Shown: positions 1 through 64,000, numbered from the stretch's first letter. The stretch is DNA of 64,000 bases from Desulfosoma sp. (GCA_037481835.1 JBBFKW010000006.1:1-64000); one strand, 5' to 3'. The notes: generated by a model not told the origin, from the sequence alone. Numbers and translations are program-made.

Positions 1-2
1 AA

Positions 3-89
3 TCGAATGAAAAATTTGTAGTGCAGAATTCAAAACCACATCCAAGCAAAATCAAAGCCTTACACACAAAAGTGACAAACTTGGGCTAA
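3..89 (+). mobile_element. Probable right end of an IS1634-family element (transposase C-terminus, cut by the window edge)
   Basis: AT-rich stretch. Frame 3 reads ...KFVVQNSKPHPSKIKALHTKVTNLG*, through GTGACAAACTTGGG to a stop in CTAA. This resembles, from memory, IS1634 transposase tails that read through the terminal repeat. Only 89 nt are visible. Confidence 0.4.
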
Positions 90-521
90 GGCTTCCATCT
101 TCCATTTGGAAGCTCGTCAACTCCTTCCTGCCCCACGTTCTTGCCGCCTGAAGAGCTCTCCACAGCCACAGCTCACGCGCCCGTGCCTGCAGGAGCGTGT
201 TCCAAAATTCGCCGAACCGTCACGCCCGCGCAAGCGGGAGCCCATAGCCTGCTGAAAATCTTACCCCGCTTTGGCAGGGACAAGGGATGCAGGCTCAACG
301 CGGCACATTCTCCATGCTCAGGCAAGCTCCCACAGGAGCACGGTCGGGATTCTTGTTTCCCGAAAACGCCGTCAGCGGGCACGTCGTCGAAACACGGCGG
401 AAAACGCAACACGCTGCTTCAACGCAGGCTCGCCGCCCCTTCTGCACCCGCCCGGAAGGCCTTGGAGGGCTCCGATGGGCACCTGCTCGCCCAAGGGGGA
501 GAAGAGGAGCACATTTTGGGG

Positions 522-551
522 TTGACAGCTTGCTATGCTGCTGGCATATCA
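522..551 (+). promoter_or_regulatory. Putative sigma70 promoter and operator of the catabolic operon
   Basis: TTGACA at 522-527, followed by the imperfect inverted repeat TGCTATGC-N5-GCATATCA at 531-551. Confidence 0.4.
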
Positions 552-645
552 GAGACGCATCATTGTTTGATCATTACTCGTTCAGAAGTGAACGCCGCCG
601 AAGATGGGCGAGACCCAGAGCCCTCAGCCCCTGTGAGGTTTCCTT

Positions 646-1377
646 ATGCTCTACCGCGTCCGCCGAAAAACCCAGTCGTGGTACGGTGAATCCATTGGGA
701 TTTTGATCCTCAAAGCCTCCTACCCTTGCATTCCGGGAAACGTGGGCAATGCCACCACCTTTCCCTTTCCCGTGCGCTACCAGGCGGTGGAAGGCGCCAC
801 CATCGACCGGCTGCTGAACCAACAAGACCCTTCCCTTGCCGGCCCCTTCATCGAAGCAGCCAAGCGCCTCAGAGACCGTGGCGTCCGGGCCGTCACTGGG
901 GCCTGCGGCTTCATGGCCCTCTTCCAGAAGGAGGTGGCCGCCGCCCTGGATATCCCCGTCTTTCTGTCCAGTCTCCTTCAGATCCCCTTCATCTATCAGG
1001 TGACCGGAAGGCCCGTGGGCATCATCACCGCCAACGCATCCCGGCTCACAAGAAAGCACTTCCAAGCCTGCCATGTTCCGCCCGAGATCCCCCTGGCGAT
1101 TGCGGGCATGGAAAACAAACAGGAATTCAGGGAGGCCATCCTTGAGGAGAAAGGAACCCTGGATTCCGAAAAGATTGAACGGGAAGTGGTGGAGGTGGCC
1201 GAAGATCTGGTTTCCAAAAATCCCGATGTGGGGGCCATCCTTCTCGAATGCAGCGACCTGCCCCCCTATGCCCATGCCGTGCAGGCAGCCACCGATCGCC
1301 CCGTCTTCGATTTCGTCACCATGATTACCTATGTGCATCAGGCGCTGATACGGACACCCTATCACGGCTATATGTAA
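646..1377 (+). CDS. Asp/Glu/hydantoin racemase superfamily protein
   Basis: IPGNVGNATTFPFPV motif and two catalytic-type Cys motifs (GACGFM, LECSDL); 243 aa. Confidence 0.8.
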   Translation: MLYRVRRKTQSWYGESIGILILKASYPCIPGNVGNATTFPFPVRYQAVEGATIDRLLNQQDPSLAGPFIEAAKRLRDRGVRAVTGACGFMALFQKEVAAALDIPVFLSSLLQIPFIYQVTGRPVGIITANASRLTRKHFQACHVPPEIPLAIAGMENKQEFREAILEEKGTLDSEKIEREVVEVAEDLVSKNPDVGAILLECSDLPPYAHAVQAATDRPVFDFVTMITYVHQALIRTPYHGYM

Positions 1378-1405
1378 GGCGCGGACAGCTCACGGAGACA
1401 CCCTC

Positions 1406-2281
1406 ATGTTTTTCAACGTACTTGCCTTCGGGATCATGGTTGGGGCTATTTACACCCTGATAACCATAGGGTACAGCATGGTCTACGGAATACTCAGACT
1501 GATGAATTTCGCCCACGGCGACGTTTATATCTTTGGAACCCTGGTGGCGTGGAGTCTGCTGTCTGGCTATGGCTGGCATCCCCTGCCGGCCCTGCTCATC
1601 GCCGTTCTCAGCGGAGGGATCCTCGCTTCCGTCGTAGAATTCGTGGCCTACCGCCGGCTCCGGGCCTCCCAACACCGTATGATCTCCATGATCACCGCCC
1701 TGGGGGCGGCTTACATCATCCAGAACGCCTCTGAGCTCAAGTGGGGAAACCAGGTCCTTTCTTTCCCCTCCCTTTTCCCGCCTTACACGTTTTCCATCGG
1801 CCACATGACCCTGTCGTTGACCAACTTCATCACATTGCTTCTGGCTCTGGGAGTGATTGCGGGTTTTCACGCGTTTTTGAAACACCACAAAATGGGCAAA
1901 GCCATCCTCTGTGCCTCTGAAGACCTGAGCACTTCGGCCTTGATGGGAATACCCGTCAATCGAACCATCTCGATCGTCTATTTCCTCGGGGGCGCCTTGG
2001 GTGTCATTGGAGGCATCCTCTATTCGGCCTCGTACAACGTCATTGGCATCAGCATGGGCTTTCGAGGGACCATTGTCGCTTTTACGGCCGCGGTGATCGG
2101 TGGCATCGGAAGCTTTAGTGGGGCTTTTTTGGGGTCCATGATCCTGGGCGTCGCCGAGAACTTTGTTGGAGTCTATGTCTCAAGCAGCTTCAGAGATCCC
2201 ATCATTTTCCTTTTTCTCATACTCATCCTCCTGGTGAAGCCCACGGGCATCATGGGAGAGATAGAAATCAAGAAGGTGTGA
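1406..2281 (+). CDS. livH: Branched-chain amino acid-type ABC transporter permease (LivH family)
   Basis: GYSMVYGILRLMNFAHG and AAVIGGIGS motifs; multiple TM helices. Confidence 0.9.
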   Translation: MFFNVLAFGIMVGAIYTLITIGYSMVYGILRLMNFAHGDVYIFGTLVAWSLLSGYGWHPLPALLIAVLSGGILASVVEFVAYRRLRASQHRMISMITALGAAYIIQNASELKWGNQVLSFPSLFPPYTFSIGHMTLSLTNFITLLLALGVIAGFHAFLKHHKMGKAILCASEDLSTSALMGIPVNRTISIVYFLGGALGVIGGILYSASYNVIGISMGFRGTIVAFTAAVIGGIGSFSGAFLGSMILGVAENFVGVYVSSSFRDPIIFLFLILILLVKPTGIMGEIEIKKV

Positions 2282-2291
2282 TGAGGGGGTT

Positions 2292-3296
2292 ATGGAACAG
2301 AGGCAAGTGTTGGTGGCAGAGCCCGTGGGTCAGTTTGCCGATGTTCGGCATAGGGACAAAGGAAGGGACACATTGACCCTTGCGAAATACGCCGCGACGA
2401 CGGCCGTGGCTGCAGCGCTCTTGCTATTCCCCATCATTGTAAAAGACCCCTACTTGGTAGGGCTCATGAATTTCATGATTCTTTTCGGCATCTGCTGTCT
2501 GGGCCTCAATCTCGTCCTGGGTTATACGGGCCTCCTTTCCCTGGGCCACGCCGCATTCTACGGAATCGGCGCTTACACCACCGCCATTCTCATGACACGC
2601 CATGGATTCGGTTTCCTGCCGTCTCTGGCCCTATCCGGAGGGCTCACCATGGCGGTGGCACTCTTCCTTGGAATCCCCATCCGCAAGGTTCGAGGCGATT
2701 ACTTCTGCCTCATCACCATCGCCTTTGGCGAGATTTTCCGACTGGTGGCCCTTGCTTGGATAGGCTTTACGGGCGGGGCCATGGGTATCGTGGGCATCCC
2801 GGTGCCCAAGGTCCTGGGATATCCTCTGCGAAATGAAACGGATTTTTACTATTTCGGATTGTTGTTGCTGCTCCTCACTTACCTCACACTCCACTTGCTG
2901 GTGCACTCCCGGTTCGGGCGAGCCCTCGTGGCCATCCGGGAAGACGAACTAGCCGCCCAATCCATGGGCATCAACACGCCCCTTTACATGGTTCTATCCT
3001 TCACCATCGGATCCTTCTACGCCGGGATCGCCGGGAGCCTGCTGGCGGTTTATCAGACCACCGTCACCCCATCCAACTTCCGGCTGGAAGAGTCCTGCCT
3101 CATGATCATCATGGTCATCGTGGGTGGCATGGGGCGGCTCTGGGCACCTCTCGTCGGGGTGCTCATCATGACCGTCGCCACCGAACTCTTCCGCCCCCTG
3201 GACCAGTACCGCATGATGATCATCGGATCCATCATGATTGCCGTTCTATTGTTCAGGCCTCAGGGACTTTTAGGAATCTCCTCCTTCGGGGACTAG
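2292..3296 (+). CDS. livM: ABC transporter permease (LivM family)
   Basis: GYTGLLSLGHAAFYGIGAY, RGDYFCLITIAFGE and AIREDELAA motifs. Confidence 0.9.
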   Translation: MEQRQVLVAEPVGQFADVRHRDKGRDTLTLAKYAATTAVAAALLLFPIIVKDPYLVGLMNFMILFGICCLGLNLVLGYTGLLSLGHAAFYGIGAYTTAILMTRHGFGFLPSLALSGGLTMAVALFLGIPIRKVRGDYFCLITIAFGEIFRLVALAWIGFTGGAMGIVGIPVPKVLGYPLRNETDFYYFGLLLLLLTYLTLHLLVHSRFGRALVAIREDELAAQSMGINTPLYMVLSFTIGSFYAGIAGSLLAVYQTTVTPSNFRLEESCLMIIMVIVGGMGRLWAPLVGVLIMTVATELFRPLDQYRMMIIGSIMIAVLLFRPQGLLGISSFGD

Positions 3297-3321
3297 ACGG
3301 CCGTTTGCGAGGTGTCCCTTC

Positions 3322-4095
3322 ATGGTGCTGCTCGAAACCAAAAACCTCAAGAAACGCTTCGGCGGCGTCTATGCCGTCAACGATGTGTCCCTTCAAATCA
3401 GGCGGGGTGAGATCCTCGGGATGATCGGGCCCAACGGATCGGGGAAATCCACCTTCATCAACGTGATCACGAGAATCTACAGTCCCGACTCCGGCACCAT
3501 CCTTTTCAAGGGGGAGCCCATCGAGGGGCTTCCGCCGTATCGGGTCACGGAAAGGGGCATCACCCGCACGTTCCAGAATCTGCGCGTCTTTTCCAACATC
3601 TCCGTTCTGGACAACATCCTCATCGGCCGCCACACCCGCATCCCCAACTCCCTTCTGGACGTCTATTGGCGGCCCTTCACGGCGCGAAGGCGCGAGCGGG
3701 AAGCCGCCGACAGGGCGATGGAAATCCTCGCCATGGTGAACCTGGAGCACCGCAAGGACGAGCTGGTCAAGAATCTTCCCTACGGGGAACAGCGCCTCAT
3801 CGAGATCTGCCGGGCCCTGGCATCCGATCCCGACCTCCTTTTCCTGGACGAGCCGTGCGCCGGCATGAACCCCGTGGAGATGGACACCCTGGCGGGGTTC
3901 ATAAGGCGCCTCCAAGGGGATGGCTATACGATCTTCATCATCGAACACAACATGCGGTTCATCATGTCCGTGGCCGAAAGAATCGTCGTGCTCAACGCCG
4001 GGAGCAAATTCAGGGAAGGAAAACCCATGGAGATTCAGGCGGATCCTGAAGTTCAAAGAATATACCTGGGAGAAGAGGATGCCGGCGTATGTTAG
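3322..4095 (+). CDS. livG: ABC transporter ATP-binding protein (LivG family)
   Basis: Walker A GPNGSGKS, RTFQNLR, LPYGEQR, LDEP and IEHNM motifs. Confidence 0.9.
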   Translation: MVLLETKNLKKRFGGVYAVNDVSLQIRRGEILGMIGPNGSGKSTFINVITRIYSPDSGTILFKGEPIEGLPPYRVTERGITRTFQNLRVFSNISVLDNILIGRHTRIPNSLLDVYWRPFTARRREREAADRAMEILAMVNLEHRKDELVKNLPYGEQRLIEICRALASDPDLLFLDEPCAGMNPVEMDTLAGFIRRLQGDGYTIFIIEHNMRFIMSVAERIVVLNAGSKFREGKPMEIQADPEVQRIYLGEEDAGVC

Positions 4096-4832
4096 AAGTG
4101 AGAGGGATTTCCTCGGGCTACGGGAAAATCAAGATCCTTCATGAGGTCTCTCTGACCATTCGGCCGGGAGAGATCGTTTCCGTCATCGGGGCCAACGGCG
4201 CCGGGAAGACCACGCTGCTCAAGACCCTATCGGGGCTGATCCGCAGCTCTCAGGGAGAGATTCTTTTCGAATCCCGAAACATCGCTCGTCTTTCCCCTGA
4301 GAAAATCGCGGCCTTGGGCATCGTCCATGTCCCCGAAGGGCGGCGCGTCTTCGCCAAGTCCACGATCCAGGTCAATCTGGAAATGGGTGCCTTCCTGCGC
4401 AAGGACAAGGACGGCGTCAAGCACGACATGGAAAGATGCTTTGAACTGTTTCCCTTGTTGGCCGAGCGAAAGAACCAACTTGCCGGCACCCTGAGCGGCG
4501 GAGAGCAACAGATGCTGGCCATCGCCAGGGGACTCATGGCCAAGCCCAAGATCCTTCTCCTCGACGAACCGTCCATGGGCCTGGCCCCTTTCCTTGTCAA
4601 CGAAATCCTCCGGGTCATCTCCCAGCTCAATCAGAATGGCATGGCCGTGCTGCTCGTGGAGCAGAACGTGAAGAAGGCCCTTTCCATGACCCAGAGGGCC
4701 TATGTGATGGAACTGGGCAGGATCTGCCTTGAGGGGCGCTCGTGCGAGCTGCTGCACTCGCCGAGGGTAAGGTCCAGTTATCTTGGAGAAAACGTCGAAC
4801 ACGAAGGAGGATCACATGGTGAGGAAGGTTAG
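4089..4832 (+). CDS. livF: ABC transporter ATP-binding protein (LivF family)
   Basis: GANGAGKT, VPEGRRVF, LSGGEQQMLA and LLDEPSMGL motifs. Confidence 0.9.
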   Translation: MLEVRGISSGYGKIKILHEVSLTIRPGEIVSVIGANGAGKTTLLKTLSGLIRSSQGEILFESRNIARLSPEKIAALGIVHVPEGRRVFAKSTIQVNLEMGAFLRKDKDGVKHDMERCFELFPLLAERKNQLAGTLSGGEQQMLAIARGLMAKPKILLLDEPSMGLAPFLVNEILRVISQLNQNGMAVLLVEQNVKKALSMTQRAYVMELGRICLEGRSCELLHSPRVRSSYLGENVEHEGGSHGEEG

Positions 4833-5976
4833 CTGGGGGGTTTTCGTGGGTGTTGTTCTCGTTCTGGGTCTGTCCGTATGGGGTTTTGCCAAGGACGGGG
4901 TGGATCCGGACCGCAAGGTCGTACAGATCGTGGGCTATGACGCCGCCAGCGGTAAATACGGCGATTACGGCCTTGGAAATAAGCGGGGGCAGGAAATCGC
5001 CGTGGACGAGATCAACGCGGCGGGAGGAATCCAGAAGGGGTCTCTGAGCGGCTATCACCTGAAACTGGAATTCTTCGACGATCGCGGCGATCCCAAGGAA
5101 TCGGCCAATATCGCCAAGAGGATCTCGGCCGGAGACTATCTGGTGGCCATCGGCCCCACCATCAGCTCCTGCGCCCTGGCGGCGACCCCCGTCTTCTATC
5201 GGAGCCGGGTGCCGAACATCATCACCTATTCCAACGCCAACACCATCACCGAACAGGGCTTCGACAACGTCATCCGACTCACCTACACCACCAAATCCAT
5301 CGCCAGGTACATCGCCGAACAGGTGAAGAATCAGTTCGGCAAGAATTCCGTGGCTATTATCAGCGAAAACCAGGACTACGGACAGCAGCTGGTAAAGTAT
5401 TTCAAGGAGGCCGCAGATAGCTTGGGAATCTCCGTCACCTCGGAGAGTGTGATCACTCCGGGGCAGGACTTGGATTTCAAATCCGTTCTCCTGAAGGCCA
5501 TGGAGAAGGATCCCCAATTCCTGGTTCTCTTCGTGACCTACAACGAAGGCGGCATGATCGTGAGGCAGACCAGGCAGCTGGGCTGGAAAGTTCCCATATA
5601 CGTACCCGACGCCATGACGGAACCCAAGTTTTATGAACTGGCGGGGGATGTGTCCAACGTCTACATCCAGCTTTCCCCCACCATCGACATGTCCCGTCCG
5701 GCGGCCAAGATCCTGAAAGAAGAGTGGGAAAAGAGATACGGCGGCGTTCCTCCCCTTTCCGCCATCTATGGCTACGACGCCGTCAAAGTGGCGGTCAAGG
5801 TGATGGAGGCGGGGGCAACGGACCGGGAAAGTTTCATCAAACTCATGCGAACGGTGAAGCACGAAGGGGTGGCAAACCCACTCTATACATTCGATGACAA
5901 GGGAGACAGCCAGGCCCCGCCCTTCGTCACCATGCCCTGCAACGAATACTACGAGAAGAACATCAAGGGGAAATAA
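4816..5976 (+). CDS. ABC transporter substrate-binding protein (LivJ/K family)
   Basis: AAGGAGG RBS before ATG 4816; signal peptide; AVDEINAAGG, DDRGDP and YGYDAV motifs. Confidence 0.85.
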   Translation: MVRKVSWGVFVGVVLVLGLSVWGFAKDGVDPDRKVVQIVGYDAASGKYGDYGLGNKRGQEIAVDEINAAGGIQKGSLSGYHLKLEFFDDRGDPKESANIAKRISAGDYLVAIGPTISSCALAATPVFYRSRVPNIITYSNANTITEQGFDNVIRLTYTTKSIARYIAEQVKNQFGKNSVAIISENQDYGQQLVKYFKEAADSLGISVTSESVITPGQDLDFKSVLLKAMEKDPQFLVLFVTYNEGGMIVRQTRQLGWKVPIYVPDAMTEPKFYELAGDVSNVYIQLSPTIDMSRPAAKILKEEWEKRYGGVPPLSAIYGYDAVKVAVKVMEAGATDRESFIKLMRTVKHEGVANPLYTFDDKGDSQAPPFVTMPCNEYYEKNIKGK

Positions 5977-6041
5977 TGGACAAAGCCAGCCTTGACCTAG
6001 CGGGGCACCCCCCTGAGGTCAAGGTTTTTGGAGATGGACTG

Positions 6042-7334
6042 ATGATTGCCGATGATCGCATTCGAAATCTCGGGCTGTGGGCCGTTACGGCACCGCCGCC
6101 ACCTGCTCTCGCTGCGCTGGATGGCCATCTGACATGTGATGTGCTGGTCATCGGCGGAGGATACACGGGGGTATCCGCCGCCCTTCATTTGGCTCAGGCC
6201 GGCGTCAAGGTGGTTCTCCTTGAGGCCAACTACCTGGGATACGGCGGGTCCGGTAGGAATGTGGGCTTGGTCAACGCCGGGCTGTGGGTTCTGCCCGACG
6301 ACGTTGTCAGGGAGCTCGGCCCGGACTACGGCGAGCGATTGAATCACGTTCTGGGATCCTCGCCGGATCTGGTGTTCGCCTTGATCGACAAACACGGCAT
6401 CTCGTGCGAGGCTGTTCGCAACGGGACACTCCATTGTGCCCATTCGCCTTCGGGATATCGATACCTCCAGGAAAGGCAACGACAGTGGGGACGGCGCGGG
6501 GCCCCGGTGAGGCTGCTCGACGCCGAAACGGCGGCGGAAAAGATCGGATCCCGGGCCTATTACGGGGCCCTGTGGGATCTGCGGGCGGGCACCGTCCAGC
6601 CCCTGGCCTACCTCCACGGGCTCGCCCATGCGGCCGTCAGGAGCGGTGCGCTCCTCTATGTCCACTCGCCGGCACTTGCCGTTGAGAAGCATCACGGCGG
6701 CTGGCGGGTCAAGACCCCCGGCGGCAGCGTCAGTGCCAGCGGCATCATTCTGGCGACCAACGCCTATACCGACGGCATCCTGCCCGAACTCAAACGAACG
6801 TTCATCCGGTTCCACTATTTTCAGTTCGCCACCAGACCCCTCCCGGAAGCCGTTCGAAAAACCGTCCTCCCCGACCGGCACGGCACCTGGGACACCAACA
6901 CGGTCCTGTCCTCCATGAGGCTGGACGGTTCGGGAAGACTTATTGCCGGGAGCGTAGGGACCGTTGAAGATTTCGGCTATCCACTCCACAAGAGCTGGGC
7001 CAGGCGAATGATTCGAAAGATATTCCCTCAGCTTGGGAATGTGGATTTGGAGTATTCATGGTACGGTGTGATCGCCATGACTCGAAATCACATGCCGCGT
7101 TTCTATGAGCTCGGACCGGGTTTCATCACCGTCATGAGCTACAACGGGCGCGGCATAGGCCCCGGGACCATGTTCGGAAAACTCTTGGCCCAATACTTTC
7201 TCCATGGCGGAAAGGATGTGATCCCCCTGCCGGTATCGAGGCCTCAGTCCTTGCTGACCCGCAAGGCATGGGAAATTTTTTATGAAGCCGGGGCCAGGTT
7301 GTATCACGCTGTCCAAAAAGTCGTGCTTCCATGA
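6042..7334 (+). CDS. FAD-dependent oxidoreductase, DAO family, L-pipecolate oxidase/dehydrogenase (AmaA)-like
   Basis: GGGYTG FAD motif, [13 protein letters not shown] and [10 protein letters not shown]; adjacent to an ALDH7-type gene as in Pseudomonas amaAB. Start at 6042 has a GGAG RBS; 5976 is an alternative. Confidence 0.75.
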
Positions 7335-7359
7335 AATGACAGCCGGGAAGGATTCCTTT

Positions 7360-8901
7360 ATGGATATGAAGGATGTTTTGGATCGACTTGGCATAGGATC
7401 GGAAAATTTCGGATGGAGCACCGGACGTGATTGGGGAAAGACCCCATCCGAAGGAATCCTCGAAAACACTTCGCCGGTGGACGGCACAGTGATCGCCAGG
7501 GTTTATCGCGCGTCCGTGGAAGAGTACCGCACGGTCATGGACCGGGCGCTGGAGGCGTTCGCCTCCTGGCGTCGTGTTCCCGCGCCCAAGCGGGGCGAGA
7601 TCATTCGCAAGATCGGGCTCAAATTGCGCCACTACAAGGATCTCCTGGGCCGTCTGGTGAGCTACGAAAACGGCAAGATTCTCCAGGAAGGCTGGGGAGA
7701 GGTCCAGGAGATGATCGACATGGCCGATTTCGCTGTGGGTCTGTCGCGTCAACTCTACGGCCTGACCATGCATTCCGAAAGGCCTTCTCACCGCATGTAC
7801 GAACAGTACCACCCTCTCGGCCCGGTGGGCGTCATCACCGCCTTTAATTTCCCGGTGGCGGTCTGGTCCTGGAATGCCTTCATCGCCGCTGTGTGCGGCG
7901 ATGTGGTCGTGTGGAAACCGGCCTCATCGGTCCCCCTTACGGCCATCGCCGTGCAAAACATCGTCTCGGAAGTTCTCAAGGAAGAGAACCTGCCCGAAGG
8001 CATCTTCAATCTGGTCATCGGCAGCGGCTCCACCATCGGGGAAGCCATGCTCACAGACACGCGGCTTCCGCTGATCTCCATCACCGGATCCACGGAAGTG
8101 GGCCGTCACGCCGCCACGCGGATTTCCCAGCGCCTGGGCCGATACATCCTGGAGTTGGGGGGGAATAACGCCATCATCCTCACGGAAAACGCCGATCTCA
8201 AATTGGCGGTTCCGGCCATCGTTTTCGGGGCTGTGGGCACGGCAGGCCAGCGGTGCACCACCACCAGGCGCCTCATTATTCACAGGAACATCTTCGACAG
8301 GGTGAAGGAAGCGCTCCTCAAGGCCTACGGGAGCCTTCGAATCGGCAACCCCCTCGACCCCGCCACTCATGTGGGCCCGCTCATCGATAGGGCGGCTGTG
8401 GACGTTTACGAGAAGGCCTTGCAACGCATAAGGCAGGAAGGAGGCGAAATCCTTTACGGCGGGAAGGTTCTCAAAGGGCCCGGTTATGAATCAGGTTGCT
8501 ACGTCGAACCCACACTGGTCATGGCTTCGCCCCAGATGCCCGTGGTCCATGAAGAAACCTTCGCCCCCATCCTGTATCTCCTGACCTACTCCGGGGACAT
8601 AGATGAAGCCATTGAGATCCAAAACAGTGTGCCTCAAGGACTTTCTTCGGCCGTTTTCACAACCAATCTCAAAGAAGCGGAAGCTTTCCTGTCCCCCTGG
8701 GGGTCGGACTGCGGCATCGCCAATGTGAACATTGGAACCTCCGGAGCGGAAATAGGCGGAGCCTTCGGCGGAGAAAAGGATACGGGAGGCGGCCGGGAAG
8801 CGGGCTCCGACGCCTGGAAGGCCTATATGCGGCGCCAGACGGTCACCATCAACTTCGGCAATGAGCTGCCTCTGGCCCAGGGCATCCGCTTCGAAATCTA
8901 G
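7360..8901 (+). CDS. Aldehyde dehydrogenase family 7 (antiquitin / P6C / aminoadipate-semialdehyde dehydrogenase, AmaB-like)
   Basis: [26 protein letters not shown], and the ALDH7-type tail [20 protein letters not shown]...PLAQGIRF. Confidence 0.9.
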
Positions 8902-8987
8902 AGAGACTTCCCTGCAGCCGACACAAAGGTCGGTGGGCTCGGGCCGGCCCGGGCCCCCGATGGGTTTCCTTGGAGGTGCGATCACTT

Positions 8988-10106
8988 ATGGCCCTGTGTC
9001 TTATGGATGGAAATGAAGCCATTGCCCGAGCAGCTGTAGCGGCGGGCTGCCGATTTTTTGCAGGCTATCCCATTACACCGGCAACCACCATCTTCCACGA
9101 AATGCTCCGGCTGCTCCCGCCGCTCGGCGGCATTTGCCTGCAGGGCGAGGACGAAATTGCGTCCATGGGCTTCTGCATCGGCGCCGCCCTCTCGGGCCTC
9201 AGGGCCATGACCGCCACGTCGGGCCCTGGCATCAGCCTCTACAGCGAACAGATCTCCTTTGCCATCGGCAGTGAGATTCCCTTGGTCATCGTGGATGTAC
9301 AGCGCCTCGGCCCTTCTACGGGCTCGGCCACCAAGGGCGCCGATGGAGACGTGCAGTTCTTGCGATGGGGCAACTCCGGCGGCATCCCGGTGATCGTGTT
9401 GGCTCCCGTAGATGTGAAAGATTGCCTCACGCTGACGGTCCACGCCTTCGATCTGGCAGACCGCTTTCGATGCCCCGTCTTCATCGCCTCCAACAAAGAA
9501 GTGGGAATGACCCGCGAAACCCTAGACATGAGCCAATTTCAGTTTCCGGCTCAGACCACCAGAAAGACAGGAGATGAAAACTCGCCTTATTTGCCCTACG
9601 CCGCACCGGATGACGCTTCTGCCCCTCCTTTTCTGCCCTTTGGAAGCAGGCAATTGGTGCGGATCACCTCGTCCACCCATGGCGTGGACGGCTATATCAC
9701 AACGGACCCCATGGAGATCCAGCGTTTCCAAGAGCGACTGTGCGCCAAGATAGAAAACCATATTGATCAATTCAGCTTCTACGACTTCCACGAGACGCCG
9801 GGCGCCCAAACCCTTTTGATCACTTACGGCGTGACCGCCCGGGCGGCCCGAACGGCTGTCAAAATGGCCAGGGAAGCCGGAAAAGACGCATCGGTCCTGG
9901 TTTTGAAAACACTCTGGCCCGTGCCGGAAGCCGTCATTAGGCGGGCAGCCGGCCCGTGTTCGAAAGTGGTCGTGGCGGAGATGAACATGGGCCAGTACGT
10001 AAGGGAAATATCAAGGGTCTTGCCGGATCGGGATATCCGTTTCCTGGGCCGCATGAACGGAACCCTTCTCACTCCCTGGGAAATTCTGGAGGCGCTGAAG
10101 CAATGA
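8988..10106 (+). CDS. 2-oxoacid:ferredoxin oxidoreductase alpha subunit
   Basis: GNEAIA, YPITP, EDEIAS, TATSGPG and EMNMGQY motifs. Confidence 0.9.
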   Translation: MALCLMDGNEAIARAAVAAGCRFFAGYPITPATTIFHEMLRLLPPLGGICLQGEDEIASMGFCIGAALSGLRAMTATSGPGISLYSEQISFAIGSEIPLVIVDVQRLGPSTGSATKGADGDVQFLRWGNSGGIPVIVLAPVDVKDCLTLTVHAFDLADRFRCPVFIASNKEVGMTRETLDMSQFQFPAQTTRKTGDENSPYLPYAAPDDASAPPFLPFGSRQLVRITSSTHGVDGYITTDPMEIQRFQERLCAKIENHIDQFSFYDFHETPGAQTLLITYGVTARAARTAVKMAREAGKDASVLVLKTLWPVPEAVIRRAAGPCSKVVVAEMNMGQYVREISRVLPDRDIRFLGRMNGTLLTPWEILEALKQ

Positions 10107-11398
10107 ATGGGGACAGCCTTCTCAATGCAGCACGCCCACCGGTCTTCTGTCCGGGATGTTCCCACGAAAGGGTGGTGCACGCCCTGGATAAGACCCTGCG
10201 GCGCATGGGGATCAAGGGGGAACAAATTGTTCTTGTTTCCGACATCGGATGTTCCGGGTTGTTCGACACCTTTTTCAATACCCATGCCCTCCACGGCCTT
10301 CACGGCAGGGCCCTGACCTATGCCACGGGCATCAAAATGGCCCGTCCGGACCTCCATGTCATCGTCACCATGGGGGACGGCGGACTGGGCATCGGCGCGG
10401 CGCATGTGCTCAGTACATGCCGACGCAATATCGACCTCACTCTTCTCGTACTCAACAATTTCAACTACGGAATGACCGGCGGCCAATGTTCGTCCACCAC
10501 ACCCATGGAGGCCCGGGTATCGTCCGGCTTTCTCAACCGTTTGGAGAAGCCGCTGGACGTCTGCCAAATGTTTGGAACAGCCGGTGCCGCCTGGGTTGAC
10601 CGCACGAGCGTCTATGACGAGGACCTTGTGGACAAGATGGAAGAAGCCGTGAGGTTTACGGGTTTTTCCATTTTGGACATTTGGGGCCTTTGTCCAGGCC
10701 GTTATGTGAAAACTAACAAGGTCACTCCATCGACCCTGCGGGAAGAAATGAAACAGCTGCCTTCTTGGAAGCACTTTTCCCAACTGAACCGGCGGCCTGA
10801 ATACGCAAGCCATTACCGCGAAGAGGCCTCACGCTGTTCCCAGCCCCAGGAACCCTTGAGAGTGGAACGGATCTGCGATCCTCCGGAAATGAAACGTCAG
10901 GAAATTGTTCTCCTCGGCGCCGCCGGACAGCGCATTCTCACGGCAGGGGAACTTCTTTGCCTCGCCGGGATGACGGCGGGCATGCATGCCACCCAAAAGA
11001 ACGACTATCCCATTACGGTCATGAGAGGCCATTCCATCACGGAAGTCATCCTCAATCCGGAACCTGTTGATTTTACAGGAATCGAATCGCCCGATGTGGT
11101 CATCGCCCTGGCCGAAGACGGGGTGAAACGGTGGCGGTCGGCCTTCTCGCGCCTTTCCGACCGATGTCTCGTTCTGAGAACGAAAGGGCTCGCCATCCCT
11201 GAGACCGCAGCTACCCCAGTGGATCTTGATTTCCGGGAACGAAAGTTGAAATCGGGAGACTGGGCGCTGGCCTCCCTGGCTTGGCTCGCCTCGAAGGGTG
11301 TGGTGATTACCCGTCCCATGTTGCACAAGGCCCTCGAGCTGAGATTTTCAGGAAGCGCTTTGGAAGACGCCATGAAGATCCTGGATGCGTGGGAATAA
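10103..11398 (+). CDS. 2-oxoacid:ferredoxin oxidoreductase fused beta (TPP-binding) and gamma subunit
   Basis: FCPGC, DIGCSG, HGR, GDG...NN and YGMTGGQCS, followed by gamma-like GAAGQRILTAG...MRGHS; ATGA overlap with the alpha gene. Confidence 0.85.
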   Translation: MNGDSLLNAARPPVFCPGCSHERVVHALDKTLRRMGIKGEQIVLVSDIGCSGLFDTFFNTHALHGLHGRALTYATGIKMARPDLHVIVTMGDGGLGIGAAHVLSTCRRNIDLTLLVLNNFNYGMTGGQCSSTTPMEARVSSGFLNRLEKPLDVCQMFGTAGAAWVDRTSVYDEDLVDKMEEAVRFTGFSILDIWGLCPGRYVKTNKVTPSTLREEMKQLPSWKHFSQLNRRPEYASHYREEASRCSQPQEPLRVERICDPPEMKRQEIVLLGAAGQRILTAGELLCLAGMTAGMHATQKNDYPITVMRGHSITEVILNPEPVDFTGIESPDVVIALAEDGVKRWRSAFSRLSDRCLVLRTKGLAIPETAATPVDLDFRERKLKSGDWALASLAWLASKGVVITRPMLHKALELRFSGSALEDAMKILDAWE

Positions 11399-11422
11399 CT
11401 TTTCAGGAAGCGGGAGGAGGCC

Positions 11423-12385
11423 ATGCGGATCCGGTTGTTGACCGGGGAAGATCTGGAAAAGGTCCTGCCCATGGATCTGGCGGTTCGGGCCATGGCGGAA
11501 GCTTTCTCGCAGTTTTCCGCCGGGGAGGCCGACGTCCCTTTGCGAACCCGGCTCGAGACCCCCAAGGGCGAAACCCTGTTCATGCCCGCCTACCTCAGGC
11601 GGACCGGGGACCTTGCCGCAAAGATTGTCTCCGTCTTTCCCGGCAACATGGCCCTCGGGCTTCCCACCGTTCCCGGCATGGTCATAAGCCTGGACGCACA
11701 CACGGGGTTGCCATTGGCCATCATGGACGGGCATGCCCTCACCGCTCTTCGCACGGGAGCTGCGGGAGGCCTGGCGGCTCAGCTGCTGTCCCGGGAAGAG
11801 GCGGCCCATGCGGTGGTCTTTGGAGCCGGCACCCAAGGGTGGGCCCAAATCCGAGGCGTCCTCGCCGTTCGTAAGATCCGGCGGGTCTGGATTGTGGATC
11901 CCGCGGAGGAAAACCGAAAAAGGCTGGCCGATCGACTCAGGTGCTTGGGAAAAGGGCTCGAAGTGCTCGAAACGGACAGGGGAGACGATGCCGTGGAAAG
12001 GGCGGATATCATTATCACAGCTACCCCATCTCCGACGCCGGTCTTTGACGGCACCAGGGTTCGGCCGGGGACGCACATCAACGCCATCGGCTCCTACCGT
12101 CCGGATATGTGCGAACTGGACGCACACATCGTCCGAAAAGCCAAAGTCTTTGTCGATTCCCGAAGGGCCTGTATGGCCGAGGCGGGAGACATCATCCAAT
12201 CGGGGGCTAAGATTCTGGCCGAAATCGGAGAGGTCATCAACGGCGCCAAACCCGGTAGAACATCGCCTGATGAGATCACGGTCTTCAAGACGGTGGGGAT
12301 CGCCGCCCAGGACGCCGCAGCCGCCTCGGCGGCACTGAAACGGGCGGAAGAAAAAAACCTCGGAACCTTGATCTCCCTCGGCTGA
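11423..12385 (+). CDS. Ornithine cyclodeaminase / mu-crystallin family protein
   Basis: [37 protein letters not shown] and [10 protein letters not shown] motifs. Confidence 0.9.
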
Positions 12386-12872
12386 TTTCCGTGGGTTTCC
12401 AAAGGGCCGGCTTGAATGGCCGTAGTCTCTTTACCCCCATGCTTCGATCACGGTCCGTGCACGGCGGATGCCAAATCCCATAGGACTTCCCCCCATGGGG
12501 GCCAGCCTGGAGCCGTCGGGGAGGCCTTTTCATGGGCCATCCGCCGTGCCCACGTACCTATAAAAGCTCTGAAACCGATCGATGATACCGGCTCTCTCTT
12601 TTCGGGAGACCGCTTCCCCCCTGCGACCCTGCCCAGGCGCCTTGCCCCGGCCCTTGGAGCTCGCCAATCTTCAAGCCGGCCGGCGTCTCTTTTCCGCCCT
12701 TTTGAAAAGGCTTGGTGCTCCGGGAAAAACAGCCCCCATGAAAGCCGCATGGGCCGGCTTCGGCCCGGCCCCGGTCTCGAGGGGGACTGCCTGGGGAGTG
12801 CCGCCTTTGGAGTCCGTCCGTCCATTTTGTTGGGTTTCTAAACAGCGCCGCCCCAGCGCGCTTGCGACTTTT

Positions 12873-12965
12873 GTTGGGGTTGGCTTCGATCACCTCCAAC
12901 CTACATCTCGCCGACCCACGTCCTTGAGCAAATTCGTAGGTTGGGGTGAGCGCAGCGAACCCCAA
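12873..12965. repeat. REP doublet (two inverted GTAG-family palindromic repeats)
   Basis: Degenerate minus copy at 12873-12904 and plus copy GTAGGTTGGGGTGAGCGCAGCGAACCCCAA at 12936-12965. Confidence 0.8.
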
Positions 12966-13072
12966 GGTGCATCAGGTGCCGGCGAGACAACGAACCATGA
13001 AAGTCCGGCCTTCTGGGACTTCGAGCCGCAGCGGCGCATTTTTCACGTTTTTGTTGAACAACGGAATTCTTG

Positions 13073-13099
13073 TGGTATGCTAGAAAAGTATCCATACCA
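13073..13099 (+). promoter_or_regulatory. Putative gntR promoter -10 and autoregulatory operator
   Basis: TGGTATG-N13-CATACCA inverted repeat overlapping an extended -10 (TGnTATGCT); TTGAAC at 13054. Confidence 0.4.
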
Positions 13100-13114
13100 A
13101 AGAGTGGAGAGATC

Positions 13115-13786
13115 ATGACCTCGAATGTCTATCAAATCATCAAGGAACGGATCCTGTTTCTCGAATACAAACCGCCCCAGATTCTCAACGAGAAGATGCT
13201 GGCTGAGGAGTTCGGAGTCAGCCGCACGCCGGTAAGAGAAGCCCTGAAACGGCTAGAGTTGGAGCAGCTGGTGCGGGTGCTTCCCAGGTCCGGCGCCATG
13301 GTGACGGAGATTGAATTCGAGAAAATGATGTATACTTATCAAGTGCGATTCAAGATTGAAGAGTTGGTCGGCGACCTGGCAGGGGAACATATGACCCCTG
13401 AACTGATCGGCGGTTTTGAGGAACTCAAAAAACAATGCTTGGAATTAATGGAAGTCAAGAATCGGCGAAAACTCGTTGATATTGATATGCGTTTCCGCAG
13501 CATGCTTTTTAAAGCGGCAAGAAACCCCATACTCCGTATGATTTCCGATTACCTGTATCATCTCACTCTGCGTCTTTGGTACATCACTCTCGATATCGGA
13601 AAATGGTCTGAAGAAGTGCAGGCCATGTACGATGAGATCGACACGACGCAGAAAATTTGCCGTGACGAAGGAGGCCGGGGACTGGGGGCGAAACGTCAGG
13701 AAATTCTCATGTGGCATTTGGAGCGCATAAGAGATAAGTATCTGGGAATGTCCGCACCATACACGGCATCAAGAGAGGGTTCGTAG
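13115..13786 (+). CDS. GntR family transcriptional regulator (FCD-type C-terminal domain)
   Basis: N-terminal wHTH LNEKMLAEEFGVSRTPVREAL; helical C-terminal domain. Confidence 0.9.
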   Translation: MTSNVYQIIKERILFLEYKPPQILNEKMLAEEFGVSRTPVREALKRLELEQLVRVLPRSGAMVTEIEFEKMMYTYQVRFKIEELVGDLAGEHMTPELIGGFEELKKQCLELMEVKNRRKLVDIDMRFRSMLFKAARNPILRMISDYLYHLTLRLWYITLDIGKWSEEVQAMYDEIDTTQKICRDEGGRGLGAKRQEILMWHLERIRDKYLGMSAPYTASREGS

Positions 13787-13901
13787 GCAGACGGCGACGG
13801 TCTCAAAAGCAACTTTCAATGGATCGGATTCGGCCATAGAGCTTCTCGGCGACCTTAGCTGGACGCCAACTTTTCCACCCACTCTCCCCTATCGGAGGGA
13901 T

Positions 13902-13977
13902 TGGCGGGCGACCCGGGGATCGAACCCGGGACCTTTGGTTCCGGAGACCAACGCTCTCTCCACTGAGCTAGTCGCCC
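13902..13977 (-). tRNA. tRNA-Arg (anticodon CCG)
   Basis: Reverse complement GGGCGACTAGCTCAGTGGAGAGAGCG TTGGT-CT-CCG-GA-ACCAA ...GGTTCGATCC...GTCGCCCGCCA; 76 nt cloverleaf with encoded CCA. Confidence 0.97.
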
Positions 13978-14169
13978 GTGCCGTGAAGGTGGAAACGATG
14001 GCGTCTTCTATCACACGGGTGCCGCTCTGTCAACGTCGTGGCTCCCGCCCGTCCGCGACGTCACGTTCAATGGTGGGCCTGTCCCACAAACTTGGGCGTG
14101 TGTCGGGCGCTGCTTGGGCGACAACGCCGAGGTGAGCCTCTTCCCTTGTCGGAAATGACGGAAACGGTG

Positions 14170-14601
14170 TCAGCTCCCTTTGTCCTCTTCGGAAGACATC
14201 CAACTTTCCAGTTCTTCGAGAACACAGTGGACCAGTGCCGCGGCTTCCCACAAACACCCAAGAATGGAGCTCAACGCACTTTCCGTCATGCCGCCTTCTT
14301 CATCGGCGACGGTTTCCACCATGCAGCGGGCGTCGTTCACATAGCCCATGGCGGGCTGCAGCATTTCCTCGAAGTCCACGATCTTTTCGGTATATATCCG
14401 GCACTTGTTGATTTCGTACCAGGCCTCGGCCAGGTCCTCCATGAGTTTCACCGCTGAGAGGGTGCGCCGGCAGACTTCCTCTTGCGTCCGCTCGATGAGC
14501 CTCAGCGCCCCGTAAAGGTGTTCGACGGCCTTTGTGAGTTCTTGGGCCCCGAGGGTGACCGGCTGCATCGGCAGCGGCGTGTAGAGAGACACATTGTCCA
14601 T
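14170..14601 (-). CDS. Hypothetical protein (acidic, helical, ~143 aa)
   Basis: AAAGGAGG RBS before ATG at 14601; protein-like composition; no motif recognised. Confidence 0.65.
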   Translation of the reverse strand: MDNVSLYTPLPMQPVTLGAQELTKAVEHLYGALRLIERTQEEVCRRTLSAVKLMEDLAEAWYEINKCRIYTEKIVDFEEMLQPAMGYVNDARCMVETVADEEGGMTESALSSILGCLWEAAALVHCVLEELESWMSSEEDKGS

Positions 14602-14873
14602 GGGTAGCCTCCTTTCAAGTCCGCCGGCCGCCATGAGGCCCGTTCGGTTTGTCGGGGCGTTCGATCGTTCCCTTTTCGCCAAGGTCCGGCAAAAATTCAA
14701 ACGGAAAGTGGCCCGTGTCCTGGCACCGCAATTTTCCAAAATGCTCGAGCCCCCCAAGGGCCGTTCTTTTTCTCAAGCGTTCGGCGGATCGTGACGATTA
14801 AGAGAATGATGCCGATGGGGCAGGGACGGGATCCTCAGGGTGCAGAGCAGCGCACAGGTACGGTATCCGCTGT

Positions 14874-15209
14874 ATGGGCTACATCTTGGAACAGACATCG
14901 CCCGTTGCGGCCGAGGCCAAAGGTCGTCAGTTCTTTTTTCTGACGTTCCAAGGGCGGCTTCGGCTGGATCGTTTTCGAGACATCGCCTTTGAAGCGGTCT
15001 ATGAACCGTTCGACGGCTGGAAAATCCACGGCGTTTCCGACCCGGAGGCCTTCCGGCACGCCGTCCCCGACGGCTACTTTCAGGCGTTCTGCCTGGATGT
15101 TTTGAAGGAATGCCACATGGACTGCATGGTCCAATGGCACCTGGAACCCAAAGACGGCAAGCTCCACATCCGTAAATTCCGGGCCCTCATTTCCCAAAGC
15201 GCCCAGTAA
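14874..15209 (+). CDS. Hypothetical protein (111 aa)
   Basis: Fills the gap between genes with plausible codon usage; no motif recognised. Confidence 0.55.
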   Translation: MGYILEQTSPVAAEAKGRQFFFLTFQGRLRLDRFRDIAFEAVYEPFDGWKIHGVSDPEAFRHAVPDGYFQAFCLDVLKECHMDCMVQWHLEPKDGKLHIRKFRALISQSAQ

Positions 15210-15293
15210 AGGCCCCCGGGACGGTCTTTCAGACTGGAACCCCGCCCGTGGAAGCTCAATGCTTTTTGGACTTTCCTTCCCGGCTTTCCCGAT

Positions 15294-16184
15294 TCACTTC
15301 ACCGGATTGGCGTAGCAGTACAGGCAGCGGTGCCGACATCGATGGGTGCGGTACGAGCCCACATCCTTGGACGCATGGCATCCGCACCCTTGGGATCGGC
15401 GCTGTCCCGTATCCGGGCGGTGGGAAAGGCCCAGAGGGCCGTAGACCGCCTCGATCCATCGGTGCGACAGGCACGCCGAGGCACCCAGCCCGGACACCAC
15501 TCCGCCGAGCGCCTCCAGAACGGATTTTTGGCAACACAAAGCCAAGCGGACGCCCAAAGGGGTCAGTTTTTCCAGCATCCAGGTGAGGATTTCTGCTTTT
15601 TCCCCATTCGTCGGATCCACGAAACGGCACCGACCCCGCGCTGTCGCTCTGCGGGCCACTTTTTCATAGATATGAGCAAAACTTGTGATGCATTCCCGGA
15701 TGCCCGCCTCGGCCACGGCATACCCGATGCGTTCCAGATCGTGCAGGTTGTGCTGGAGCCGTCCGTCCCCGGTTTGGTAAAAACAGATGGGATCAAACCG
15801 CCAGCGTATGGCTTCTGGAGGAACCAGCTCCGTCAGCCGCCCGATTTGGCGAAGCCTTTCTTGTAAAGGCGCAACATTGGGTTCCAGGAACGGGTTTTCG
15901 GAATTGATCGTGAAGTGAAAAAGGAGGCGATAACCCCGTCGAAGCAATTCCGGGCCGTATCGCCCGCTGAGGAACGGGCCGTAATCCTTCGACCAGAATA
16001 CAATGACGGGGGCCGCATGGGGATCCGCCGGGACCTGGACCGTGCGGCCGTTGAAAGGGTTGGGAACGAAAAAGGTCCCCGCCCGAACGCCGTCCATGAA
16101 CCGGTCCATGAAAAAGGCGGGAATATCCGTCCGCCGGGATGCGGACAAAACGATGGGACCCTGGGGTTCTAAGGACTCTGCCAT
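15294..16184 (-). CDS. DUF1848 family protein
   Basis: SASRRTDIPAF N-terminus, VFWSK, WRFDP, and C-terminal CGC..SKDVGSY..C.H.CLYCYAN; start uncertain. Confidence 0.85.
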   Translation of the reverse strand: MAESLEPQGPIVLSASRRTDIPAFFMDRFMDGVRAGTFFVPNPFNGRTVQVPADPHAAPVIVFWSKDYGPFLSGRYGPELLRRGYRLLFHFTINSENPFLEPNVAPLQERLRQIGRLTELVPPEAIRWRFDPICFYQTGDGRLQHNLHDLERIGYAVAEAGIRECITSFAHIYEKVARRATARGRCRFVDPTNGEKAEILTWMLEKLTPLGVRLALCCQKSVLEALGGVVSGLGASACLSHRWIEAVYGPLGLSHRPDTGQRRSQGCGCHASKDVGSYRTHRCRHRCLYCYANPVK

Positions 16185-16929
16185 GGACACGCCCTATCGC
16201 ATCGGCACCTCGGGATGGAACTACGCTCACTGGCGCGGCCGATTCTATCCCGAAAAACTCCCGACCTCAAAGTGGCTTGCCCACTACGCGACCCGCTTCG
16301 ACACGGTGGAATGCAACGCAACCTTTTATCGGTTGCCTTCGGAAAAAACGTTTTTAAACTGGAAAGCGTCCACCCCAGAAGGATTTCAGTGGGCCCTCAA
16401 GGCCTCACGCCTCATCACCCACTACCGGCGCCTGCGGGACGTTCGCGAGCCTCTGGAGCAATTCCTCTCCCAAGCCCGCCTTCTTGGCGAGAAACTGGGG
16501 CCTGTCCTTTTTCAGCTGCCGCCGAGCCTTCACTACGACGAAGCCCTTTTCCAAGACTTTGCCTCTCTCCTTGAGCCTTTTGGGCAGGTGGCCGTGGAGG
16601 TGCGCCACCGTTCCTGGATCGACGACCGCTTTTTCCAGCAGCTGCAAACCCATGGGGTTGCTTTTTGCGTTTCCAATACGGCCGGTCGATACCCCTTCCA
16701 CGAAGCCGTGACCGCGGATTTCGTCTACATCCGCCTTCACGGCTCCCAAAAGCTCTACGCCTCCAACTATTCGGAAGCCGAAATTCGGCGCTGGGCCGAA
16801 AAAATCGCCTCGTGGAAACGCCCCGCCTATGTCTATTTCGATAACGACTTCGAAGGCTACGCCGTCTTCAACGCCCTGCGCCTCAAGGAATGCCTCGGGG
16901 CCGGCCCCCTTCCAGACCTTTTGGCGTAA
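16183..16929 (+). CDS. DUF72 (YecE-like) family protein
   Basis: IGTSGW, VECNATFY, ITH, LFQLPP, EVRH, YIRLHG and YFDND motifs. Confidence 0.9.
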   Translation: MDTPYRIGTSGWNYAHWRGRFYPEKLPTSKWLAHYATRFDTVECNATFYRLPSEKTFLNWKASTPEGFQWALKASRLITHYRRLRDVREPLEQFLSQARLLGEKLGPVLFQLPPSLHYDEALFQDFASLLEPFGQVAVEVRHRSWIDDRFFQQLQTHGVAFCVSNTAGRYPFHEAVTADFVYIRLHGSQKLYASNYSEAEIRRWAEKIASWKRPAYVYFDNDFEGYAVFNALRLKECLGAGPLPDLLA

Positions 16930-17016
16930 AAAGAAATCTAGCGTTTCGATCCCCTTTTGTGTAAACGGTCGTAAAGCCTCCTTGGAGGCCGCATCGCCCA
17001 GTGATTGAGGAAGAAC

Positions 17017-18939
17017 ATGTTCACGCAGGATACGGAACGCGACTTACGCCTTCAGAAGGCCTACTTCGAGGCCATCTTCCAAAATTCCCCTGACGCCGTC
17101 GCCATCCTGGATGCCCAAGACCGCGTCCTCATGATCAACAAAGCGTTCACCGCGCTGTTTCAGTACACGGCAGAAGAGGCCCAGGGTGTCCTCATCAATG
17201 ATCTCGTGGCGCGGCACCACATGCGCCGTGAAGCCGAAAATCTTTCGGCGAAGGCCCTTCAAGGCGCTTCTTTCGAAGTGGAAACGGTTCGGGAACGCAA
17301 GGACGGCTCCCTGGTGGATGTGGCCATCGTGGCCGCTCCCATCCATATCGACGGCCGGATGGCCGCCATTTACGCCAGTTACAGGGACATCTCACGACGC
17401 AAGGCGGCGGAACGCGCCTTGCGCGAAATGGACGAAAAGTACCGGCTCATCGTGGACCATTCCAACGACGCCGTCTTCGTCGTCCAAGACGGCCGCATCC
17501 GCTTTTGGAATCCCCGATTCGTTCGACTGAGCGGCTACAGTGATGAAGAAATCCCCCAGATTTTTATCGGAGAGTTCATCCATCCCGAGGATCGCGACCG
17601 CGTCCTGGCCCTCCACAACGATCGCCTTGCGGGCAAAGCTGTGCCCAGCACCTACAATTTTCGAGCGTTAACCAAAGACGGCCGCATTATTTGGATCAAC
17701 ATCAACGCCATCGTGGTCCAATGGGACGGGAAACCGGCGACCATCAATTTCGCAAGGGATTTCACCCGGGAAAAGGAACTGGAAGCCCAACTCGCCCATG
17801 CCCAGAAAATGGAAGCCGTCGGGACGCTGGCAGGAGGGATCGCCCACGATTTCAACAACCTTCTTCAAACCATCCAAGGCTACGCCGAACTCCTTGCGAA
17901 CCAACCCGACCGCCATGAAAACGACCGAAGGCGCCTCCAAAAGATTTTCGACGGCGTCCAGCGCGGCCGAGAACTCACCCGAAATCTCCTCACCTTCAGC
18001 CGCAAGATGGAGCCGCACCTGCAGCCGACGGATCTCAATGGAGAACTCTTGAAGATCAAAGACATCCTTTCCCGCACCCTGCCCAAGATGATTCACGTGG
18101 TTTTGGATCCGGCCCCCGATCTTCCCTTGATCCATGCGGACCCTTCTCAGGTCGCCCAGGCCGTGATGAATCTTGCCGTCAATGCCAAGGACGCCATGCC
18201 CGAAGGCGGAACCCTGACCCTGAAGACATCCCGCGTCGTCCTTCCCGAAGGGCACCCTTCCGGGCTCAAACCCGGCCCCTATGTGTGCCTGAGCGTCGAA
18301 GACACGGGCTCGGGCATCCCCGAAGCCGTGCGCGATCGCATCTTCGAGCCGTTCTTCACCACCAAGAAGCCCGGGGCGGGAACGGGGCTCGGCCTTTCCA
18401 TGGTCTATGGGATCATGGCCACCCATGAAGGGGCCGTCACGTGCCAGAGCCACATCCGCCAGGGAACCCGGTTCGATTGCTTTTTCCCCGCCCTGGCCGA
18501 ACCGGCTTCGCTCAAGCACGAGGCTCCATCGCCGGAGCGTTGCTTGCCCAAGCCCGGCAAAGGCACGGTGCTTCTCGTGGACGACGAGGAAAACTTAAGA
18601 ATTTCCGGTCGGGAAATGCTGGAATTCTTCGGCTATACGGTCCTGACCGCCGCCGACGGCGAAGAGGCCGTCTCCATTTACTCCCAGGAATGGCCCCACA
18701 TCGACGTCGTCCTGCTGGACCTCATCATGCCGGGCATGGGCGGGCGGAAGTGCCTGGAAAAGCTCCTCGCCGTACGCCCCGACGCCAAGATCATCGTGGC
18801 CAGCGGTTTTTCCGCCAACGATTCCATTCAGGACATCCTCATCGCCGGGGCGTTCGACTTCCTCGCCAAGCCCTATTCTGTGGAGATGCTTTTGGAAAAA
18901 ATGGAAAAGGCCTTGGCCGACCGACCTAGTGGCCCATGA
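17017..18939 (+). CDS. Hybrid sensor histidine kinase (2 PAS, HisKA, HATPase, receiver)
   Basis: H-box [17 protein letters not shown] and GTGLGL; receiver LLVDDE...LLDLIMP...KP. Confidence 0.92.
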
Positions 18940-20479
18940 CGACGCCGGCCGGCTTCTTGGGGCCGCGCATGACGAAAGTGAGCGGCACCAGGGCCGCGGT
19001 GAACCAGGCAAAAAGCCAGAACGTGTCGTTGAAGGCCATCATGGCGGCCTGCCGGAGGGTTTCCTTGTAGATGGCGGCCATGGCCACCGTGCGATCGTGA
19101 AAGGACGAGGGGTCTCCGCCCGTCAGGGCGAGCATTTTGTCCAAGGCCATGCGGAACGGTTTGTCGAAAGGGGTGAGTCGATCCACCAGCATGTTCTGGT
19201 GCCATTGGGACCGCTGGGACAGGACCGTGGTGCTGAACGCCACGCCGAAACTGCCGCCGAGGTTTCGCAGAAGGTTGAAGATCCCCGTGGCGTTGCCCAT
19301 CTGTTCCCGAGGGATATTGACGTAAGTGGCGGCCGAGAGGGGCACGAAAAACAAGCCCATACCCAAGGCCTGGACGATCCGCGGCCAGGCCGCCGAAAAA
19401 AAGTCGGCCTGCAGATTGAAACGGGACATGAGCGTCAGCGCCGCCGCCGCCAACACGAGCCCCACGGCCAAGAGGCGATTGGGGCGAACGCCGCGTTTCA
19501 TGAGCATCCCCGCCACGGGCATGATCATGAGACTGGCCAGACCTCCGGGGCCCAGGACCAACCCGGCCCACAAGGCCGTGTAGCCCATGAGGTTCTGCAG
19601 GTACAGGGGCAACAAGACGATGCTTCCAAAGAGGCAAAAATAGCCGGTAAACATGGTCACGTTTCCGGCCGCAAACGTCGGATCTTTGAAGACCCTCAGA
19701 TTGACGACGGGATGGGCGACCCTTAGTTCCACAAGGACGAAGGCCGTGAGGGCCACCACGGCGATCACGGTGAGGGTCACGATGAAGTGGGATTCGAACC
19801 AGTCTTCCCTTTCCCCCTTATCCAGCACCACCTGCAGGCAGCCCAGCCCCACCGAGAGGAGCGCCAGCCCCCAATGGTCAATGCGCACCGTACGCGCCCG
19901 GATGTAAGGCGGATCGTGGATGGTGAGCATGGCCATGAAAACGGCCAAGAACCCCAGGGGCACATTGATATAAAAGACCCAGCGCCACGACCAGTTATCC
20001 GTAATGAACCCACCCAGGACAGGCCCCAGGATGGGGGCGAAGACCACCCCCATGCCGAAAACGGCCATGGCCACGCCGTGTTCGCGCACGGGGAAGGTTT
20101 CCAGGAGAATGGCCTGGGACAAGGGTTGGAGGCCGCCGCCGCCCAGGCCTTGGAGCACCCGCGCGATGACGAGGACCTTCAAGGACGGCGCGGCCCCGCA
20201 CAGCACCGAACTTAAAGTGAAAATGACGATGGAAAACAGGAGGTAATTGCGCCGCCCGAAAATGCTCGCCAGCCATCCCGTGATGGGAATGATCACGGCG
20301 TTGGAGACCAAGTAGGAGGTGAGCACCCACGTGACTTCATCCACCCCCGCGTTCAAGCTCCCCTGGATGTGGGGCAGGGACACGTTCACCACGCTGGTGT
20401 CCATGACCTCGATGAACGTGGGGATGATCACGGTGAGCGCGATGGCCCATTTGCGCCCGTCCGGATTGGGAGCGCTCAT
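18926..20479 (-). CDS. DHA2-family MFS efflux permease (EmrB-like)
   Basis: MDTSVVNVSLP, WVLTSY, WRWVFYINVP and RNLGGSFG motifs; many TM segments. Confidence 0.92.
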   Translation of the reverse strand: MSAPNPDGRKWAIALTVIIPTFIEVMDTSVVNVSLPHIQGSLNAGVDEVTWVLTSYLVSNAVIIPITGWLASIFGRRNYLLFSIVIFTLSSVLCGAAPSLKVLVIARVLQGLGGGGLQPLSQAILLETFPVREHGVAMAVFGMGVVFAPILGPVLGGFITDNWSWRWVFYINVPLGFLAVFMAMLTIHDPPYIRARTVRIDHWGLALLSVGLGCLQVVLDKGEREDWFESHFIVTLTVIAVVALTAFVLVELRVAHPVVNLRVFKDPTFAAGNVTMFTGYFCLFGSIVLLPLYLQNLMGYTALWAGLVLGPGGLASLMIMPVAGMLMKRGVRPNRLLAVGLVLAAAALTLMSRFNLQADFFSAAWPRIVQALGMGLFFVPLSAATYVNIPREQMGNATGIFNLLRNLGGSFGVAFSTTVLSQRSQWHQNMLVDRLTPFDKPFRMALDKMLALTGGDPSSFHDRTVAMAAIYKETLRQAAMMAFNDTFWLFAWFTAALVPLTFVMRGPKKPAGVVMGH

Positions 20480-21750
20480 CGGGAGGCCCTCTGAGACGGC
20501 GACCGCAGGCGCGGCCCGCTCTGGTCGGACGTATCCACGGTCACTTCCAGGGAAAAGCCGAGTCGCAGCGGGTATTCCGGGGCAAAGGGTTCCGTGAGCC
20601 GGATTTTGACCGGCACCCGCTGGGTGATCTTGATCCAGTTGCCCGTGGCGTTTTCAGGGGGCAGCAGGGAAAAGGCCGCTCCCGTTCCCGCTCGGATGCC
20701 TTCCACCGTCCCGGAAAAACGCCGGTCGGGATAGCAGTCGGCTCGGATTTTGACCCGCTGGCCGATCCGGATCTTTTCCACCTGGGTCTCTTTGAAGTTG
20801 GCTTCCACGTAGGCGTCCTGCAGGGGCACCACGGCCAGAAGGGGCTGACCCGGCACGATGCGGTCTCCGACTTGAATTTTCTTTTGAGCCACATAGCCAT
20901 CGATGGGCGAGGTGATGCGGCAGTAGGAGAGATTCAGTCGGGCGCTGTCTCGGCGGGCTTCCAGTTCCTTTTCGTGGGCGAGTAGGGCCGCCAGGCGTTC
21001 CTGTTCCACGCGCACCTGGAGGCGCCCCGCCTGGGCTTCGGCAAGACGGGCCTGCGCTTTGGCCGCTTCCTTTTCCGCCGCATCCAGGCCGGCGCGAGCC
21101 GCCCGCAAGCGCGCCTCGGACGCTCCCATAGCCGCTTCCGCCTTGGCGAGAGCCGTTTTCATGCGGTCGCGGTCCCTCACCGATGACGCCCCCTGCGCCG
21201 CCAGAGCATCGAATCTTTCCCAGTCTCTCTTGGCGTGCCGGTATTCGGCGAGAGCGGCGTCGTGATCCCGGGCCATCTCTTCCACGGTTTCCCGAGCCGC
21301 CCGGACTTGGGCCTGAGCGGCGTTCCAGGCGGCCTGGGCGCCGTTCACCGCGGCCTGGGTGGCCGCTTCCGTGTATTCCACGTTCACGCGCGCCGATTGG
21401 ATTTCGGCCTGAACGCGTGCCAAGGCCGCTTCCACTTCGTTGAGCTGGGCTTGGTAGTCGGCCGGGTCCAGTTCGATGAGGAGCCGGCCCCGGCTGACGG
21501 GATCATCGTTTTCCACGTGGATGGCTGCAATGGTGCCGGGAACTCGGGAAGACACCGCGGCCGCATCGGCCATGACGTAGGCGTTGTCCGTGGATTCCTT
21601 GTCCTTCAGGAAAAACCACCAATACGCCGCCGTCCCCAAAAGGCCCACGACGATGAGCCCCCCGAAGAGCCGCTTGAAGTTCTGTTTGTTGTTCCGCCTG
21701 GGAGCGGCGGAAACCGGTTCCGAAGGACTCTGGGCTGGGTTTTCCGCCAT
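20476..21750 (-). CDS. HlyD/EmrA-family membrane fusion protein
   Basis: STDNAY, long coiled coil, ANFKETQ and FSLLPPENATGNWIKITQRVPV; AAGGAGG RBS. Confidence 0.92.
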   Translation of the reverse strand: MAENPAQSPSEPVSAAPRRNNKQNFKRLFGGLIVVGLLGTAAYWWFFLKDKESTDNAYVMADAAAVSSRVPGTIAAIHVENDDPVSRGRLLIELDPADYQAQLNEVEAALARVQAEIQSARVNVEYTEAATQAAVNGAQAAWNAAQAQVRAARETVEEMARDHDAALAEYRHAKRDWERFDALAAQGASSVRDRDRMKTALAKAEAAMGASEARLRAARAGLDAAEKEAAKAQARLAEAQAGRLQVRVEQERLAALLAHEKELEARRDSARLNLSYCRITSPIDGYVAQKKIQVGDRIVPGQPLLAVVPLQDAYVEANFKETQVEKIRIGQRVKIRADCYPDRRFSGTVEGIRAGTGAAFSLLPPENATGNWIKITQRVPVKIRLTEPFAPEYPLRLGFSLEVTVDTSDQSGPRLRSPSQRASR

Positions 21751-22033
21751 GGCGTGCGCCGTCCCTCCTTTGCAAGTTTCCATTCCCACACGGATCTGTT
21801 GCGGTCGCCTTTTGCGCCGTCTTTTTACCTATGGCAAGGCAGCCTTGAAGACGTCAACGGAAAAAAAGGCCGTCGCACTCCAGGAGCTTTTCCCTTGACA
21901 GAGCTTTCCGTTGCCCATTACACGTTCAATTTTACAAGGTTTTCCGGAAGGCAAGACCCTGGGTTCGGCGAAGGGCCGCGGGGATGGAGCGTTTGTGCGT
22001 TGGAAGCCGATCGGGCACAGGGAAGGAGTCGTC

Positions 22034-22918
22034 ATGACTTTTCAGGAACTCATCCATGCTTTGAACGCATTTTGGTCCGAAAGAGGATGTGTCATTCAGC
22101 AGCCTTACGATTTGGAAGTGGGGGCGGGGACGTTCAACCCGGCCACGTTCTTGCGGGTCCTAGGGCCGGAACCGTGGAAGGTGGCCTACGTGGAACCGTC
22201 CCGTCGACCGACGGACGGCCGCTACGGGGAAAACCCCAACCGGCTCCAGCACTACTATCAATACCAGGTGATCCTCAAGCCTTCTCCTCCCAACAGCCAG
22301 GAAATCTATTTGGAGAGCCTGAAAAGTTTCGGCATCGACCCCTTGGATCACGATATCCGGTTCGTGGAAGACGACTGGGAATCGCCCACGCTGGGCGCTT
22401 CGGGCCTGGGCTGGGAAGTGTGGCTGGACGGCATGGAAATCACCCAGTTCACTTACTTTCAGCAGGCGGGCGGCATCACCCTGAGCCCCGTGTGTGTGGA
22501 ACTCACCTACGGTTTGGAACGCATCGCCATGTATCTCCAAGGCGTGGACAACGTCTACGACCTGCAGTGGACGGGCGCCGTGACCTACGGCGACGTGCAC
22601 CACAAGGGCGAAGTGGAATGGTCCCACTACAACTTTGAGGAAGCCGACGTGCCCATGCTCCTGGAGCTTTTCGGCATGTATGAAAAGGAATCCCTGCGCA
22701 TGGCGGACCGCGGCCTGGTGCTTCCGTGCTACGACTATTGCCTCAAATGCTCCCACGTCTTCAACTTGCTGGACGCCCGCGGGGCCATCAGCGTCACCGA
22801 ACGCACCAACTACATCGGGCGGGTGCGGAATCTGGCCCGGCTGGCGGCCCACGGTTACGCCGCTCAAAGGGAGGCCATGGGATATCCTTTGCTGAAAAAG
22901 AACGCCTTCAGGGATTGA
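22034..22918 (+). CDS. glyQ: Glycine--tRNA ligase alpha subunit
   Basis: [35 protein letters not shown] and [10 protein letters not shown] motifs. Confidence 0.97.
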
Positions 22919-22979
22919 CGGAGTCGAGAAGCCGAAAGCGTTCCAACGATTTTTCTTACCGGACGAGACGAGGGACCTT

Positions 22980-25052
22980 ATGGGACAAGAATTTTATTTG
23001 GAAATCGGCAGCGAAGAAATTCCCGCGGGCTATATCGCCCCGGCCTTGGAATCCATGGCCCAGCACATGGTGCGCTTCCTGGACGATCACCGCATCGCCC
23101 ACGGAGAACCCTTCACCACGGGAACGCCTCGAAGACTGTGCCTCTGCATCCCTGATGTGGCCGAACGGCAGGAACCATCGGTGGTGGAAATCATCGGACC
23201 GCCCAAGTCCGTGGCCTTCGACGCCCAAGGCCGCCCCACCAAGGCCGCCGAAGGGTTCGCCAAGAACCAGGGGATCGACGTGTCGCAGCTCACCTTGAAA
23301 ACCACCCCCAAAGGGGAATACGTGTCTCTGGTGAAGGAAGAAGCGGGCGGGCCCACTAAAGAACTCCTGGAACGCATGCTTCCCGATTTCATCGCTCACA
23401 TCCCTTTTCCCAAGTCCATGCGCTGGGGGCATCTGTCCGTCACCTTCGCCCGTCCCGTCCATTGGATCGTGTGTCTCCTGGGCGATGAGGTGGTGGATTT
23501 CACCTACGGCGACGTGCGCAGCGGCCGCATGTCCTTCGGGCATCGGTTCATGAGCCCCGAATGGATTGAGGTGAAAAATTTCGCCAAACATAAGGAGGCT
23601 TTGCGCCGTCATAAGGTCATCGTGGACACCGAAGAGCGGAAAAGGCTCATTCGGGACGGCATCCGGGAGAAGGCGGCGGCCGTGGGAGGCCGGATTTTGG
23701 AAGACGAGGACCTGCTGGACGAAGTGGCCCACCTCGTGGAATACCCGTACCCGCTTCTCGGCTCTTTTGAAGAAAAGTATCTCGCACTCCCGCCGGAACT
23801 CCTCATCACGGTCATGAAGGAACATCAGCGCTATTTCGCCGTGGTGGATGGGTCGGGGAACCTCAAGGCCCACTTCGTCACGGTGGCCAACACCGTGCCC
23901 AGGAACCCCGATGTGGTGGCCGCGGGAAACGCCCGGGTGGTGCGGGCTCGGCTGGAAGATGCCCGGTTTTACTACGAGGAAGACCAGAAGGTCCGGCTGG
24001 AAGACCGGGCGGAAGCCCTCAAATCCGTGGTGTTCCACGCCAAGCTGGGTACCAGCTGGGAAAAGGTGGAGCGCTTCACCGAACTGGCCAAATGGCTTTG
24101 CGAAAGACTCTGCCCCCAGTCCATGGATCACGTGCTCCGCGCCGCCTATCTGTGCAAGGCGGATCTGGTCAGCGGCATGGTGGGCGAGTTCCCCGAACTC
24201 CAGGGCGTCATGGGGCGGGCTTACGCCCGGCTGCAGGGAGAACCGGAACCGGTGGCTCAAGCCATCTACGAGCATTACCTGCCCATTCGGGCCGGCGGGC
24301 CCATTCCCGACGGCATGGAAGGGGCGATCCTCAGTATCGCCGACAAGATGGACACCATCGTCGGCTGTTTCGGCGTGGGCCTCCTTCCCACGGGAACGGC
24401 CGACCCCTTCGCACTGCGGCGCCAAACCCTGGGCATCCTTCGCATCGTCTTGGAAAAGCAGCTGCGCTTTTCCCTGGAAGAACTCATCGATCGCGCCCTT
24501 CCGTTGCTGCAGTCCAAGATGACCGAACCCGCCGAAACCGTCAAAAAAGGCGTGCTGGAGTTCTTCCGCGGCAGGCTCCACCACCACCTGGTGACCCAAG
24601 AGGGCTATGCGTCGGACATTGTGGAAGCGGCCTTGGCTTCCGGCATCGCCTTCCCGGCGGACGCCGTCTCGCGGGTCAAGGCTCTGGCAACTTTCACGCA
24701 GCGGGACGACTTTGAGGGCCTGGCCATGGCCTTCAAGCGGGTGGGCAACATCATCAAGGACGGCGAAACGGAACCCGTAAGGCCCGAAGCCTTTTCGGTC
24801 CCGGCCGAAAAGGAGCTCTTCGAAGCGTATCAAAAGGTGGAAGCCCACGTGCGGGAAAAAATCGCCCAGGGCGACTACGACGGGGCCCTGGAAAGCCTCA
24901 CGGCCCTTCGCGGTCCCATAGACACCTTCTTCGAAGCCGTGTTGGTCATGGATCCCGACCCGGCGGTGCGCCGAAACCGTTTGGCCCTTCTCACGGCCAT
25001 CCACGAGCTCTTCAACCGCATCGCCGATTTCAGGAAGGTCCAAACGGGCTGA
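22980..25052 (+). CDS. glyS: Glycine--tRNA ligase beta subunit
   Basis: EIGSEEIP, TPRRL, KSMRW, EFPELQG and DPFALRR motifs; follows glyQ. Confidence 0.97.
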   Translation: MGQEFYLEIGSEEIPAGYIAPALESMAQHMVRFLDDHRIAHGEPFTTGTPRRLCLCIPDVAERQEPSVVEIIGPPKSVAFDAQGRPTKAAEGFAKNQGIDVSQLTLKTTPKGEYVSLVKEEAGGPTKELLERMLPDFIAHIPFPKSMRWGHLSVTFARPVHWIVCLLGDEVVDFTYGDVRSGRMSFGHRFMSPEWIEVKNFAKHKEALRRHKVIVDTEERKRLIRDGIREKAAAVGGRILEDEDLLDEVAHLVEYPYPLLGSFEEKYLALPPELLITVMKEHQRYFAVVDGSGNLKAHFVTVANTVPRNPDVVAAGNARVVRARLEDARFYYEEDQKVRLEDRAEALKSVVFHAKLGTSWEKVERFTELAKWLCERLCPQSMDHVLRAAYLCKADLVSGMVGEFPELQGVMGRAYARLQGEPEPVAQAIYEHYLPIRAGGPIPDGMEGAILSIADKMDTIVGCFGVGLLPTGTADPFALRRQTLGILRIVLEKQLRFSLEELIDRALPLLQSKMTEPAETVKKGVLEFFRGRLHHHLVTQEGYASDIVEAALASGIAFPADAVSRVKALATFTQRDDFEGLAMAFKRVGNIIKDGETEPVRPEAFSVPAEKELFEAYQKVEAHVREKIAQGDYDGALESLTALRGPIDTFFEAVLVMDPDPAVRRNRLALLTAIHELFNRIADFRKVQTG

Positions 25053-25315
25053 GCTTTTTTGCCTTCCGCCGGACCGGAGCGGCCTTTTCCGGAACCGGAG
25101 CAGGGCCCCCTTCGGGAATGCCCGGGAGGCCATGCCGCTTCCCAGGCACTGCGCCGCAAAGATGGAAATGGCGGGCACGCTCGCACCCTCATACAGGCCC
25201 CTTTGGAGGGGGAGCGGGCGTGCCGGGGAAGGGATCCCTTGGCACGCCGACTCCTCCGGCAAAGAGATTATTGTGCGAAGCGGCTTGTCCGCGATCCTGA
25301 AAAGGAGACGTCCTT

Positions 25316-26530
25316 CTACGCCCCCGGTGGGGCCGAGTTTCGACCGGCCGGCTCGCTCATGTGGAGCACCCTCTTGATCCACGGCAACAAGGCCAGGGTT
25401 GCCAGCAAAACGACGATGCCGCTTGCGACGAAAGTCCCCTGATAGCCCACGAGAGGAATCACCCATCCTGCCGCGTAATTTCCAGCAAAAACCCCCAGCG
25501 TCCTCACGGCGTACACCACGGCGGAATGGCCCCCCAACCGCCCTTGGGGAAAGAAAGCGGCCGTCATGATGCCCATGGCCAGGATCACGGGAACATCTCC
25601 CGTCGTGTGAAGCAGCCGCACGGCGATCATCTGGGGCAGAGACCTGGCGAAGGCCGTAAGAACCTGAAAGACGGACGAAATGATCAGCCCCAGCGCCAGC
25701 AGCCGGATGACGCTCTGGCGCACGTCGAATCCCCGGCCTGTGACGGGGGCCATGAGGGCCATCCAGATGCCGACGGCGAGAAAGCTCCAGCCGATCTGGG
25801 CGTTGGAAAACCCCAGGTCGTGGCGCATGAGCAACGTGTAGGAGGTCTGCTCAACGCCGAAGTGCGTGGCGTAGATGAGCCAGACGACGAGGAACGCCAA
25901 TGCGCGCGGCTGCTTGAGGTCCTCGCGGTAATCCCCCAGGTTGAACACAATGGGATCGCTGTCCTGGAGGGTGAGGACGAGCAGGATGAGCACGGCGGCG
26001 CCGCCCAAAGCGAAGCTCAACATGCGCACATAGTCCGCATCCCCCCATAGGGTGCCCGCAAGGAGCGGTCCCACCCCGAAGCCCAAGTAGCTCCCCATTT
26101 GATAAACGGCAATTTTCACGCCCCGTTGGGAAGGCGAAAGGACTTTGAGGAAGAGGGCCTGCAGCACCGTCTGGAAAATCGCCCACGAAAGACCGCCCAG
26201 AACGGCCAGGGAAAGAAAAGCGTACCAGCTCCGGGCGACCCGAAGACCCGCAAGATGCAGGAAAAGCAGGCACGCCCCGACCAACAACACCTTCTTGGGG
26301 CTCACCCTGTCAGACAAAAGCCCCAACGGGATCATCAGAACTAAAGCGGAAATGGAATAGAAGCCCATGACGGTTCCAAGCATGGCGTCGGAAAGCCCCT
26401 GGGCCTTGAGATGCACGGGAAGGAAGGCAAACATCATCCACAAAACGGCCGTGTACAGGAACCCGCACAAGGGAAAGGTGAGGAGTCGCACGGGAAAAGC
26501 AAAAGAGACGGCCACCGCACCGGATTTCAT
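25316..26530 (-). CDS. MFS transporter
   Basis: About 12 hydrophobic segments; motif A-like GLLSDRVSPKK; start uncertain. Confidence 0.8.
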   Translation of the reverse strand: MKSGAVAVSFAFPVRLLTFPLCGFLYTAVLWMMFAFLPVHLKAQGLSDAMLGTVMGFYSISALVLMIPLGLLSDRVSPKKVLLVGACLLFLHLAGLRVARSWYAFLSLAVLGGLSWAIFQTVLQALFLKVLSPSQRGVKIAVYQMGSYLGFGVGPLLAGTLWGDADYVRMLSFALGGAAVLILLVLTLQDSDPIVFNLGDYREDLKQPRALAFLVVWLIYATHFGVEQTSYTLLMRHDLGFSNAQIGWSFLAVGIWMALMAPVTGRGFDVRQSVIRLLALGLIISSVFQVLTAFARSLPQMIAVRLLHTTGDVPVILAMGIMTAAFFPQGRLGGHSAVVYAVRTLGVFAGNYAAGWVIPLVGYQGTFVASGIVVLLATLALLPWIKRVLHMSEPAGRNSAPPGA

Positions 26531-26858
26531 GATTTTCCGAAGACCTCCATGGGACGCTCATGAGTTTGAAAAAATGCACTCTACACTATTCACCGCGGCA
26601 GACAAGCTCCATGACGGAAAGACGCCCTGTCTGCGGGAGCGCCCTTGTCCATGATGGGAGCCGCGGAACTCGGAGCGCGTGTCGAAAAGCCCGCTCGTGC
26701 GAAAGAAAAGCTTGGATGGGGAAGGGGAATTTGACACCCGGAAGGGCTTTGGGGTACCCGTAAGGATGGGCACAGCCCAGGGGATGCCGGCCTGAAGCCG
26801 CGCACCCACCCGGTTATTCCGGACTCGGAACGAGCACACAAGGCATAAAGGAGACGGT

Positions 26859-27530
26859 ATGCACAAAAAGAGGCGCTTTACGGCATGGATTGTCATCGTG
26901 GCCCTGACCGCCGCCGGCTTGGCGGCCTGCGCGGCACCCCGGAACAAGACCGAGCAGGGGGCTCTCATCGGCACCGGAGTCGGCGCCGCCACCGGGGCCG
27001 TTTTGGGGCAGGCCATCGGGCGAAACACGGAGTCCACCCTGATCGGTGCGGCGGCTGGAGCCCTCGTCGGAGGGATCGCCGGGGGCATGATCGGCAACTA
27101 CATGGACCGGCAGGAACAGGAAATGCGCCAGGCCCTGGCGGCCAATGAAGCGGCAAGCGTCCAGCGGACCCAGGACGTTTTGGCCGTCACGTTCAAGTCC
27201 GACGTCCTCTTCGACTTCGACTCCTCGAGCTTGAAACCCGGGGCCATGAGTGAACTCGACCGGGTGGCTCAGGTGCTCAACCGCTACCCCGAAACCCGCA
27301 TCACGGTGGAAGGCCACACGGACAGCATCGGTCCGCTGCAGTACAACCAGCAACTTTCCGAAAGGCGGGCGCAGAGCGTCAAGGACGCGCTCGTGAGCCG
27401 AGGCGTCAATCCGGCGCGCATCGATACCGTGGGCTACGGCGAAACGCGCCCCATCGCCACCAATGAAACGGAAGCGGGGCGCCAGTTGAACCGCCGGGTG
27501 ACCATCCTCATCACGCCGGTTCAGAGCTGA
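26859..27530 (+). CDS. OmpA-family lipoprotein with glycine zipper (YiaD-like)
   Basis: Lipobox LAAC, GxxxG zipper, EGHTD, NQQLSERRA and NRRV motifs. Confidence 0.92.
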   Translation: MHKKRRFTAWIVIVALTAAGLAACAAPRNKTEQGALIGTGVGAATGAVLGQAIGRNTESTLIGAAAGALVGGIAGGMIGNYMDRQEQEMRQALAANEAASVQRTQDVLAVTFKSDVLFDFDSSSLKPGAMSELDRVAQVLNRYPETRITVEGHTDSIGPLQYNQQLSERRAQSVKDALVSRGVNPARIDTVGYGETRPIATNETEAGRQLNRRVTILITPVQS

Positions 27531-28998
27531 GATCCGAAGAGGTCGTTCTTCGACGCCACTCATAAAGGGCGACGGCCATGGCCGTGGCGGCGTTCAAGGA
27601 TTCCGTCCCGGGCGCCATGGAAATGGCCGCCGCCTTTTTCCTCCATTTTTCCGGCACTCCCAAGCCTTCCAACCCCGCCAACAACCCGAAGGAGTCCGGG
27701 AAAAGCACCTTGTCCAAAGGGCGACCGTCCTGGGACAAGGCAATCAAGGGCAGCGTGTCGGGAAGGTCGTGGATCGAAGGGCCCAGCCGCAGCCGCAGCC
27801 GGAAGACGGCTCCGGCGGAAGCGCGCACCGCCTTGGGGTGGAACGGATGGGCCGCTTCCTTCAAAAGCACCGCGGCCGTCACGCCGAAAGCGGCCGCCGT
27901 GCGCAGGACCGCTCCGACATTTTCCGGGTCTTGAAAGGGAACAAAAAGGGTGCAGCCGGGTTCCAAGCCGTCCCCGGGGGACCAGGGGGGGCATGGAGGC
28001 ACGCGGACGGAGAGAAGGGACCGGCCGGTGCCGAAAATATCCAAAGCATCAAAGAGGGCTTTATCCAATTCCAGCCATGCGACAGACTCAGGAGCCGCAG
28101 GCGGTGGAGACGGCCCGCCCTTCACTGTGATCCATGCCTGGACCAGGTCCGAGCGGATCCGAAGCACATCGGCCACGACCTTGGCCCCGGAAACCAAGCA
28201 GAGCCCCTCTTTTTTGATGCCCTTGGGAGTCAGAGCCCGCAAGAGTCGCTTGAATTCGGCGTTCTCGCGGCTCTCGATGACCTTGTGCCTGCCGCCCGCT
28301 CCTGCGGCCTGCCGCACCACGGAAGGCCGCTCGCTTTCTCGGACGAACACCACGAGGCGCCTCCGGTGGGATGTTCCGGGAATGACGTAAGCTCGGTCTT
28401 CCACCATGGTATAGCACCCGGCAAAGAGGCGCACGGCCCTCTGCAGCTCTTCGTCGCACTGGGGCCCCTTCATGAAAATCACGCGCCCTCCCTTTTCCAG
28501 GCACCCTTCGATACGTTCCAGCGTTTCCGCCATGGGTTCCACGGCCCGGGTGATCACCCCTTGCACCGGCCGGTCGTACTGAGGGCCGATGCGTCGCCCT
28601 TCCACCACCACATGGTCCAGTCCCAACGCCTCGCAGACGCTTTCCAGAAAGCGCACCCGGTGCTGACGGCTTTCCGCCAGGACCAGGTGCAGGTGGGAAT
28701 GCAATATCTTGAGCGGGATGCCGGGCATGCCGGGTCCGGTCCCCAGGTCCATGAGAGGCGACGGCAGAGCGGTCATCATGCCCGGAAGCAGCGAATCCAC
28801 GTAGAGTTTGCGGACCATGTTTTCAAAGTTGTGAATCCGGGTCAGGTTGAGCTCTTCATTGTGCTTTCTCAGCCATTGGTGGTATGTCCACAGACGCTCC
28901 AGCTGTTCAGCGGTAGGCCGGATGCCGCTTTCTTGCAGGATGGAGGCCAGAAGCCGCGGGCTCGGAGCCGCGGAGGATTTGGCGGATTGTCGAGGCAT
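27511..28998 (-). CDS. rsmG: Fused 16S rRNA m7G527 methyltransferase RsmG plus SpoU/TrmH-family methyltransferase
   Basis: N-half has NLTRI, DLGTGPGMPGIPL, TRAV and MKG. C-half has QDPENVGAVLRTA, GLEGLG and ESLNAA. Single uninterrupted frame. Confidence 0.85.
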   Translation of the reverse strand: MPRQSAKSSAAPSPRLLASILQESGIRPTAEQLERLWTYHQWLRKHNEELNLTRIHNFENMVRKLYVDSLLPGMMTALPSPLMDLGTGPGMPGIPLKILHSHLHLVLAESRQHRVRFLESVCEALGLDHVVVEGRRIGPQYDRPVQGVITRAVEPMAETLERIEGCLEKGGRVIFMKGPQCDEELQRAVRLFAGCYTMVEDRAYVIPGTSHRRRLVVFVRESERPSVVRQAAGAGGRHKVIESRENAEFKRLLRALTPKGIKKEGLCLVSGAKVVADVLRIRSDLVQAWITVKGGPSPPPAAPESVAWLELDKALFDALDIFGTGRSLLSVRVPPCPPWSPGDGLEPGCTLFVPFQDPENVGAVLRTAAAFGVTAAVLLKEAAHPFHPKAVRASAGAVFRLRLRLGPSIHDLPDTLPLIALSQDGRPLDKVLFPDSFGLLAGLEGLGVPEKWRKKAAAISMAPGTESLNAATAMAVALYEWRRRTTSSDLSSEPA

Positions 28999-29082
28999 TG
29001 CGCGAAGGGTTCTTCCTTTCTTAAAAGTTCAAGAGGTCGGGCCGTGGACGGTGCGGGCGGGTTCTCCATCCCTTTCGACGTC

Positions 29083-29868
29083 ATGGGAAAATCGGCTCCG
29101 GAGACCGTCCCGTTCGTCCATGATCGATGGCCCGTCCTGTACCTGGACAACCATCTTCTCGCCGTTTATAAGCCCGCCGGCCTCTTGGTTCAAGGCGATC
29201 CCACAGGGGATCCCTGCCTCCTGGACTTGGCCAAGATGTGGATCAAGGAGCGCTACCAAAAGCCGGGAAACGTCTTTGTCGGCCTCGTGCACCGCCTGGA
29301 TCGGCCGGTTTCCGGCCTCGTGCTCTTTGCGCGCACATCCAAGGCGGCGGCCCGTCTGAGCGCCCTCTTTCGAGAAAAGCACCTGGAAAAGATCTATCTT
29401 GCCGTGGTGGAAGGATGCCCGGAAAAGGAATCGGACACCTTGATCCACGGTCTGATCCGCCGCGAAACGGGCGGTGTTGTCGTGCAGCATGAAGGCGCAC
29501 CCGGAACGCAGCGGGCCGTGCTCCATTACCGCACCTTGGGGGTCTCCGGAGGTCGGAGTCTTCTGGCTGTTCGGCTGGAAACGGGCCGCAAGCACCAAAT
29601 CCGAGCCCAGTTGGCCCATGTGGGCTGTCCCATCGTGGGGGATGTGCGCTACGGAGCGTCCGAGGCTTTGGAGCATCGAGCGGTGGCCTTGCACTCCTGG
29701 ATCATGCGGCTCCAACACCCCACGAGAAAGGACCCCTTGGAAATCATCTGCCCCATTCCCGTGAGCTGGCCCTGGCCTTTCCAAAACCCCGACGAAACGC
29801 CCCTGCACCACGCGTCCCGGCCGCTGTGGCACTGGCGCGACTATCGCCATCACGTTCCACTCCCTTAG
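29083..29868 (+). CDS. RluA-family pseudouridine synthase
   Basis: KPAGL, HRLDRPVSG, TGRKHQIR and GDVRYG motifs; start uncertain. Confidence 0.9.
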   Translation: MGKSAPETVPFVHDRWPVLYLDNHLLAVYKPAGLLVQGDPTGDPCLLDLAKMWIKERYQKPGNVFVGLVHRLDRPVSGLVLFARTSKAAARLSALFREKHLEKIYLAVVEGCPEKESDTLIHGLIRRETGGVVVQHEGAPGTQRAVLHYRTLGVSGGRSLLAVRLETGRKHQIRAQLAHVGCPIVGDVRYGASEALEHRAVALHSWIMRLQHPTRKDPLEIICPIPVSWPWPFQNPDETPLHHASRPLWHWRDYRHHVPLP

Positions 29869-30105
29869 CCGACCCTAGAATGGTGCGACCCCCTGGATGT
29901 AGGAGATGCCTCTTGCTGTGAACACACCTATAAAGAGATGTCGCAATAACCCCCATCGCGCGAATCGAGACAACGAAGAATGAATGTCGTTTGCGTGCGG
30001 TACCCTACAGAGACTTTTATATAAAGATTCCCGGAGGAGCTCCCGGAGGCTCGAGTTCAATCCTTCATTGTGACACCGCGACGTAAGACCGTCTCCCCGA
30101 TTTTT

Positions 30106-30197
30106 GTTGGGGTTCGCTGCGCTCACCCCAACCTACATTCGCCACCCAACATCTTTATCTAAATTCGTAGGTTGGGGTGAGCGAAGCGAACCCCAAC
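30106..30197. repeat. REP doublet (two inverted GTAG-family repeats)
   Basis: Minus copy at 30106-30136 and plus copy at 30167-30197; the spacer resembles the one at 12905-12935. Confidence 0.85.
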
Positions 30198-30403
30198 CCC
30201 CATGCACCGGCCAACACCTTTGAATAAATTCGTACAAGCCCGCCGAACATTGAGTCGGGCGCCTTCTTGTCATCCCGTGCCGTTTGTGGAAGAATGCGCA
30301 TCATGCGGGGCATGCCCATGATCGCCCGCATTCTTGAAAAGGCACCCGGCAAAACATTCTGGATTCTTTTTTTTCCCTTGGTTCAGACGAAAGGAGGACT
30401 TTC

Positions 30404-30946
30404 ATGGCCGAATTGATGGACGTGATCCGATCTCGTCGCAGCATCCGCAATTTTGAAGAAAAAGACGTCCCCGACGAGCTGCTCCAAAAGGTTTTGGATG
30501 CCGTCAAATGGTCCCAGTCCTGGGCCAATACCCAGTGCTGGGAAGTCATCGTCGTGCGCAATCCGGAAACCAAGGCCAAGCTCCAGGAAACACTGGCCAA
30601 AGGAAACCCCGCCACCAAGGCCATGACGGCGGCTCCCGTGGTGGTGGCCCTGTGCGGCAAATTACAGAGCGCCGGGTACTACAAGGGAGAAAAGACCACG
30701 AAATTCGGCGACTGGTTCATGTTCGATCTAGGCATCGCCACCCAGAACTTCAGCCTCGCCGCCACGGACGCCGGCTTGGGCACCGTGGTCGTGGGCCTCT
30801 TCGACCACGACAAGGCCAAAGAAATCCTCGGGGTGCCGGAAGGCTACGAGCTCGTGGTGCTGCTCCCGCTGGGGTATCCTTCCAAAGTTCCATCGGCGCC
30901 GAAACGCCGGGAAATCGAAGAATTCACTCATTACGAAAAGTTCTGA
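30404..30946 (+). CDS. Nitroreductase family protein
   Basis: [22 protein letters not shown] and LGYP motifs. Confidence 0.9.
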
Positions 30947-30981
30947 TCCAGGCCCGCCGGCACACATCCTGGAACTGACTC

Positions 30982-31016
30982 GCAGGTTGGGGTGAGCGAA
31001 GCGAACCCCAACCTGC
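30982..31016 (+). repeat. Single REP copy (GCAG variant)
   Basis: GCAGGTTGGGGTGAGCGAAGCGAACCCCAACCTGC. Confidence 0.8.
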
Positions 31017-31065
31017 AGCTCGACTCAACCTCCAGCAACACCCACCTTCGGCGAGACGACAAACC

Positions 31066-33786
31066 ATGAAAGCCCAATCTTCCAACCCTGCGAGTCCCAT
31101 GAACGAGAAGCGCTTTCGCTACCACCGAGATGATTTCGTGCCCTTTCCCCTCACCATGGAACACATGGACATCGAAATTCGCTTTTTCGACGACCATGTG
31201 GAAGCCTGCAACACCATTTTCCTTAAGGCTTTGGAACCGCTCATGGAAATCGTCCTGGATGCCAGGGATTTAAAAATCCTTTCCGTGCGCTTTGGGCCTC
31301 ACGGATCCCCGCCCCAAGACACCTGCGCCGTCCCCTATAGGCTGGATGAAGACAAGCATAAGCTCATCATCACCCCACCCCATCCCATCCCGGCGGGAGA
31401 ACGGTTTCGCATCGAGACGGAAAGCCTCTGCCACCCTTCCGATCATCTTCTGGAAGGCATCTACAAGGATGTCACGCCGCCCGGCGCACCCCAGCAATAC
31501 ATGTCCCAATGCCAGCAATGGGGCTTTCAGCGCATCATGCCCGTCATCGATGACTGCCGGGCCAAGTGCACCATGACCACCACCTTGGAAGGCGATGCCC
31601 GCTACACCCATCTCATCAGTAACGGCAACATCAGCCGCCGCCACAACCCGGACGGCGTCCCGGTTCCCGTGCCCGGTTGTCCTCATCGCAAGCGGATCAC
31701 CTACCACAATCCCGTGCCCATGGCCCCGTATCTCTTCATCGCCTGTGCCGGCACATGGGACGAACTGGTGGATTTCGTGACGTACCCGTCAGGGCGCACC
31801 ATCCGCCTGGAATACCTGGTCCCACCGGGTCGGCGCCATGAGGCCCGACTGCCCATGGACATCCTCAAGGATGCCGTGCTCTGGATCTACCACAACCAAG
31901 GCTACGAATACCCCGGGGAAACCTATCGCACCATCTGCATGACCAAGTCCAATTACGGCGGCATGGAAAACGTGGGCAACACCACCATCGTCACCGATGC
32001 GGCCCTCGTCACGGAACACAGCCTGGACAGCCACCTCCTTTACACCTATGCCGTGATCGTCCACGAATTCGAACACAACCAGTGCGGCAGCGAAACCACC
32101 ATGGAAACCCCCTTCGACATGTGGCTGAACGAAGCCTACACCGTGGATGTGGAACACCGCTACATGGCCGACCGATTCGACCCCACCTTCGTCCGCCTCC
32201 AGCAGGTGGACACCATTCGCAACCCACTCCTGGGCCCCCTGGCCATCGAAGACGGCGGCTCCGCGGGTGCCATCGTGCGCCGCGGCTTTAACGACCCCGA
32301 CGAGCTGGTGGATTCGGTCACTTACGTAAAAGGGGCGGAAGTCATTCGGATGCTTCGCCTCATGCTGGGCTCAAAGGCTTTCGACGCCGGGATTCGGCTT
32401 TATTTTACGCGCTACAAGAACGGCAACGCGAATACGGACCAGTTCTTCCAATGCTTCGAAGAGGCCGCGGGAGTCTCCCTCGGCGCGTTTAAGAAAAAAT
32501 GGCTGGAACGGCCGGGATACCCCAAAGTGACGGCCCGCACCCACTACGATGCCCCGTCGCGGACTTTTACCGTGACGTTGCGCCAGGACGCGGCGGAAGA
32601 CGAAGAGCCCTTCCCTATCCCCGTGGAAGCGGCCTTGGTGGACCAAAACGGGCGCGATCTGGAAGGAACCGCCAAAACCCTGGTTCTGAAAAGCCGCGAA
32701 CAGACCTTTCAGTTTGCCGATCTGCCCTCTCCTCCCGCCTTCGCCTCCCTGAACCGGGACGCTTCTTTCTACGGCACTTTCACGGAAGAAAGCCTCGACG
32801 ACGATACCCTGTGCCTCCAGGCACTCAAGGACCCCAACCGTTTCAACCGCGTCGAGGCATTCCGGAAACTCACCGACCGCCAGCGGATTCTCCAGATCAC
32901 GTCGCCGGGGAGCGTTGTTTCCGAAGCCTGGCTTTCCCTTTACGGAAAAATCCTGAACGATTCCGGCCTCTCTTCGGCCTGCAAAGCCTGCATGCTTCGC
33001 ATCGACGAACAGCCTCTGGATCGCCGGTTCGCCGCCTGGTTTCCCGAATTGGTCCGAGCCCGAGACGCCCTCATGGCCGCCGTCAACACCCGATACGCCC
33101 CCGAACTGGCGGCCGCCTTCCACGAACTCCAAAAATCCATGGAATCGCCCGCATCGCTTCAGGAAGGGATCGAAAGACGACTTCTTTCATCGGTCCTCGT
33201 GGATCTCATCGCCGTCGCCGACACGGCGGAAGTCCACGGCATGCTTTTGGACGTTTTTCGAAGGGCCCGGACGGCGACGGAACGGTGCGTGGCTCTTACG
33301 GCCCTGCACCGCAGTTCCTGGCCGGGACGCTTGGCCCTCTTGGAAGAAACCTACGCCCTGTGGCACCGGGACGTGACCGGATACGCCAACTACTTGAAAG
33401 TGATCGCCTCGGGAATCCACCCGGACGTGTGGTCCCTGGTGGAACGAGAAAAGGAACGCCCCGGCTTCGACCTCACCCATCCCACGCTCAGCCGCGCACT
33501 GCTCGTCACCATGGCCCAAAACACACGTCGGGTATGGACCGAGGAAGGCATCGATTGGATCCGCCGGCACGTCATCCAGCTCGCTCCCATCAACGCCGGC
33601 ATCGCCCGGCGGCTGCTCAACACCTTCCAGCACGTGCCGCACCTCAAACCCGAATGGCGCCGCCGCGTCTGCCGGGCTTTGGAAAACATCGTGGAAAGCG
33701 TCTCCGAAAAGACGAGCCCGAGCATCTTCGGACAGGCCGCGGCGTATCTGGAATCCTGCCGCCGCCTTTCGGAGCCCGGTGCATGA
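31066..33786 (+). CDS. pepN: M1 family aminopeptidase N
   Basis: GGMEN motif, HEFEH...WLNE zinc motif and VTYVKGAEVIRM. Confidence 0.9.
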   Translation: MKAQSSNPASPMNEKRFRYHRDDFVPFPLTMEHMDIEIRFFDDHVEACNTIFLKALEPLMEIVLDARDLKILSVRFGPHGSPPQDTCAVPYRLDEDKHKLIITPPHPIPAGERFRIETESLCHPSDHLLEGIYKDVTPPGAPQQYMSQCQQWGFQRIMPVIDDCRAKCTMTTTLEGDARYTHLISNGNISRRHNPDGVPVPVPGCPHRKRITYHNPVPMAPYLFIACAGTWDELVDFVTYPSGRTIRLEYLVPPGRRHEARLPMDILKDAVLWIYHNQGYEYPGETYRTICMTKSNYGGMENVGNTTIVTDAALVTEHSLDSHLLYTYAVIVHEFEHNQCGSETTMETPFDMWLNEAYTVDVEHRYMADRFDPTFVRLQQVDTIRNPLLGPLAIEDGGSAGAIVRRGFNDPDELVDSVTYVKGAEVIRMLRLMLGSKAFDAGIRLYFTRYKNGNANTDQFFQCFEEAAGVSLGAFKKKWLERPGYPKVTARTHYDAPSRTFTVTLRQDAAEDEEPFPIPVEAALVDQNGRDLEGTAKTLVLKSREQTFQFADLPSPPAFASLNRDASFYGTFTEESLDDDTLCLQALKDPNRFNRVEAFRKLTDRQRILQITSPGSVVSEAWLSLYGKILNDSGLSSACKACMLRIDEQPLDRRFAAWFPELVRARDALMAAVNTRYAPELAAAFHELQKSMESPASLQEGIERRLLSSVLVDLIAVADTAEVHGMLLDVFRRARTATERCVALTALHRSSWPGRLALLEETYALWHRDVTGYANYLKVIASGIHPDVWSLVEREKERPGFDLTHPTLSRALLVTMAQNTRRVWTEEGIDWIRRHVIQLAPINAGIARRLLNTFQHVPHLKPEWRRRVCRALENIVESVSEKTSPSIFGQAAAYLESCRRLSEPGA

Positions 33787-33792
33787 TCCCCC

Positions 33793-33836
33793 TTGACATA
33801 CGTCCTTTCGATGCTTCTTTTGAGAACTGTTCCTAG
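33793..33836 (+). promoter_or_regulatory. Putative promoter and PerR/Fur-type operator
   Basis: TTGACA at 33793; palindromic core GAACTGTTC at 33824-33832, just upstream of the regulator gene. Confidence 0.4.
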
Positions 33837-33856
33837 AAAGTTTACGGAGATTCAGC

Positions 33857-34246
33857 GTGGTTCGACTCACCCGACAGAGGAAAGCCATCCTTGAGGTTCT
33901 TCGCCGGGCCCATGAGCACTTGACGGCTGAAGAAGTGTACGCCGCCGCCCGTGGTATGGAGCCTCGAATCAGCCTGGGGACGGTTTACCGAAATTTGGAC
34001 ATCCTCGTCGAAGAGGGTTTGATCCAAAAGATCACCACGGGGTCGGGCCCCATGCGTTTTGACGGCAATCCCGAGAAGCATGCCCATTTGCGCTGCCAAC
34101 GGTGCGGCACCCTGGAAGACCTGCCCATGAAAAAAGCTTTCGATCCCCGCGAATACGTGGACTCCAGCCTGGGTCACGTGGTGCGGGGTGCGGTCCTGGA
34201 ATTTCACGGCCTGTGTCGCCGATGCGCCGCCGAACCCGACGCCTGA
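33857..34246 (+). CDS. perR: Fur family regulator, probably PerR
   Basis: RLTRQR, HLTAEEVY, SLGTVYRNL, HAHLRCxxC and CxxC motifs; heads an rbr-fprA locus. Confidence 0.8.
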   Translation: MVRLTRQRKAILEVLRRAHEHLTAEEVYAAARGMEPRISLGTVYRNLDILVEEGLIQKITTGSGPMRFDGNPEKHAHLRCQRCGTLEDLPMKKAFDPREYVDSSLGHVVRGAVLEFHGLCRRCAAEPDA

Positions 34247-34367
34247 GGTGTAGGCGGTTTGCAGGGCGTGAACGGGCCGAAACGGTCCGCCGGGGATTTT
34301 CCCGGCAGGGTCTTGGTTTGGGGATGAAGACAATGACGTTGAGAAACAGAAGACATGGAGGGACACG

Positions 34368-34943
34368 ATGGGACGTTTGAAAGGCACTCGGACGGAAAAG
34401 AACCTCTTGACGGCGTTCGCCGGAGAATCCCAGGCTCGAAACCGTTACACCTACTTCGCTTCCCAAGCCCGCAAGGAAGGTTACATCCAGATGGCGCTCA
34501 TCTTTGAAGAAACCGCCAATCAGGAAAAGGAACACGCCAAGCGCTTCTTCAGCTTTCTCGAAGGCGGAGAAGTGGAAATCCAGGCGGCCTTCCCGGCGGG
34601 TGTCGTGGGGACCACCTTGGAAAACCTCAAAGCCGCCGCGGCCGGCGAACACTATGAGCACACCGAGATGTACCCGGGCTTTGCCGCCATCGCCAAAGAA
34701 GAGGGCTTTCCCGAAATCGCGGCTCTGTTCATGAACGTTTCCAACGCCGAAAAGCAGCACGAAAAGCGCTACCGGGATCTCGCGGAAAACATCGAAAAAG
34801 GCCGCGTTTTTAAACGGGAAGCCCCGGTCAAATGGCGCTGCATCAATTGCGGCTACATTTACGAAGGGACGGACGCCCCCAAGCAATGCCCGTCCTGCGC
34901 CCATCCCCAAGGGTATTTCGAACTCCTTGGAGAAAACTGGTAA
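34368..34943 (+). CDS. rbr: Rubrerythrin
   Basis: [18 protein letters not shown] and C-terminal CINCG...CPSCAH. Confidence 0.95.
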
Positions 34944-35013
34944 CCCGCCGTTTGGAGCCACGGCGGCTCGGCCGCCGCGGCTCTTGTCTCATCCCAAAGG
35001 AGGTGACCGTTCT

Positions 35014-36210
35014 ATGGCGCCGGTGCCCATCAAGGACAACATTTTCAACGTGGGCGTAGTGGATTGGGACATCCGAGATTTCCACGGATATTCCACCTAC
35101 AAGGGCACGACCTACAACGCCTACTTGGTCGTGGACGAAAAAATCACCCTGTTCGATACCGTCAAAAAACCCTTCAAGAACGATCTTCTTCATAACATCG
35201 GGAAAATCACCGACCCGCAAAAGATCGACTACCTGGTTGTTAACCATGTGGAAATGGACCATTCGGGCTCCGTCCCCGAAATCATCGAAGCGGTGAAGCC
35301 GGAAAAAGTTTTCTGTTCCCCCATGGGCAAGAAAGCCCTGGAGGCCCACTTCGGTTCCCACCAGTGGCCTCTGGAAGTGGTGGAAAACGGCCGGGAAATC
35401 TCCTTGGGGCGGCGCACGGTTCGCTTTATGGAAACCCGCATGCTCCATTGGCCCGACAGCATGTTCAGTTACATCCCGCAAGACAAGCTCCTCATTTCCA
35501 GCGACGCTTTCGGCCAGCACTGGGCGACGAGTGAAACGTTCGACGACGAGGTGGCATTGTCGGAATTGCTGCGCCACGCCGCCAAGTATTACGCCAACAT
35601 CCTGTTGCCCTACTCGCCTTTGGTCCGAAAGCTCCTGGGGGCCGTCGCCGAGATGAAGCTGGAAATCGACATGATCGCCCCCGATCACGGGCTGATTTGG
35701 CGAAGCCGGCCGGATGCGATCCTCAAGGCCTACGAGGATTGGAGTCTTCAGAAAGCCGAGCGCAAGGCCCTGATCATTTACGACACCATGTGGCATTCCA
35801 CGGAAAAGATGGCCCATGCCGTCGCCTCGGGCCTGGCCGACGAAGGCGTCTCCCACAAGCTGCTGAACCTCAAACGCAACCACCGCAGCGACATCCTCAC
35901 CGAAGTGCTGGACAGCAAGGCCCTCATTTTCGGGTCTCCCACCCTGAACAACGGCATGCTCCCTACCATGGCGGACATCCTGTGCTACCTCAAGGGGCTC
36001 AAGCCCACGGGGAAAATCGGCTCCGCCTTCGGCTCTTACGGTTGGAGCGGCGAAGCGGTGAAGGACATCGTTCGGTGGATGGAAGAGATGAAGATCGAAA
36101 TCGTGGAGCCGCCCGTTCGGGTCCAATACGTTCCGAACCAGGATGTCCTGGCCCAGTGCGCGGAACTGGGGCGCAGGGTGGGCCGGGCCGTCAAGGAACG
36201 CGTGGCCTGA
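35014..36210 (+). CDS. fprA: Flavodiiron protein (FprA / rubredoxin:oxygen oxidoreductase type)
   Basis: GTTYNAYL, HVEMDH, HWPD, DAFGQH and PDHG; flavodoxin domain with FGSYGWSG. Confidence 0.93.
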   Translation: MAPVPIKDNIFNVGVVDWDIRDFHGYSTYKGTTYNAYLVVDEKITLFDTVKKPFKNDLLHNIGKITDPQKIDYLVVNHVEMDHSGSVPEIIEAVKPEKVFCSPMGKKALEAHFGSHQWPLEVVENGREISLGRRTVRFMETRMLHWPDSMFSYIPQDKLLISSDAFGQHWATSETFDDEVALSELLRHAAKYYANILLPYSPLVRKLLGAVAEMKLEIDMIAPDHGLIWRSRPDAILKAYEDWSLQKAERKALIIYDTMWHSTEKMAHAVASGLADEGVSHKLLNLKRNHRSDILTEVLDSKALIFGSPTLNNGMLPTMADILCYLKGLKPTGKIGSAFGSYGWSGEAVKDIVRWMEEMKIEIVEPPVRVQYVPNQDVLAQCAELGRRVGRAVKERVA

Positions 36211-36262
36211 GGGTTTGGGCCCGGTGCGGGGACGGTCCCGGCCGGGCGCACAGGAGGACACG

Positions 36263-37579
36263 ATGGATGCTTTGCTTTTGTCACGTTTGCAGTTTGCCGC
36301 CGCCACGTATTTTCATTTCTTATTCGTCCCGCTCACCTTGGGCCTTTCCATCCTCATCGCCCTGATGGAAACGCGCTTTGCGCGTTCAGGCGATGAAGAG
36401 TACCGGAACATGGCCCGGTTTTGGGGCAAGATTTTTCTCATCAACTTCGCCATCGGCGTGGTGACGGGGATCACCCTGGAGTTCCAGTTCGGCACCAACT
36501 GGTCCCGCTATTCCCGATACGTGGGGGATGTCTTCGGGTCCCTTCTCGCCATTGAAGCCACGGCGGCCTTCTTTCTTGAATCGACTTTCATCGCCGTCTG
36601 GGCCCTCACCTGGAATCGCTTGTCGGCCAAAGCCCACGCCGTGACCATCTGGCTCGTGGCCTTCGCCTCAAATCTTTCCGCCGTATGGATCCTCACCGCC
36701 AATGCCTGGATGCAGCATCCCGTGGGCTACACCCTCCGCGGGGGGCGAGCGGAACTTACGGACTTTTTCGCCGTCGTGACCCAGCCTTTCGCCTGGCACA
36801 CCATCGTCCACACCCTGAGCGGCGCCTACATTCTGTCCGGGATGTTCGTCATGGGCGTGAGCGCCTATCATCTGCTGCGGCGGCAGCATGTGAGTTTCTT
36901 CAGCCGGTCGTTCCGCATGGGGACAGTGATGGCCTTGATCTTTTCCGTGGTGGCCGTCGTCCACGGCCACGTGCAGGGATCCGAAGTGGCCAAGGCGCAG
37001 CCCACCAAGCTTGCGGCCATGGAATCCCTTTGGGAGACGAAACAGAAGGCCCCGCAGCACTTGTTGGTCATCCCCGATGAAAAAGGCGAACGGAATCGGC
37101 TGGAACTGGGGGCCATGCCCGGCGTGCTGAGCCTGCTCGCCTACCATGACGTGAACGCCACGGTCCGAGGGCTCAAAGACTTTCCCAAGGAAGACCGTCC
37201 CCCGGTGACCATCACCTTTCTCGCCTTCCGCATCATGATCGGCCTCGGGTTTCTCTTTCCCGTGCTTGCTCTGTGGGCTTTCTGGAAGCGCAACCGCCTT
37301 CTGGAAAGCCCCCGCCTGCTCAAGGTCATGCTTTACGCCATTCCCCTTCCCTATATCGCATCCCAGGCCGGGTGGACCGTGACCGAAGTGGGACGGCAGC
37401 CCTGGGTCGTCTACGGCGTCATGCGGACCGCCGACGCCGTATCGCCCATCGCTCCCTCCCAGGTGGCGGTGTCGCTGACGGCCTTCGTGGTGGTGTATTC
37501 CCTGCTCGGCCTCGCCGCCTTTTATCTCATGGCGCGTCATGCCAAACGGGGCCCGGCGGTCGAAGTCGCCGCATCTTAG
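36263..37579 (+). CDS. cydA: Cytochrome bd quinol oxidase subunit I
   Basis: LSRLQFA, HFLFVP, EFQFGTNW, QPTKLAAME and GRQPW motifs. Confidence 0.96.
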   Translation: MDALLLSRLQFAAATYFHFLFVPLTLGLSILIALMETRFARSGDEEYRNMARFWGKIFLINFAIGVVTGITLEFQFGTNWSRYSRYVGDVFGSLLAIEATAAFFLESTFIAVWALTWNRLSAKAHAVTIWLVAFASNLSAVWILTANAWMQHPVGYTLRGGRAELTDFFAVVTQPFAWHTIVHTLSGAYILSGMFVMGVSAYHLLRRQHVSFFSRSFRMGTVMALIFSVVAVVHGHVQGSEVAKAQPTKLAAMESLWETKQKAPQHLLVIPDEKGERNRLELGAMPGVLSLLAYHDVNATVRGLKDFPKEDRPPVTITFLAFRIMIGLGFLFPVLALWAFWKRNRLLESPRLLKVMLYAIPLPYIASQAGWTVTEVGRQPWVVYGVMRTADAVSPIAPSQVAVSLTAFVVVYSLLGLAAFYLMARHAKRGPAVEVAAS

Positions 37580-37606
37580 ACAGGGTTCAAGACAGGAGGA
37601 AGGACC

Positions 37607-38683
37607 ATGCTTGCGTCCGTATGGTTTGTGCTTTGGGGCCTGCTATGGGCCGTCTACTTCATGCTGGGCGGCTTCGACCTGGGTCTTGGCATCATGCAAC
37701 CCTTGGTCGCCCGCTCGGAAGAAGATCGCCGCATGATCGGCCAGGCCATGGGACCGTATTGGAACGGTAACGAGGTGTGGCTCATCGCCGCAGGCGGCGT
37801 GACCTTCGCCGCCTTTCCCACCACCTACGCCGTCATGTTCAGCGGCTTGTACAGCGCGCTCATGCTGATCCTTTTCGGGCTCATTCTTCGAGGGATCGCC
37901 TTGGAATTTCGCAACCAGAGCCACAGCGGCGCTTGGAAATCCTTGTGGGACGCCTGCCTTGTGGTGGGAAGCTTTCTTCCCGCTTTCCTTCTGGGCGTGG
38001 CCTTCGCCAACATTTTTCAAGGCCTGCCCATCGACCAAAACGGTGTTTTTCAAGGAACCTTGTGGACCCTCCTGAACCCCTACGGGTTACTGGGCGGGTT
38101 GTTGTTCCTGCTGCTTTTCATGGAGCACGGCACGTTGTGGCTCGCGGTGAAGACCACGGGGCCGCTCCATGAAAGGGCGGGTCAATGGGCCAAAGGCCTC
38201 TGGTGGGCTCTTGCCGCCACGGCCGTGGGTTTTCTCGTGGCCACCTGGTATGCAACGCGCCTGTACGCCAATTACATCCAAAACCCCATGCTCTTTTCCG
38301 TGCCCATCGTGCTCATCCCCGCCGTGACCGTGGCGGCCCTTTTCGGCATTCGGTTGTTCGCCGGAAAGAACCGGTGGGGCCGGGCCTGGATCGCATCGGC
38401 CTTGACCATTGTGGGAGCGACCTTTTTCGGTGTCATCGGCCTGTATCCCAACATGTTGCCGTCGAACCTCAACCCGACCTACAGCCTCACGGTCCATAAC
38501 GCCGCCTCCAGCCCTCTGACGCTGAAGATCATGCTCGTCGTCGCCATCATTTTCGTGCCCCTTGTGATCGCATACCAGAGCTGGGCATACAAACTGTTCC
38601 ACCGCACGGTGAGCGAGGAGGATCTGGCCTACGAAGAAGCCTACGGCCAGGACATCGCCCCGCCTGTGTCGTCCAACGGTTGA
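37607..38683 (+). CDS. cydB: Cytochrome bd quinol oxidase subunit II
   Basis: GFDLG, GPYWNGNEVWL and RGIALEFR motifs; follows cydA. Confidence 0.95.
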   Translation: MLASVWFVLWGLLWAVYFMLGGFDLGLGIMQPLVARSEEDRRMIGQAMGPYWNGNEVWLIAAGGVTFAAFPTTYAVMFSGLYSALMLILFGLILRGIALEFRNQSHSGAWKSLWDACLVVGSFLPAFLLGVAFANIFQGLPIDQNGVFQGTLWTLLNPYGLLGGLLFLLLFMEHGTLWLAVKTTGPLHERAGQWAKGLWWALAATAVGFLVATWYATRLYANYIQNPMLFSVPIVLIPAVTVAALFGIRLFAGKNRWGRAWIASALTIVGATFFGVIGLYPNMLPSNLNPTYSLTVHNAASSPLTLKIMLVVAIIFVPLVIAYQSWAYKLFHRTVSEEDLAYEEAYGQDIAPPVSSNG

Positions 38684-38976
38684 TCCGCCAAAGAACGGGC
38701 CTTCGAGTCGCCCGACTGCGACCCGAAGGCCCGCAGGAAGGGCTCCGCGAAAGCCTTTTCCACCCCGCCCGGCCCTTATGGCGGGCCCCCTTGATACCGT
38801 GATCCGCACAATACCATCCCTTGAAGGAATCCTTTCCCGCCGAGGGACGGCGCCGAGGGCGCAGACGGGCGAGTCATAAAGTCCGTCTTTGTGCCCGCAC
38901 CTCCAATGGGCCTTCGACGGCGAGAGCCGGCGCGGGGGCGTCGCGTTTTTCATTTCCGAGCGTGCCATTCTCGTTC

Positions 38977-39006
38977 TTGACAATCCCTTAAAAGTGTCAG
39001 TAAAAG
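38977..39006 (+). promoter_or_regulatory. Putative qrc promoter
   Basis: TTGACA-N18-TAAAAG, containing the inverted repeat TGACA-N12-TGTCA. Confidence 0.4.
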
Positions 39007-39126
39007 GACCATGTTTGTGAAAAAATGCGTTTAGCCGCCGGGAAAGGCGTCCCGTGCGGCGGCGTTTTATTCCGACGATACTCGTTTTTTCTTTCCGTTA
39101 ACCCTTGGAAGGCGTGGGGCGGACTC

Positions 39127-39684
39127 ATGGGCGAAGTGAAAAAGAGCGCGTCACAAAGGGGCGTCGGCATCGTTTCTTTCCTTGCCGGATTCATCGGAGC
39201 GCTTCTGGTCGGATGGGTCGTCTTTCCCAACGTGTTGTATTCCACCAAGACCCAGCCGATCACGTTCCTCCATTCCTCCCATCAGGACAGCAACTGCGAA
39301 GACTGCCACTTTTTCCGTGAGGACGGCTCCTACAGCGGCCTTCCCAAAGTGGAAAAGTGCGCGGAATGCCATGCCGAACCCATGGGAGACAGCCCCGAGG
39401 AAAAGAAGCTCGTCGAGGAATACATCCAGCAGGAACGGGAAATTCCATGGCTGGTTTACGCGTGGCAGCCGGACAACGTCTATTTTTCCCACGCGGCCCA
39501 CACGCAGCAGCAGGGGATCGAATGCGTCCGGTGCCACCGTGACGTGACCAAGGAAACCAAGAACCCGCCTTTTAAGGAAAACCGCCTGACGGGCTACAGC
39601 GAAAAGACCATGAAGATGGTGGAATGCGAAAAATGTCATGCGGAACGCGGGGCCAGCAATGCCTGTCACCTGTGCCACAAGTAG
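39127..39684 (+). CDS. qrcA: Membrane-anchored pentaheme cytochrome c, Qrc subunit A
   Basis: N-terminal TM anchor, five CxxCH motifs and QPDNVYFSH. Confidence 0.88.
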   Translation: MGEVKKSASQRGVGIVSFLAGFIGALLVGWVVFPNVLYSTKTQPITFLHSSHQDSNCEDCHFFREDGSYSGLPKVEKCAECHAEPMGDSPEEKKLVEEYIQQEREIPWLVYAWQPDNVYFSHAAHTQQQGIECVRCHRDVTKETKNPPFKENRLTGYSEKTMKMVECEKCHAERGASNACHLCHK

Positions 39685-39845
39685 TCAAGGCGCCACCGCG
39701 GGCTGGGTGGAAGGCGGAGGGAACCCCCGCCCTAAACCCCACGCTCGGTCCGTTGCCGGAGACGGGCGCGGTGCAAGAGGGCTCGTCGCAAAGGTTTGAT
39801 GGAGGCCCATGAGGTCCCTAACCGAATGAACGCGAGGGATTTGGA

Positions 39846-42251
39846 ATGAGTCTTGGGCGAAGAGCATTTCTACAGTTTGTGGGCGGAGCCATCGGCGGGA
39901 CGTTGCTCACCCCCATCCCCTGGAAGCTGGCGGACGATTCCGCCATTTGGACCCAAAACTGGTCCTGGCGCCCGTCGCCGCAACGGGGGGAAATCACGCG
40001 GGTGCGCAGCGTGTGCCAGCTGTGCCCGGGAGGATGCGGGATCACGGCGCGATTGGTGAACGGCCGTCGGGCCGTGGCCGTCACGGGAAACGAAGCCCAC
40101 GCCGTGAGCGGCGGAGGCCTGTGCCCCGTGGGGGCTTCCAGCCTGCAGTATCTGTATGCGCCCTACCGCATCCAGCAACCCTTGAAACAAACGGGATCCA
40201 GGGGCGACCTCAAGGGTTTCAAGCCCGTCTCTTGGGCTGAGGCCCTCAAGGAGGTGACGGCCAAGCTGACCCAGTTGCGTTCGGGCGGAAAACCCCACAC
40301 CGTCGCCTGCCTTACGGGCCAGAAACGCTCCACCGTGACCCGGCTGTGGAAGCACTTCCTCACGGCTTACGGATCACCCAATTTCTACACCATGCCCGAT
40401 GCCGCCGACAGTGTGCGCCTCGCCGTGGCGCTCACCACTGGCATGGATGCCGAACCGGGCTTCCAGTGGGACAAGGCCTCCTATGTGCTGAATTTCGGGG
40501 CTCCCCTGTTGGAAGGCTGGGGCAGCCCGGTTTATCTCCAGCAGGTGTTCGCTCGGTGGCAAACGGAAAAGCCCGGAGTTCCCCGCACCGGATTGGTTCA
40601 CGTGGAATCCCGAGCGTCCCTGACGGCATCCAAGGCCCATCGCTGGATCGCGTGCAATCCGGGAACGGAAGCCGCTTTGGCCCTGGGCATCGCCCATGTG
40701 TTGGTGCGCGACAAGCTCTATGATGCCGCCTTCGTGGCGGAGAAGGTTTTCGGGTTCGAGGACTGGATTGATCCCACGGGCGCCCAGCGAAAGGGTTTCA
40801 AGAACGTCGTGCTTGCCAAATACGGTCTGGAGGACGTCTCCAAGACCACGGGAGTCGCCCCTCAGGTCATCCAAGATCTGGCGCGGGAGTTGGCCAAGCA
40901 AAAGCACGCCCTTGTGGTCTGGGGCCAGGACAAAGCGGACAAACCCAACAACCTCTACCACGACCTGGCTTTCCTTGGCCTGAACGCCCTTCTGGGGGCT
41001 CTTTCCCCGTCCGGGACCGTGGCCCTGGTCCCGCACGATCCATGGCCCGATTTCCCGGAACCGGTCCTGGATACGGACGCCTACCGCGGCGCGGGCCAGA
41101 CGGCTCTGGGACGCCCGTCGGCGGTGCCCCGGACCAAAGCGCCGGTCAACAGCGTCATGCCGTTCCTGGAAGCCTTGGCTTCGGGATCCGAATATCCCGT
41201 GGAACTCCTCTTCGTCCATGAGGCGAATCCCGTCTACAGCCTTCCCGAGGCGGCTCTCGCCGCGCAGGCTCTTCAGAAAGCGGGCATGGTGGTTTCCTTT
41301 TCGTCCTACATGGACGAAACCACCCAATGGGCGGACCTTGTGCTTCCGAACCACACGGCCTTGGAACGGCTGGACGACGTGGTCGGCCTTCCAGGGGCCC
41401 CTTACGCCTATTACGCGGTCTCGTCCCCCATCCTCAAGCCCCTCTACGACACAAAGAACACGGGCGACGTCCTGCTGGGCCTGGCCGCCTCCGTCGGAGG
41501 CGGGGTGGCCGAAAGCCTCCCGTGGAAAACCTACGAAGACGTCCTCAAGCTCAGGGTCGAGGCCATCGCCAAAGCCGGTTCGGGACTCGTTCCGTCGGCC
41601 GATTCCTTCGATCCCGCCTCCGTTCGGCCCGGAAACATCTTGAAACCCAATTTCAAAGACGCCGCCGATCTGTGGAACAAGCTGAAAGGCGGCGCCTGCT
41701 GGGTGGACGCCCCGGCGGCGGTCACCTTTGCGACCCCGTCGGAACGGTATGAACTGGCCTGCCAGGGCCTCTTGGCGAGCGTCTCTGCCACGGCCGCCGA
41801 CGATTTGTTCATGCCGCGCTTCCATCCTTTGAAGCCGTCGGGCGAGGAATCCGAATACCCCCTGCTGCTCATAACCTACTCTTCCCTGATGCTTTCGGAA
41901 GGCTACGTCCCCAACACGCCTTTCATGAACAAACTCCTCCCGGACGATCTGTTGAAAAAGCAGGACGTCTTTGTGGACATACACCCGCAAACGGCCCGCT
42001 CGGTGGGCCTCACCGACAAGGCCGCCGCCGTACTCAAGACCCCTCGCGGGGAAGCCCGGGTCCGCGTCCGGGTCACTGCGGCCGTCAAGCCCGGCGTGGT
42101 GGCGGTACCGCAGGGGTTCGGCCACACGGCCTACGACGAATACGTGCAACAGAAGGGATTCAATGCCAACAGCCTCATCGAGGTGCAGTTGGACCCCGTC
42201 ACGGGGCTGGGAACGGTCTGGGCCACTCGGGCCCAGCTGCGACGGGCGTAA
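39846..42251 (+). CDS. qrcB: Molybdopterin-oxidoreductase-fold Qrc subunit B
   Basis: Tat motif GRRAFL, TPIPWKLADDSAIWTQNW, CxxCxxxC...C and PGTEAALALG. Confidence 0.88.
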   Translation: MSLGRRAFLQFVGGAIGGTLLTPIPWKLADDSAIWTQNWSWRPSPQRGEITRVRSVCQLCPGGCGITARLVNGRRAVAVTGNEAHAVSGGGLCPVGASSLQYLYAPYRIQQPLKQTGSRGDLKGFKPVSWAEALKEVTAKLTQLRSGGKPHTVACLTGQKRSTVTRLWKHFLTAYGSPNFYTMPDAADSVRLAVALTTGMDAEPGFQWDKASYVLNFGAPLLEGWGSPVYLQQVFARWQTEKPGVPRTGLVHVESRASLTASKAHRWIACNPGTEAALALGIAHVLVRDKLYDAAFVAEKVFGFEDWIDPTGAQRKGFKNVVLAKYGLEDVSKTTGVAPQVIQDLARELAKQKHALVVWGQDKADKPNNLYHDLAFLGLNALLGALSPSGTVALVPHDPWPDFPEPVLDTDAYRGAGQTALGRPSAVPRTKAPVNSVMPFLEALASGSEYPVELLFVHEANPVYSLPEAALAAQALQKAGMVVSFSSYMDETTQWADLVLPNHTALERLDDVVGLPGAPYAYYAVSSPILKPLYDTKNTGDVLLGLAASVGGGVAESLPWKTYEDVLKLRVEAIAKAGSGLVPSADSFDPASVRPGNILKPNFKDAADLWNKLKGGACWVDAPAAVTFATPSERYELACQGLLASVSATAADDLFMPRFHPLKPSGEESEYPLLLITYSSLMLSEGYVPNTPFMNKLLPDDLLKKQDVFVDIHPQTARSVGLTDKAAAVLKTPRGEARVRVRVTAAVKPGVVAVPQGFGHTAYDEYVQQKGFNANSLIEVQLDPVTGLGTVWATRAQLRRA

Positions 42252-42324
42252 TGAAGGCCCATGCATCGGCCGCCCAGGGACATGCGGCGGCTTGAGGTCG
42301 TCAGCCTAACAGAGGATGTCACCC

Positions 42325-43086
42325 ATGAGCGGAAGCGCACATTCGGAGCATGCGGAAAGCAAGGTCCGTTACGGCATGGTCATCGACCTGGACAAGTGCA
42401 CGGGCTGCGGAGCCTGTTCGGTAGCCTGCCAGCAGGAGAACAACGTCTCCTTTCGGCCCGATGAAAGCGACAAGCTGCGCACCCTGTCCTGGATGACCCT
42501 GTATCGGTTGGAAAACGGGGCGGATTGGCCCGACTACCGGGCGGCCATGCTACCGCGACCGTGCATGCATTGCGACTCGCCCCACCATTCCCCGTGCACC
42601 TTTGTGTGTCCCGTGAACGCCACCATCCGAGACGAGCACACGGGGATTGTGGACCACGTGGCCGTGCGCTGCATCGGCTGCCGTTACTGCATGGTGGCCT
42701 GCCCGTACCATGCGCGTTCCTTCAACTGGTGGGATCCCAAATGGCCCAAGTCCATGGAAGCCATGCTGACCCCGGAGGTGAGCCCGCGCATGCGCGGTGT
42801 CGTGGAAAAGTGCACCTTCTGCCACCACCGCCTCAACCTGGCCCGCGACCGGGCTCGGCTCAACGGCGAAGACCCGGACGGTGTCGTCTACACCCCGGCA
42901 TGCGCCGAAGTGTGCCCGACCGGGGCCATCACCTTTGGGAACCTGAAGGATCCCAACAGCGATGTGGCCAAGTTGGCCAAAGACCCCAGGGCCTTTCGCA
43001 TTCTGGAAAAACTCCACACGGAACCCAAAGTCTACTACTTGAGTTCCGCGCAGTGGATACGGCGTCAATCGGACAACGGTCTGTGA
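42325..43086 (+). CDS. qrcC: Iron-sulfur subunit QrcC (DmsB/NrfC family)
   Basis: CTGCGAC, CMHC, CIGCRYCMVACPY, KCTFC and PACAEVCP motifs. Confidence 0.9.
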   Translation: MSGSAHSEHAESKVRYGMVIDLDKCTGCGACSVACQQENNVSFRPDESDKLRTLSWMTLYRLENGADWPDYRAAMLPRPCMHCDSPHHSPCTFVCPVNATIRDEHTGIVDHVAVRCIGCRYCMVACPYHARSFNWWDPKWPKSMEAMLTPEVSPRMRGVVEKCTFCHHRLNLARDRARLNGEDPDGVVYTPACAEVCPTGAITFGNLKDPNSDVAKLAKDPRAFRILEKLHTEPKVYYLSSAQWIRRQSDNGL

Positions 43087-43123
43087 TCACAGGGGCACCT
43101 TTAGAATCTTTCAGGAGTCAGTC

Positions 43124-44365
43124 ATGGATAAGGCATTGATACCGGAAGGTGTGAAACGTTGCCCGCTGCCGGTCTTCGCCCTCTGGATGCTGTTTTTGTT
43201 CGCCGTAATCGCTTGGGGGATCTACGCCGGCTTGACCGTGCTCATCAAGGGGTTGAACGTCACCGGCTTGAACAACTATTTCGGGTTCGGGCTTTACATC
43301 ACGGTGGATTTGGGGATCATCGCCTTGGGCGCCGGGGCCTTCTTTTCCGGTTTCATGTATTACGGCCTGTCCCGATTCTTCCCCAAGCTCAAGGAACTCC
43401 ATAAGATCATCAACCTGGCGGTCATTGTGGGTTTTTGCTGCTACACGGGCGCCCTGCTCGTGCTCTTGCTGGAAATCGGGCAGCCCCTGCGGGGTTGGTT
43501 TGGCTACTGGCACGCCAACGTGCACTCCATGCTCACGGAAGTCATCTTCTGCATTTCGTGTTATGCGATCGTGCTGGTCATCGAGTTCGTGCCCATCATC
43601 TTGGAAAACCGCAAGTTGGACGCCGTTAAGTCCTTGCACATCTTCGGCCACAACCTTCATGAAATCATGGCCATCTTCGCCATGACGGGCACTTTCCTGA
43701 GCTTCTTCCATCAAGGCTCGCTGGGCGGCGTCCCCGGCGTCATGTTCGGCCGGCCGTTCGCCTACCGCACGGGGTTCTTTATCTGGCCGTGGACCTTTTT
43801 CCTCTTCACCCTGTCGGCCATGGCCTGCGGTCCTGCCTTTACGGCCCTCATCTGCCGCATCATCGAAAAAGTCAGCAACAAGAAGCTGGTGGACCGCAGC
43901 GTCTACGAACTCATCGCCAAGATCACCGGAAGCCTCCTGCTCATCTACCTCATCCTCAAGACCCTGGATACGCTCTACTGGGCCTTGGACACGGCTCCCG
44001 GATTCGGCTTGAAGTTGAGCGACTTCTATCGAGAGCCCTACGGCATGTGGCTCCTTTTTGCGGAATTGGGCCTGTGCGGCGTCGTTCCGGTCCTTCTCCT
44101 TCTCACCCCCAAGACCCGCAGTTCCAACGGGCTTCTCTTTCTCGGCTTTTTCCTCAACTGCGCCGGGATCGTCATCAACCGGTTCGCCATGACGGTGGAA
44201 GCCCTGGCGATCCCCGTCATGCCCTTCGACCAGTGGGCGGTCTACATTCCCACGTGGGCCGAATGGGCGCCGTGCGTGGCCATGTTGGCGTACGGGGCGG
44301 TGATCGTCTCCTTGTCCTATCGGTATCTGCCCATCTTCCCGAGAGAAAAGGAACTGAACCCTTAA
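43124..44365 (+). CDS. qrcD: NrfD/PsrC-family membrane subunit QrcD
   Basis: IALGAGAF, EIGQPLR and FFHQGSLGG motifs; multiple TM helices. Confidence 0.9.
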   Translation: MDKALIPEGVKRCPLPVFALWMLFLFAVIAWGIYAGLTVLIKGLNVTGLNNYFGFGLYITVDLGIIALGAGAFFSGFMYYGLSRFFPKLKELHKIINLAVIVGFCCYTGALLVLLLEIGQPLRGWFGYWHANVHSMLTEVIFCISCYAIVLVIEFVPIILENRKLDAVKSLHIFGHNLHEIMAIFAMTGTFLSFFHQGSLGGVPGVMFGRPFAYRTGFFIWPWTFFLFTLSAMACGPAFTALICRIIEKVSNKKLVDRSVYELIAKITGSLLLIYLILKTLDTLYWALDTAPGFGLKLSDFYREPYGMWLLFAELGLCGVVPVLLLLTPKTRSSNGLLFLGFFLNCAGIVINRFAMTVEALAIPVMPFDQWAVYIPTWAEWAPCVAMLAYGAVIVSLSYRYLPIFPREKELNP

Positions 44366-44535
44366 ATTCGCTTCCGCCTGAAAAGTCGGCATCGCTCTTT
44401 ACGGGGAGCGCCGGCCCGTTGCGGGCCCGCTCCCCGTCGGTTTTGCGGTCCGCGTTTGGGTTTGACACGCCCCGTTGCGGGTGTTACCCTTCGGCGGTTC
44501 GGACCCATTCATGACGGCTGAGGCGACGGTTTCCC

Positions 44536-45324
44536 ATGCGACCCGAAAAACCCCGGTTACTGGACTTTTTTGAAAGCAACCACCACCTGAAGTTGGTCCT
44601 CTCCCTGACGGTGCTCTTTCTTCTGATCCTCGAGACCTTGATCTACCTCACGGCGGCGAGCCAGGCGGGCCAACGCACACGGCTGATCATCACCAACACG
44701 GAAGGGCAGAAGATCTACGAGACGACGGGCAGCACGCTGTCGAGCTACGAAAAGATGGTGTTTGAGAGCACCTTCGGGCCCCTGGATAGATACCGCATGC
44801 ATTTGCAGAGCGAAGAGCGGCCGTTTCCTTTTCGGGCGTGGCTTTCCGCCGCCATCGGCGTCCCGGTGGGCCTCATTTTGATCATCGCCTTTGCCATCAA
44901 AGCCTTTCTGAACCTGCTTTACGGTGACCCGGAACATCATCCTGAGGCGACCCCGCACCCTTTGCCCCAGGAAGGGCGGTTCACGTCCCTTTTTGAAATT
45001 TTCAAAGGCATTTCCGTCTTCCACGTGGGCGTTCTTGTCGTCGTCGGGGTGGTCCTTTTTTGGATGGTGCCCAACCTTTTGGGCGACTTCGGCCGTGTAG
45101 CCTGGGCGTTTCTCAGGGAATACAAGATCCTGGTCTTCGGAGGCGCCCTTTTCCTGGCCGGATTGCTCATTTGGATCATCTACCTGCGCTACCGACTGTC
45201 CAAGCAGGTGCTCCAAAACCAAGTGGAAATCGAAAAGCTGCGACTCGAATACCATCGCACGTCCGAGGGCAGGCCGCTGGAACTCTTGACGGCTTCGCAA
45301 ACCGAGCCCCGCTCCGACGCCTGA
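44536..45324 (+). CDS. Hypothetical membrane protein (about 4 TM)
   Basis: Hydrophobic segments flanking a soluble loop; typical codon usage. Confidence 0.7.
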   Translation: MRPEKPRLLDFFESNHHLKLVLSLTVLFLLILETLIYLTAASQAGQRTRLIITNTEGQKIYETTGSTLSSYEKMVFESTFGPLDRYRMHLQSEERPFPFRAWLSAAIGVPVGLILIIAFAIKAFLNLLYGDPEHHPEATPHPLPQEGRFTSLFEIFKGISVFHVGVLVVVGVVLFWMVPNLLGDFGRVAWAFLREYKILVFGGALFLAGLLIWIIYLRYRLSKQVLQNQVEIEKLRLEYHRTSEGRPLELLTASQTEPRSDA

Positions 45325-45347
45325 GGTTCACGGGAAAGGATCAGCCC

Positions 45348-45797
45348 ATGCTGTTCAGCCGCCTATTCAAAAGAAGAAAAGAAGAGCCCCAGGAGAAAAA
45401 GCCCGACATCAACCAGGGCATTTTCTACCTTTACTTGATCATCGGGTTGCAGGTGCTCTTCGTCTTCGGCCTGATGGCCGTCATCATCACGTTGGGAAAA
45501 GTGTTGGCCACGCCCTTGTGGGTCTTTTTGTTCAGCCTGGCCGTCGGGGCGACGGCCTGCTACTACATTTATAAGAAGGCGCAGCAGCAGTTCCGAAAAC
45601 TTCGAGAAGCCTTAAGGCATGTGGATCTTTCGGACCGAAACTATGAAATCAGCTTCATGGGCGGCGTGCTCACCATGAAGGTGGAACACAACCCCCGCAA
45701 GCTCCTTGAAGACCATTCCAACGCGGTGGTGGACGCCGAAGCCTTGGAGGCGTCCGCGGCCGCCATTCCGCCCAAGATCGCCGGCCTTTCCCGGTAA
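45348..45797 (+). CDS. Hypothetical membrane protein (2 TM plus C-terminal soluble domain)
   Basis: AAGGA RBS before ATG 45348; two hydrophobic helices. Confidence 0.7.
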   Translation: MLFSRLFKRRKEEPQEKKPDINQGIFYLYLIIGLQVLFVFGLMAVIITLGKVLATPLWVFLFSLAVGATACYYIYKKAQQQFRKLREALRHVDLSDRNYEISFMGGVLTMKVEHNPRKLLEDHSNAVVDAEALEASAAAIPPKIAGLSR

Positions 45798-45806
45798 ATC
45801 GCCGCC

Positions 45807-47486
45807 TCATTCCTCATCCGGCTGGAGCCGGGTGAGGCTCATGCCCGGCAGGGTCGGTTCCTTCCACCGGGTCAGGACCGTATCCCTGCGCCAGTGCAGA
45901 TCGTCTTTTTGAGGGTGATCCACGTTGTAGTGCAGCCCACGGCTCTCCTTCCTCGCCATGGCGCACCGCACGATGAGTTCCGCCACGAGCGCCAGGTTCT
46001 GCAATTCCACCAGATCGGGGTGCAGGGGGATATTGGGCAGATGCTCCTTGATTTCCATGCGCACCTGCGCAATGTGGAGGCTCGCCAGGTGGAGCCGTTT
46101 GTCCGTGCGGACGATGCCCACGTAGTTCCACATGAGCCGACGGATGACGTCCCAGTTGTGGGCGATGAGGACCATCTCGCTCTGGGCGCCGTTGCCGGCC
46201 GTCGTCTCGATGGCCACCTGCGGCACATGGGGATAGCCCCTTTTCTGCCATCGCCCCAGGTTTTCATTGCAGTGGACGGCGGCCCGATGGGAAAAGACGG
46301 CGGCTTCCAGAAGGGAGTTGCTGGCCAGGCGGTTGGCACCGTGCAAGCCGGTGCAGGCGCATTCGCCGATGGCATAGAGGTTCTCGATGGAGGTTTGGCC
46401 CCACACGTCCGTCGCAATCCCGCCGCACATGTAGTGGGCCGCCGGCACCACCGGAATGGGATCCTTGGTGATGTCGATCCCCAAGCTCAAGCACTTCTTG
46501 TAGATGTTGGGAAACCGTTCTTTCAGGAAGTTCGCGTCCCGATGGGTGATGTCCAAATAGACGCAGTCGTCTCCCGTTCTTTTCATTTCCGTGTCAATGG
46601 CGCGGGCCACCACGTCGCGGAAAGCCAAATCCTTTAACGGGTGGTATTTGGCCATGAAGGCGTGCCCGCGTTTGTCGATGAGTCGGCCGCCTTCACCGCG
46701 GACGGCTTCCGAGATGAGAAAATTCTTGGCGTGGGGGTGATAGAGACAGGTGGGGTGGAACTGGACGAATTCCAGGTTGGCCAGGGCCGCTCCGGCCCGA
46801 TAGGCCATGGCCAGCCCGTCCCCCGTGGCCACATCGGGGTTGCTCGTGTAAAGATACACCTTGCCGGCCCCGCCCGTGCACAGCAGGGTGGCGTGCGCGG
46901 TGAAGATATGGACTTCCCCGCTCTTTTCGTCCAACACGAAAGCGCCCCAGCAGCACTGCCGCTGCTGCACGGCCACGGACCCGACCCGGATCGCCTGATA
47001 ATCGATGATGAGGTCCAGGGCCAAATGATTTTCGAAGATGGCCACGTTGGGGTGCGATTCCACCGCCTCGACCAAAACCCGTTCGATGGCCTGCCCGGTC
47101 ATGTCCTCGGCGTGGACGATCCGGTTTCGGCTGTGTCCCCCTTCCCGGCCCAAGTCGAACAAACAGTTGGGGGTGCGACCCTTGGAAAAGGGAACGCCGA
47201 TGGAGGCCAGCTCCTGGATGCGTTCCGGAGCCGACCGCACCACCAGCTCCACCACCTCGGGTTTGCTCAGCCCATCGCCCGATTTGAGCGTGTCCTCGAT
47301 GTGCAATTGGAAAGAATCGTCCGGTCCCAAAGCGGACGCGATCCCGCCCTGAGCGTAGTTCGTGCTCGTCTCCAGTTTGTCCTTTTTGGTGACGATGGCC
47401 ACCGTGGCGTTGCGAGCGACCTTCAGGGCGAAGGTCAACCCGGCGATACCGCTGCCGATGACGAGAAAATCGAAACGATGCTCCAT
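45807..47486 (-). CDS. nadB: L-aspartate oxidase
   Basis: GSGIAG, AQGGIA, EGGHS, QFHPT, LISEAVRGEG, HYMCGG and GLHGANRLASNSL motifs. Confidence 0.95.
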   Translation of the reverse strand: MEHRFDFLVIGSGIAGLTFALKVARNATVAIVTKKDKLETSTNYAQGGIASALGPDDSFQLHIEDTLKSGDGLSKPEVVELVVRSAPERIQELASIGVPFSKGRTPNCLFDLGREGGHSRNRIVHAEDMTGQAIERVLVEAVESHPNVAIFENHLALDLIIDYQAIRVGSVAVQQRQCCWGAFVLDEKSGEVHIFTAHATLLCTGGAGKVYLYTSNPDVATGDGLAMAYRAGAALANLEFVQFHPTCLYHPHAKNFLISEAVRGEGGRLIDKRGHAFMAKYHPLKDLAFRDVVARAIDTEMKRTGDDCVYLDITHRDANFLKERFPNIYKKCLSLGIDITKDPIPVVPAAHYMCGGIATDVWGQTSIENLYAIGECACTGLHGANRLASNSLLEAAVFSHRAAVHCNENLGRWQKRGYPHVPQVAIETTAGNGAQSEMVLIAHNWDVIRRLMWNYVGIVRTDKRLHLASLHIAQVRMEIKEHLPNIPLHPDLVELQNLALVAELIVRCAMARKESRGLHYNVDHPQKDDLHWRRDTVLTRWKEPTLPGMSLTRLQPDEE

Positions 47487-47633
47487 GGATGGGTCCTTTC
47501 CTCAAAGGGGCGTCCACACCCGACGGGCCGCACGGTCCGGGCCCGTTCTTGACAGGCGCGACTCTAGTGCATTACAGAGTAGGAGTAAAGTATTGGAAGA
47601 TCAAAAACTTTTTGACAAGCCACCGAGTCGCTC

Positions 47634-48353
47634 ATGACCCCTGTGCCGCCCGATCTTGCAGAAAAAACCGATTCTTCGCCGCCTCTTTTCGCCCCGGGTC
47701 TTCCCGCCGTCGTCGTCTTTGATTGCGACGGCGTCCTTTTCGATTCCCGGGAGGCGAACATCCGGTTCTACAACCATGTCATGGAGCGCTTCGGCCGCCC
47801 GCCCCTTCGAGCGGACCAAGTGGACTATATCCACATGCATTCGGCACGGGAGTCCCTGGAGTACCTCCTGGGTCCGGGCGCCGATCTCGAGGCGGCGTGG
47901 GAGTATTGCCAGAGCCTGGATTTTCGCATCTTCAACCGGTACTTGCGCAAGGAACCGGGTCTGGACAAGCTTCTCCATTACCTCAAACCCCGATGCAGAA
48001 TCGCCCTCGCCACCAATCGAACGGTTTCCACGCGGGATCTCCTCGCCTCTTTTCACCTGGAGGGCGCTTTTGATCTGGTGGTGACCGCAGCCGACGTGGC
48101 CCGTCCCAAGCCTCACCCGGAAAGCATGGAAAAGATCCTCAAGGTCTTCGGCACCGTAGCGCACCATGTCCTCTTCGTTGGAGATTCCCAGGTGGACGCC
48201 CTTCTGGCGGAAGAAACGGGTGTGGTCTTCGCCGCCTACAAGAACCCGTCCTTGCCCGCCCACATCCATGTGCCGTCCTTTGGGTACCTGCAAGCCGTTT
48301 TGGCCAAGTCCCTGGATGCCGCCGCAGTGAGGGCGCGCCCCATCCTTTCATGA
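47634..48353 (+). CDS. HAD-superfamily hydrolase (phosphoglycolate phosphatase-like)
   Basis: FDCDGVL, ATNR, KPHP and VGDSQVD motifs. Confidence 0.9.
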   Translation: MTPVPPDLAEKTDSSPPLFAPGLPAVVVFDCDGVLFDSREANIRFYNHVMERFGRPPLRADQVDYIHMHSARESLEYLLGPGADLEAAWEYCQSLDFRIFNRYLRKEPGLDKLLHYLKPRCRIALATNRTVSTRDLLASFHLEGAFDLVVTAADVARPKPHPESMEKILKVFGTVAHHVLFVGDSQVDALLAEETGVVFAAYKNPSLPAHIHVPSFGYLQAVLAKSLDAAAVRARPILS

Positions 48354-49135
48354 ACCTTTTGCACGGCCGTTTTCAAGGGCTCTTCCTTGTGGGCACGTGC
48401 CATCGGGATCCGCGTGGGCTTCGACGCGCGAACACCCTTTTGGATCTTCTCGCTCCCGACGTGGTTCTGGTGGAAGTGAGCCCTTTTGCGGTTTGGATCC
48501 GAAGCGAACACCGCAGGTTTTTCCTGGAGCTTTTTCAAAAGAATCTCAGGGCCGCCGCGGCGGCGCACGGGATGAGCCTCCCCGTCGCCCTCCGCGTGCC
48601 CGCCGTCCGGCACATCCCCATCCAGTGCGCCCTGCCCTTCGAACTGCGCGCCGCCCGGCGCCGGCACGCCTTGCGGGGAACCCCTTATTTTTGCGTGGAC
48701 CGAAGCGATGCAAGCCGCCTCTTTGTATCGGATTGGCCGAACTGGTTATCCTCGAACAATCTGAAAAGCCTTCTTGCATCGAGCGCCCCGGTGCCGCCTT
48801 CGGTTGCCGAAGAATACGGCAGGGCTCGAGCCGCCCTCGCAGGGCTCACGTCGCCGGCGTATCGTTTCCGCGGGCCGGACGGGGCCGTGTGGGAGCGCAG
48901 GGAGCGGTTTCTGGAACACGCGGTGCGGGCGACGCTCCGGGTGCTCGCCCCCGAACGGCTCGTCTACCTCGGCGGATGGACTCACGTGGTGCCGAACGAC
49001 GGCTTGAGCCTGTTCGACAGGCTCCGCGACTTGGCGCCGACAAGTCTCCTTCTGGACGACGTCGACCGGATCGAAAAGGCGGATCGGATGCCCTCGGCAC
49101 AAGGGATGGAACGATCCCGACCGCCGCAGCCGTAA
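48350..49135 (+). CDS. Hypothetical protein, TraB/Tiki-like motif pattern
   Basis: LVGTCH, PDVVLVE, FELRAA, CVD, RRE and YLGGWTH; ATGA overlap with the HAD gene. Confidence 0.6.
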   Translation: MNLLHGRFQGLFLVGTCHRDPRGLRRANTLLDLLAPDVVLVEVSPFAVWIRSEHRRFFLELFQKNLRAAAAAHGMSLPVALRVPAVRHIPIQCALPFELRAARRRHALRGTPYFCVDRSDASRLFVSDWPNWLSSNNLKSLLASSAPVPPSVAEEYGRARAALAGLTSPAYRFRGPDGAVWERRERFLEHAVRATLRVLAPERLVYLGGWTHVVPNDGLSLFDRLRDLAPTSLLLDDVDRIEKADRMPSAQGMERSRPPQP

Positions 49136-49251
49136 AGTGTGCGGCTTGCGCATTGCAATGGGGGGTTCTTTTTGTTATGAAGGATACGTTGGTGGAAAGC
49201 CACCGGCTCCAAGGGCTAAGGCCGTGTTTGTGGGCCGACCAATGCGCCCTT

Positions 49252-49512
49252 GGTCGTGCTAGGCGGGGAGCTAGCGGTTCCCTGTACCCGAAATCCGCTC
49301 AGCGGGGCTGAATCCCCTTTCGAGGGACCGGTTGGGGCGACCCGATCGGAACTGCACCGTCGGTCGGACACCTCGCAACAGACGGATGTGAACCCCGTCA
49401 GGTCCGGAAGGAAGCAGCGGTAAGCATTGCGGTCTGTGTCGAGGTTCATTCTGACTGGACGCTGCAGGGAAGTCGGGCCGGCCCTCATCGACTCGACAAA
49501 GGGTGCACGACC
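49252..49512 (+). ncRNA. ffs: Signal recognition particle RNA, large (Alu-domain) bacterial type
   Basis: S-domain CCCGTCAGGTCCGGAAGGAAGCAGCGG; 5' Alu-like GTGCTAGGCGGGGAG...CCCTGTACC..AATCCGCT; terminal pairing GGTCGTGC/GCACGACC followed by a T-run. Confidence 0.92.
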
Positions 49513-49563
49513 AAGGGTCTTTTTTTGCCCCTCGGCCGCCTTTTCGATCGTCCCCTTTCCCCC

Positions 49564-50016
49564 TCAAACATCCAGGGTGTGGCTCACAATGTTGTAATGT
49601 TCGGCAAAGACCGGGCCACGCCCCTTGAACATGCTCACGTGGGTGAGCACCCATTCGGCCACTTCCAAGCGCTTGGATTCCGAAAGGGCGTTGAAACAGG
49701 CGAACATGGCCTCTTCCGTGGGAGCCTGCTCCATCTGCCGCCAAATATCCGAAGGACTCATGCTCTGCTCCTTGTCTTCTTCCCGTCGGGCCCGCATCTT
49801 TTCCGTGGCTTCCTTGGCCTGGGCAAGAACGCCGTCCAGGTCTCTTTTGAGAGATTGGACGACCCGCTCCAGTTCTTCCAAGGAGTCGCATCGCACAAGC
49901 GTCTGGCCGGAGGGCTGAGGTTCGGCCCAAAGGAGCGCAAACGACAAGGGCGACCCATCGGGGCGATCCGGCGTCTCAGCGACCTCCAAGCGGAGCGACA
50001 CTATCGGTTGACTCAT
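49564..50016 (-). CDS. Hypothetical protein (150 aa)
   Basis: AAAGGAAAG before ATG; coiled-coil-like middle; no family recognised. Confidence 0.7.
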   Translation of the reverse strand: MSQPIVSLRLEVAETPDRPDGSPLSFALLWAEPQPSGQTLVRCDSLEELERVVQSLKRDLDGVLAQAKEATEKMRARREEDKEQSMSPSDIWRQMEQAPTEEAMFACFNALSESKRLEVAEWVLTHVSMFKGRGPVFAEHYNIVSHTLDV

Positions 50017-50389
50017 TGGCTTTCCTTTCCCATGGACGAAAAAATTTCCCCGTCTTTTGCCGTCAAGCTAACGCCTCCGGGAGGCCGTGACAAGCGCCGC
50101 TTACCATCTTTGTCTTTCTTGTCCCACCGCAAAAAAACGCTTGATCCCGCCTTCGACTTTCCTCAAGCTCCAAGATGTGGCGGCCCCTTCCCCCTCAGTG
50201 AAATCGTGGGGCCGGATCTTTGGCATGTTTTTCTCTATCCATGAGCCTAAGCGGAGCTGCGCGTGTGCCGCTGCGTAAGTTTCATGGAAGCCGACTCCAT
50301 GAGAAAGATCCCGTATCCCGGGCAAGCCTGCTCATACGGCGCTTTCATCGGCGGGCCGGCCCGCTTCAGGAAAATCCCCGAGGACCATT

Positions 50390-51733
50390 GTGGAAAAGCT
50401 CATGCACGCCGACCATAGCGGTATTCCGAGCAGAAGCTGGACTGGGCCTTCCGTCGCTCTCCTTTGGGACCAATCCCTCGTCTGGGGCCTCTTGGTGATC
50501 GATGCCCTGGAAGCCTTGTGCGTTCCGTACCGTCCCCTTCGCTCGGCGCACATTCGATCGGGAGCCTTATCCGACCACGGCCTCCTCATCGTCCCCGGGG
50601 GCTGGGCCAGCCATAAAGCTCGGGCGCTCGGCTCGGAAGGTCTGCAGCGGATCCGCGACTTCGTGCTGCGTGGAGGGGCCTATGTGGGGTTTTGCGGTGG
50701 TGCCGGCCTGGCCCTCGACGGCTCGGCTTCTCTCAACCTCGTCCCCATCGTGAGAAAAGCCCTGAACCGCCGCCTTCCCAACGCCAGCGGCGAAGTCTGG
50801 ATTGAAGGCGATGCGAAACATCCTTTTTGGAAAGGCATCCCCCCGAGAATTCCTGTGTCCGTCTGGTGGCCCTCTCAGTTCGCTTCCGACGACGGCGCGG
50901 GGGTGGAATGTGTCGCTCGGTACGCAGGCCCCGGAGAGGATTTTTGGGTGGCGGATTTGTGCGCCGCCGATGTGGCGGCCACCGGCGGTTCCTGGAAGGA
51001 TTGGGAAGGATCTTACGGGATCAACTTGGACCCCGGGCTGCTTCAAGGCCAGGCGGCGATCCTGAGCTGTCGGGTGGGCGACGGGCTCGCCGTCCTGTCC
51101 TACCCTCACCTGGAAACGCCCGACGGCTGGGGACGGCGGCTCCTCAACAATATCCTTCGAGTCCTCCAAAGAGAATGTCCTCAAGAGGCTCCCCGAGACC
51201 CGGTCCCGGAACCTCCAAGCCTTGCAGCGTATCGAGCCATGCAGGCCGCCTTCGAGGAGTTCCGGTCCCTCATCGCCTTCGGCGAACGACATCTTCTATG
51301 GCGGTGGCGCCGTCCCTGGGTGCTCCAATGGCAAAGAGGCGTTCGCGGGTTGGAATACGGCACCCTCTATGTCTGCCTGCGTTTTGTGCTTTCCCACTGT
51401 CTCCGGGAAAAGCTCTCTTCGCACCCTGCGCACTCCTGGGAAGAACCCGCTGAAACCCTGCTCCGCTCCGCCGGGCTCTTTTGCCGACAGGCCCGAAGAC
51501 TTCTTCTGGAAGAGAAGGCGGCGAGCCACAACGGGCCTGTAGGGAAGCTCCAACCCGTCAACCCCACCGTGGACACCCTGCGTCAGGCCCTTTTCGGCCG
51601 CGGCATGAGCCATGCCGGTCTCTCCCAGGAGCTTTTCGACAGCTTGGATGTCTTGCTCTATCTTGCCGTGGAACGCCGCCGACACCACGGCCGACCGTCC
51701 CGGTCCCTCTGGACCGAGGAACCCGGCGTTTGA
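50390..51733 (+). CDS. BPL-N / class I glutamine-amidotransferase-like domain protein
   Basis: LIVPGGW, GGAYVGFCGGAG (nucleophile-elbow Cys) and SYPHLE; start uncertain. Confidence 0.75.
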   Translation: MEKLMHADHSGIPSRSWTGPSVALLWDQSLVWGLLVIDALEALCVPYRPLRSAHIRSGALSDHGLLIVPGGWASHKARALGSEGLQRIRDFVLRGGAYVGFCGGAGLALDGSASLNLVPIVRKALNRRLPNASGEVWIEGDAKHPFWKGIPPRIPVSVWWPSQFASDDGAGVECVARYAGPGEDFWVADLCAADVAATGGSWKDWEGSYGINLDPGLLQGQAAILSCRVGDGLAVLSYPHLETPDGWGRRLLNNILRVLQRECPQEAPRDPVPEPPSLAAYRAMQAAFEEFRSLIAFGERHLLWRWRRPWVLQWQRGVRGLEYGTLYVCLRFVLSHCLREKLSSHPAHSWEEPAETLLRSAGLFCRQARRLLLEEKAASHNGPVGKLQPVNPTVDTLRQALFGRGMSHAGLSQELFDSLDVLLYLAVERRRHHGRPSRSLWTEEPGV

Positions 51734-51756
51734 CGCCGAAGCCTTCGGGAGCGCTC

Positions 51757-54513
51757 ATGGCCGAAGAACTCGAACAGATCAGCCGTGCCTCCAGCTACCT
51801 TGCCACGTTGTTGCGCCGGAACCCGGACGACGTGGACTGGCTGTGGAACCAAAAGAATCTTCTCCGGCGCTACGCCGTAACCGACCTCTATAACGACCTT
51901 ACCCGCACCGTCCATGACGCCGCGTCTTGGAAGGCTGCACTCATCGCCTTTCGCCGATTCAAGCAGAGGCATTTCTTGCGCATCGGCGCCCGCGACCTTT
52001 TGGGCCGGGCCGATCTTGCAGAGACGACGGCTCAGTTGAGCGACCTGGCTCAGGTGGCCTTGGAAGCCGGACTGCAATGGCTCAAGGACCATCCGGCGCT
52101 GTGGGCCCCGCCGGCGCTTGCCGCGCGGATTCCGGAGCTGTTTCGTCACCACACCCTGACGGTGCTCGGTTTGGGAAAGCTGGGAGGCCGGGAACTGAAC
52201 TACGTGTCGGATGTGGATCTGTTGTTTCTTCGTGAAGACACAAACGGGCGGGCTTCCGACGACGACCGTGAGAAATTCTACGAAACCTTGTGCCTCCTGT
52301 GCCAGAAACTCGTCAGCCTCCTGGCCGATTCCGTGGAAGGCGACCGGGTTTTTCACGTGGACCTTCGGTTGCGCCCCCAGGGCAAAGACGGGGAGCTGGT
52401 GCCTCGACTGGCGGCGGCCACGTCCCATTATCTGCTGCACGGCCGGGCCTGGGAACGCCAGATGCTCCTCAAGGCTCGACCCGTGGCCGGAGACCGGGCT
52501 TTGGGAACGGCTTTTCTCCAAGAAGTGCGCCCCTTCGTCTTCCGCCGATTCCTGGACTTTCAAGCCCTGGACGAACTAAAAAGCATGCGGGACCGCATCC
52601 TGCAGGAGTTGCGTTCCCAACGCCAGGGGGCGCCTTTCGACGTCAAGCTGGGGGTCGGGGGCATCCGGGAAGTGGAGTTTCTCGTCCAATCGTTTCAGCT
52701 GATCTACGGAGGGCGCATGCCGCAGCTGGACGAGCCCAATACGCTTGCCGCCTTGGAAAAATTGAAAAGCCTCGGGCTGCTTCCGGCCGAGGCCGCCGAA
52801 GAGCTGCGATCGGCCTACATTTTCCTTCGCCGCGTGGAACACTGGATTCAGCTGGATCAGAATCGACAGACGCAAAAGATCCCCGCTTCCCCGGAAGCAC
52901 GCCGAAGGTTGGCCGAAGCCCTCGGGTTTGAGGGCGACTGGGATCGTTTTTGGAAGTCCCTGGAGACGCATTGCCAGATCGTCCACAGGCACTTCACGGC
53001 GCTTTTCGAGCCGAGCGAGGCCGCCCGATCCCAAGAAAACGGCGCTCCTGAACAGGAGACGTCTTGGGACACGGCCCCAAGCGACGGCCCTTCGGGGTTG
53101 GATCGAAGCATTCCCTCCCTTGCCGGGCTGCCAAAGCCGCTTGCCGCCGGCATCCTTCAGGCCGTCACGCCCTTTTTCACAGAGGCGGATGGTCCCCGCG
53201 CCGGGGCCATGGCGGCCCGCATCGAACGCTACTTGGCTCAAGTGCGGCGCCGTCCTGGACTGGTTCATTTCCTGGCCTCCCATAAGGGGTTCATTCAGGA
53301 CATCTTTCCCGCTTTGGTGCGCTGCGATTTGGTGGCCGACCTTCTGGGAAGCCAGCCCAGCCTGGTGGAAGCCCTCAGCACCTGGGATCGCTTGGATGTG
53401 CCTCACGAACAATGGGAGGCCTCGGCGCAGGCCATCCTGGCCAAAGCTTCGTCTTATGAAGAACGCCTGGAGTGGCTTCGAAGGCTCAAGAATGAGCGGT
53501 TCTTCCTGCTGGCTCTGGCCGACGTGGCGGGGTTCTTGACACATGAAGCGCTGGAAAGAGCCCTTTCGGATCTGGCCGATTTCGTGGTCCGCCGCACCTT
53601 GGCGGCCGTCATGGACGCCGTGGGCCTCGCCCCCGGCCTGCCCCTGGCCGTCATCGCGCTGGGATCGCTCGGCAGCCGGGAAATGGACTACCTTTCCGAT
53701 GTGGACCTCATGTTCGTCTACGAACCCGAAGAAGGGGAAAAGGCCGACCACATTCCCGTTTCGGTGATCCGCATGCTGCAAAGATTTATGCGCATGTTGA
53801 GCACCCCGCTGCAGGAAGGACCGGGTTATAATGTGGATGCGCGGTTGCGCCCCACGGGCTCTTACGGCCCTTTGGCGGTCACGCGATCCACATGGGAAGA
53901 TTACTACGCCACAAAGGCGGACATTTGGGAACTTCAGGCGCTGCTGCGCTTTCGGCCCATCGCCGGGGACCCAGACCTCGGGTCGGCCTTGCGGGAGATC
54001 GCACGGAGCCTGTGCTTTCAAAAACGGGACCGGGAAACGGTCTGGCCCAGGTTGTGCTCCTTGAGGAAGCGCATGGAAGAGGAACGCACGGCCGAAAGAG
54101 AGGATGCCGTGGACATTAAGTTGGGTCCGGGAGGCCTTGTGGACTTGGAATTTCTCGCCCAAGGCGTGCAGCTCACCCACGGCCATGCCAATGCGGCACT
54201 CCAGCAAGGGTCCACCAAGGCCTTGCTCGCGCAGGCGCTTCCCCATGTCCCCGGCGGGGGCAAAGCCATGCCCGAGATGATCGAGGCTTTTTCGGCCTAC
54301 AAAGACCTGGAGCACCGGGTGCATCTCATGAGCCATCGAGCGGGATCGCTTCTGAGCAAAAACCAATTTATGGAACTGGCAAAATTGTCCCTGTGGCCGG
54401 CCGGTGCGGAAAGCCGTCGCATCCAGACCTGGGAGGATCTTCTGGCCGTGCGCCGGCGCGTTCGCCGCCTCTTTGACGGCGTGTGCGGCCGTGAGGCCCC
54501 ACAACCCCATTGA
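51757..54513 (+). CDS. glnE: Glutamine synthetase adenylyltransferase/removase
   Basis: Two nucleotidyltransferase modules: GKLGGRELNYVSDVD / VDLRLRP and GSLGSREMDYLSDVD / VDARLRP. Confidence 0.93.
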   Translation: MAEELEQISRASSYLATLLRRNPDDVDWLWNQKNLLRRYAVTDLYNDLTRTVHDAASWKAALIAFRRFKQRHFLRIGARDLLGRADLAETTAQLSDLAQVALEAGLQWLKDHPALWAPPALAARIPELFRHHTLTVLGLGKLGGRELNYVSDVDLLFLREDTNGRASDDDREKFYETLCLLCQKLVSLLADSVEGDRVFHVDLRLRPQGKDGELVPRLAAATSHYLLHGRAWERQMLLKARPVAGDRALGTAFLQEVRPFVFRRFLDFQALDELKSMRDRILQELRSQRQGAPFDVKLGVGGIREVEFLVQSFQLIYGGRMPQLDEPNTLAALEKLKSLGLLPAEAAEELRSAYIFLRRVEHWIQLDQNRQTQKIPASPEARRRLAEALGFEGDWDRFWKSLETHCQIVHRHFTALFEPSEAARSQENGAPEQETSWDTAPSDGPSGLDRSIPSLAGLPKPLAAGILQAVTPFFTEADGPRAGAMAARIERYLAQVRRRPGLVHFLASHKGFIQDIFPALVRCDLVADLLGSQPSLVEALSTWDRLDVPHEQWEASAQAILAKASSYEERLEWLRRLKNERFFLLALADVAGFLTHEALERALSDLADFVVRRTLAAVMDAVGLAPGLPLAVIALGSLGSREMDYLSDVDLMFVYEPEEGEKADHIPVSVIRMLQRFMRMLSTPLQEGPGYNVDARLRPTGSYGPLAVTRSTWEDYYATKADIWELQALLRFRPIAGDPDLGSALREIARSLCFQKRDRETVWPRLCSLRKRMEEERTAEREDAVDIKLGPGGLVDLEFLAQGVQLTHGHANAALQQGSTKALLAQALPHVPGGGKAMPEMIEAFSAYKDLEHRVHLMSHRAGSLLSKNQFMELAKLSLWPAGAESRRIQTWEDLLAVRRRVRRLFDGVCGREAPQPH

Positions 54514-54530
54514 CGGGAGGCCTGCACCCT

Positions 54531-54959
54531 ATGGCCGTTTTCCCCACAATCACCGTGGACCGATCGTCCATCAACATTTCGGATATGACCGCTGTCTTGG
54601 AAGGCGATGACCGGGTCGTGTTCGCCTACCCCTATGGCTCCTTCTTGGAGGAAGGCCCGTTCCGAGACGTGGACATCGCCGTTTTCACCTCCCCGGACGA
54701 AAACCCTTTCGAAGTCAGCGCCGACCTCAAGATCGCCCTCTCCCGCCGGACCGGAATTCCCCCGGATTGTTTCGACATCCGGGTGATCAATCAGGTGGTG
54801 GACACTTGCGACCTCACGGGGCTGCTCTACCTCGAAGATGTCTTCACCAAAGGCCGACGTCTTGTAGACAAGGATCGGCAGATCCTCGCCGATTATTTGG
54901 AACGCTTCGGGTGGAGGTACCGTGAGTGCCTCGGCCTCATCCAGGAGTTTCTGTCATGA
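54531..54959 (+). CDS. Minimal nucleotidyltransferase (MntA-like antitoxin)
   Basis: YGS...DVDIAV motif plus a third Asp (FDIRVI); GGAGG RBS. Confidence 0.8.
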   Translation: MAVFPTITVDRSSINISDMTAVLEGDDRVVFAYPYGSFLEEGPFRDVDIAVFTSPDENPFEVSADLKIALSRRTGIPPDCFDIRVINQVVDTCDLTGLLYLEDVFTKGRRLVDKDRQILADYLERFGWRYRECLGLIQEFLS

Positions 54960-55189
54960 AAGTGGAGGCCGCCATTAAAGCCCGTGAACACGGGTTGATT
55001 TCCCTCGAACTCTTTCGAAAGCTGAAACCATTCTTTGATTTTAGAAACAGTCTGATTCACCGCTATGGGCCGATCGATGATACTTTGATGATACGAAACA
55101 TCATGGAAGGGCGGGGAGATTTTGAAAGGTTTGTCGAGGAGGCGGAAAATTATTTGGCTGGGGGTGATACAAAAAGAGGCAACGGGTAA
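54956..55189 (+). pseudogene. Truncated HEPN/DUF86 (HepT-like) toxin, 77 aa
   Basis: RNSLIHRY (RX4HXY) motif; ATGA overlap with the MNT gene; N-terminal helices appear to be missing. Confidence 0.65.
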
Positions 55190-55333
55190 GAGGAAGTTTT
55201 CAAGCTGAGCCCTTGAGCTCGACTTTCATACAAACATGGCCAAGGAACCCTTCTGCGACGCGCTCCTAGCCGCTTCGGAACGCTCATTTTCTATTTGACA
55301 TCACCCCCCCACTCTTGCCATTTTAAAAATCCG

Positions 55334-55379
55334 TCCAAACAAAGGCGTTTGGATCCTGCAATCGAACACCGCAGTTCGA
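55334..55379 (+). promoter_or_regulatory. ANTAR-type dual-hairpin RNA element
   Basis: TCCAAAC-AAAGGC-GTTTGGA, 8-nt linker, TCGAAC-ACCGCA-GTTCGA; both hexaloops are AxxGxx and closed by C-G; TTGACA at 55295. Confidence 0.7.
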
Positions 55380-55423
55380 AAAGGCCCTCCGCGCAGGCGG
55401 AGGGCCTTTCGTGCCTTTGGTTT
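55377..55423 (+). terminator. Leader terminator/attenuator hairpin
   Basis: 13-bp stem AAAGGCCCTCCGC-GCAG-GCGGAGGGCCTTT with an interrupted T-tract, 5' of the glutamate synthase genes. Confidence 0.6.
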
Positions 55424-55474
55424 CCCGGACAACGTCGTCCTTTATCCATTCATCAGGAAGGAGTGTTATCCGCC

Positions 55475-56605
55475 ATGTGCCGGCTATGTGCCCTGACGAG
55501 CTCCGAACCGCTGTCTCCCATGAAGGCTATCGAAGCCTTGGATGTCATGCGGGAAGGTCATGACGGCTCAGGTGTGGGGCTCTTTTTGAGCGACCTGGGA
55601 GGGCCGTGGGAAGAATTGGAAGGAGCGCCCATCCTCTCGGGGATCTTCACCAACGACGGCCTGAAACGGCTCGATCGGTTCATGATGGAAATCGGCTTTA
55701 TGACCAAGTACAAGCTGACCATCAAGACGCCGAAGACGGCCCCGCCCGGCGTCCCCAAGCGGGACGTCTATCTCATCCGCGCCTACGAACTGCCCGAGGA
55801 ATGGGACTCCCTTCCCCAGCAGGAAATCCAAAACCGCCTCACGGGCGTTCGGCTACAGCTGCGCCAGATGGGCCAGGAAAAGGAAGACATGATCGTCTTC
55901 AGCTTCTGGCCCGATTGCATCATGATCAAGGAAATCGGCGATCCCATGACCGTGGCCGAATACCTGCGCCTGGACCGCAAGGAACTTCAAGCCCGAATCA
56001 TCCTCGCTCAAGGACGCCAGAACACCAACTACGCCATCAACCTCTACGCCTGCCATCCCTTTTTCATCCAAGGGATCGCCACCATGACCAACGGGGAGAA
56101 CACGGCCTTCGTGCCCATCCGCGAATTCCTTACCTCACGAGGCTTTCCAGGCTACGTGGGGTATCAGTCCGATTCCGAGGTCTTCACCCACATCCTGCAC
56201 TACATGCGCCATTTCCTGGGCTTGGACCTGGAATACTACAAACACGTCATCACGCCCCTCCAAGACGAGGTGTTGGAGACGCATCCCAACGGAGCCTTTC
56301 TCAAGCACATCAAGCGAAGCTGCCGGCGGCTCATCATCGATGGGCCCAACTGCGTCATCGGGTGTCTTCCGGACAAGCGGCTCTTTATGGTCCAAGACCG
56401 TAAGAAATTGCGCCCGGGCGTGGTGGGCGGCAAACCCGGCCTGTATGCCTTTTCGTCGGAAATGTGCGGCCTGGACGCCCTGATTCCCGACCGTGACAAA
56501 TCCAAGGACGTGCAACCCATGCACTTGGACACGGCGATCGTCGGACCGGATCGCCGGGAGGTTCGTCTATGCTCTCAGATGGATACATCAGCCCCAGTTC
56601 ATTGA
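55475..56605 (+). CDS. Glutamate synthase amidotransferase-like subunit (Ntn class II)
   Basis: N-terminal MC, HDGSG, GRQNTN, HPFF, NGEN, SDSE, DGP and DRKKLRP motifs. Confidence 0.88.
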   Translation: MCRLCALTSSEPLSPMKAIEALDVMREGHDGSGVGLFLSDLGGPWEELEGAPILSGIFTNDGLKRLDRFMMEIGFMTKYKLTIKTPKTAPPGVPKRDVYLIRAYELPEEWDSLPQQEIQNRLTGVRLQLRQMGQEKEDMIVFSFWPDCIMIKEIGDPMTVAEYLRLDRKELQARIILAQGRQNTNYAINLYACHPFFIQGIATMTNGENTAFVPIREFLTSRGFPGYVGYQSDSEVFTHILHYMRHFLGLDLEYYKHVITPLQDEVLETHPNGAFLKHIKRSCRRLIIDGPNCVIGCLPDKRLFMVQDRKKLRPGVVGGKPGLYAFSSEMCGLDALIPDRDKSKDVQPMHLDTAIVGPDRREVRLCSQMDTSAPVH

Positions 56606-58203
56606 GTCTTCGGGACCTGCCCTGGCGGGTTCACTGGAGCCTGGAAAAATGCACCCTGTGCGGCCGCTGCACGACGGTGTGCCCGGTGCATGCCATCGAA
56701 CTCGGCGTGTTCCGAAAACGGGTGGTGGAGACGGCTTTCGGCATCACCCAAGAGCCCTCCAATGTCTATAAGGTCTTTTACGGCATCCGCCAGAAAACGG
56801 ACCCTGCCTACGCCTGCATCGGCTGCGGCATGTGCTCCATGGTGTGCCCCAACGACGCCATCCTGGCGTACCGTTCCGAGGAAGCGGACAAGCTGCGGTT
56901 CCACATCAACCGGGGCGGCCAGCCGCGGCGCCGCGGAGGCCGACGCAACGTCCCGGGCGGGATTCTGGACCGCATCAAATTCATTCGCATTTCCATGCTC
57001 ACCGACCCGGCTCTGGATGCGGGCCGTCACGAATTCGAACTGCGCACGCTCTTGGGGCGCGTCCTGCCTCCCGAGGAGAACCTCAGGCTTCTCAAGGAAA
57101 ACGGCTGGATTCCGCCGGTTCGGGAAATCTACCCTCTGATCATCGGCGGCATGTCCTTCGGGGCCCTTTCGCCCACCATGTGGGAAGGGCTCCAGATGGG
57201 CGTGGCGTACCTCAACGAGGAACTGGGCATGCCGGTTCGCATGTGCACGGGGGAAGGCGGCTGCCCGCCGCGGCTCTTGCGCTCCCGTTTCCTCAAGTAC
57301 GTCATTTTGCAAATCGCCAGCGGCTATTTCGGCTGGGATGAAATCATCCACGCCATTCCCGAAATGAAGGAAGACCCCTGCGCCATCGAGATCAAATACG
57401 GCCAAGGCGCCAAGCCGGGAGACGGCGGTCTTCTCATGTGGTACAAGGTGAACAAGCTCATCGCCGCCATTCGCGGCGTCCCGCCGGGGGTGAGTCTCCC
57501 CAGCCCGCCGACGCATCAGACCAAGTATTCCATCGAAGAGGCCGTGGCCAAGATGATCCAGTCCATGTCCATGGCGTGGGGTTTCCGCGTGCCGGTCTAT
57601 CCCAAGATTTCCGGCACTTCCACGGCCCTGGCCGTCTTGAACAACCTCACCCGAAACCCCTACGCCGCGGGATTGGCCATCGACGGCGAAGACGGCGGCA
57701 CCGGAGCCGCCTACAACGTGTCCATGGACCACATGGGCCATCCCATCGCCTCCAATATCCGGGACAGCTACCTCACGCTGGTCAAGCTCGGAAAGCAGAA
57801 CGAAATCCCGCTGTTCGCCGGGGGAGGCATCGGGAAGAACGGCAATTTGGCCGCCAACGCCGCCGCGCTCATCATGCTGGGAGCCAGCGGGGTGCAGTGC
57901 GGCAAATACATCATGCAGGCGACGGCAGGCTGTCTGGGATCGGAGTCGGATCGGTGCAACGTGTGCAACATCGGCGTCTGTCCCAAGGGGATCACATCCC
58001 AAGACCCCAGGCTGTACCGGCGGCTGGATCCCGAGAAGGTGGCGGAACGGCTGGTGGACGTCTTTCTTGCCTTCGATACGGAACTGAAAAAGATCGTTGC
58101 GCCTCTCGGCCGGTCCACGTCCCTTCCCATCGGCATGTCGGACGCCTTGGGAATCGATGACGCGGCGGCGGCCGAACGGCTGCACATCGCCTATGTGGTG
58201 TAG
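56569..58203 (+). CDS. Glutamate synthase FMN-binding subunit with N-terminal 2[4Fe-4S] ferredoxin
   Basis: CxxCxxCxxxCP twice, GMSFGALS, TGEGG, QIASG, EIKYGQGAKPGDGG and C..G.CP.GI.SQD motifs. Confidence 0.9.
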   Translation: MLSDGYISPSSLSLRDLPWRVHWSLEKCTLCGRCTTVCPVHAIELGVFRKRVVETAFGITQEPSNVYKVFYGIRQKTDPAYACIGCGMCSMVCPNDAILAYRSEEADKLRFHINRGGQPRRRGGRRNVPGGILDRIKFIRISMLTDPALDAGRHEFELRTLLGRVLPPEENLRLLKENGWIPPVREIYPLIIGGMSFGALSPTMWEGLQMGVAYLNEELGMPVRMCTGEGGCPPRLLRSRFLKYVILQIASGYFGWDEIIHAIPEMKEDPCAIEIKYGQGAKPGDGGLLMWYKVNKLIAAIRGVPPGVSLPSPPTHQTKYSIEEAVAKMIQSMSMAWGFRVPVYPKISGTSTALAVLNNLTRNPYAAGLAIDGEDGGTGAAYNVSMDHMGHPIASNIRDSYLTLVKLGKQNEIPLFAGGGIGKNGNLAANAAALIMLGASGVQCGKYIMQATAGCLGSESDRCNVCNIGVCPKGITSQDPRLYRRLDPEKVAERLVDVFLAFDTELKKIVAPLGRSTSLPIGMSDALGIDDAAAAERLHIAYVV

Positions 58204-58315
58204 CGCACAAGAAAACCGCAACAAAGCGCGATGAACGCACCGGAGGGGTCCCCCGATCGTCGGTTGAAAGAACCGAGACGGGCGGACGAACCGGATATGG
58301 AAGGGTGAAGAACCG

Positions 58316-60655
58316 ATGCAACGCATGACGACGCACGACGCCTTTTGGATTTCCGGGCGCGAAAACGGGCGGCGCTTGGAATCGCGGATCTTGGAGGAAC
58401 GCATCCAACACGCCTTGGCGCAAGGACACCGCCGGCTGGAAGTGGAAGCCTTCGGGCAGCACGGCATCGGGGGCCGACTGTGGCGCTCCGACGGAGAACC
58501 CGTCACCGTCACGGTGCACGGCACGGCAGGGCAGCGCCTGGGCTCCATGGGCTTTCCCAACACGGTGATCGAAGCCCTGGGGCCGGCTTCCGATGATGTG
58601 GGCTGGCTGAACGCCGGAGCGGAAATCATCGTCCACGGCCATGCCGCCAACGGCGTGGCCAATGCCATGGCCCAAGGCAAAATTTTCATCGCCGGGAGCA
58701 TCGGCGCCCGCGGGATGACCATGACCAAGCACAACCCCCGATTCGACCCGCCGGAACTGTGGGTGCTGGGGTCCGTGGGGGACTATTTCGCCGAATTCAT
58801 GGCCGGGGGAATCGCCGTCGTGTGCGGCCACGAACCGCTCAATCCCGGCAATGTCCTGGGGTATCGCCCGTGCGTGGGCATGGTAGGCGGCAAGATCTTC
58901 TTTCGAGGCCCCCACGGGGGATACAGCCACGCCGACGCCAAGCTCGTGCCGCTGAGCGATGACGACTGGCACTGGCTGGTGAAAAACCTCCAAAATTTCT
59001 TGGAAAAGATCAAAAAGACGGACCTCTTTCCCCTGTTTGCCCAGCGCAGCCAGTGGCAGCTTCTGGAGGCCCGGAAACCCCACGAAAAGGGGGCCGTGCC
59101 GAGAAAATCCATGAGCGCCTTTCACCGGGAGGTATGGGACCGGGAGCTGGGTCCCGGCGGCCTCATCGGGGACCTCACGGACCTGGATCGAAGCCCCATT
59201 CCGGTGATCGTCTCCGGGATCCTTCGCCGTTACGTGCCCGTTTGGGAAAACAAGAAATACGCCGCCCCGTGTGAGGCTTCATGCCCGACGGGGATCCCGG
59301 TCCACGAGCGATGGCGGCTCATTCGGGAGGGGCGGGTGGACGAAGCCGTGGACATGGCCTTGGCCTACACGCCCTTTCCGGCCACGGTGTGCGGTTACCT
59401 GTGCCCCAACCTGTGCATGGAATCCTGCACGCGGCAGGGCCTGCGCATGGCGCCCGTGGATGTGACGCAGCTGGGCAAGGCCAGCCTCAAGGCCAAGCTC
59501 CCCGAACTCCCGCCGCTCAGCGGCAAGAAGATCGCCGTGATCGGCGGCGGGCCCGCGGGCCTTTCCGTGGCGTGGCAGCTGCGCCAAAAAGGCCATGAAG
59601 CCGTGGTTTACGACAGAAGCCGACAATTGGGCGGTAAGATCACGGACGCCGTGCCCAAAACCCGCATTCCCGACGACGTCCTCAACGCCGAACTGGACCG
59701 CATCCGCCAGGCCCTGCCCCACGTGCACCTCCAGCAGGAACTCACCCGGGACGACCTGGAGCGGCTCAAGGCGGACTTCGACATGATTGTCGTGGCCGTC
59801 GGCGCGCAAAAGCCGCGCTCGTTGCCCGTGCCCGGGGCGGAACGGCTCATCCCCGCCCTGGAATTTCTTCAAAAGGCCAAACGAGACGCCGTGACCGTGG
59901 GCCGCACCGTGGTCGTCATCGGCGCCGGCAACGTGGGCTGCGACGCCGCCACGGAAGCGTATCGGCTGGGCGCCGAAAAGGTCACCCTCATCGACATCCA
60001 GGAACCCGCTTCCTTCGGAAAGGAACGGCAGGCGGCGCAGGCGGCGGGCGCCCAATTTCGATGGCCCTGTTTCACCAAAGCCGTTACGGCCCAAGGGGTG
60101 GAACTCACCACCGGGGAAATCCTTCCGGCCGATACGGTCATTATCGCCATCGGGGATCAGCCGGATCTGTCCTTTCTGCCCGACACGGTGCAGACGGAAC
60201 GAGGATTTATCAAGGTCGACGAATACTTCCAGACGACCGATCCGAAGATTTTCGCCATCGGCGATGTGGTCCGCTTGGGCCTCCTGACCGACGCCATCGG
60301 TGCGGGACGTAAAGCGGCTCAGGCCATCGACGATATCCTTTCCGGACGGCGGCCGAGGCAGCAGATCCGTCCCATGATCGACCCACGGCGTGTGAAGCTG
60401 GAATACTTCGATCCGAGGCGGCTTCGCTTCGATGGGGTGGAGCAATGTGCGGGGGAATGCGCGTCGTGCGGTTCCTGCCGGTACTGCGGCATTTGTGCGG
60501 CCATATGCCCTCAGGCGGCCATACGGCGCGAAGGCGGCTCCAACGGCGACTTCCAAATGGTCGTGGACCCCGACCGGTGCATCGGGTGCGGGTTCTGTGC
60601 CGGGGCGTGCCCCTGCGGCATCTGGAACCTTGTGGAAAACGACCCCCTGGAATGA
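58316..60655 (+). CDS. Fused GXGXG domain + GltD-like FAD/NAD(P)H oxidoreductase + ferredoxin
   Basis: GSVGDYFAEFMAGG, PCEASCP, GGGPAG and GAGNVG motifs; two C-terminal ferredoxin motifs. Confidence 0.88.
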   Translation: MQRMTTHDAFWISGRENGRRLESRILEERIQHALAQGHRRLEVEAFGQHGIGGRLWRSDGEPVTVTVHGTAGQRLGSMGFPNTVIEALGPASDDVGWLNAGAEIIVHGHAANGVANAMAQGKIFIAGSIGARGMTMTKHNPRFDPPELWVLGSVGDYFAEFMAGGIAVVCGHEPLNPGNVLGYRPCVGMVGGKIFFRGPHGGYSHADAKLVPLSDDDWHWLVKNLQNFLEKIKKTDLFPLFAQRSQWQLLEARKPHEKGAVPRKSMSAFHREVWDRELGPGGLIGDLTDLDRSPIPVIVSGILRRYVPVWENKKYAAPCEASCPTGIPVHERWRLIREGRVDEAVDMALAYTPFPATVCGYLCPNLCMESCTRQGLRMAPVDVTQLGKASLKAKLPELPPLSGKKIAVIGGGPAGLSVAWQLRQKGHEAVVYDRSRQLGGKITDAVPKTRIPDDVLNAELDRIRQALPHVHLQQELTRDDLERLKADFDMIVVAVGAQKPRSLPVPGAERLIPALEFLQKAKRDAVTVGRTVVVIGAGNVGCDAATEAYRLGAEKVTLIDIQEPASFGKERQAAQAAGAQFRWPCFTKAVTAQGVELTTGEILPADTVIIAIGDQPDLSFLPDTVQTERGFIKVDEYFQTTDPKIFAIGDVVRLGLLTDAIGAGRKAAQAIDDILSGRRPRQQIRPMIDPRRVKLEYFDPRRLRFDGVEQCAGECASCGSCRYCGICAAICPQAAIRREGGSNGDFQMVVDPDRCIGCGFCAGACPCGIWNLVENDPLE

Positions 60656-60691
60656 GACTTCAGGCCGACAAGACGGCCTCCGTGGGCCATG

Positions 60692-61504
60692 TCACCATTT
60701 GACGAGATGCACGGCGGGAAGACTCCGGCCCAGGAACCTCTCCCCGATGGTCTGAAATCTCAAGGGCACATCGGTCACGTAGAAAGTGTATTGGGGCGGC
60801 GCGGAGGCGTCCGCGCTCAACCCCGAAGCCTCCAGGACCTCGGCCGTCTGGTCGGCCATGGCCTCGGCCGAATCCACCAGCTGCACGCCGGGCCCGACGA
60901 CCTCCTGGAGCAAGGGCTTCAACAGAGGGTAATGCGTGCAGCCCAAGACCATGGTGTCGATGGGGTGGCAGAGGACGGGTTTGAAGTATTCCTGGGCGGT
61001 GAGCCGCGTCACCGGATGGTCCAGCCACCCTTCCTCCACGAGGGGGACGAAGAGGGGGCACGCCTGGGAAAAGATCCGCACGGACGGATCGTAGCGGTGG
61101 ATGGCCCGGGCATAGGCGTTGCTATTGATGGTGGCCGGCGTGCCGATGACCCCCACATACCGGGCTCGCGTCACACTCACGGCACTGCGGGCTCCCGCGT
61201 CGATGACGTCCAAAACGGGCACGGGGGACATGCTCTCCACGACATGGCGGGCGACGGCGGCCATGGTGTTGCAGGCGATGATGAGGAGCTTGACGCCCTG
61301 CTTGAGGAGAAATCCGGTGATTTCCGCGGCGAAGGCGCAAATGGTTTCCACTGACTTGACCCCGTAGGGCACCCGTGCCGTGTCGCCGAAATAGATGATG
61401 TTTTCGAAGGGCAGCCGCTCCATGAGGGCCCGAACGACGGTGAGTCCCCCCACGCCCGAATCGAAAACGCCGATGGGCAAATGCTGTGCCGGCTGTGACG
61501 CCAC
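60692..61504 (-). CDS. murI: Glutamate racemase
   Basis: FDSGVGGLTV, DTARVPYG, ACNT and LGCTHYP motifs; GTG start with GGAGG RBS. Confidence 0.96.
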   Translation of the reverse strand: MASQPAQHLPIGVFDSGVGGLTVVRALMERLPFENIIYFGDTARVPYGVKSVETICAFAAEITGFLLKQGVKLLIIACNTMAAVARHVVESMSPVPVLDVIDAGARSAVSVTRARYVGVIGTPATINSNAYARAIHRYDPSVRIFSQACPLFVPLVEEGWLDHPVTRLTAQEYFKPVLCHPIDTMVLGCTHYPLLKPLLQEVVGPGVQLVDSAEAMADQTAEVLEASGLSADASAPPQYTFYVTDVPLRFQTIGERFLGRSLPAVHLVKW

Positions 61505-61616
61505 GATCGTTCTTTCCTCCTGAGAGACGATGACGGGACGTTGCGCTCGTCCCGCCATCGCCGTCCCGTAACCTGTCGCCGTTCGACAAGAAAGCCGCGA
61601 AGCTTGCCCTTTCGGG

Positions 61617-63107
61617 CTAACGTCGGCGGAATCCCCCCAAAATGCCGCCGAGCACGCCGCGGACGATGGCCCGGCCGATCTGGCTCCCCACGGTCCGCGC
61701 GGCCTGCTTGGCCACCGTTTCCACCAAGCCTTGCCGGCGCTTCGTCCCGAACAAGACGTCGCTCAAGCCCCCGCGGTCTTCTGCGCCCTTGCCCGCCCTC
61801 GGCGGCTCTCCCTTTGACTCGATGCTTTCCCTGCGAAGCGCTCGGGCCTTCAAAATCTCATAGGCCGACTCCCGATTCACCGGCGTGTCGTATCGGCGCC
61901 CCACGGGGCTGCGTTCCATGACGGCCGCCCGCTCCGCCGCCGTGATGGCTCCGATGCGGCACCGCGGCGGGCAGATGAGGGTCCGTTCCACCGGCATGGG
62001 AATGCCTTTTTCCTGGAGCGTGGAAACCAAAGCCTCGCCCACGCCCAGTTGGAGAAGGACCTTGGCCGTATCGAGGCGGGGGTTGGGCACGAAGGTTTCC
62101 GCTGCCGTTTTCACGGCCTTCTGATCCCGGGGCGTGTAAGCCCTCAGGGCGTGCTGGATGCGGTTGCCCAATTGGCCCAAGATGTCGTTGGGCACATCGT
62201 CTGGAAACTGGGAACAGAAATAGACGCCGACCCCTTTGGACCGGATGAGCCGCACCACCTGTTCCACCCGTTGCCTCAGGGCCGGCGGGGCGTCGTCAAA
62301 GAGCAGATGGGCCTCATCGAAAAAGAAGACCAGTTTGGGTTTGTCCAAATCGCCCACCTCGGGCAGGTTTTCGTAGAGTTCGGAAAGCAGCCACAGGAGC
62401 AGATGGGCATAGAGCCGGGGTTTGAGGATGAGTCGGTCCGCCGCCAGGATGTGAATGACACCCCGGCCCGTGAGGTCCGTGCGGAACAGGTCGGCCAGTT
62501 CCAGAGCCGGTTCCCCGAACAGGGCGCTCCCCCCCTCTCGTTCCAGGGACAATAGGGCGCGCTGCACCGCGGCGATGGATTGCGTATTCACGAGACCGTA
62601 AGCGGAAGAAATGTCCGTGCGCCGTTCGGAGACGAACTGCAGCAAGGCCCGAAGGTCGTCCAGGTCGAGGAGCAGCAGCCCTTCGTCATCGGCGAGCTGG
62701 AAGGTGATATCCAGAACCCCGGCTTGGACGTCGTTCAGTTCCAGCATGCGGGCCAGAAGGCTGGGGCCGATTTCGCTCACGGTCGTGCGCACGGGATGCC
62801 CGGCCACACCGAAGACGTCCCAGAAGACGACCGGGTTTCCTTCGTTCGTGTAGCCCTCGAGCCCGACTTCGGCCACCCGCCGCCGGATCCTTTCATCGGC
62901 GACCCCGGGCAGGGCGAGCCCCGCCACATCCCCTTTCACGTCGGCGAGAAAGACGGGAACGCCCAACCGAGAAAAACCTTCCGCCAAAACGAGCAAGGAG
63001 ACCGTCTTGCCGGTGCCCGTCGCCCCCGCCACCAGTCCGTGCCGATTGCCGTAACGGGAAAGCAGGTAAACCGGCTTTTCGCCTTTTCCAATCAGAAAGC
63101 GGTCCAT
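61617..63107 (-). CDS. DUF853 / YjgR-family HerA-like P-loop ATPase
   Basis: NRHGLVAGATGTGKT, FFDEAH, IRSKGVG and QHALRA motifs. Confidence 0.9.
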   Translation of the reverse strand: MDRFLIGKGEKPVYLLSRYGNRHGLVAGATGTGKTVSLLVLAEGFSRLGVPVFLADVKGDVAGLALPGVADERIRRRVAEVGLEGYTNEGNPVVFWDVFGVAGHPVRTTVSEIGPSLLARMLELNDVQAGVLDITFQLADDEGLLLLDLDDLRALLQFVSERRTDISSAYGLVNTQSIAAVQRALLSLEREGGSALFGEPALELADLFRTDLTGRGVIHILAADRLILKPRLYAHLLLWLLSELYENLPEVGDLDKPKLVFFFDEAHLLFDDAPPALRQRVEQVVRLIRSKGVGVYFCSQFPDDVPNDILGQLGNRIQHALRAYTPRDQKAVKTAAETFVPNPRLDTAKVLLQLGVGEALVSTLQEKGIPMPVERTLICPPRCRIGAITAAERAAVMERSPVGRRYDTPVNRESAYEILKARALRRESIESKGEPPRAGKGAEDRGGLSDVLFGTKRRQGLVETVAKQAARTVGSQIGRAIVRGVLGGILGGFRRR

Positions 63108-63311
63108 CGTTTCTCCCCTTGCGCCGAAAGCCCCAGGCCGGCCCCGGTGTTCCTCGTCGTCGCCATTTGAGCGAACGCAGTTCCTCCGGGAAAGATCCCG
63201 GCGATTGTGCACCCGCCCTTCAGGAATTCCGTCTTCAGGACAATGGCACGAAACTCATCTCAAGCTCAAGTTCGTATGACACGGGATCGAGACAAACACG
63301 GATCCGAACCC

Positions 63312-63342
63312 GTAGGTTGGGGTGAGCGCAGCGAACCCCAAC
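63312..63342 (+). repeat. Single REP copy
   Basis: GTAGGTTGGGGTGAGCGCAGCGAACCCCAAC. Confidence 0.85.
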
Positions 63343-63473
63343 ACGAATTGCCGGATTTGCGAAAAGTTACAGACTCCCTCCGGCAGGGTTTATGGCATTG
63401 TCGGGCAGGCTCCCGGGGGACCGCAAGACGCCACAAAGCTCCAAAGGGCAAAAAGGGTCTTTGCCCGCCCGGG

Positions 63474-64000
63474 TCAGAGAGCATTTCGAAGGACGCCCAG
63501 GAGTTGCGGCTCGGCCACGCGGCGCGGATTCGTGAAAATGGCGGGATCCTCCATGGCCTGCCGGGCGATGGTCGGAAGGTCTTCTTCTTTCACGCCGATG
63601 GCACCGAGTCGCTCCGGTATCCCGAGACCGCGGGCAAAGGCCCTCATGGCCTCCACGGCCTTTTCCGCGGCGATCCGTGTCGGTTTGCCGGCCACGTCTT
63701 CGCCCATGGCCCTGGCGATCTCGGCAAGACGATCCGCGCATTCTTCCAGATTGTCCTCCTGGATCCACGGGAGCAGCACGGCGTTGCACAACCCGTGGGG
63801 CAGATTGTAAAGGCCCCCGAGCTGATGGGCCACGGCGTGGACCGCGCCGACCCCGGCGCTGTTACAGGCGAGCCCGGCAAGATATTGGGCATAGGCCATG
63901 GCCGCACGGGCTTCCACATCATATCCGTGGGAAAACGCCTTCGGGAGATGCTCTGTGATAAGGGCGACGGCCGTCAGGGCGCAGGTCTTTGACAGGGGAG
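63474..64000 (-). CDS. Iron-containing alcohol dehydrogenase, C-terminal part (5' end outside the window)
   Basis: GVGAVHAVAHQLGG, PHGLCNAVLLP and NPR motifs. Confidence 0.88.
   Translation of the reverse strand, partial: PLSKTCALTAVALITEHLPKAFSHGYDVEARAAMAYAQYLAGLACNSAGVGAVHAVAHQLGGLYNLPHGLCNAVLLPWIQEDNLEECADRLAEIARAMGEDVAGKPTRIAAEKAVEAMRAFARGLGIPERLGAIGVKEEDLPTIARQAMEDPAIFTNPRRVAEPQLLGVLRNAL

Follow-up and report, generated by a model that had tools for sequence, protein, structure and literature searches.

A candidate O2-independent operon for pipecolate and/or lysine catabolism, encoding a two-subunit 2-oxoacid:ferredoxin oxidoreductase, in Desulfosoma sp.

Gene content and layout of the operon

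The window analysed here, a 64,000-nucleotide stretch of Desulfosoma sp. (GCA_037481835.1, JBBFKW010000006.1:1-64000), carries a run of 11 co-directional plus-strand genes (646–12385; Table 1), with neighbours spaced from a 17-base overlap up to 68 bases. ORF calls and Pfam/NCBIfam family profiles agree on this tightly spaced run, as the initial annotation had described it, and give the order racemase-fold gene, five-part Liv-type importer, AmaA-like flavoenzyme, ALDH7, 2-oxoacid:ferredoxin oxidoreductase (OFOR) alpha, OFOR beta-gamma and OCD-family gene. The OFOR had been taken as the last gene of the operon, a position that belongs instead to the OCD-family gene. A GntR/FCD gene does follow on the 3' side, as had been noted, but is separated from the operon by ~730 non-coding bases holding a dispersed repeat, a 17-mer of which occurs 184 times in the genome at ≤2 mismatches. 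Its product is the probable regulator of the operon, and homologues 48–55% identical to it adjoin related clusters at loci L017, L018, L030 and L047. The start of the window is also an end of the contig; only 645 bases are visible 5' of the first gene, so that anything further upstream is unseen. Judged from sequence, the gene arrangement exceeds chance, and its parts recur in other genomes.

Table 1. Features of the operon and its 3' flank
Feature	Coordinates	Strand	Family evidence
Racemase-fold protein (Asp/Glu/hydantoin racemase superfamily)	646..1377	+	PF01177 41.9 bits, cut-off 31
ABC permease, LivH-like	1406..2281	+	PF02653 116 bits; LivH model 174.7, below cut-off 379
ABC permease, LivM-like	2292..3296	+	PF02653 164.9 bits; LivM model 208.8, below cut-off 366
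ABC ATPase, LivG-like	3322..4095	+	PF00005 + BCA_ABC_TP_C; LivG model 249 bits, below cut-off 362
ABC ATPase, LivF-like	4089..4832	+	PF00005; LivF model 266 bits, below cut-off 441
Periplasmic solute-binding protein, Peripla_BP_6	4816..5976	+	PF13458 167 bits
AmaA-like FAD enzyme, DAO family	5976..7334	+	PF01266 217 bits
ALDH7-type L-piperideine-6-carboxylate (2-aminoadipate semialdehyde) dehydrogenase	7336..8901	+	NCBIfam NF050084 equivalog
OFOR alpha subunit, without N-terminal gamma domain	8970..10106	+	POR_N + PFOR_II
OFOR beta fused to gamma (POR) domain	10103..11398	+	TPP_enzyme_C + POR
OCD/mu-crystallin family enzyme	11423..12385	+	PF02423 244 bits
Non-coding spacer with dispersed REP-like repeat	12386..13115	.	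ORFs there without Pfam match
GntR/FCD transcription regulator	13116..13786	+	PF00392 + PF07729

The racemase-fold protein scores 317 bits on NCBIfam PRK07475 (cut-off 231), and three of its cysteines (C28, C87 and C202) are invariant across seven homologues. A sequence search of the PDB gave no match for it; its AF2 model (pLDDT 74.5) is placed by Foldseek closest to arylmalonate/malonate decarboxylase, hydantoin racemase 2eq5 (TM 0.74) and Asp racemase 1jfl. Both permeases of the importer belong to the BPD_transp_2 family. The binding protein carries a signal-like segment at the N-terminus of its translation, and homologues 66–68% identical to it fill the equivalent slot at L004, L016, L018, L021, L030 and L038.

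The flavoenzyme reaches 490.1 bits on the NCBIfam model pipecolate_AmaA, below the cut-off of 600, with the next family at 109.5. Escherichia coli PuuB, a control that shares 33% identity with the flavoenzyme, reaches 212.7 bits on this same AmaA profile, so the earlier assignment as AmaA-like rather than PuuB- or sarcosine-oxidase-like holds. We propose that it is an L-pipecolate dehydrogenase converting pipecolate to piperideine-6-carboxylate (P6C); its true start is probably 6042 rather than 5976, because homologues are 426–430 aa long. The ALDH assignment to the AmaB/ALDH7 type is likewise supported by a curated P6C-dehydrogenase equivalog (792.8 bits on NF050084, cut-off 730; next model 317.5), which all four OFOR-linked homologues tested (L007, L011, L021 and L067) also pass with 786–793 bits.

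The alpha subunit of the OFOR scores 397.5 bits on PRK08659, below the cut-off of 411, and its YPITPAT motif is conserved in 65 homologues, whereas five cysteines of the beta-gamma subunit (C16, C19, C50, C106 and C197) and its GDGG...NN motif are invariant in 71 sequences. The best PDB matches of alpha are 1yd7 (269 bits) and 8ys5 (247 bits); that of beta-gamma is 8ys5_C (150 bits, beta part only). For both alpha and beta the top models are generic or of 2-oxoglutarate type, all below cut-offs, and the closest solved structures belong to 2-oxoglutarate enzymes or broad-range ones, two points that count against 2-oxoadipate as substrate.

The OCD protein reaches no NCBIfam equivalog cut-off. 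Its PDB matches place it nearer to imine reductases (Pyr2C reductase 6t3e, 223 bits) than to lysine cyclodeaminases (98 bits), with alanine dehydrogenase (194) and CRYM (160) between, making it a candidate P2C/Pyr2C-type imine reductase or lysine cyclodeaminase. As the operon encodes one flavoenzyme only, entry from D-lysine through P2C to pipecolate is incomplete; this and the resemblance to imine reductases count against the pathway proposed below.

Related loci in Desulfobacterota and gene content of the host

We compared the neighbourhoods of the best 80 of at least 574 relatives of the OFOR beta-gamma subunit in Desulfobacterota. ALDH7 lies upstream of the OFOR at 10 of the 80 loci, nine encode a dehydrogenase that shares at least 60% identity with that of L006, and 12 encode the glutaconyl-CoA decarboxylase subunit GcdA. 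The L006 dehydrogenase scores 701 bits against PDB 3mpi, the non-decarboxylating glutaryl-CoA dehydrogenase of Desulfococcus, and 778 on NF045552 (cut-off 470); a representative GcdA reaches 767 bits against 3gf3/1pix. At L007 a single strand encodes ALDH7, OFOR alpha, OFOR beta-gamma, a class-I aminotransferase, glutaryl-CoA dehydrogenase (788.6 bits) and GcdA, and at L018 it encodes GntR, racemase, Liv system, binding protein, DAO flavoenzyme, OFOR and ETF beta/alpha, followed by OCD, an acyl-CoA dehydrogenase (434.7 bits), GcdA, a class-III aminotransferase and AOR. A class-III aminotransferase also stands directly 5' of ALDH7 and OFOR at L011, L064, L067 and L068. ALDH7, glutaryl-CoA dehydrogenase and GcdA contexts are spread through every deep clade of the OFOR tree. 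These recurrent neighbours suggest that the OFOR converts 2-oxoadipate to glutaryl-CoA, in line with the activity first suggested for the enzyme, and we propose that alpha and beta-gamma together form a 2-oxoadipate:ferredoxin oxidoreductase. Counting against this pathway reading, 51 of the 80 loci are without a lysine- or glutaryl-type neighbour.

The search for cluster conservation also recovered the AmaA-like, ALDH7 and OFOR genes linked elsewhere: the four-gene module is found again in L017 and, reordered (alpha, beta-gamma, AmaA-like, ALDH7) with unrelated flanks, in G264. Between binding protein and OFOR, the operon's AmaA-like plus ALDH7 pair may be replaced by a sarcosine-oxidase-like DAO, 'c9', with ALDH7 (L016 and L021) or with aldehyde:ferredoxin oxidoreductase (AOR; L038). 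In the c9 versions, ETF and ETF-QO genes come next. Such variants fit a step that yields an aldehyde or imine and passes its electrons to ETF; the AmaA-type versions have no linked ETF gene, which counts against the pathway reading.

The host had been described as a likely sulfate reducer, and its genome (99.4% complete) does encode dsrA (577 bits, cut-off 393); HglS was not found in it. A glutarate/glutaryl-CoA module, the C2 locus, lies on a separate contig. Two of its products score above their model cut-offs, a dehydrogenase of GDH_Des type (488 bits against 470) and the beta subunit of a Na+-decarboxylase (490 against 191), whereas its CaiB-type CoA-transferase stays below (478 bits on succinate-glutarate, the best model, against 750); a TAXI-TRAP binding protein and a carboxyltransferase are also encoded there. 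The host carboxyltransferase is MmdA-like (674 bits, below cut-off 999), and no GcdA-type enzyme was found in the host (best 23% identity). A family scan covering the operon and the remainder of the window found no aminotransferase gene, and host candidates lie only at C16 and C8. A 2-oxoglutarate dehydrogenase E1 (1030 bits) is encoded elsewhere in the genome and might accept 2-oxoadipate, so the OFOR is not the sole conceivable route for its removal.

The operon was not found in any of eight genus and family relatives. A survey of 41 relatives gave 14 genomes with a full-length beta-gamma OFOR; in 10 of these a GDH_Des match exceeds the cut-off as well, and in G403 the two genes are adjacent. 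Within this set, OFOR and ALDH7 co-occur only in the window's own genome, 13 genomes having OFOR without ALDH7 and 11 the reverse; the OFOR family is thus not tied to ALDH7 everywhere.

Proposed pathway and alternative readings

From gene identities and recurrent linkage, which are observed, we infer the substrates, electron acceptor and direction of flow, and favour, with moderate confidence, an accessory O2-independent operon that would lead from pipecolate and/or lysine through 2-aminoadipate to glutaryl-CoA. The substrate would be imported by the Liv-type ABC system, and the AmaA-like flavoenzyme would oxidize L-pipecolate to P6C, passing electrons to a carrier instead of O2. ALDH7 would then yield L-2-aminoadipate, from which an unlinked aminotransferase would form 2-oxoadipate, and the two-subunit OFOR would decarboxylate this oxidatively to glutaryl-CoA with reduction of ferredoxin. 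Glutaryl-CoA could pass to the non-decarboxylating glutaryl-CoA dehydrogenase and Na+-pumping decarboxylase module at C2, while the racemase-fold and OCD enzymes may admit other forms (the D-isomer, lysine or P2C) and the GntR/FCD protein may provide regulation. The pipecolate/OFOR interpretation of the initial annotation thus appears supported, every testable element of it being upheld by sequence and comparative genomics, and a full-text literature search found no described example of such a pathway, in line with its remark that no characterized example was known to it.

Direct catabolism of 2-aminoadipate or another acidic or D-amino acid seems unlikely. Here the flavoenzyme would be an amino-acid dehydrogenase giving the 2-oxoacid directly, which makes an aminotransferase unnecessary and agrees with the lack of a linked one; the racemase would exchange D and L forms, the OFOR would take the 2-oxoacid, possibly 2-oxoadipate, and ALDH7 would be a side entry from P6C. 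The Asp/Glu racemase superfamily acts on acidic amino acids, and 2-aminoadipate may be regarded as the next homologue of glutamate. At L018, L020 and L030 the OFOR comes after racemase, transporter and DAO c9 without an intervening ALDH7, and is itself followed by ETF, acyl-CoA dehydrogenase and GcdA; at L020 and L047 a TRAP transporter, a type that carries carboxylates, replaces the Liv system. Against this, the flavoenzyme is nearest to AmaA, which oxidizes the C6–N bond of the pipecolate ring, and ALDH7 or AOR lies exactly between flavoenzyme and OFOR in the window, L016, L017, L021 and L038, a placement that implies an aldehyde intermediate.

Slightly less probable is that the OFOR is a 2-oxoglutarate:ferredoxin oxidoreductase to which 2-oxoadipate is irrelevant, and which ends a proline- or hydroxyproline-type route (imino acid, imine, semialdehyde, 2-oxoglutarate) or just supplies reduced ferredoxin. 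The best-named NCBIfam match of beta and the second-best of alpha are 2-oxoglutarate enzymes, and 2-oxoglutarate synthase 8ys5 and 6n2n are among the best solved relatives, but none of the 2-oxoglutarate models comes near its cut-off (310 bits, cut-off 579; 170, cut-off 364). Similarly, the best solved relative of the OCD protein is a pyrroline-2-carboxylate reductase, yet the ALDH matches the P6C model and not those for 2-oxoglutarate semialdehyde (317 against 770) or P5C (247 against 648). The 51 loci without lysine-type context and the host's second OFOR copy, which adjoins a polar amino-acid ABC transporter, would suit such an enzyme, as would the precedent of Thauera aromatica KGOR, encoded alongside benzoyl-CoA genes; a succinyl-CoA product, however, leaves the adjacency of glutaryl-CoA dehydrogenase and GcdA and the gene order of L007 unexplained. 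Mosaic acquisition without a single pathway, with a broad-range OFOR acting, for example, on branched-chain 2-oxoacids delivered by the importer, is very unlikely. In its favour, the importer is of Liv/HAAT type, the operon is a mosaic in which the racemase–Liv module otherwise accompanies DAO c9 and the AmaA–ALDH7–OFOR module stands alone in L017 and G264, and the operon was not found in the eight relatives searched; against it, gene spacing is tight, the same modules are linked to OFOR in several genomes in two gene orders, and no Liv equivalog cut-off is reached.

Comparison with known systems

Solved two-subunit OFORs (StOFOR 5b46/5b48 of Sulfolobus tokodaii, Magnetococcus OGOR 6n2n and 2-oxoglutarate synthase 8ys5) share with the operon enzyme the POR_N, PFOR_II, TPP-binding beta and POR gamma domains, the lack of a delta/ferredoxin subunit, the YPITP and GDG...NN motifs and conserved cysteines, whose roles here are presumed from known OFORs. 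The gamma domain lies at the N-terminus of alpha in 6n2n_A (573 aa) and 5b46_A (628 aa), whereas here it forms the C-terminus of beta; the operon beta shows only 110–150 bits of similarity to these proteins and, unlike them, has a gene context that points to 2-oxoadipate. Table 1 of PMC13768988 lists 2-oxoadipate, with a relative activity of 37–52%, for broad-range Aeropyrum pernix enzymes only.

The non-decarboxylating glutaryl-CoA dehydrogenase (3mpi) and Na+-pumping glutaconyl-CoA decarboxylase (3gf3/1pix) of Desulfococcus multivorans and fermenters are the exact types that follow the OFOR in related loci, and at C2, too, a Na+-decarboxylase beta subunit accompanies a dehydrogenase gene of GDH_Des type. 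In contrast, neither enzyme is encoded in the window's operon, and the host carboxyltransferase is not GcdA-like. To our knowledge, the upstream source of glutaryl-CoA in these organisms is aromatic or dicarboxylate degradation rather than an amino acid. The LAT–Pcd route (lysine 6-aminotransferase/P6C dehydrogenase) of actinomycetes and Flavobacterium has its second step in common with the proposed pathway, but a flavoenzyme, not an aminotransferase, precedes ALDH7 in the operon; by model score, those class-III enzymes that were tested fall with GabT- or acetylornithine-type proteins, which leaves a LAT role unproven. Clostridial and fusobacterial lysine fermentation is also anaerobic and ends at crotonyl-/butyryl-CoA-level intermediates, but proceeds by wholly unlike chemistry through 3,6- and 3,5-diaminohexanoate with aminomutases, a family type that a general scan did not find among the scanned genes of the operon and the rest of the window.

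The closest parallel in order of chemistry (pipecolate, P6C, 2-aminoadipate, 2-oxoadipate) is the D-lysine/pipecolate route of Pseudomonas putida, in which L-pipecolate oxidase AmaA and P6C dehydrogenase AmaB are followed by an aminotransferase and HglS. Both systems have the AmaB/ALDH7 equivalog, and in the operon an AmaA-like flavoenzyme lies immediately 5' of it. The operon differs in its flavoenzyme, which falls below the AmaA cut-off (490 against 600), in its additional racemase-fold gene, Liv importer and OCD gene, and in a dsrA-bearing host in which HglS was not found. Where HglS acts in P. putida, a ferredoxin-linked OFOR would remove 2-oxoadipate with the thioester kept, and would thereby replace the oxygen-dependent step of aerobes.

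Gene content and family assignments of the operon

ORF prediction with Pfam and NCBIfam searches bore out the tight plus-strand gene cluster described in the initial annotation, placing 11 genes at 646–12385, whose neighbours overlap by up to 17 bases or stand up to 68 bases apart. The window start is also the contig end. Between the OCD gene and the regulator lie about 730 bases without coding signal (12386–13115), which carry a REP-like element whose 17-mer, GTAGGTTGGGGTGAGCG, occurs in 184 copies in the 3.6-Mb genome (≤2 mismatches, both strands), often as facing pairs. The GC content of the operon is 58.4%, against 60.4% genome-wide.

Features of the operon and its border in the window, with a cluster elsewhere in the host genome (bits, cut-offs in parentheses)
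Feature	Coordinates	Strand	Best-matching models
Asp/Glu-racemase-superfamily protein	646–1377	+	PRK07475 317 (231); PF01177 41.9 (31)
LivH-like permease	1406–2281	+	LivH equivalog 174.7, under cut-off (379)
LivM-like permease	2292–3296	+	LivM equivalog 208.8, under cut-off (366)
LivG-like ATPase	3322–4095	+	LivG equivalog 249.1, under cut-off (362)
LivF-like ATPase	4089–4832	+	LivF equivalog 266.4, under cut-off (441)
Peripla_BP_6 binding protein	4816–5976	+	PF13458 167; Liv equivalog 108.4, under cut-off (477)
DAO-family flavoenzyme	5976–7334	+	AmaA model NF050086 490.1, under cut-off (600)
Aldehyde dehydrogenase	7336–8901	+	NF050084 792.8 (730)
OFOR alpha	8970–10106	+	PRK08659 397.5, under cut-off (411); POR_N 168.6; PFOR_II 61.6
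OFOR beta, gamma fused at C-terminus	10103–11398	+	TPP_enzyme_C 89.3; POR 34.8
OCD/mu-crystallin protein	11423–12385	+	PF02423 244.2 (24)
GntR/FCD regulator	13116–13786	+	GntR HTH 65.8 and FCD 39, both above cut-offs
tRNA-Arg(CCG), directly after regulator	13902–13977	-	
Host glutarate/glutaryl-CoA-type cluster (L081)	G000:C2:222000–232000		

Neither an aminotransferase nor ETF was found in the rest of the window. The genes there are unrelated to the operon; among them are glyQ, glnE, glutamate-synthase-like genes and genes for a sensor kinase, efflux systems and a molybdopterin oxidoreductase. The two subunits of cytochrome bd oxidase (I and II; 36143–38680) and a large SRP RNA (49254–49510) are ordinary features without relation to the operon.

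The aldehyde dehydrogenase, a predicted ALDH7 converting piperideine-6-carboxylate (P6C) to 2-aminoadipate, is the strongest single assignment in the operon. It exceeds the cut-off of the P6C dehydrogenase equivalog (AmaB/ALDH7); the runner-up model, GucD, reaches 317.5 bits against a cut-off of 770, and models for 2-oxoglutarate semialdehyde, P5C and succinate semialdehyde dehydrogenases stay at or below 318 bits, far below their cut-offs. The P6C model was also passed by all four aldehyde dehydrogenases tested that are linked to related 2-oxoacid:ferredoxin oxidoreductases (OFORs).

The match of the flavoenzyme to the AmaA (L-pipecolate oxidase) model, an exception-type model, spans positions 2–420 of 425, and the second-best family yields 110 bits. 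Desulfobacterota homologues obtain 463–478 bits on the same model. As a control, E. coli PuuB (K-12 record) reaches 212.7 bits and shares 33% identity with the window enzyme, which argues that the latter belongs to a sister group of AmaA, outside the filed AmaA family and of neither PuuB nor sarcosine-oxidase type. The choice posed in the initial annotation between AmaA and PuuB or sarcosine oxidases thus falls on the AmaA side, with 490 bits against 213 for PuuB and at most 46 bits for the window enzyme on the soxB, solA and ThiO models. Homologues at 55–69% identity are Desulfobacterota records with generic names only ('FAD-binding oxidoreductase'). From its family, the enzyme would be a putative L-pipecolate-to-P6C enzyme.

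The remaining proteins are assigned at the level of family or architecture. The racemase-fold protein belongs to its superfamily by PF01177, and a PDB sequence search found no solved relative; its model, of medium confidence (pLDDT 74.5), matches hydantoin racemase, aspartate racemase and arylmalonate decarboxylase in Foldseek (TM 0.6–0.74). Three cysteines are invariant across seven homologues, among them C87 and C202, which are putatively catalytic. The OCD protein falls within its family and below every subfamily cut-off (PRK08618, 300.6 bits, cut-off 417; PRK06141, 229.1, 322; PRK08291, 211.1, 408; LhpI, 154.1, 400). Its PDB matches are led by a pyrroline-2-carboxylate reductase at 223 bits, ahead of an archaeal alanine dehydrogenase (194 bits) and the CRYM ketimine reductase (160 bits), with lysine and ornithine cyclodeaminases lower (94–98 bits), an order that favours a predicted imine reductase over a cyclodeaminase. 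The importer is Liv-type in its predicted architecture, which does not imply a branched-chain substrate.

The OFOR family and its genomic neighbourhoods

The superfamily domains of the OFOR are complete, with domains I, II, VI (TPP-binding) and III all found across the two subunits. YPITPAT is kept in 65 alpha sequences, and an alignment of 71 beta-gamma sequences shows no variation at C16, C19, C50, C106, C197 or GDGG...NN; we take YPITP to be an OFOR motif, GDG...NN a thiamine-diphosphate motif and four beta cysteines (C16, C19, C50, C197) cluster ligands. The 2-oxoglutarate:ferredoxin oxidoreductase models score well below their cut-offs (NF007206 alpha, 310.4 bits, cut-off 579; NF007207 beta, 170.4, cut-off 364), and solved 2-oxoglutarate or broad-range enzymes are only distant relatives (beta 110–150 bits, alpha 110–269 bits). 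Solved two-subunit OFORs carry gamma at the N-terminus of alpha, whereas here it is attached to the beta C-terminus. A curated family of 2-oxoadipate:ferredoxin oxidoreductases does not exist; gene context points to a putative conversion of 2-oxoadipate and CoA to glutaryl-CoA. The full-text collection searched, which omits most subscription journals, yielded neither a dedicated 2-oxoadipate:ferredoxin oxidoreductase nor an anaerobic pipecolate route, and nothing usable turned up in it on the structural basis of 2-oxoglutarate specificity. A published table (PMC13768988, Table 1) credits two broad-range enzymes of Aeropyrum pernix with 37–52% relative activity on 2-oxoadipate.

The beta-gamma protein has at least 574 relatives (one genome per species), and the best 80 loci were examined (50–63% identity), nearly all from Desulfobacterota MAGs or isolates. 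Desulfococcus, Desulfatirhabdium, Desulforhopalus and Desulfosediminicola are among the genera that appear in the records of OFOR relatives and flavoenzyme homologues. By tblastn, the alpha gene lies directly upstream in 72 of the 80, the remaining loci being mostly cut by contig ends; tblastn coordinates were also used where genes were masked by opposite-strand shadow ORFs in GC-rich DNA (e.g. L081, L003). Within 10 kb of the OFOR, at identity thresholds, these best 80 loci encode GcdA (12 loci), ALDH7 (10), a Desulfococcus-type non-decarboxylating glutaryl-CoA dehydrogenase (9), a second, sarcosine-oxidase-like DAO flavoenzyme termed c9 (9), the racemase-like protein (7), aldehyde:ferredoxin oxidoreductase (AOR; 6), ETF beta (5) and the window-type flavoenzyme (1, L017). 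At least one of these neighbours occurs in 29/80 loci and none in 51/80; the dehydrogenase or GcdA is present in 11 of the 50 loci having at least 5 kb downstream. We regard these linkages as real because chance 10-kb proximity of one single-copy gene to another is estimated at well under 1% of genomes this large. Individual members match closely: for the dehydrogenase of L006, PDB 3mpi gives 701 bits and NF045552 gives 778 (cut-off 470); its L007 counterpart reaches 789 bits, and an OFOR-linked carboxyltransferase 767 bits against GcdA structures. A single-linkage cluster of acyl-CoA dehydrogenases (c3) was rejected as one family, being mixed, with a median member (L076) best matched as 3-sulfinopropanoyl-CoA desulfinase-like; the glutaryl-CoA dehydrogenase count was redone at ≥60% identity to the L006 enzyme.

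Two loci have extended gene sets. In L007 the order is ALDH7, OFOR alpha, OFOR beta-gamma, class-I aminotransferase, glutaryl-CoA dehydrogenase and GcdA, which is, by predicted function, the full set of steps from P6C to crotonyl-CoA with genes in pathway order. In L018, a run of 16 genes on one strand begins with GntR and ends with AOR; it additionally encodes an importer, a racemase, c9, ETF, OCD and an aminotransferase of class III. A rapid maximum-likelihood tree of 72 beta-gamma proteins scatters these gene contexts across all deep clades and groups the window protein with L003 (ALDH7, OCD), L011 and L017, with support that is not strong (SH-aLRT 89–91). At L001:2591–8603 (also L007:352–1404), the genes for AOR, OFOR and a class-I aminotransferase come after those for a HypD-like glycyl-radical enzyme with its activase. 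On the hydroxyproline dehydratase model this enzyme reaches 746 bits, short of the cut-off of 1100, and it may dehydrate a hydroxylated derivative of pipecolate or lysine and so feed the same route.

Conservation of the cluster, a check proposed in the initial annotation, was found for four genes (AmaA-like, ALDH7, OFOR alpha, OFOR beta-gamma), which recur in three genomes and two gene orders: that of the window and of L017, where they follow GntR, and that of genome G264, where OFOR alpha, OFOR beta-gamma, AmaA-like and ALDH7 are flanked by unrelated genes (MscS channel, formiminotransferase). Loci sharing the racemase-importer module of the window (62–70% identity) have a variable slot between binding protein and OFOR, occupied by c9 with ALDH7 (L016, L021), c9 with AOR (L038) or c9 alone (L018, L030, with AOR at the far cluster end). 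ALDH7 at L021:7057–8598 and a tungsten-type AOR at L038:6940–8592 hold one slot in otherwise collinear clusters. This swap suggests a ferredoxin-linked alternative for oxidizing 2-aminoadipate semialdehyde, and one step pair (amine to cyclic imine/aldehyde to acid) fits, because two flavoenzymes and two aldehyde oxidizers exchange in the slot. ETF beta and alpha follow the OFOR in c9-type loci, joined by ETF-QO in L021 and L038, and c9, whose matches to sarcosine-oxidase, ThiO and SolA-type models are weak, likely has ETF as its electron acceptor; in AmaA-type versions of the cluster, no linked electron-acceptor gene was found. A TRAP transporter is the alternative importer in L020 and L047.

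Host genome and relatives

The host genome (G000) is 99.4% complete and carries dsrA, in keeping with the likely sulfate reducer envisaged at the outset; an HglS domain was not found in it. It also encodes a full-length 2-oxoglutarate dehydrogenase E1 (G000:C15:112030–114711; 1030 bits, cut-off 770), which coexists with several OFORs in this dsrA-carrying genome. Complexes of this type can accept 2-oxoadipate, a caveat for the role proposed for the OFOR. A GcdA-type protein was not found in the host (best 23% identity). The cluster on contig C2 encodes an IclR regulator, the beta subunit of a Na+-translocating decarboxylase, a TAXI-TRAP binding protein, a CaiB-type CoA-transferase (478 bits on its best model, succinate-glutarate, where the cut-off is 750), a dehydrogenase of the Desulfococcus type, GDH_Des (488 bits, cut-off 470; 404 bits against 3mpi), and an MmdA-like carboxyltransferase in place of GcdA. 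It is likely a glutarate and glutaryl-CoA utilization module, and the idea that the host, without GcdA, could not use glutaryl-CoA was dropped on this account. A GabT-type aminotransferase followed by AOR forms a conserved pair (G000:C16:68833–71939, L018:17151–20357), which lies on a separate contig in the host and closes the OFOR cluster in L018, L020 and L030.

A second OFOR copy at G000:C13:10005–12414 (L089) shares 60% and 51% identity with the window copy and is divergently oriented from an adjoining polar amino-acid ABC transporter. The OFORs of genus and family relatives are orthologues of the C13 copy rather than of the window copy (genome G238, 77% against 54% identity), ALDH7 was found in 0/8 of these relatives, and the AmaA-like gene occurs in 2/401 sampled genomes of the phylum, G264 being the non-host one. 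The operon was consequently rejected as core metabolism of the lineage; because the relatives have the C13-type OFOR and ALDH7 was not found in them, it is accessory. By our reading it is a mosaic in which an OCD gene, as in L003, joins a racemase-importer module and an AmaA-ALDH7-OFOR module. Considered alongside the absence of the operon in relatives from the genus and family, the tRNA-Arg gene might point to a site of insertion.

In a tally over 41 relatives, from which no statistics were drawn as kin are not independent, 14 carry a full-length beta-gamma OFOR, and 10 of these 14 have a GDH_Des match above cut-off; in an eleventh of the 14, G403, the OFOR and GDH_Des genes are adjacent. ALDH7 is found in 12 of the 41 and overlaps with the OFOR set in the host genome only. 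This shows that the OFOR family is tied closer to glutaryl-CoA metabolism than to ALDH7.

A candidate anaerobic route from pipecolate to crotonyl-CoA

The reading we favour, and consider reasonably probable, runs from pipecolate through P6C, 2-aminoadipate, 2-oxoadipate and glutaryl-CoA to crotonyl-CoA. The ABC system would import the substrate, the AmaA-like enzyme would convert L-pipecolate to P6C, in an O2-free mode as expected in a dsrA-carrying anaerobe, and ALDH7 would yield 2-aminoadipate. Transamination would fall to an unlinked enzyme, candidates being the GabT-type protein at C16:68833–70119 and a class-I enzyme at C8:75034–76203. The OFOR would then form glutaryl-CoA, CO2 and reduced ferredoxin from 2-oxoadipate and CoA, and the C2 module would convert the glutaryl-CoA to crotonyl-CoA while building up a sodium gradient. 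Several entries are conceivable. Were the OCD protein a lysine cyclodeaminase, the operon alone could take L-lysine to 2-aminoadipate with one flavoenzyme, and a lysine racemase would add D-lysine; were it a P2C reductase, which its similarities favour, the route would lack an alpha-deaminating enzyme. A racemase for 2-aminoadipate or pipecolate would also be compatible with the Asp/Glu-racemase fold and with the TRAP transporters of L020 and L047.

The aminotransferase gap would close if the cluster directly catabolized 2-aminoadipate or some other amino acid, acidic or of D form, the flavoenzyme yielding the 2-oxoacid, but this leaves the ALDH7/AOR slot unaccounted for and we judge it unlikely. 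Alternatively, the OFOR might act on 2-oxoglutarate as part of a proline-type route or serve as a generic reducer of ferredoxin, which would agree with the model names and the 51 context-free loci; the P6C-specific dehydrogenase and the glutaryl-CoA neighbours speak against it, and we consider it about as unlikely. An unrelated mosaic with a broad-range OFOR seems very improbable.

In Pseudomonas, AmaA and AmaB act in sequence from pipecolate, and the front half proposed here is the same chemistry; the OFOR would replace the Pseudomonas-type HglS or dehydrogenase complex, and the back half would join the Desulfococcus-type route of glutaryl-CoA dehydrogenase and decarboxylase. To our knowledge, the bacterial routes known from 2-aminoadipate or 2-oxoadipate all require O2 (HglS) or a 2-oxoacid dehydrogenase complex, and anaerobic lysine breakdown is known mainly as aminomutase fermentation.

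More tentatively, and with somewhat less confidence than an even chance, the Desulfobacterota alpha and beta-gamma OFORs may constitute an unrecognized, dedicated 2-oxoadipate:ferredoxin oxidoreductase family, the hub of a modular anaerobic network whose front ends converge on 2-aminoadipate or 2-oxoadipate. These would comprise a pipecolate dehydrogenase (AmaA-like or sarcosine-oxidase-like), ALDH7 or a tungsten-type AOR, class-III aminotransferases and possibly the HypD-like dehydratase, with an outlet from glutaryl-CoA through the non-decarboxylating dehydrogenase and a Na+-pumping decarboxylase. This would give a function to an OFOR family of at least 574 members in species-representative genomes, and to flavoenzymes so far labelled generically; the enzyme could serve the O2-free making or consuming of glutaryl-CoA and 2-oxoadipate. 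A ferredoxin-linked 2-oxoadipate step would explain the use of pipecolate, lysine and 2-aminoadipate by strict sediment anaerobes and would supply their energy metabolism with an additional source of low-potential electrons. If the network is real, sulfate reducers and syntrophs would obtain reduced ferredoxin, ETF electrons and a sodium gradient from lysine-derived carbon.
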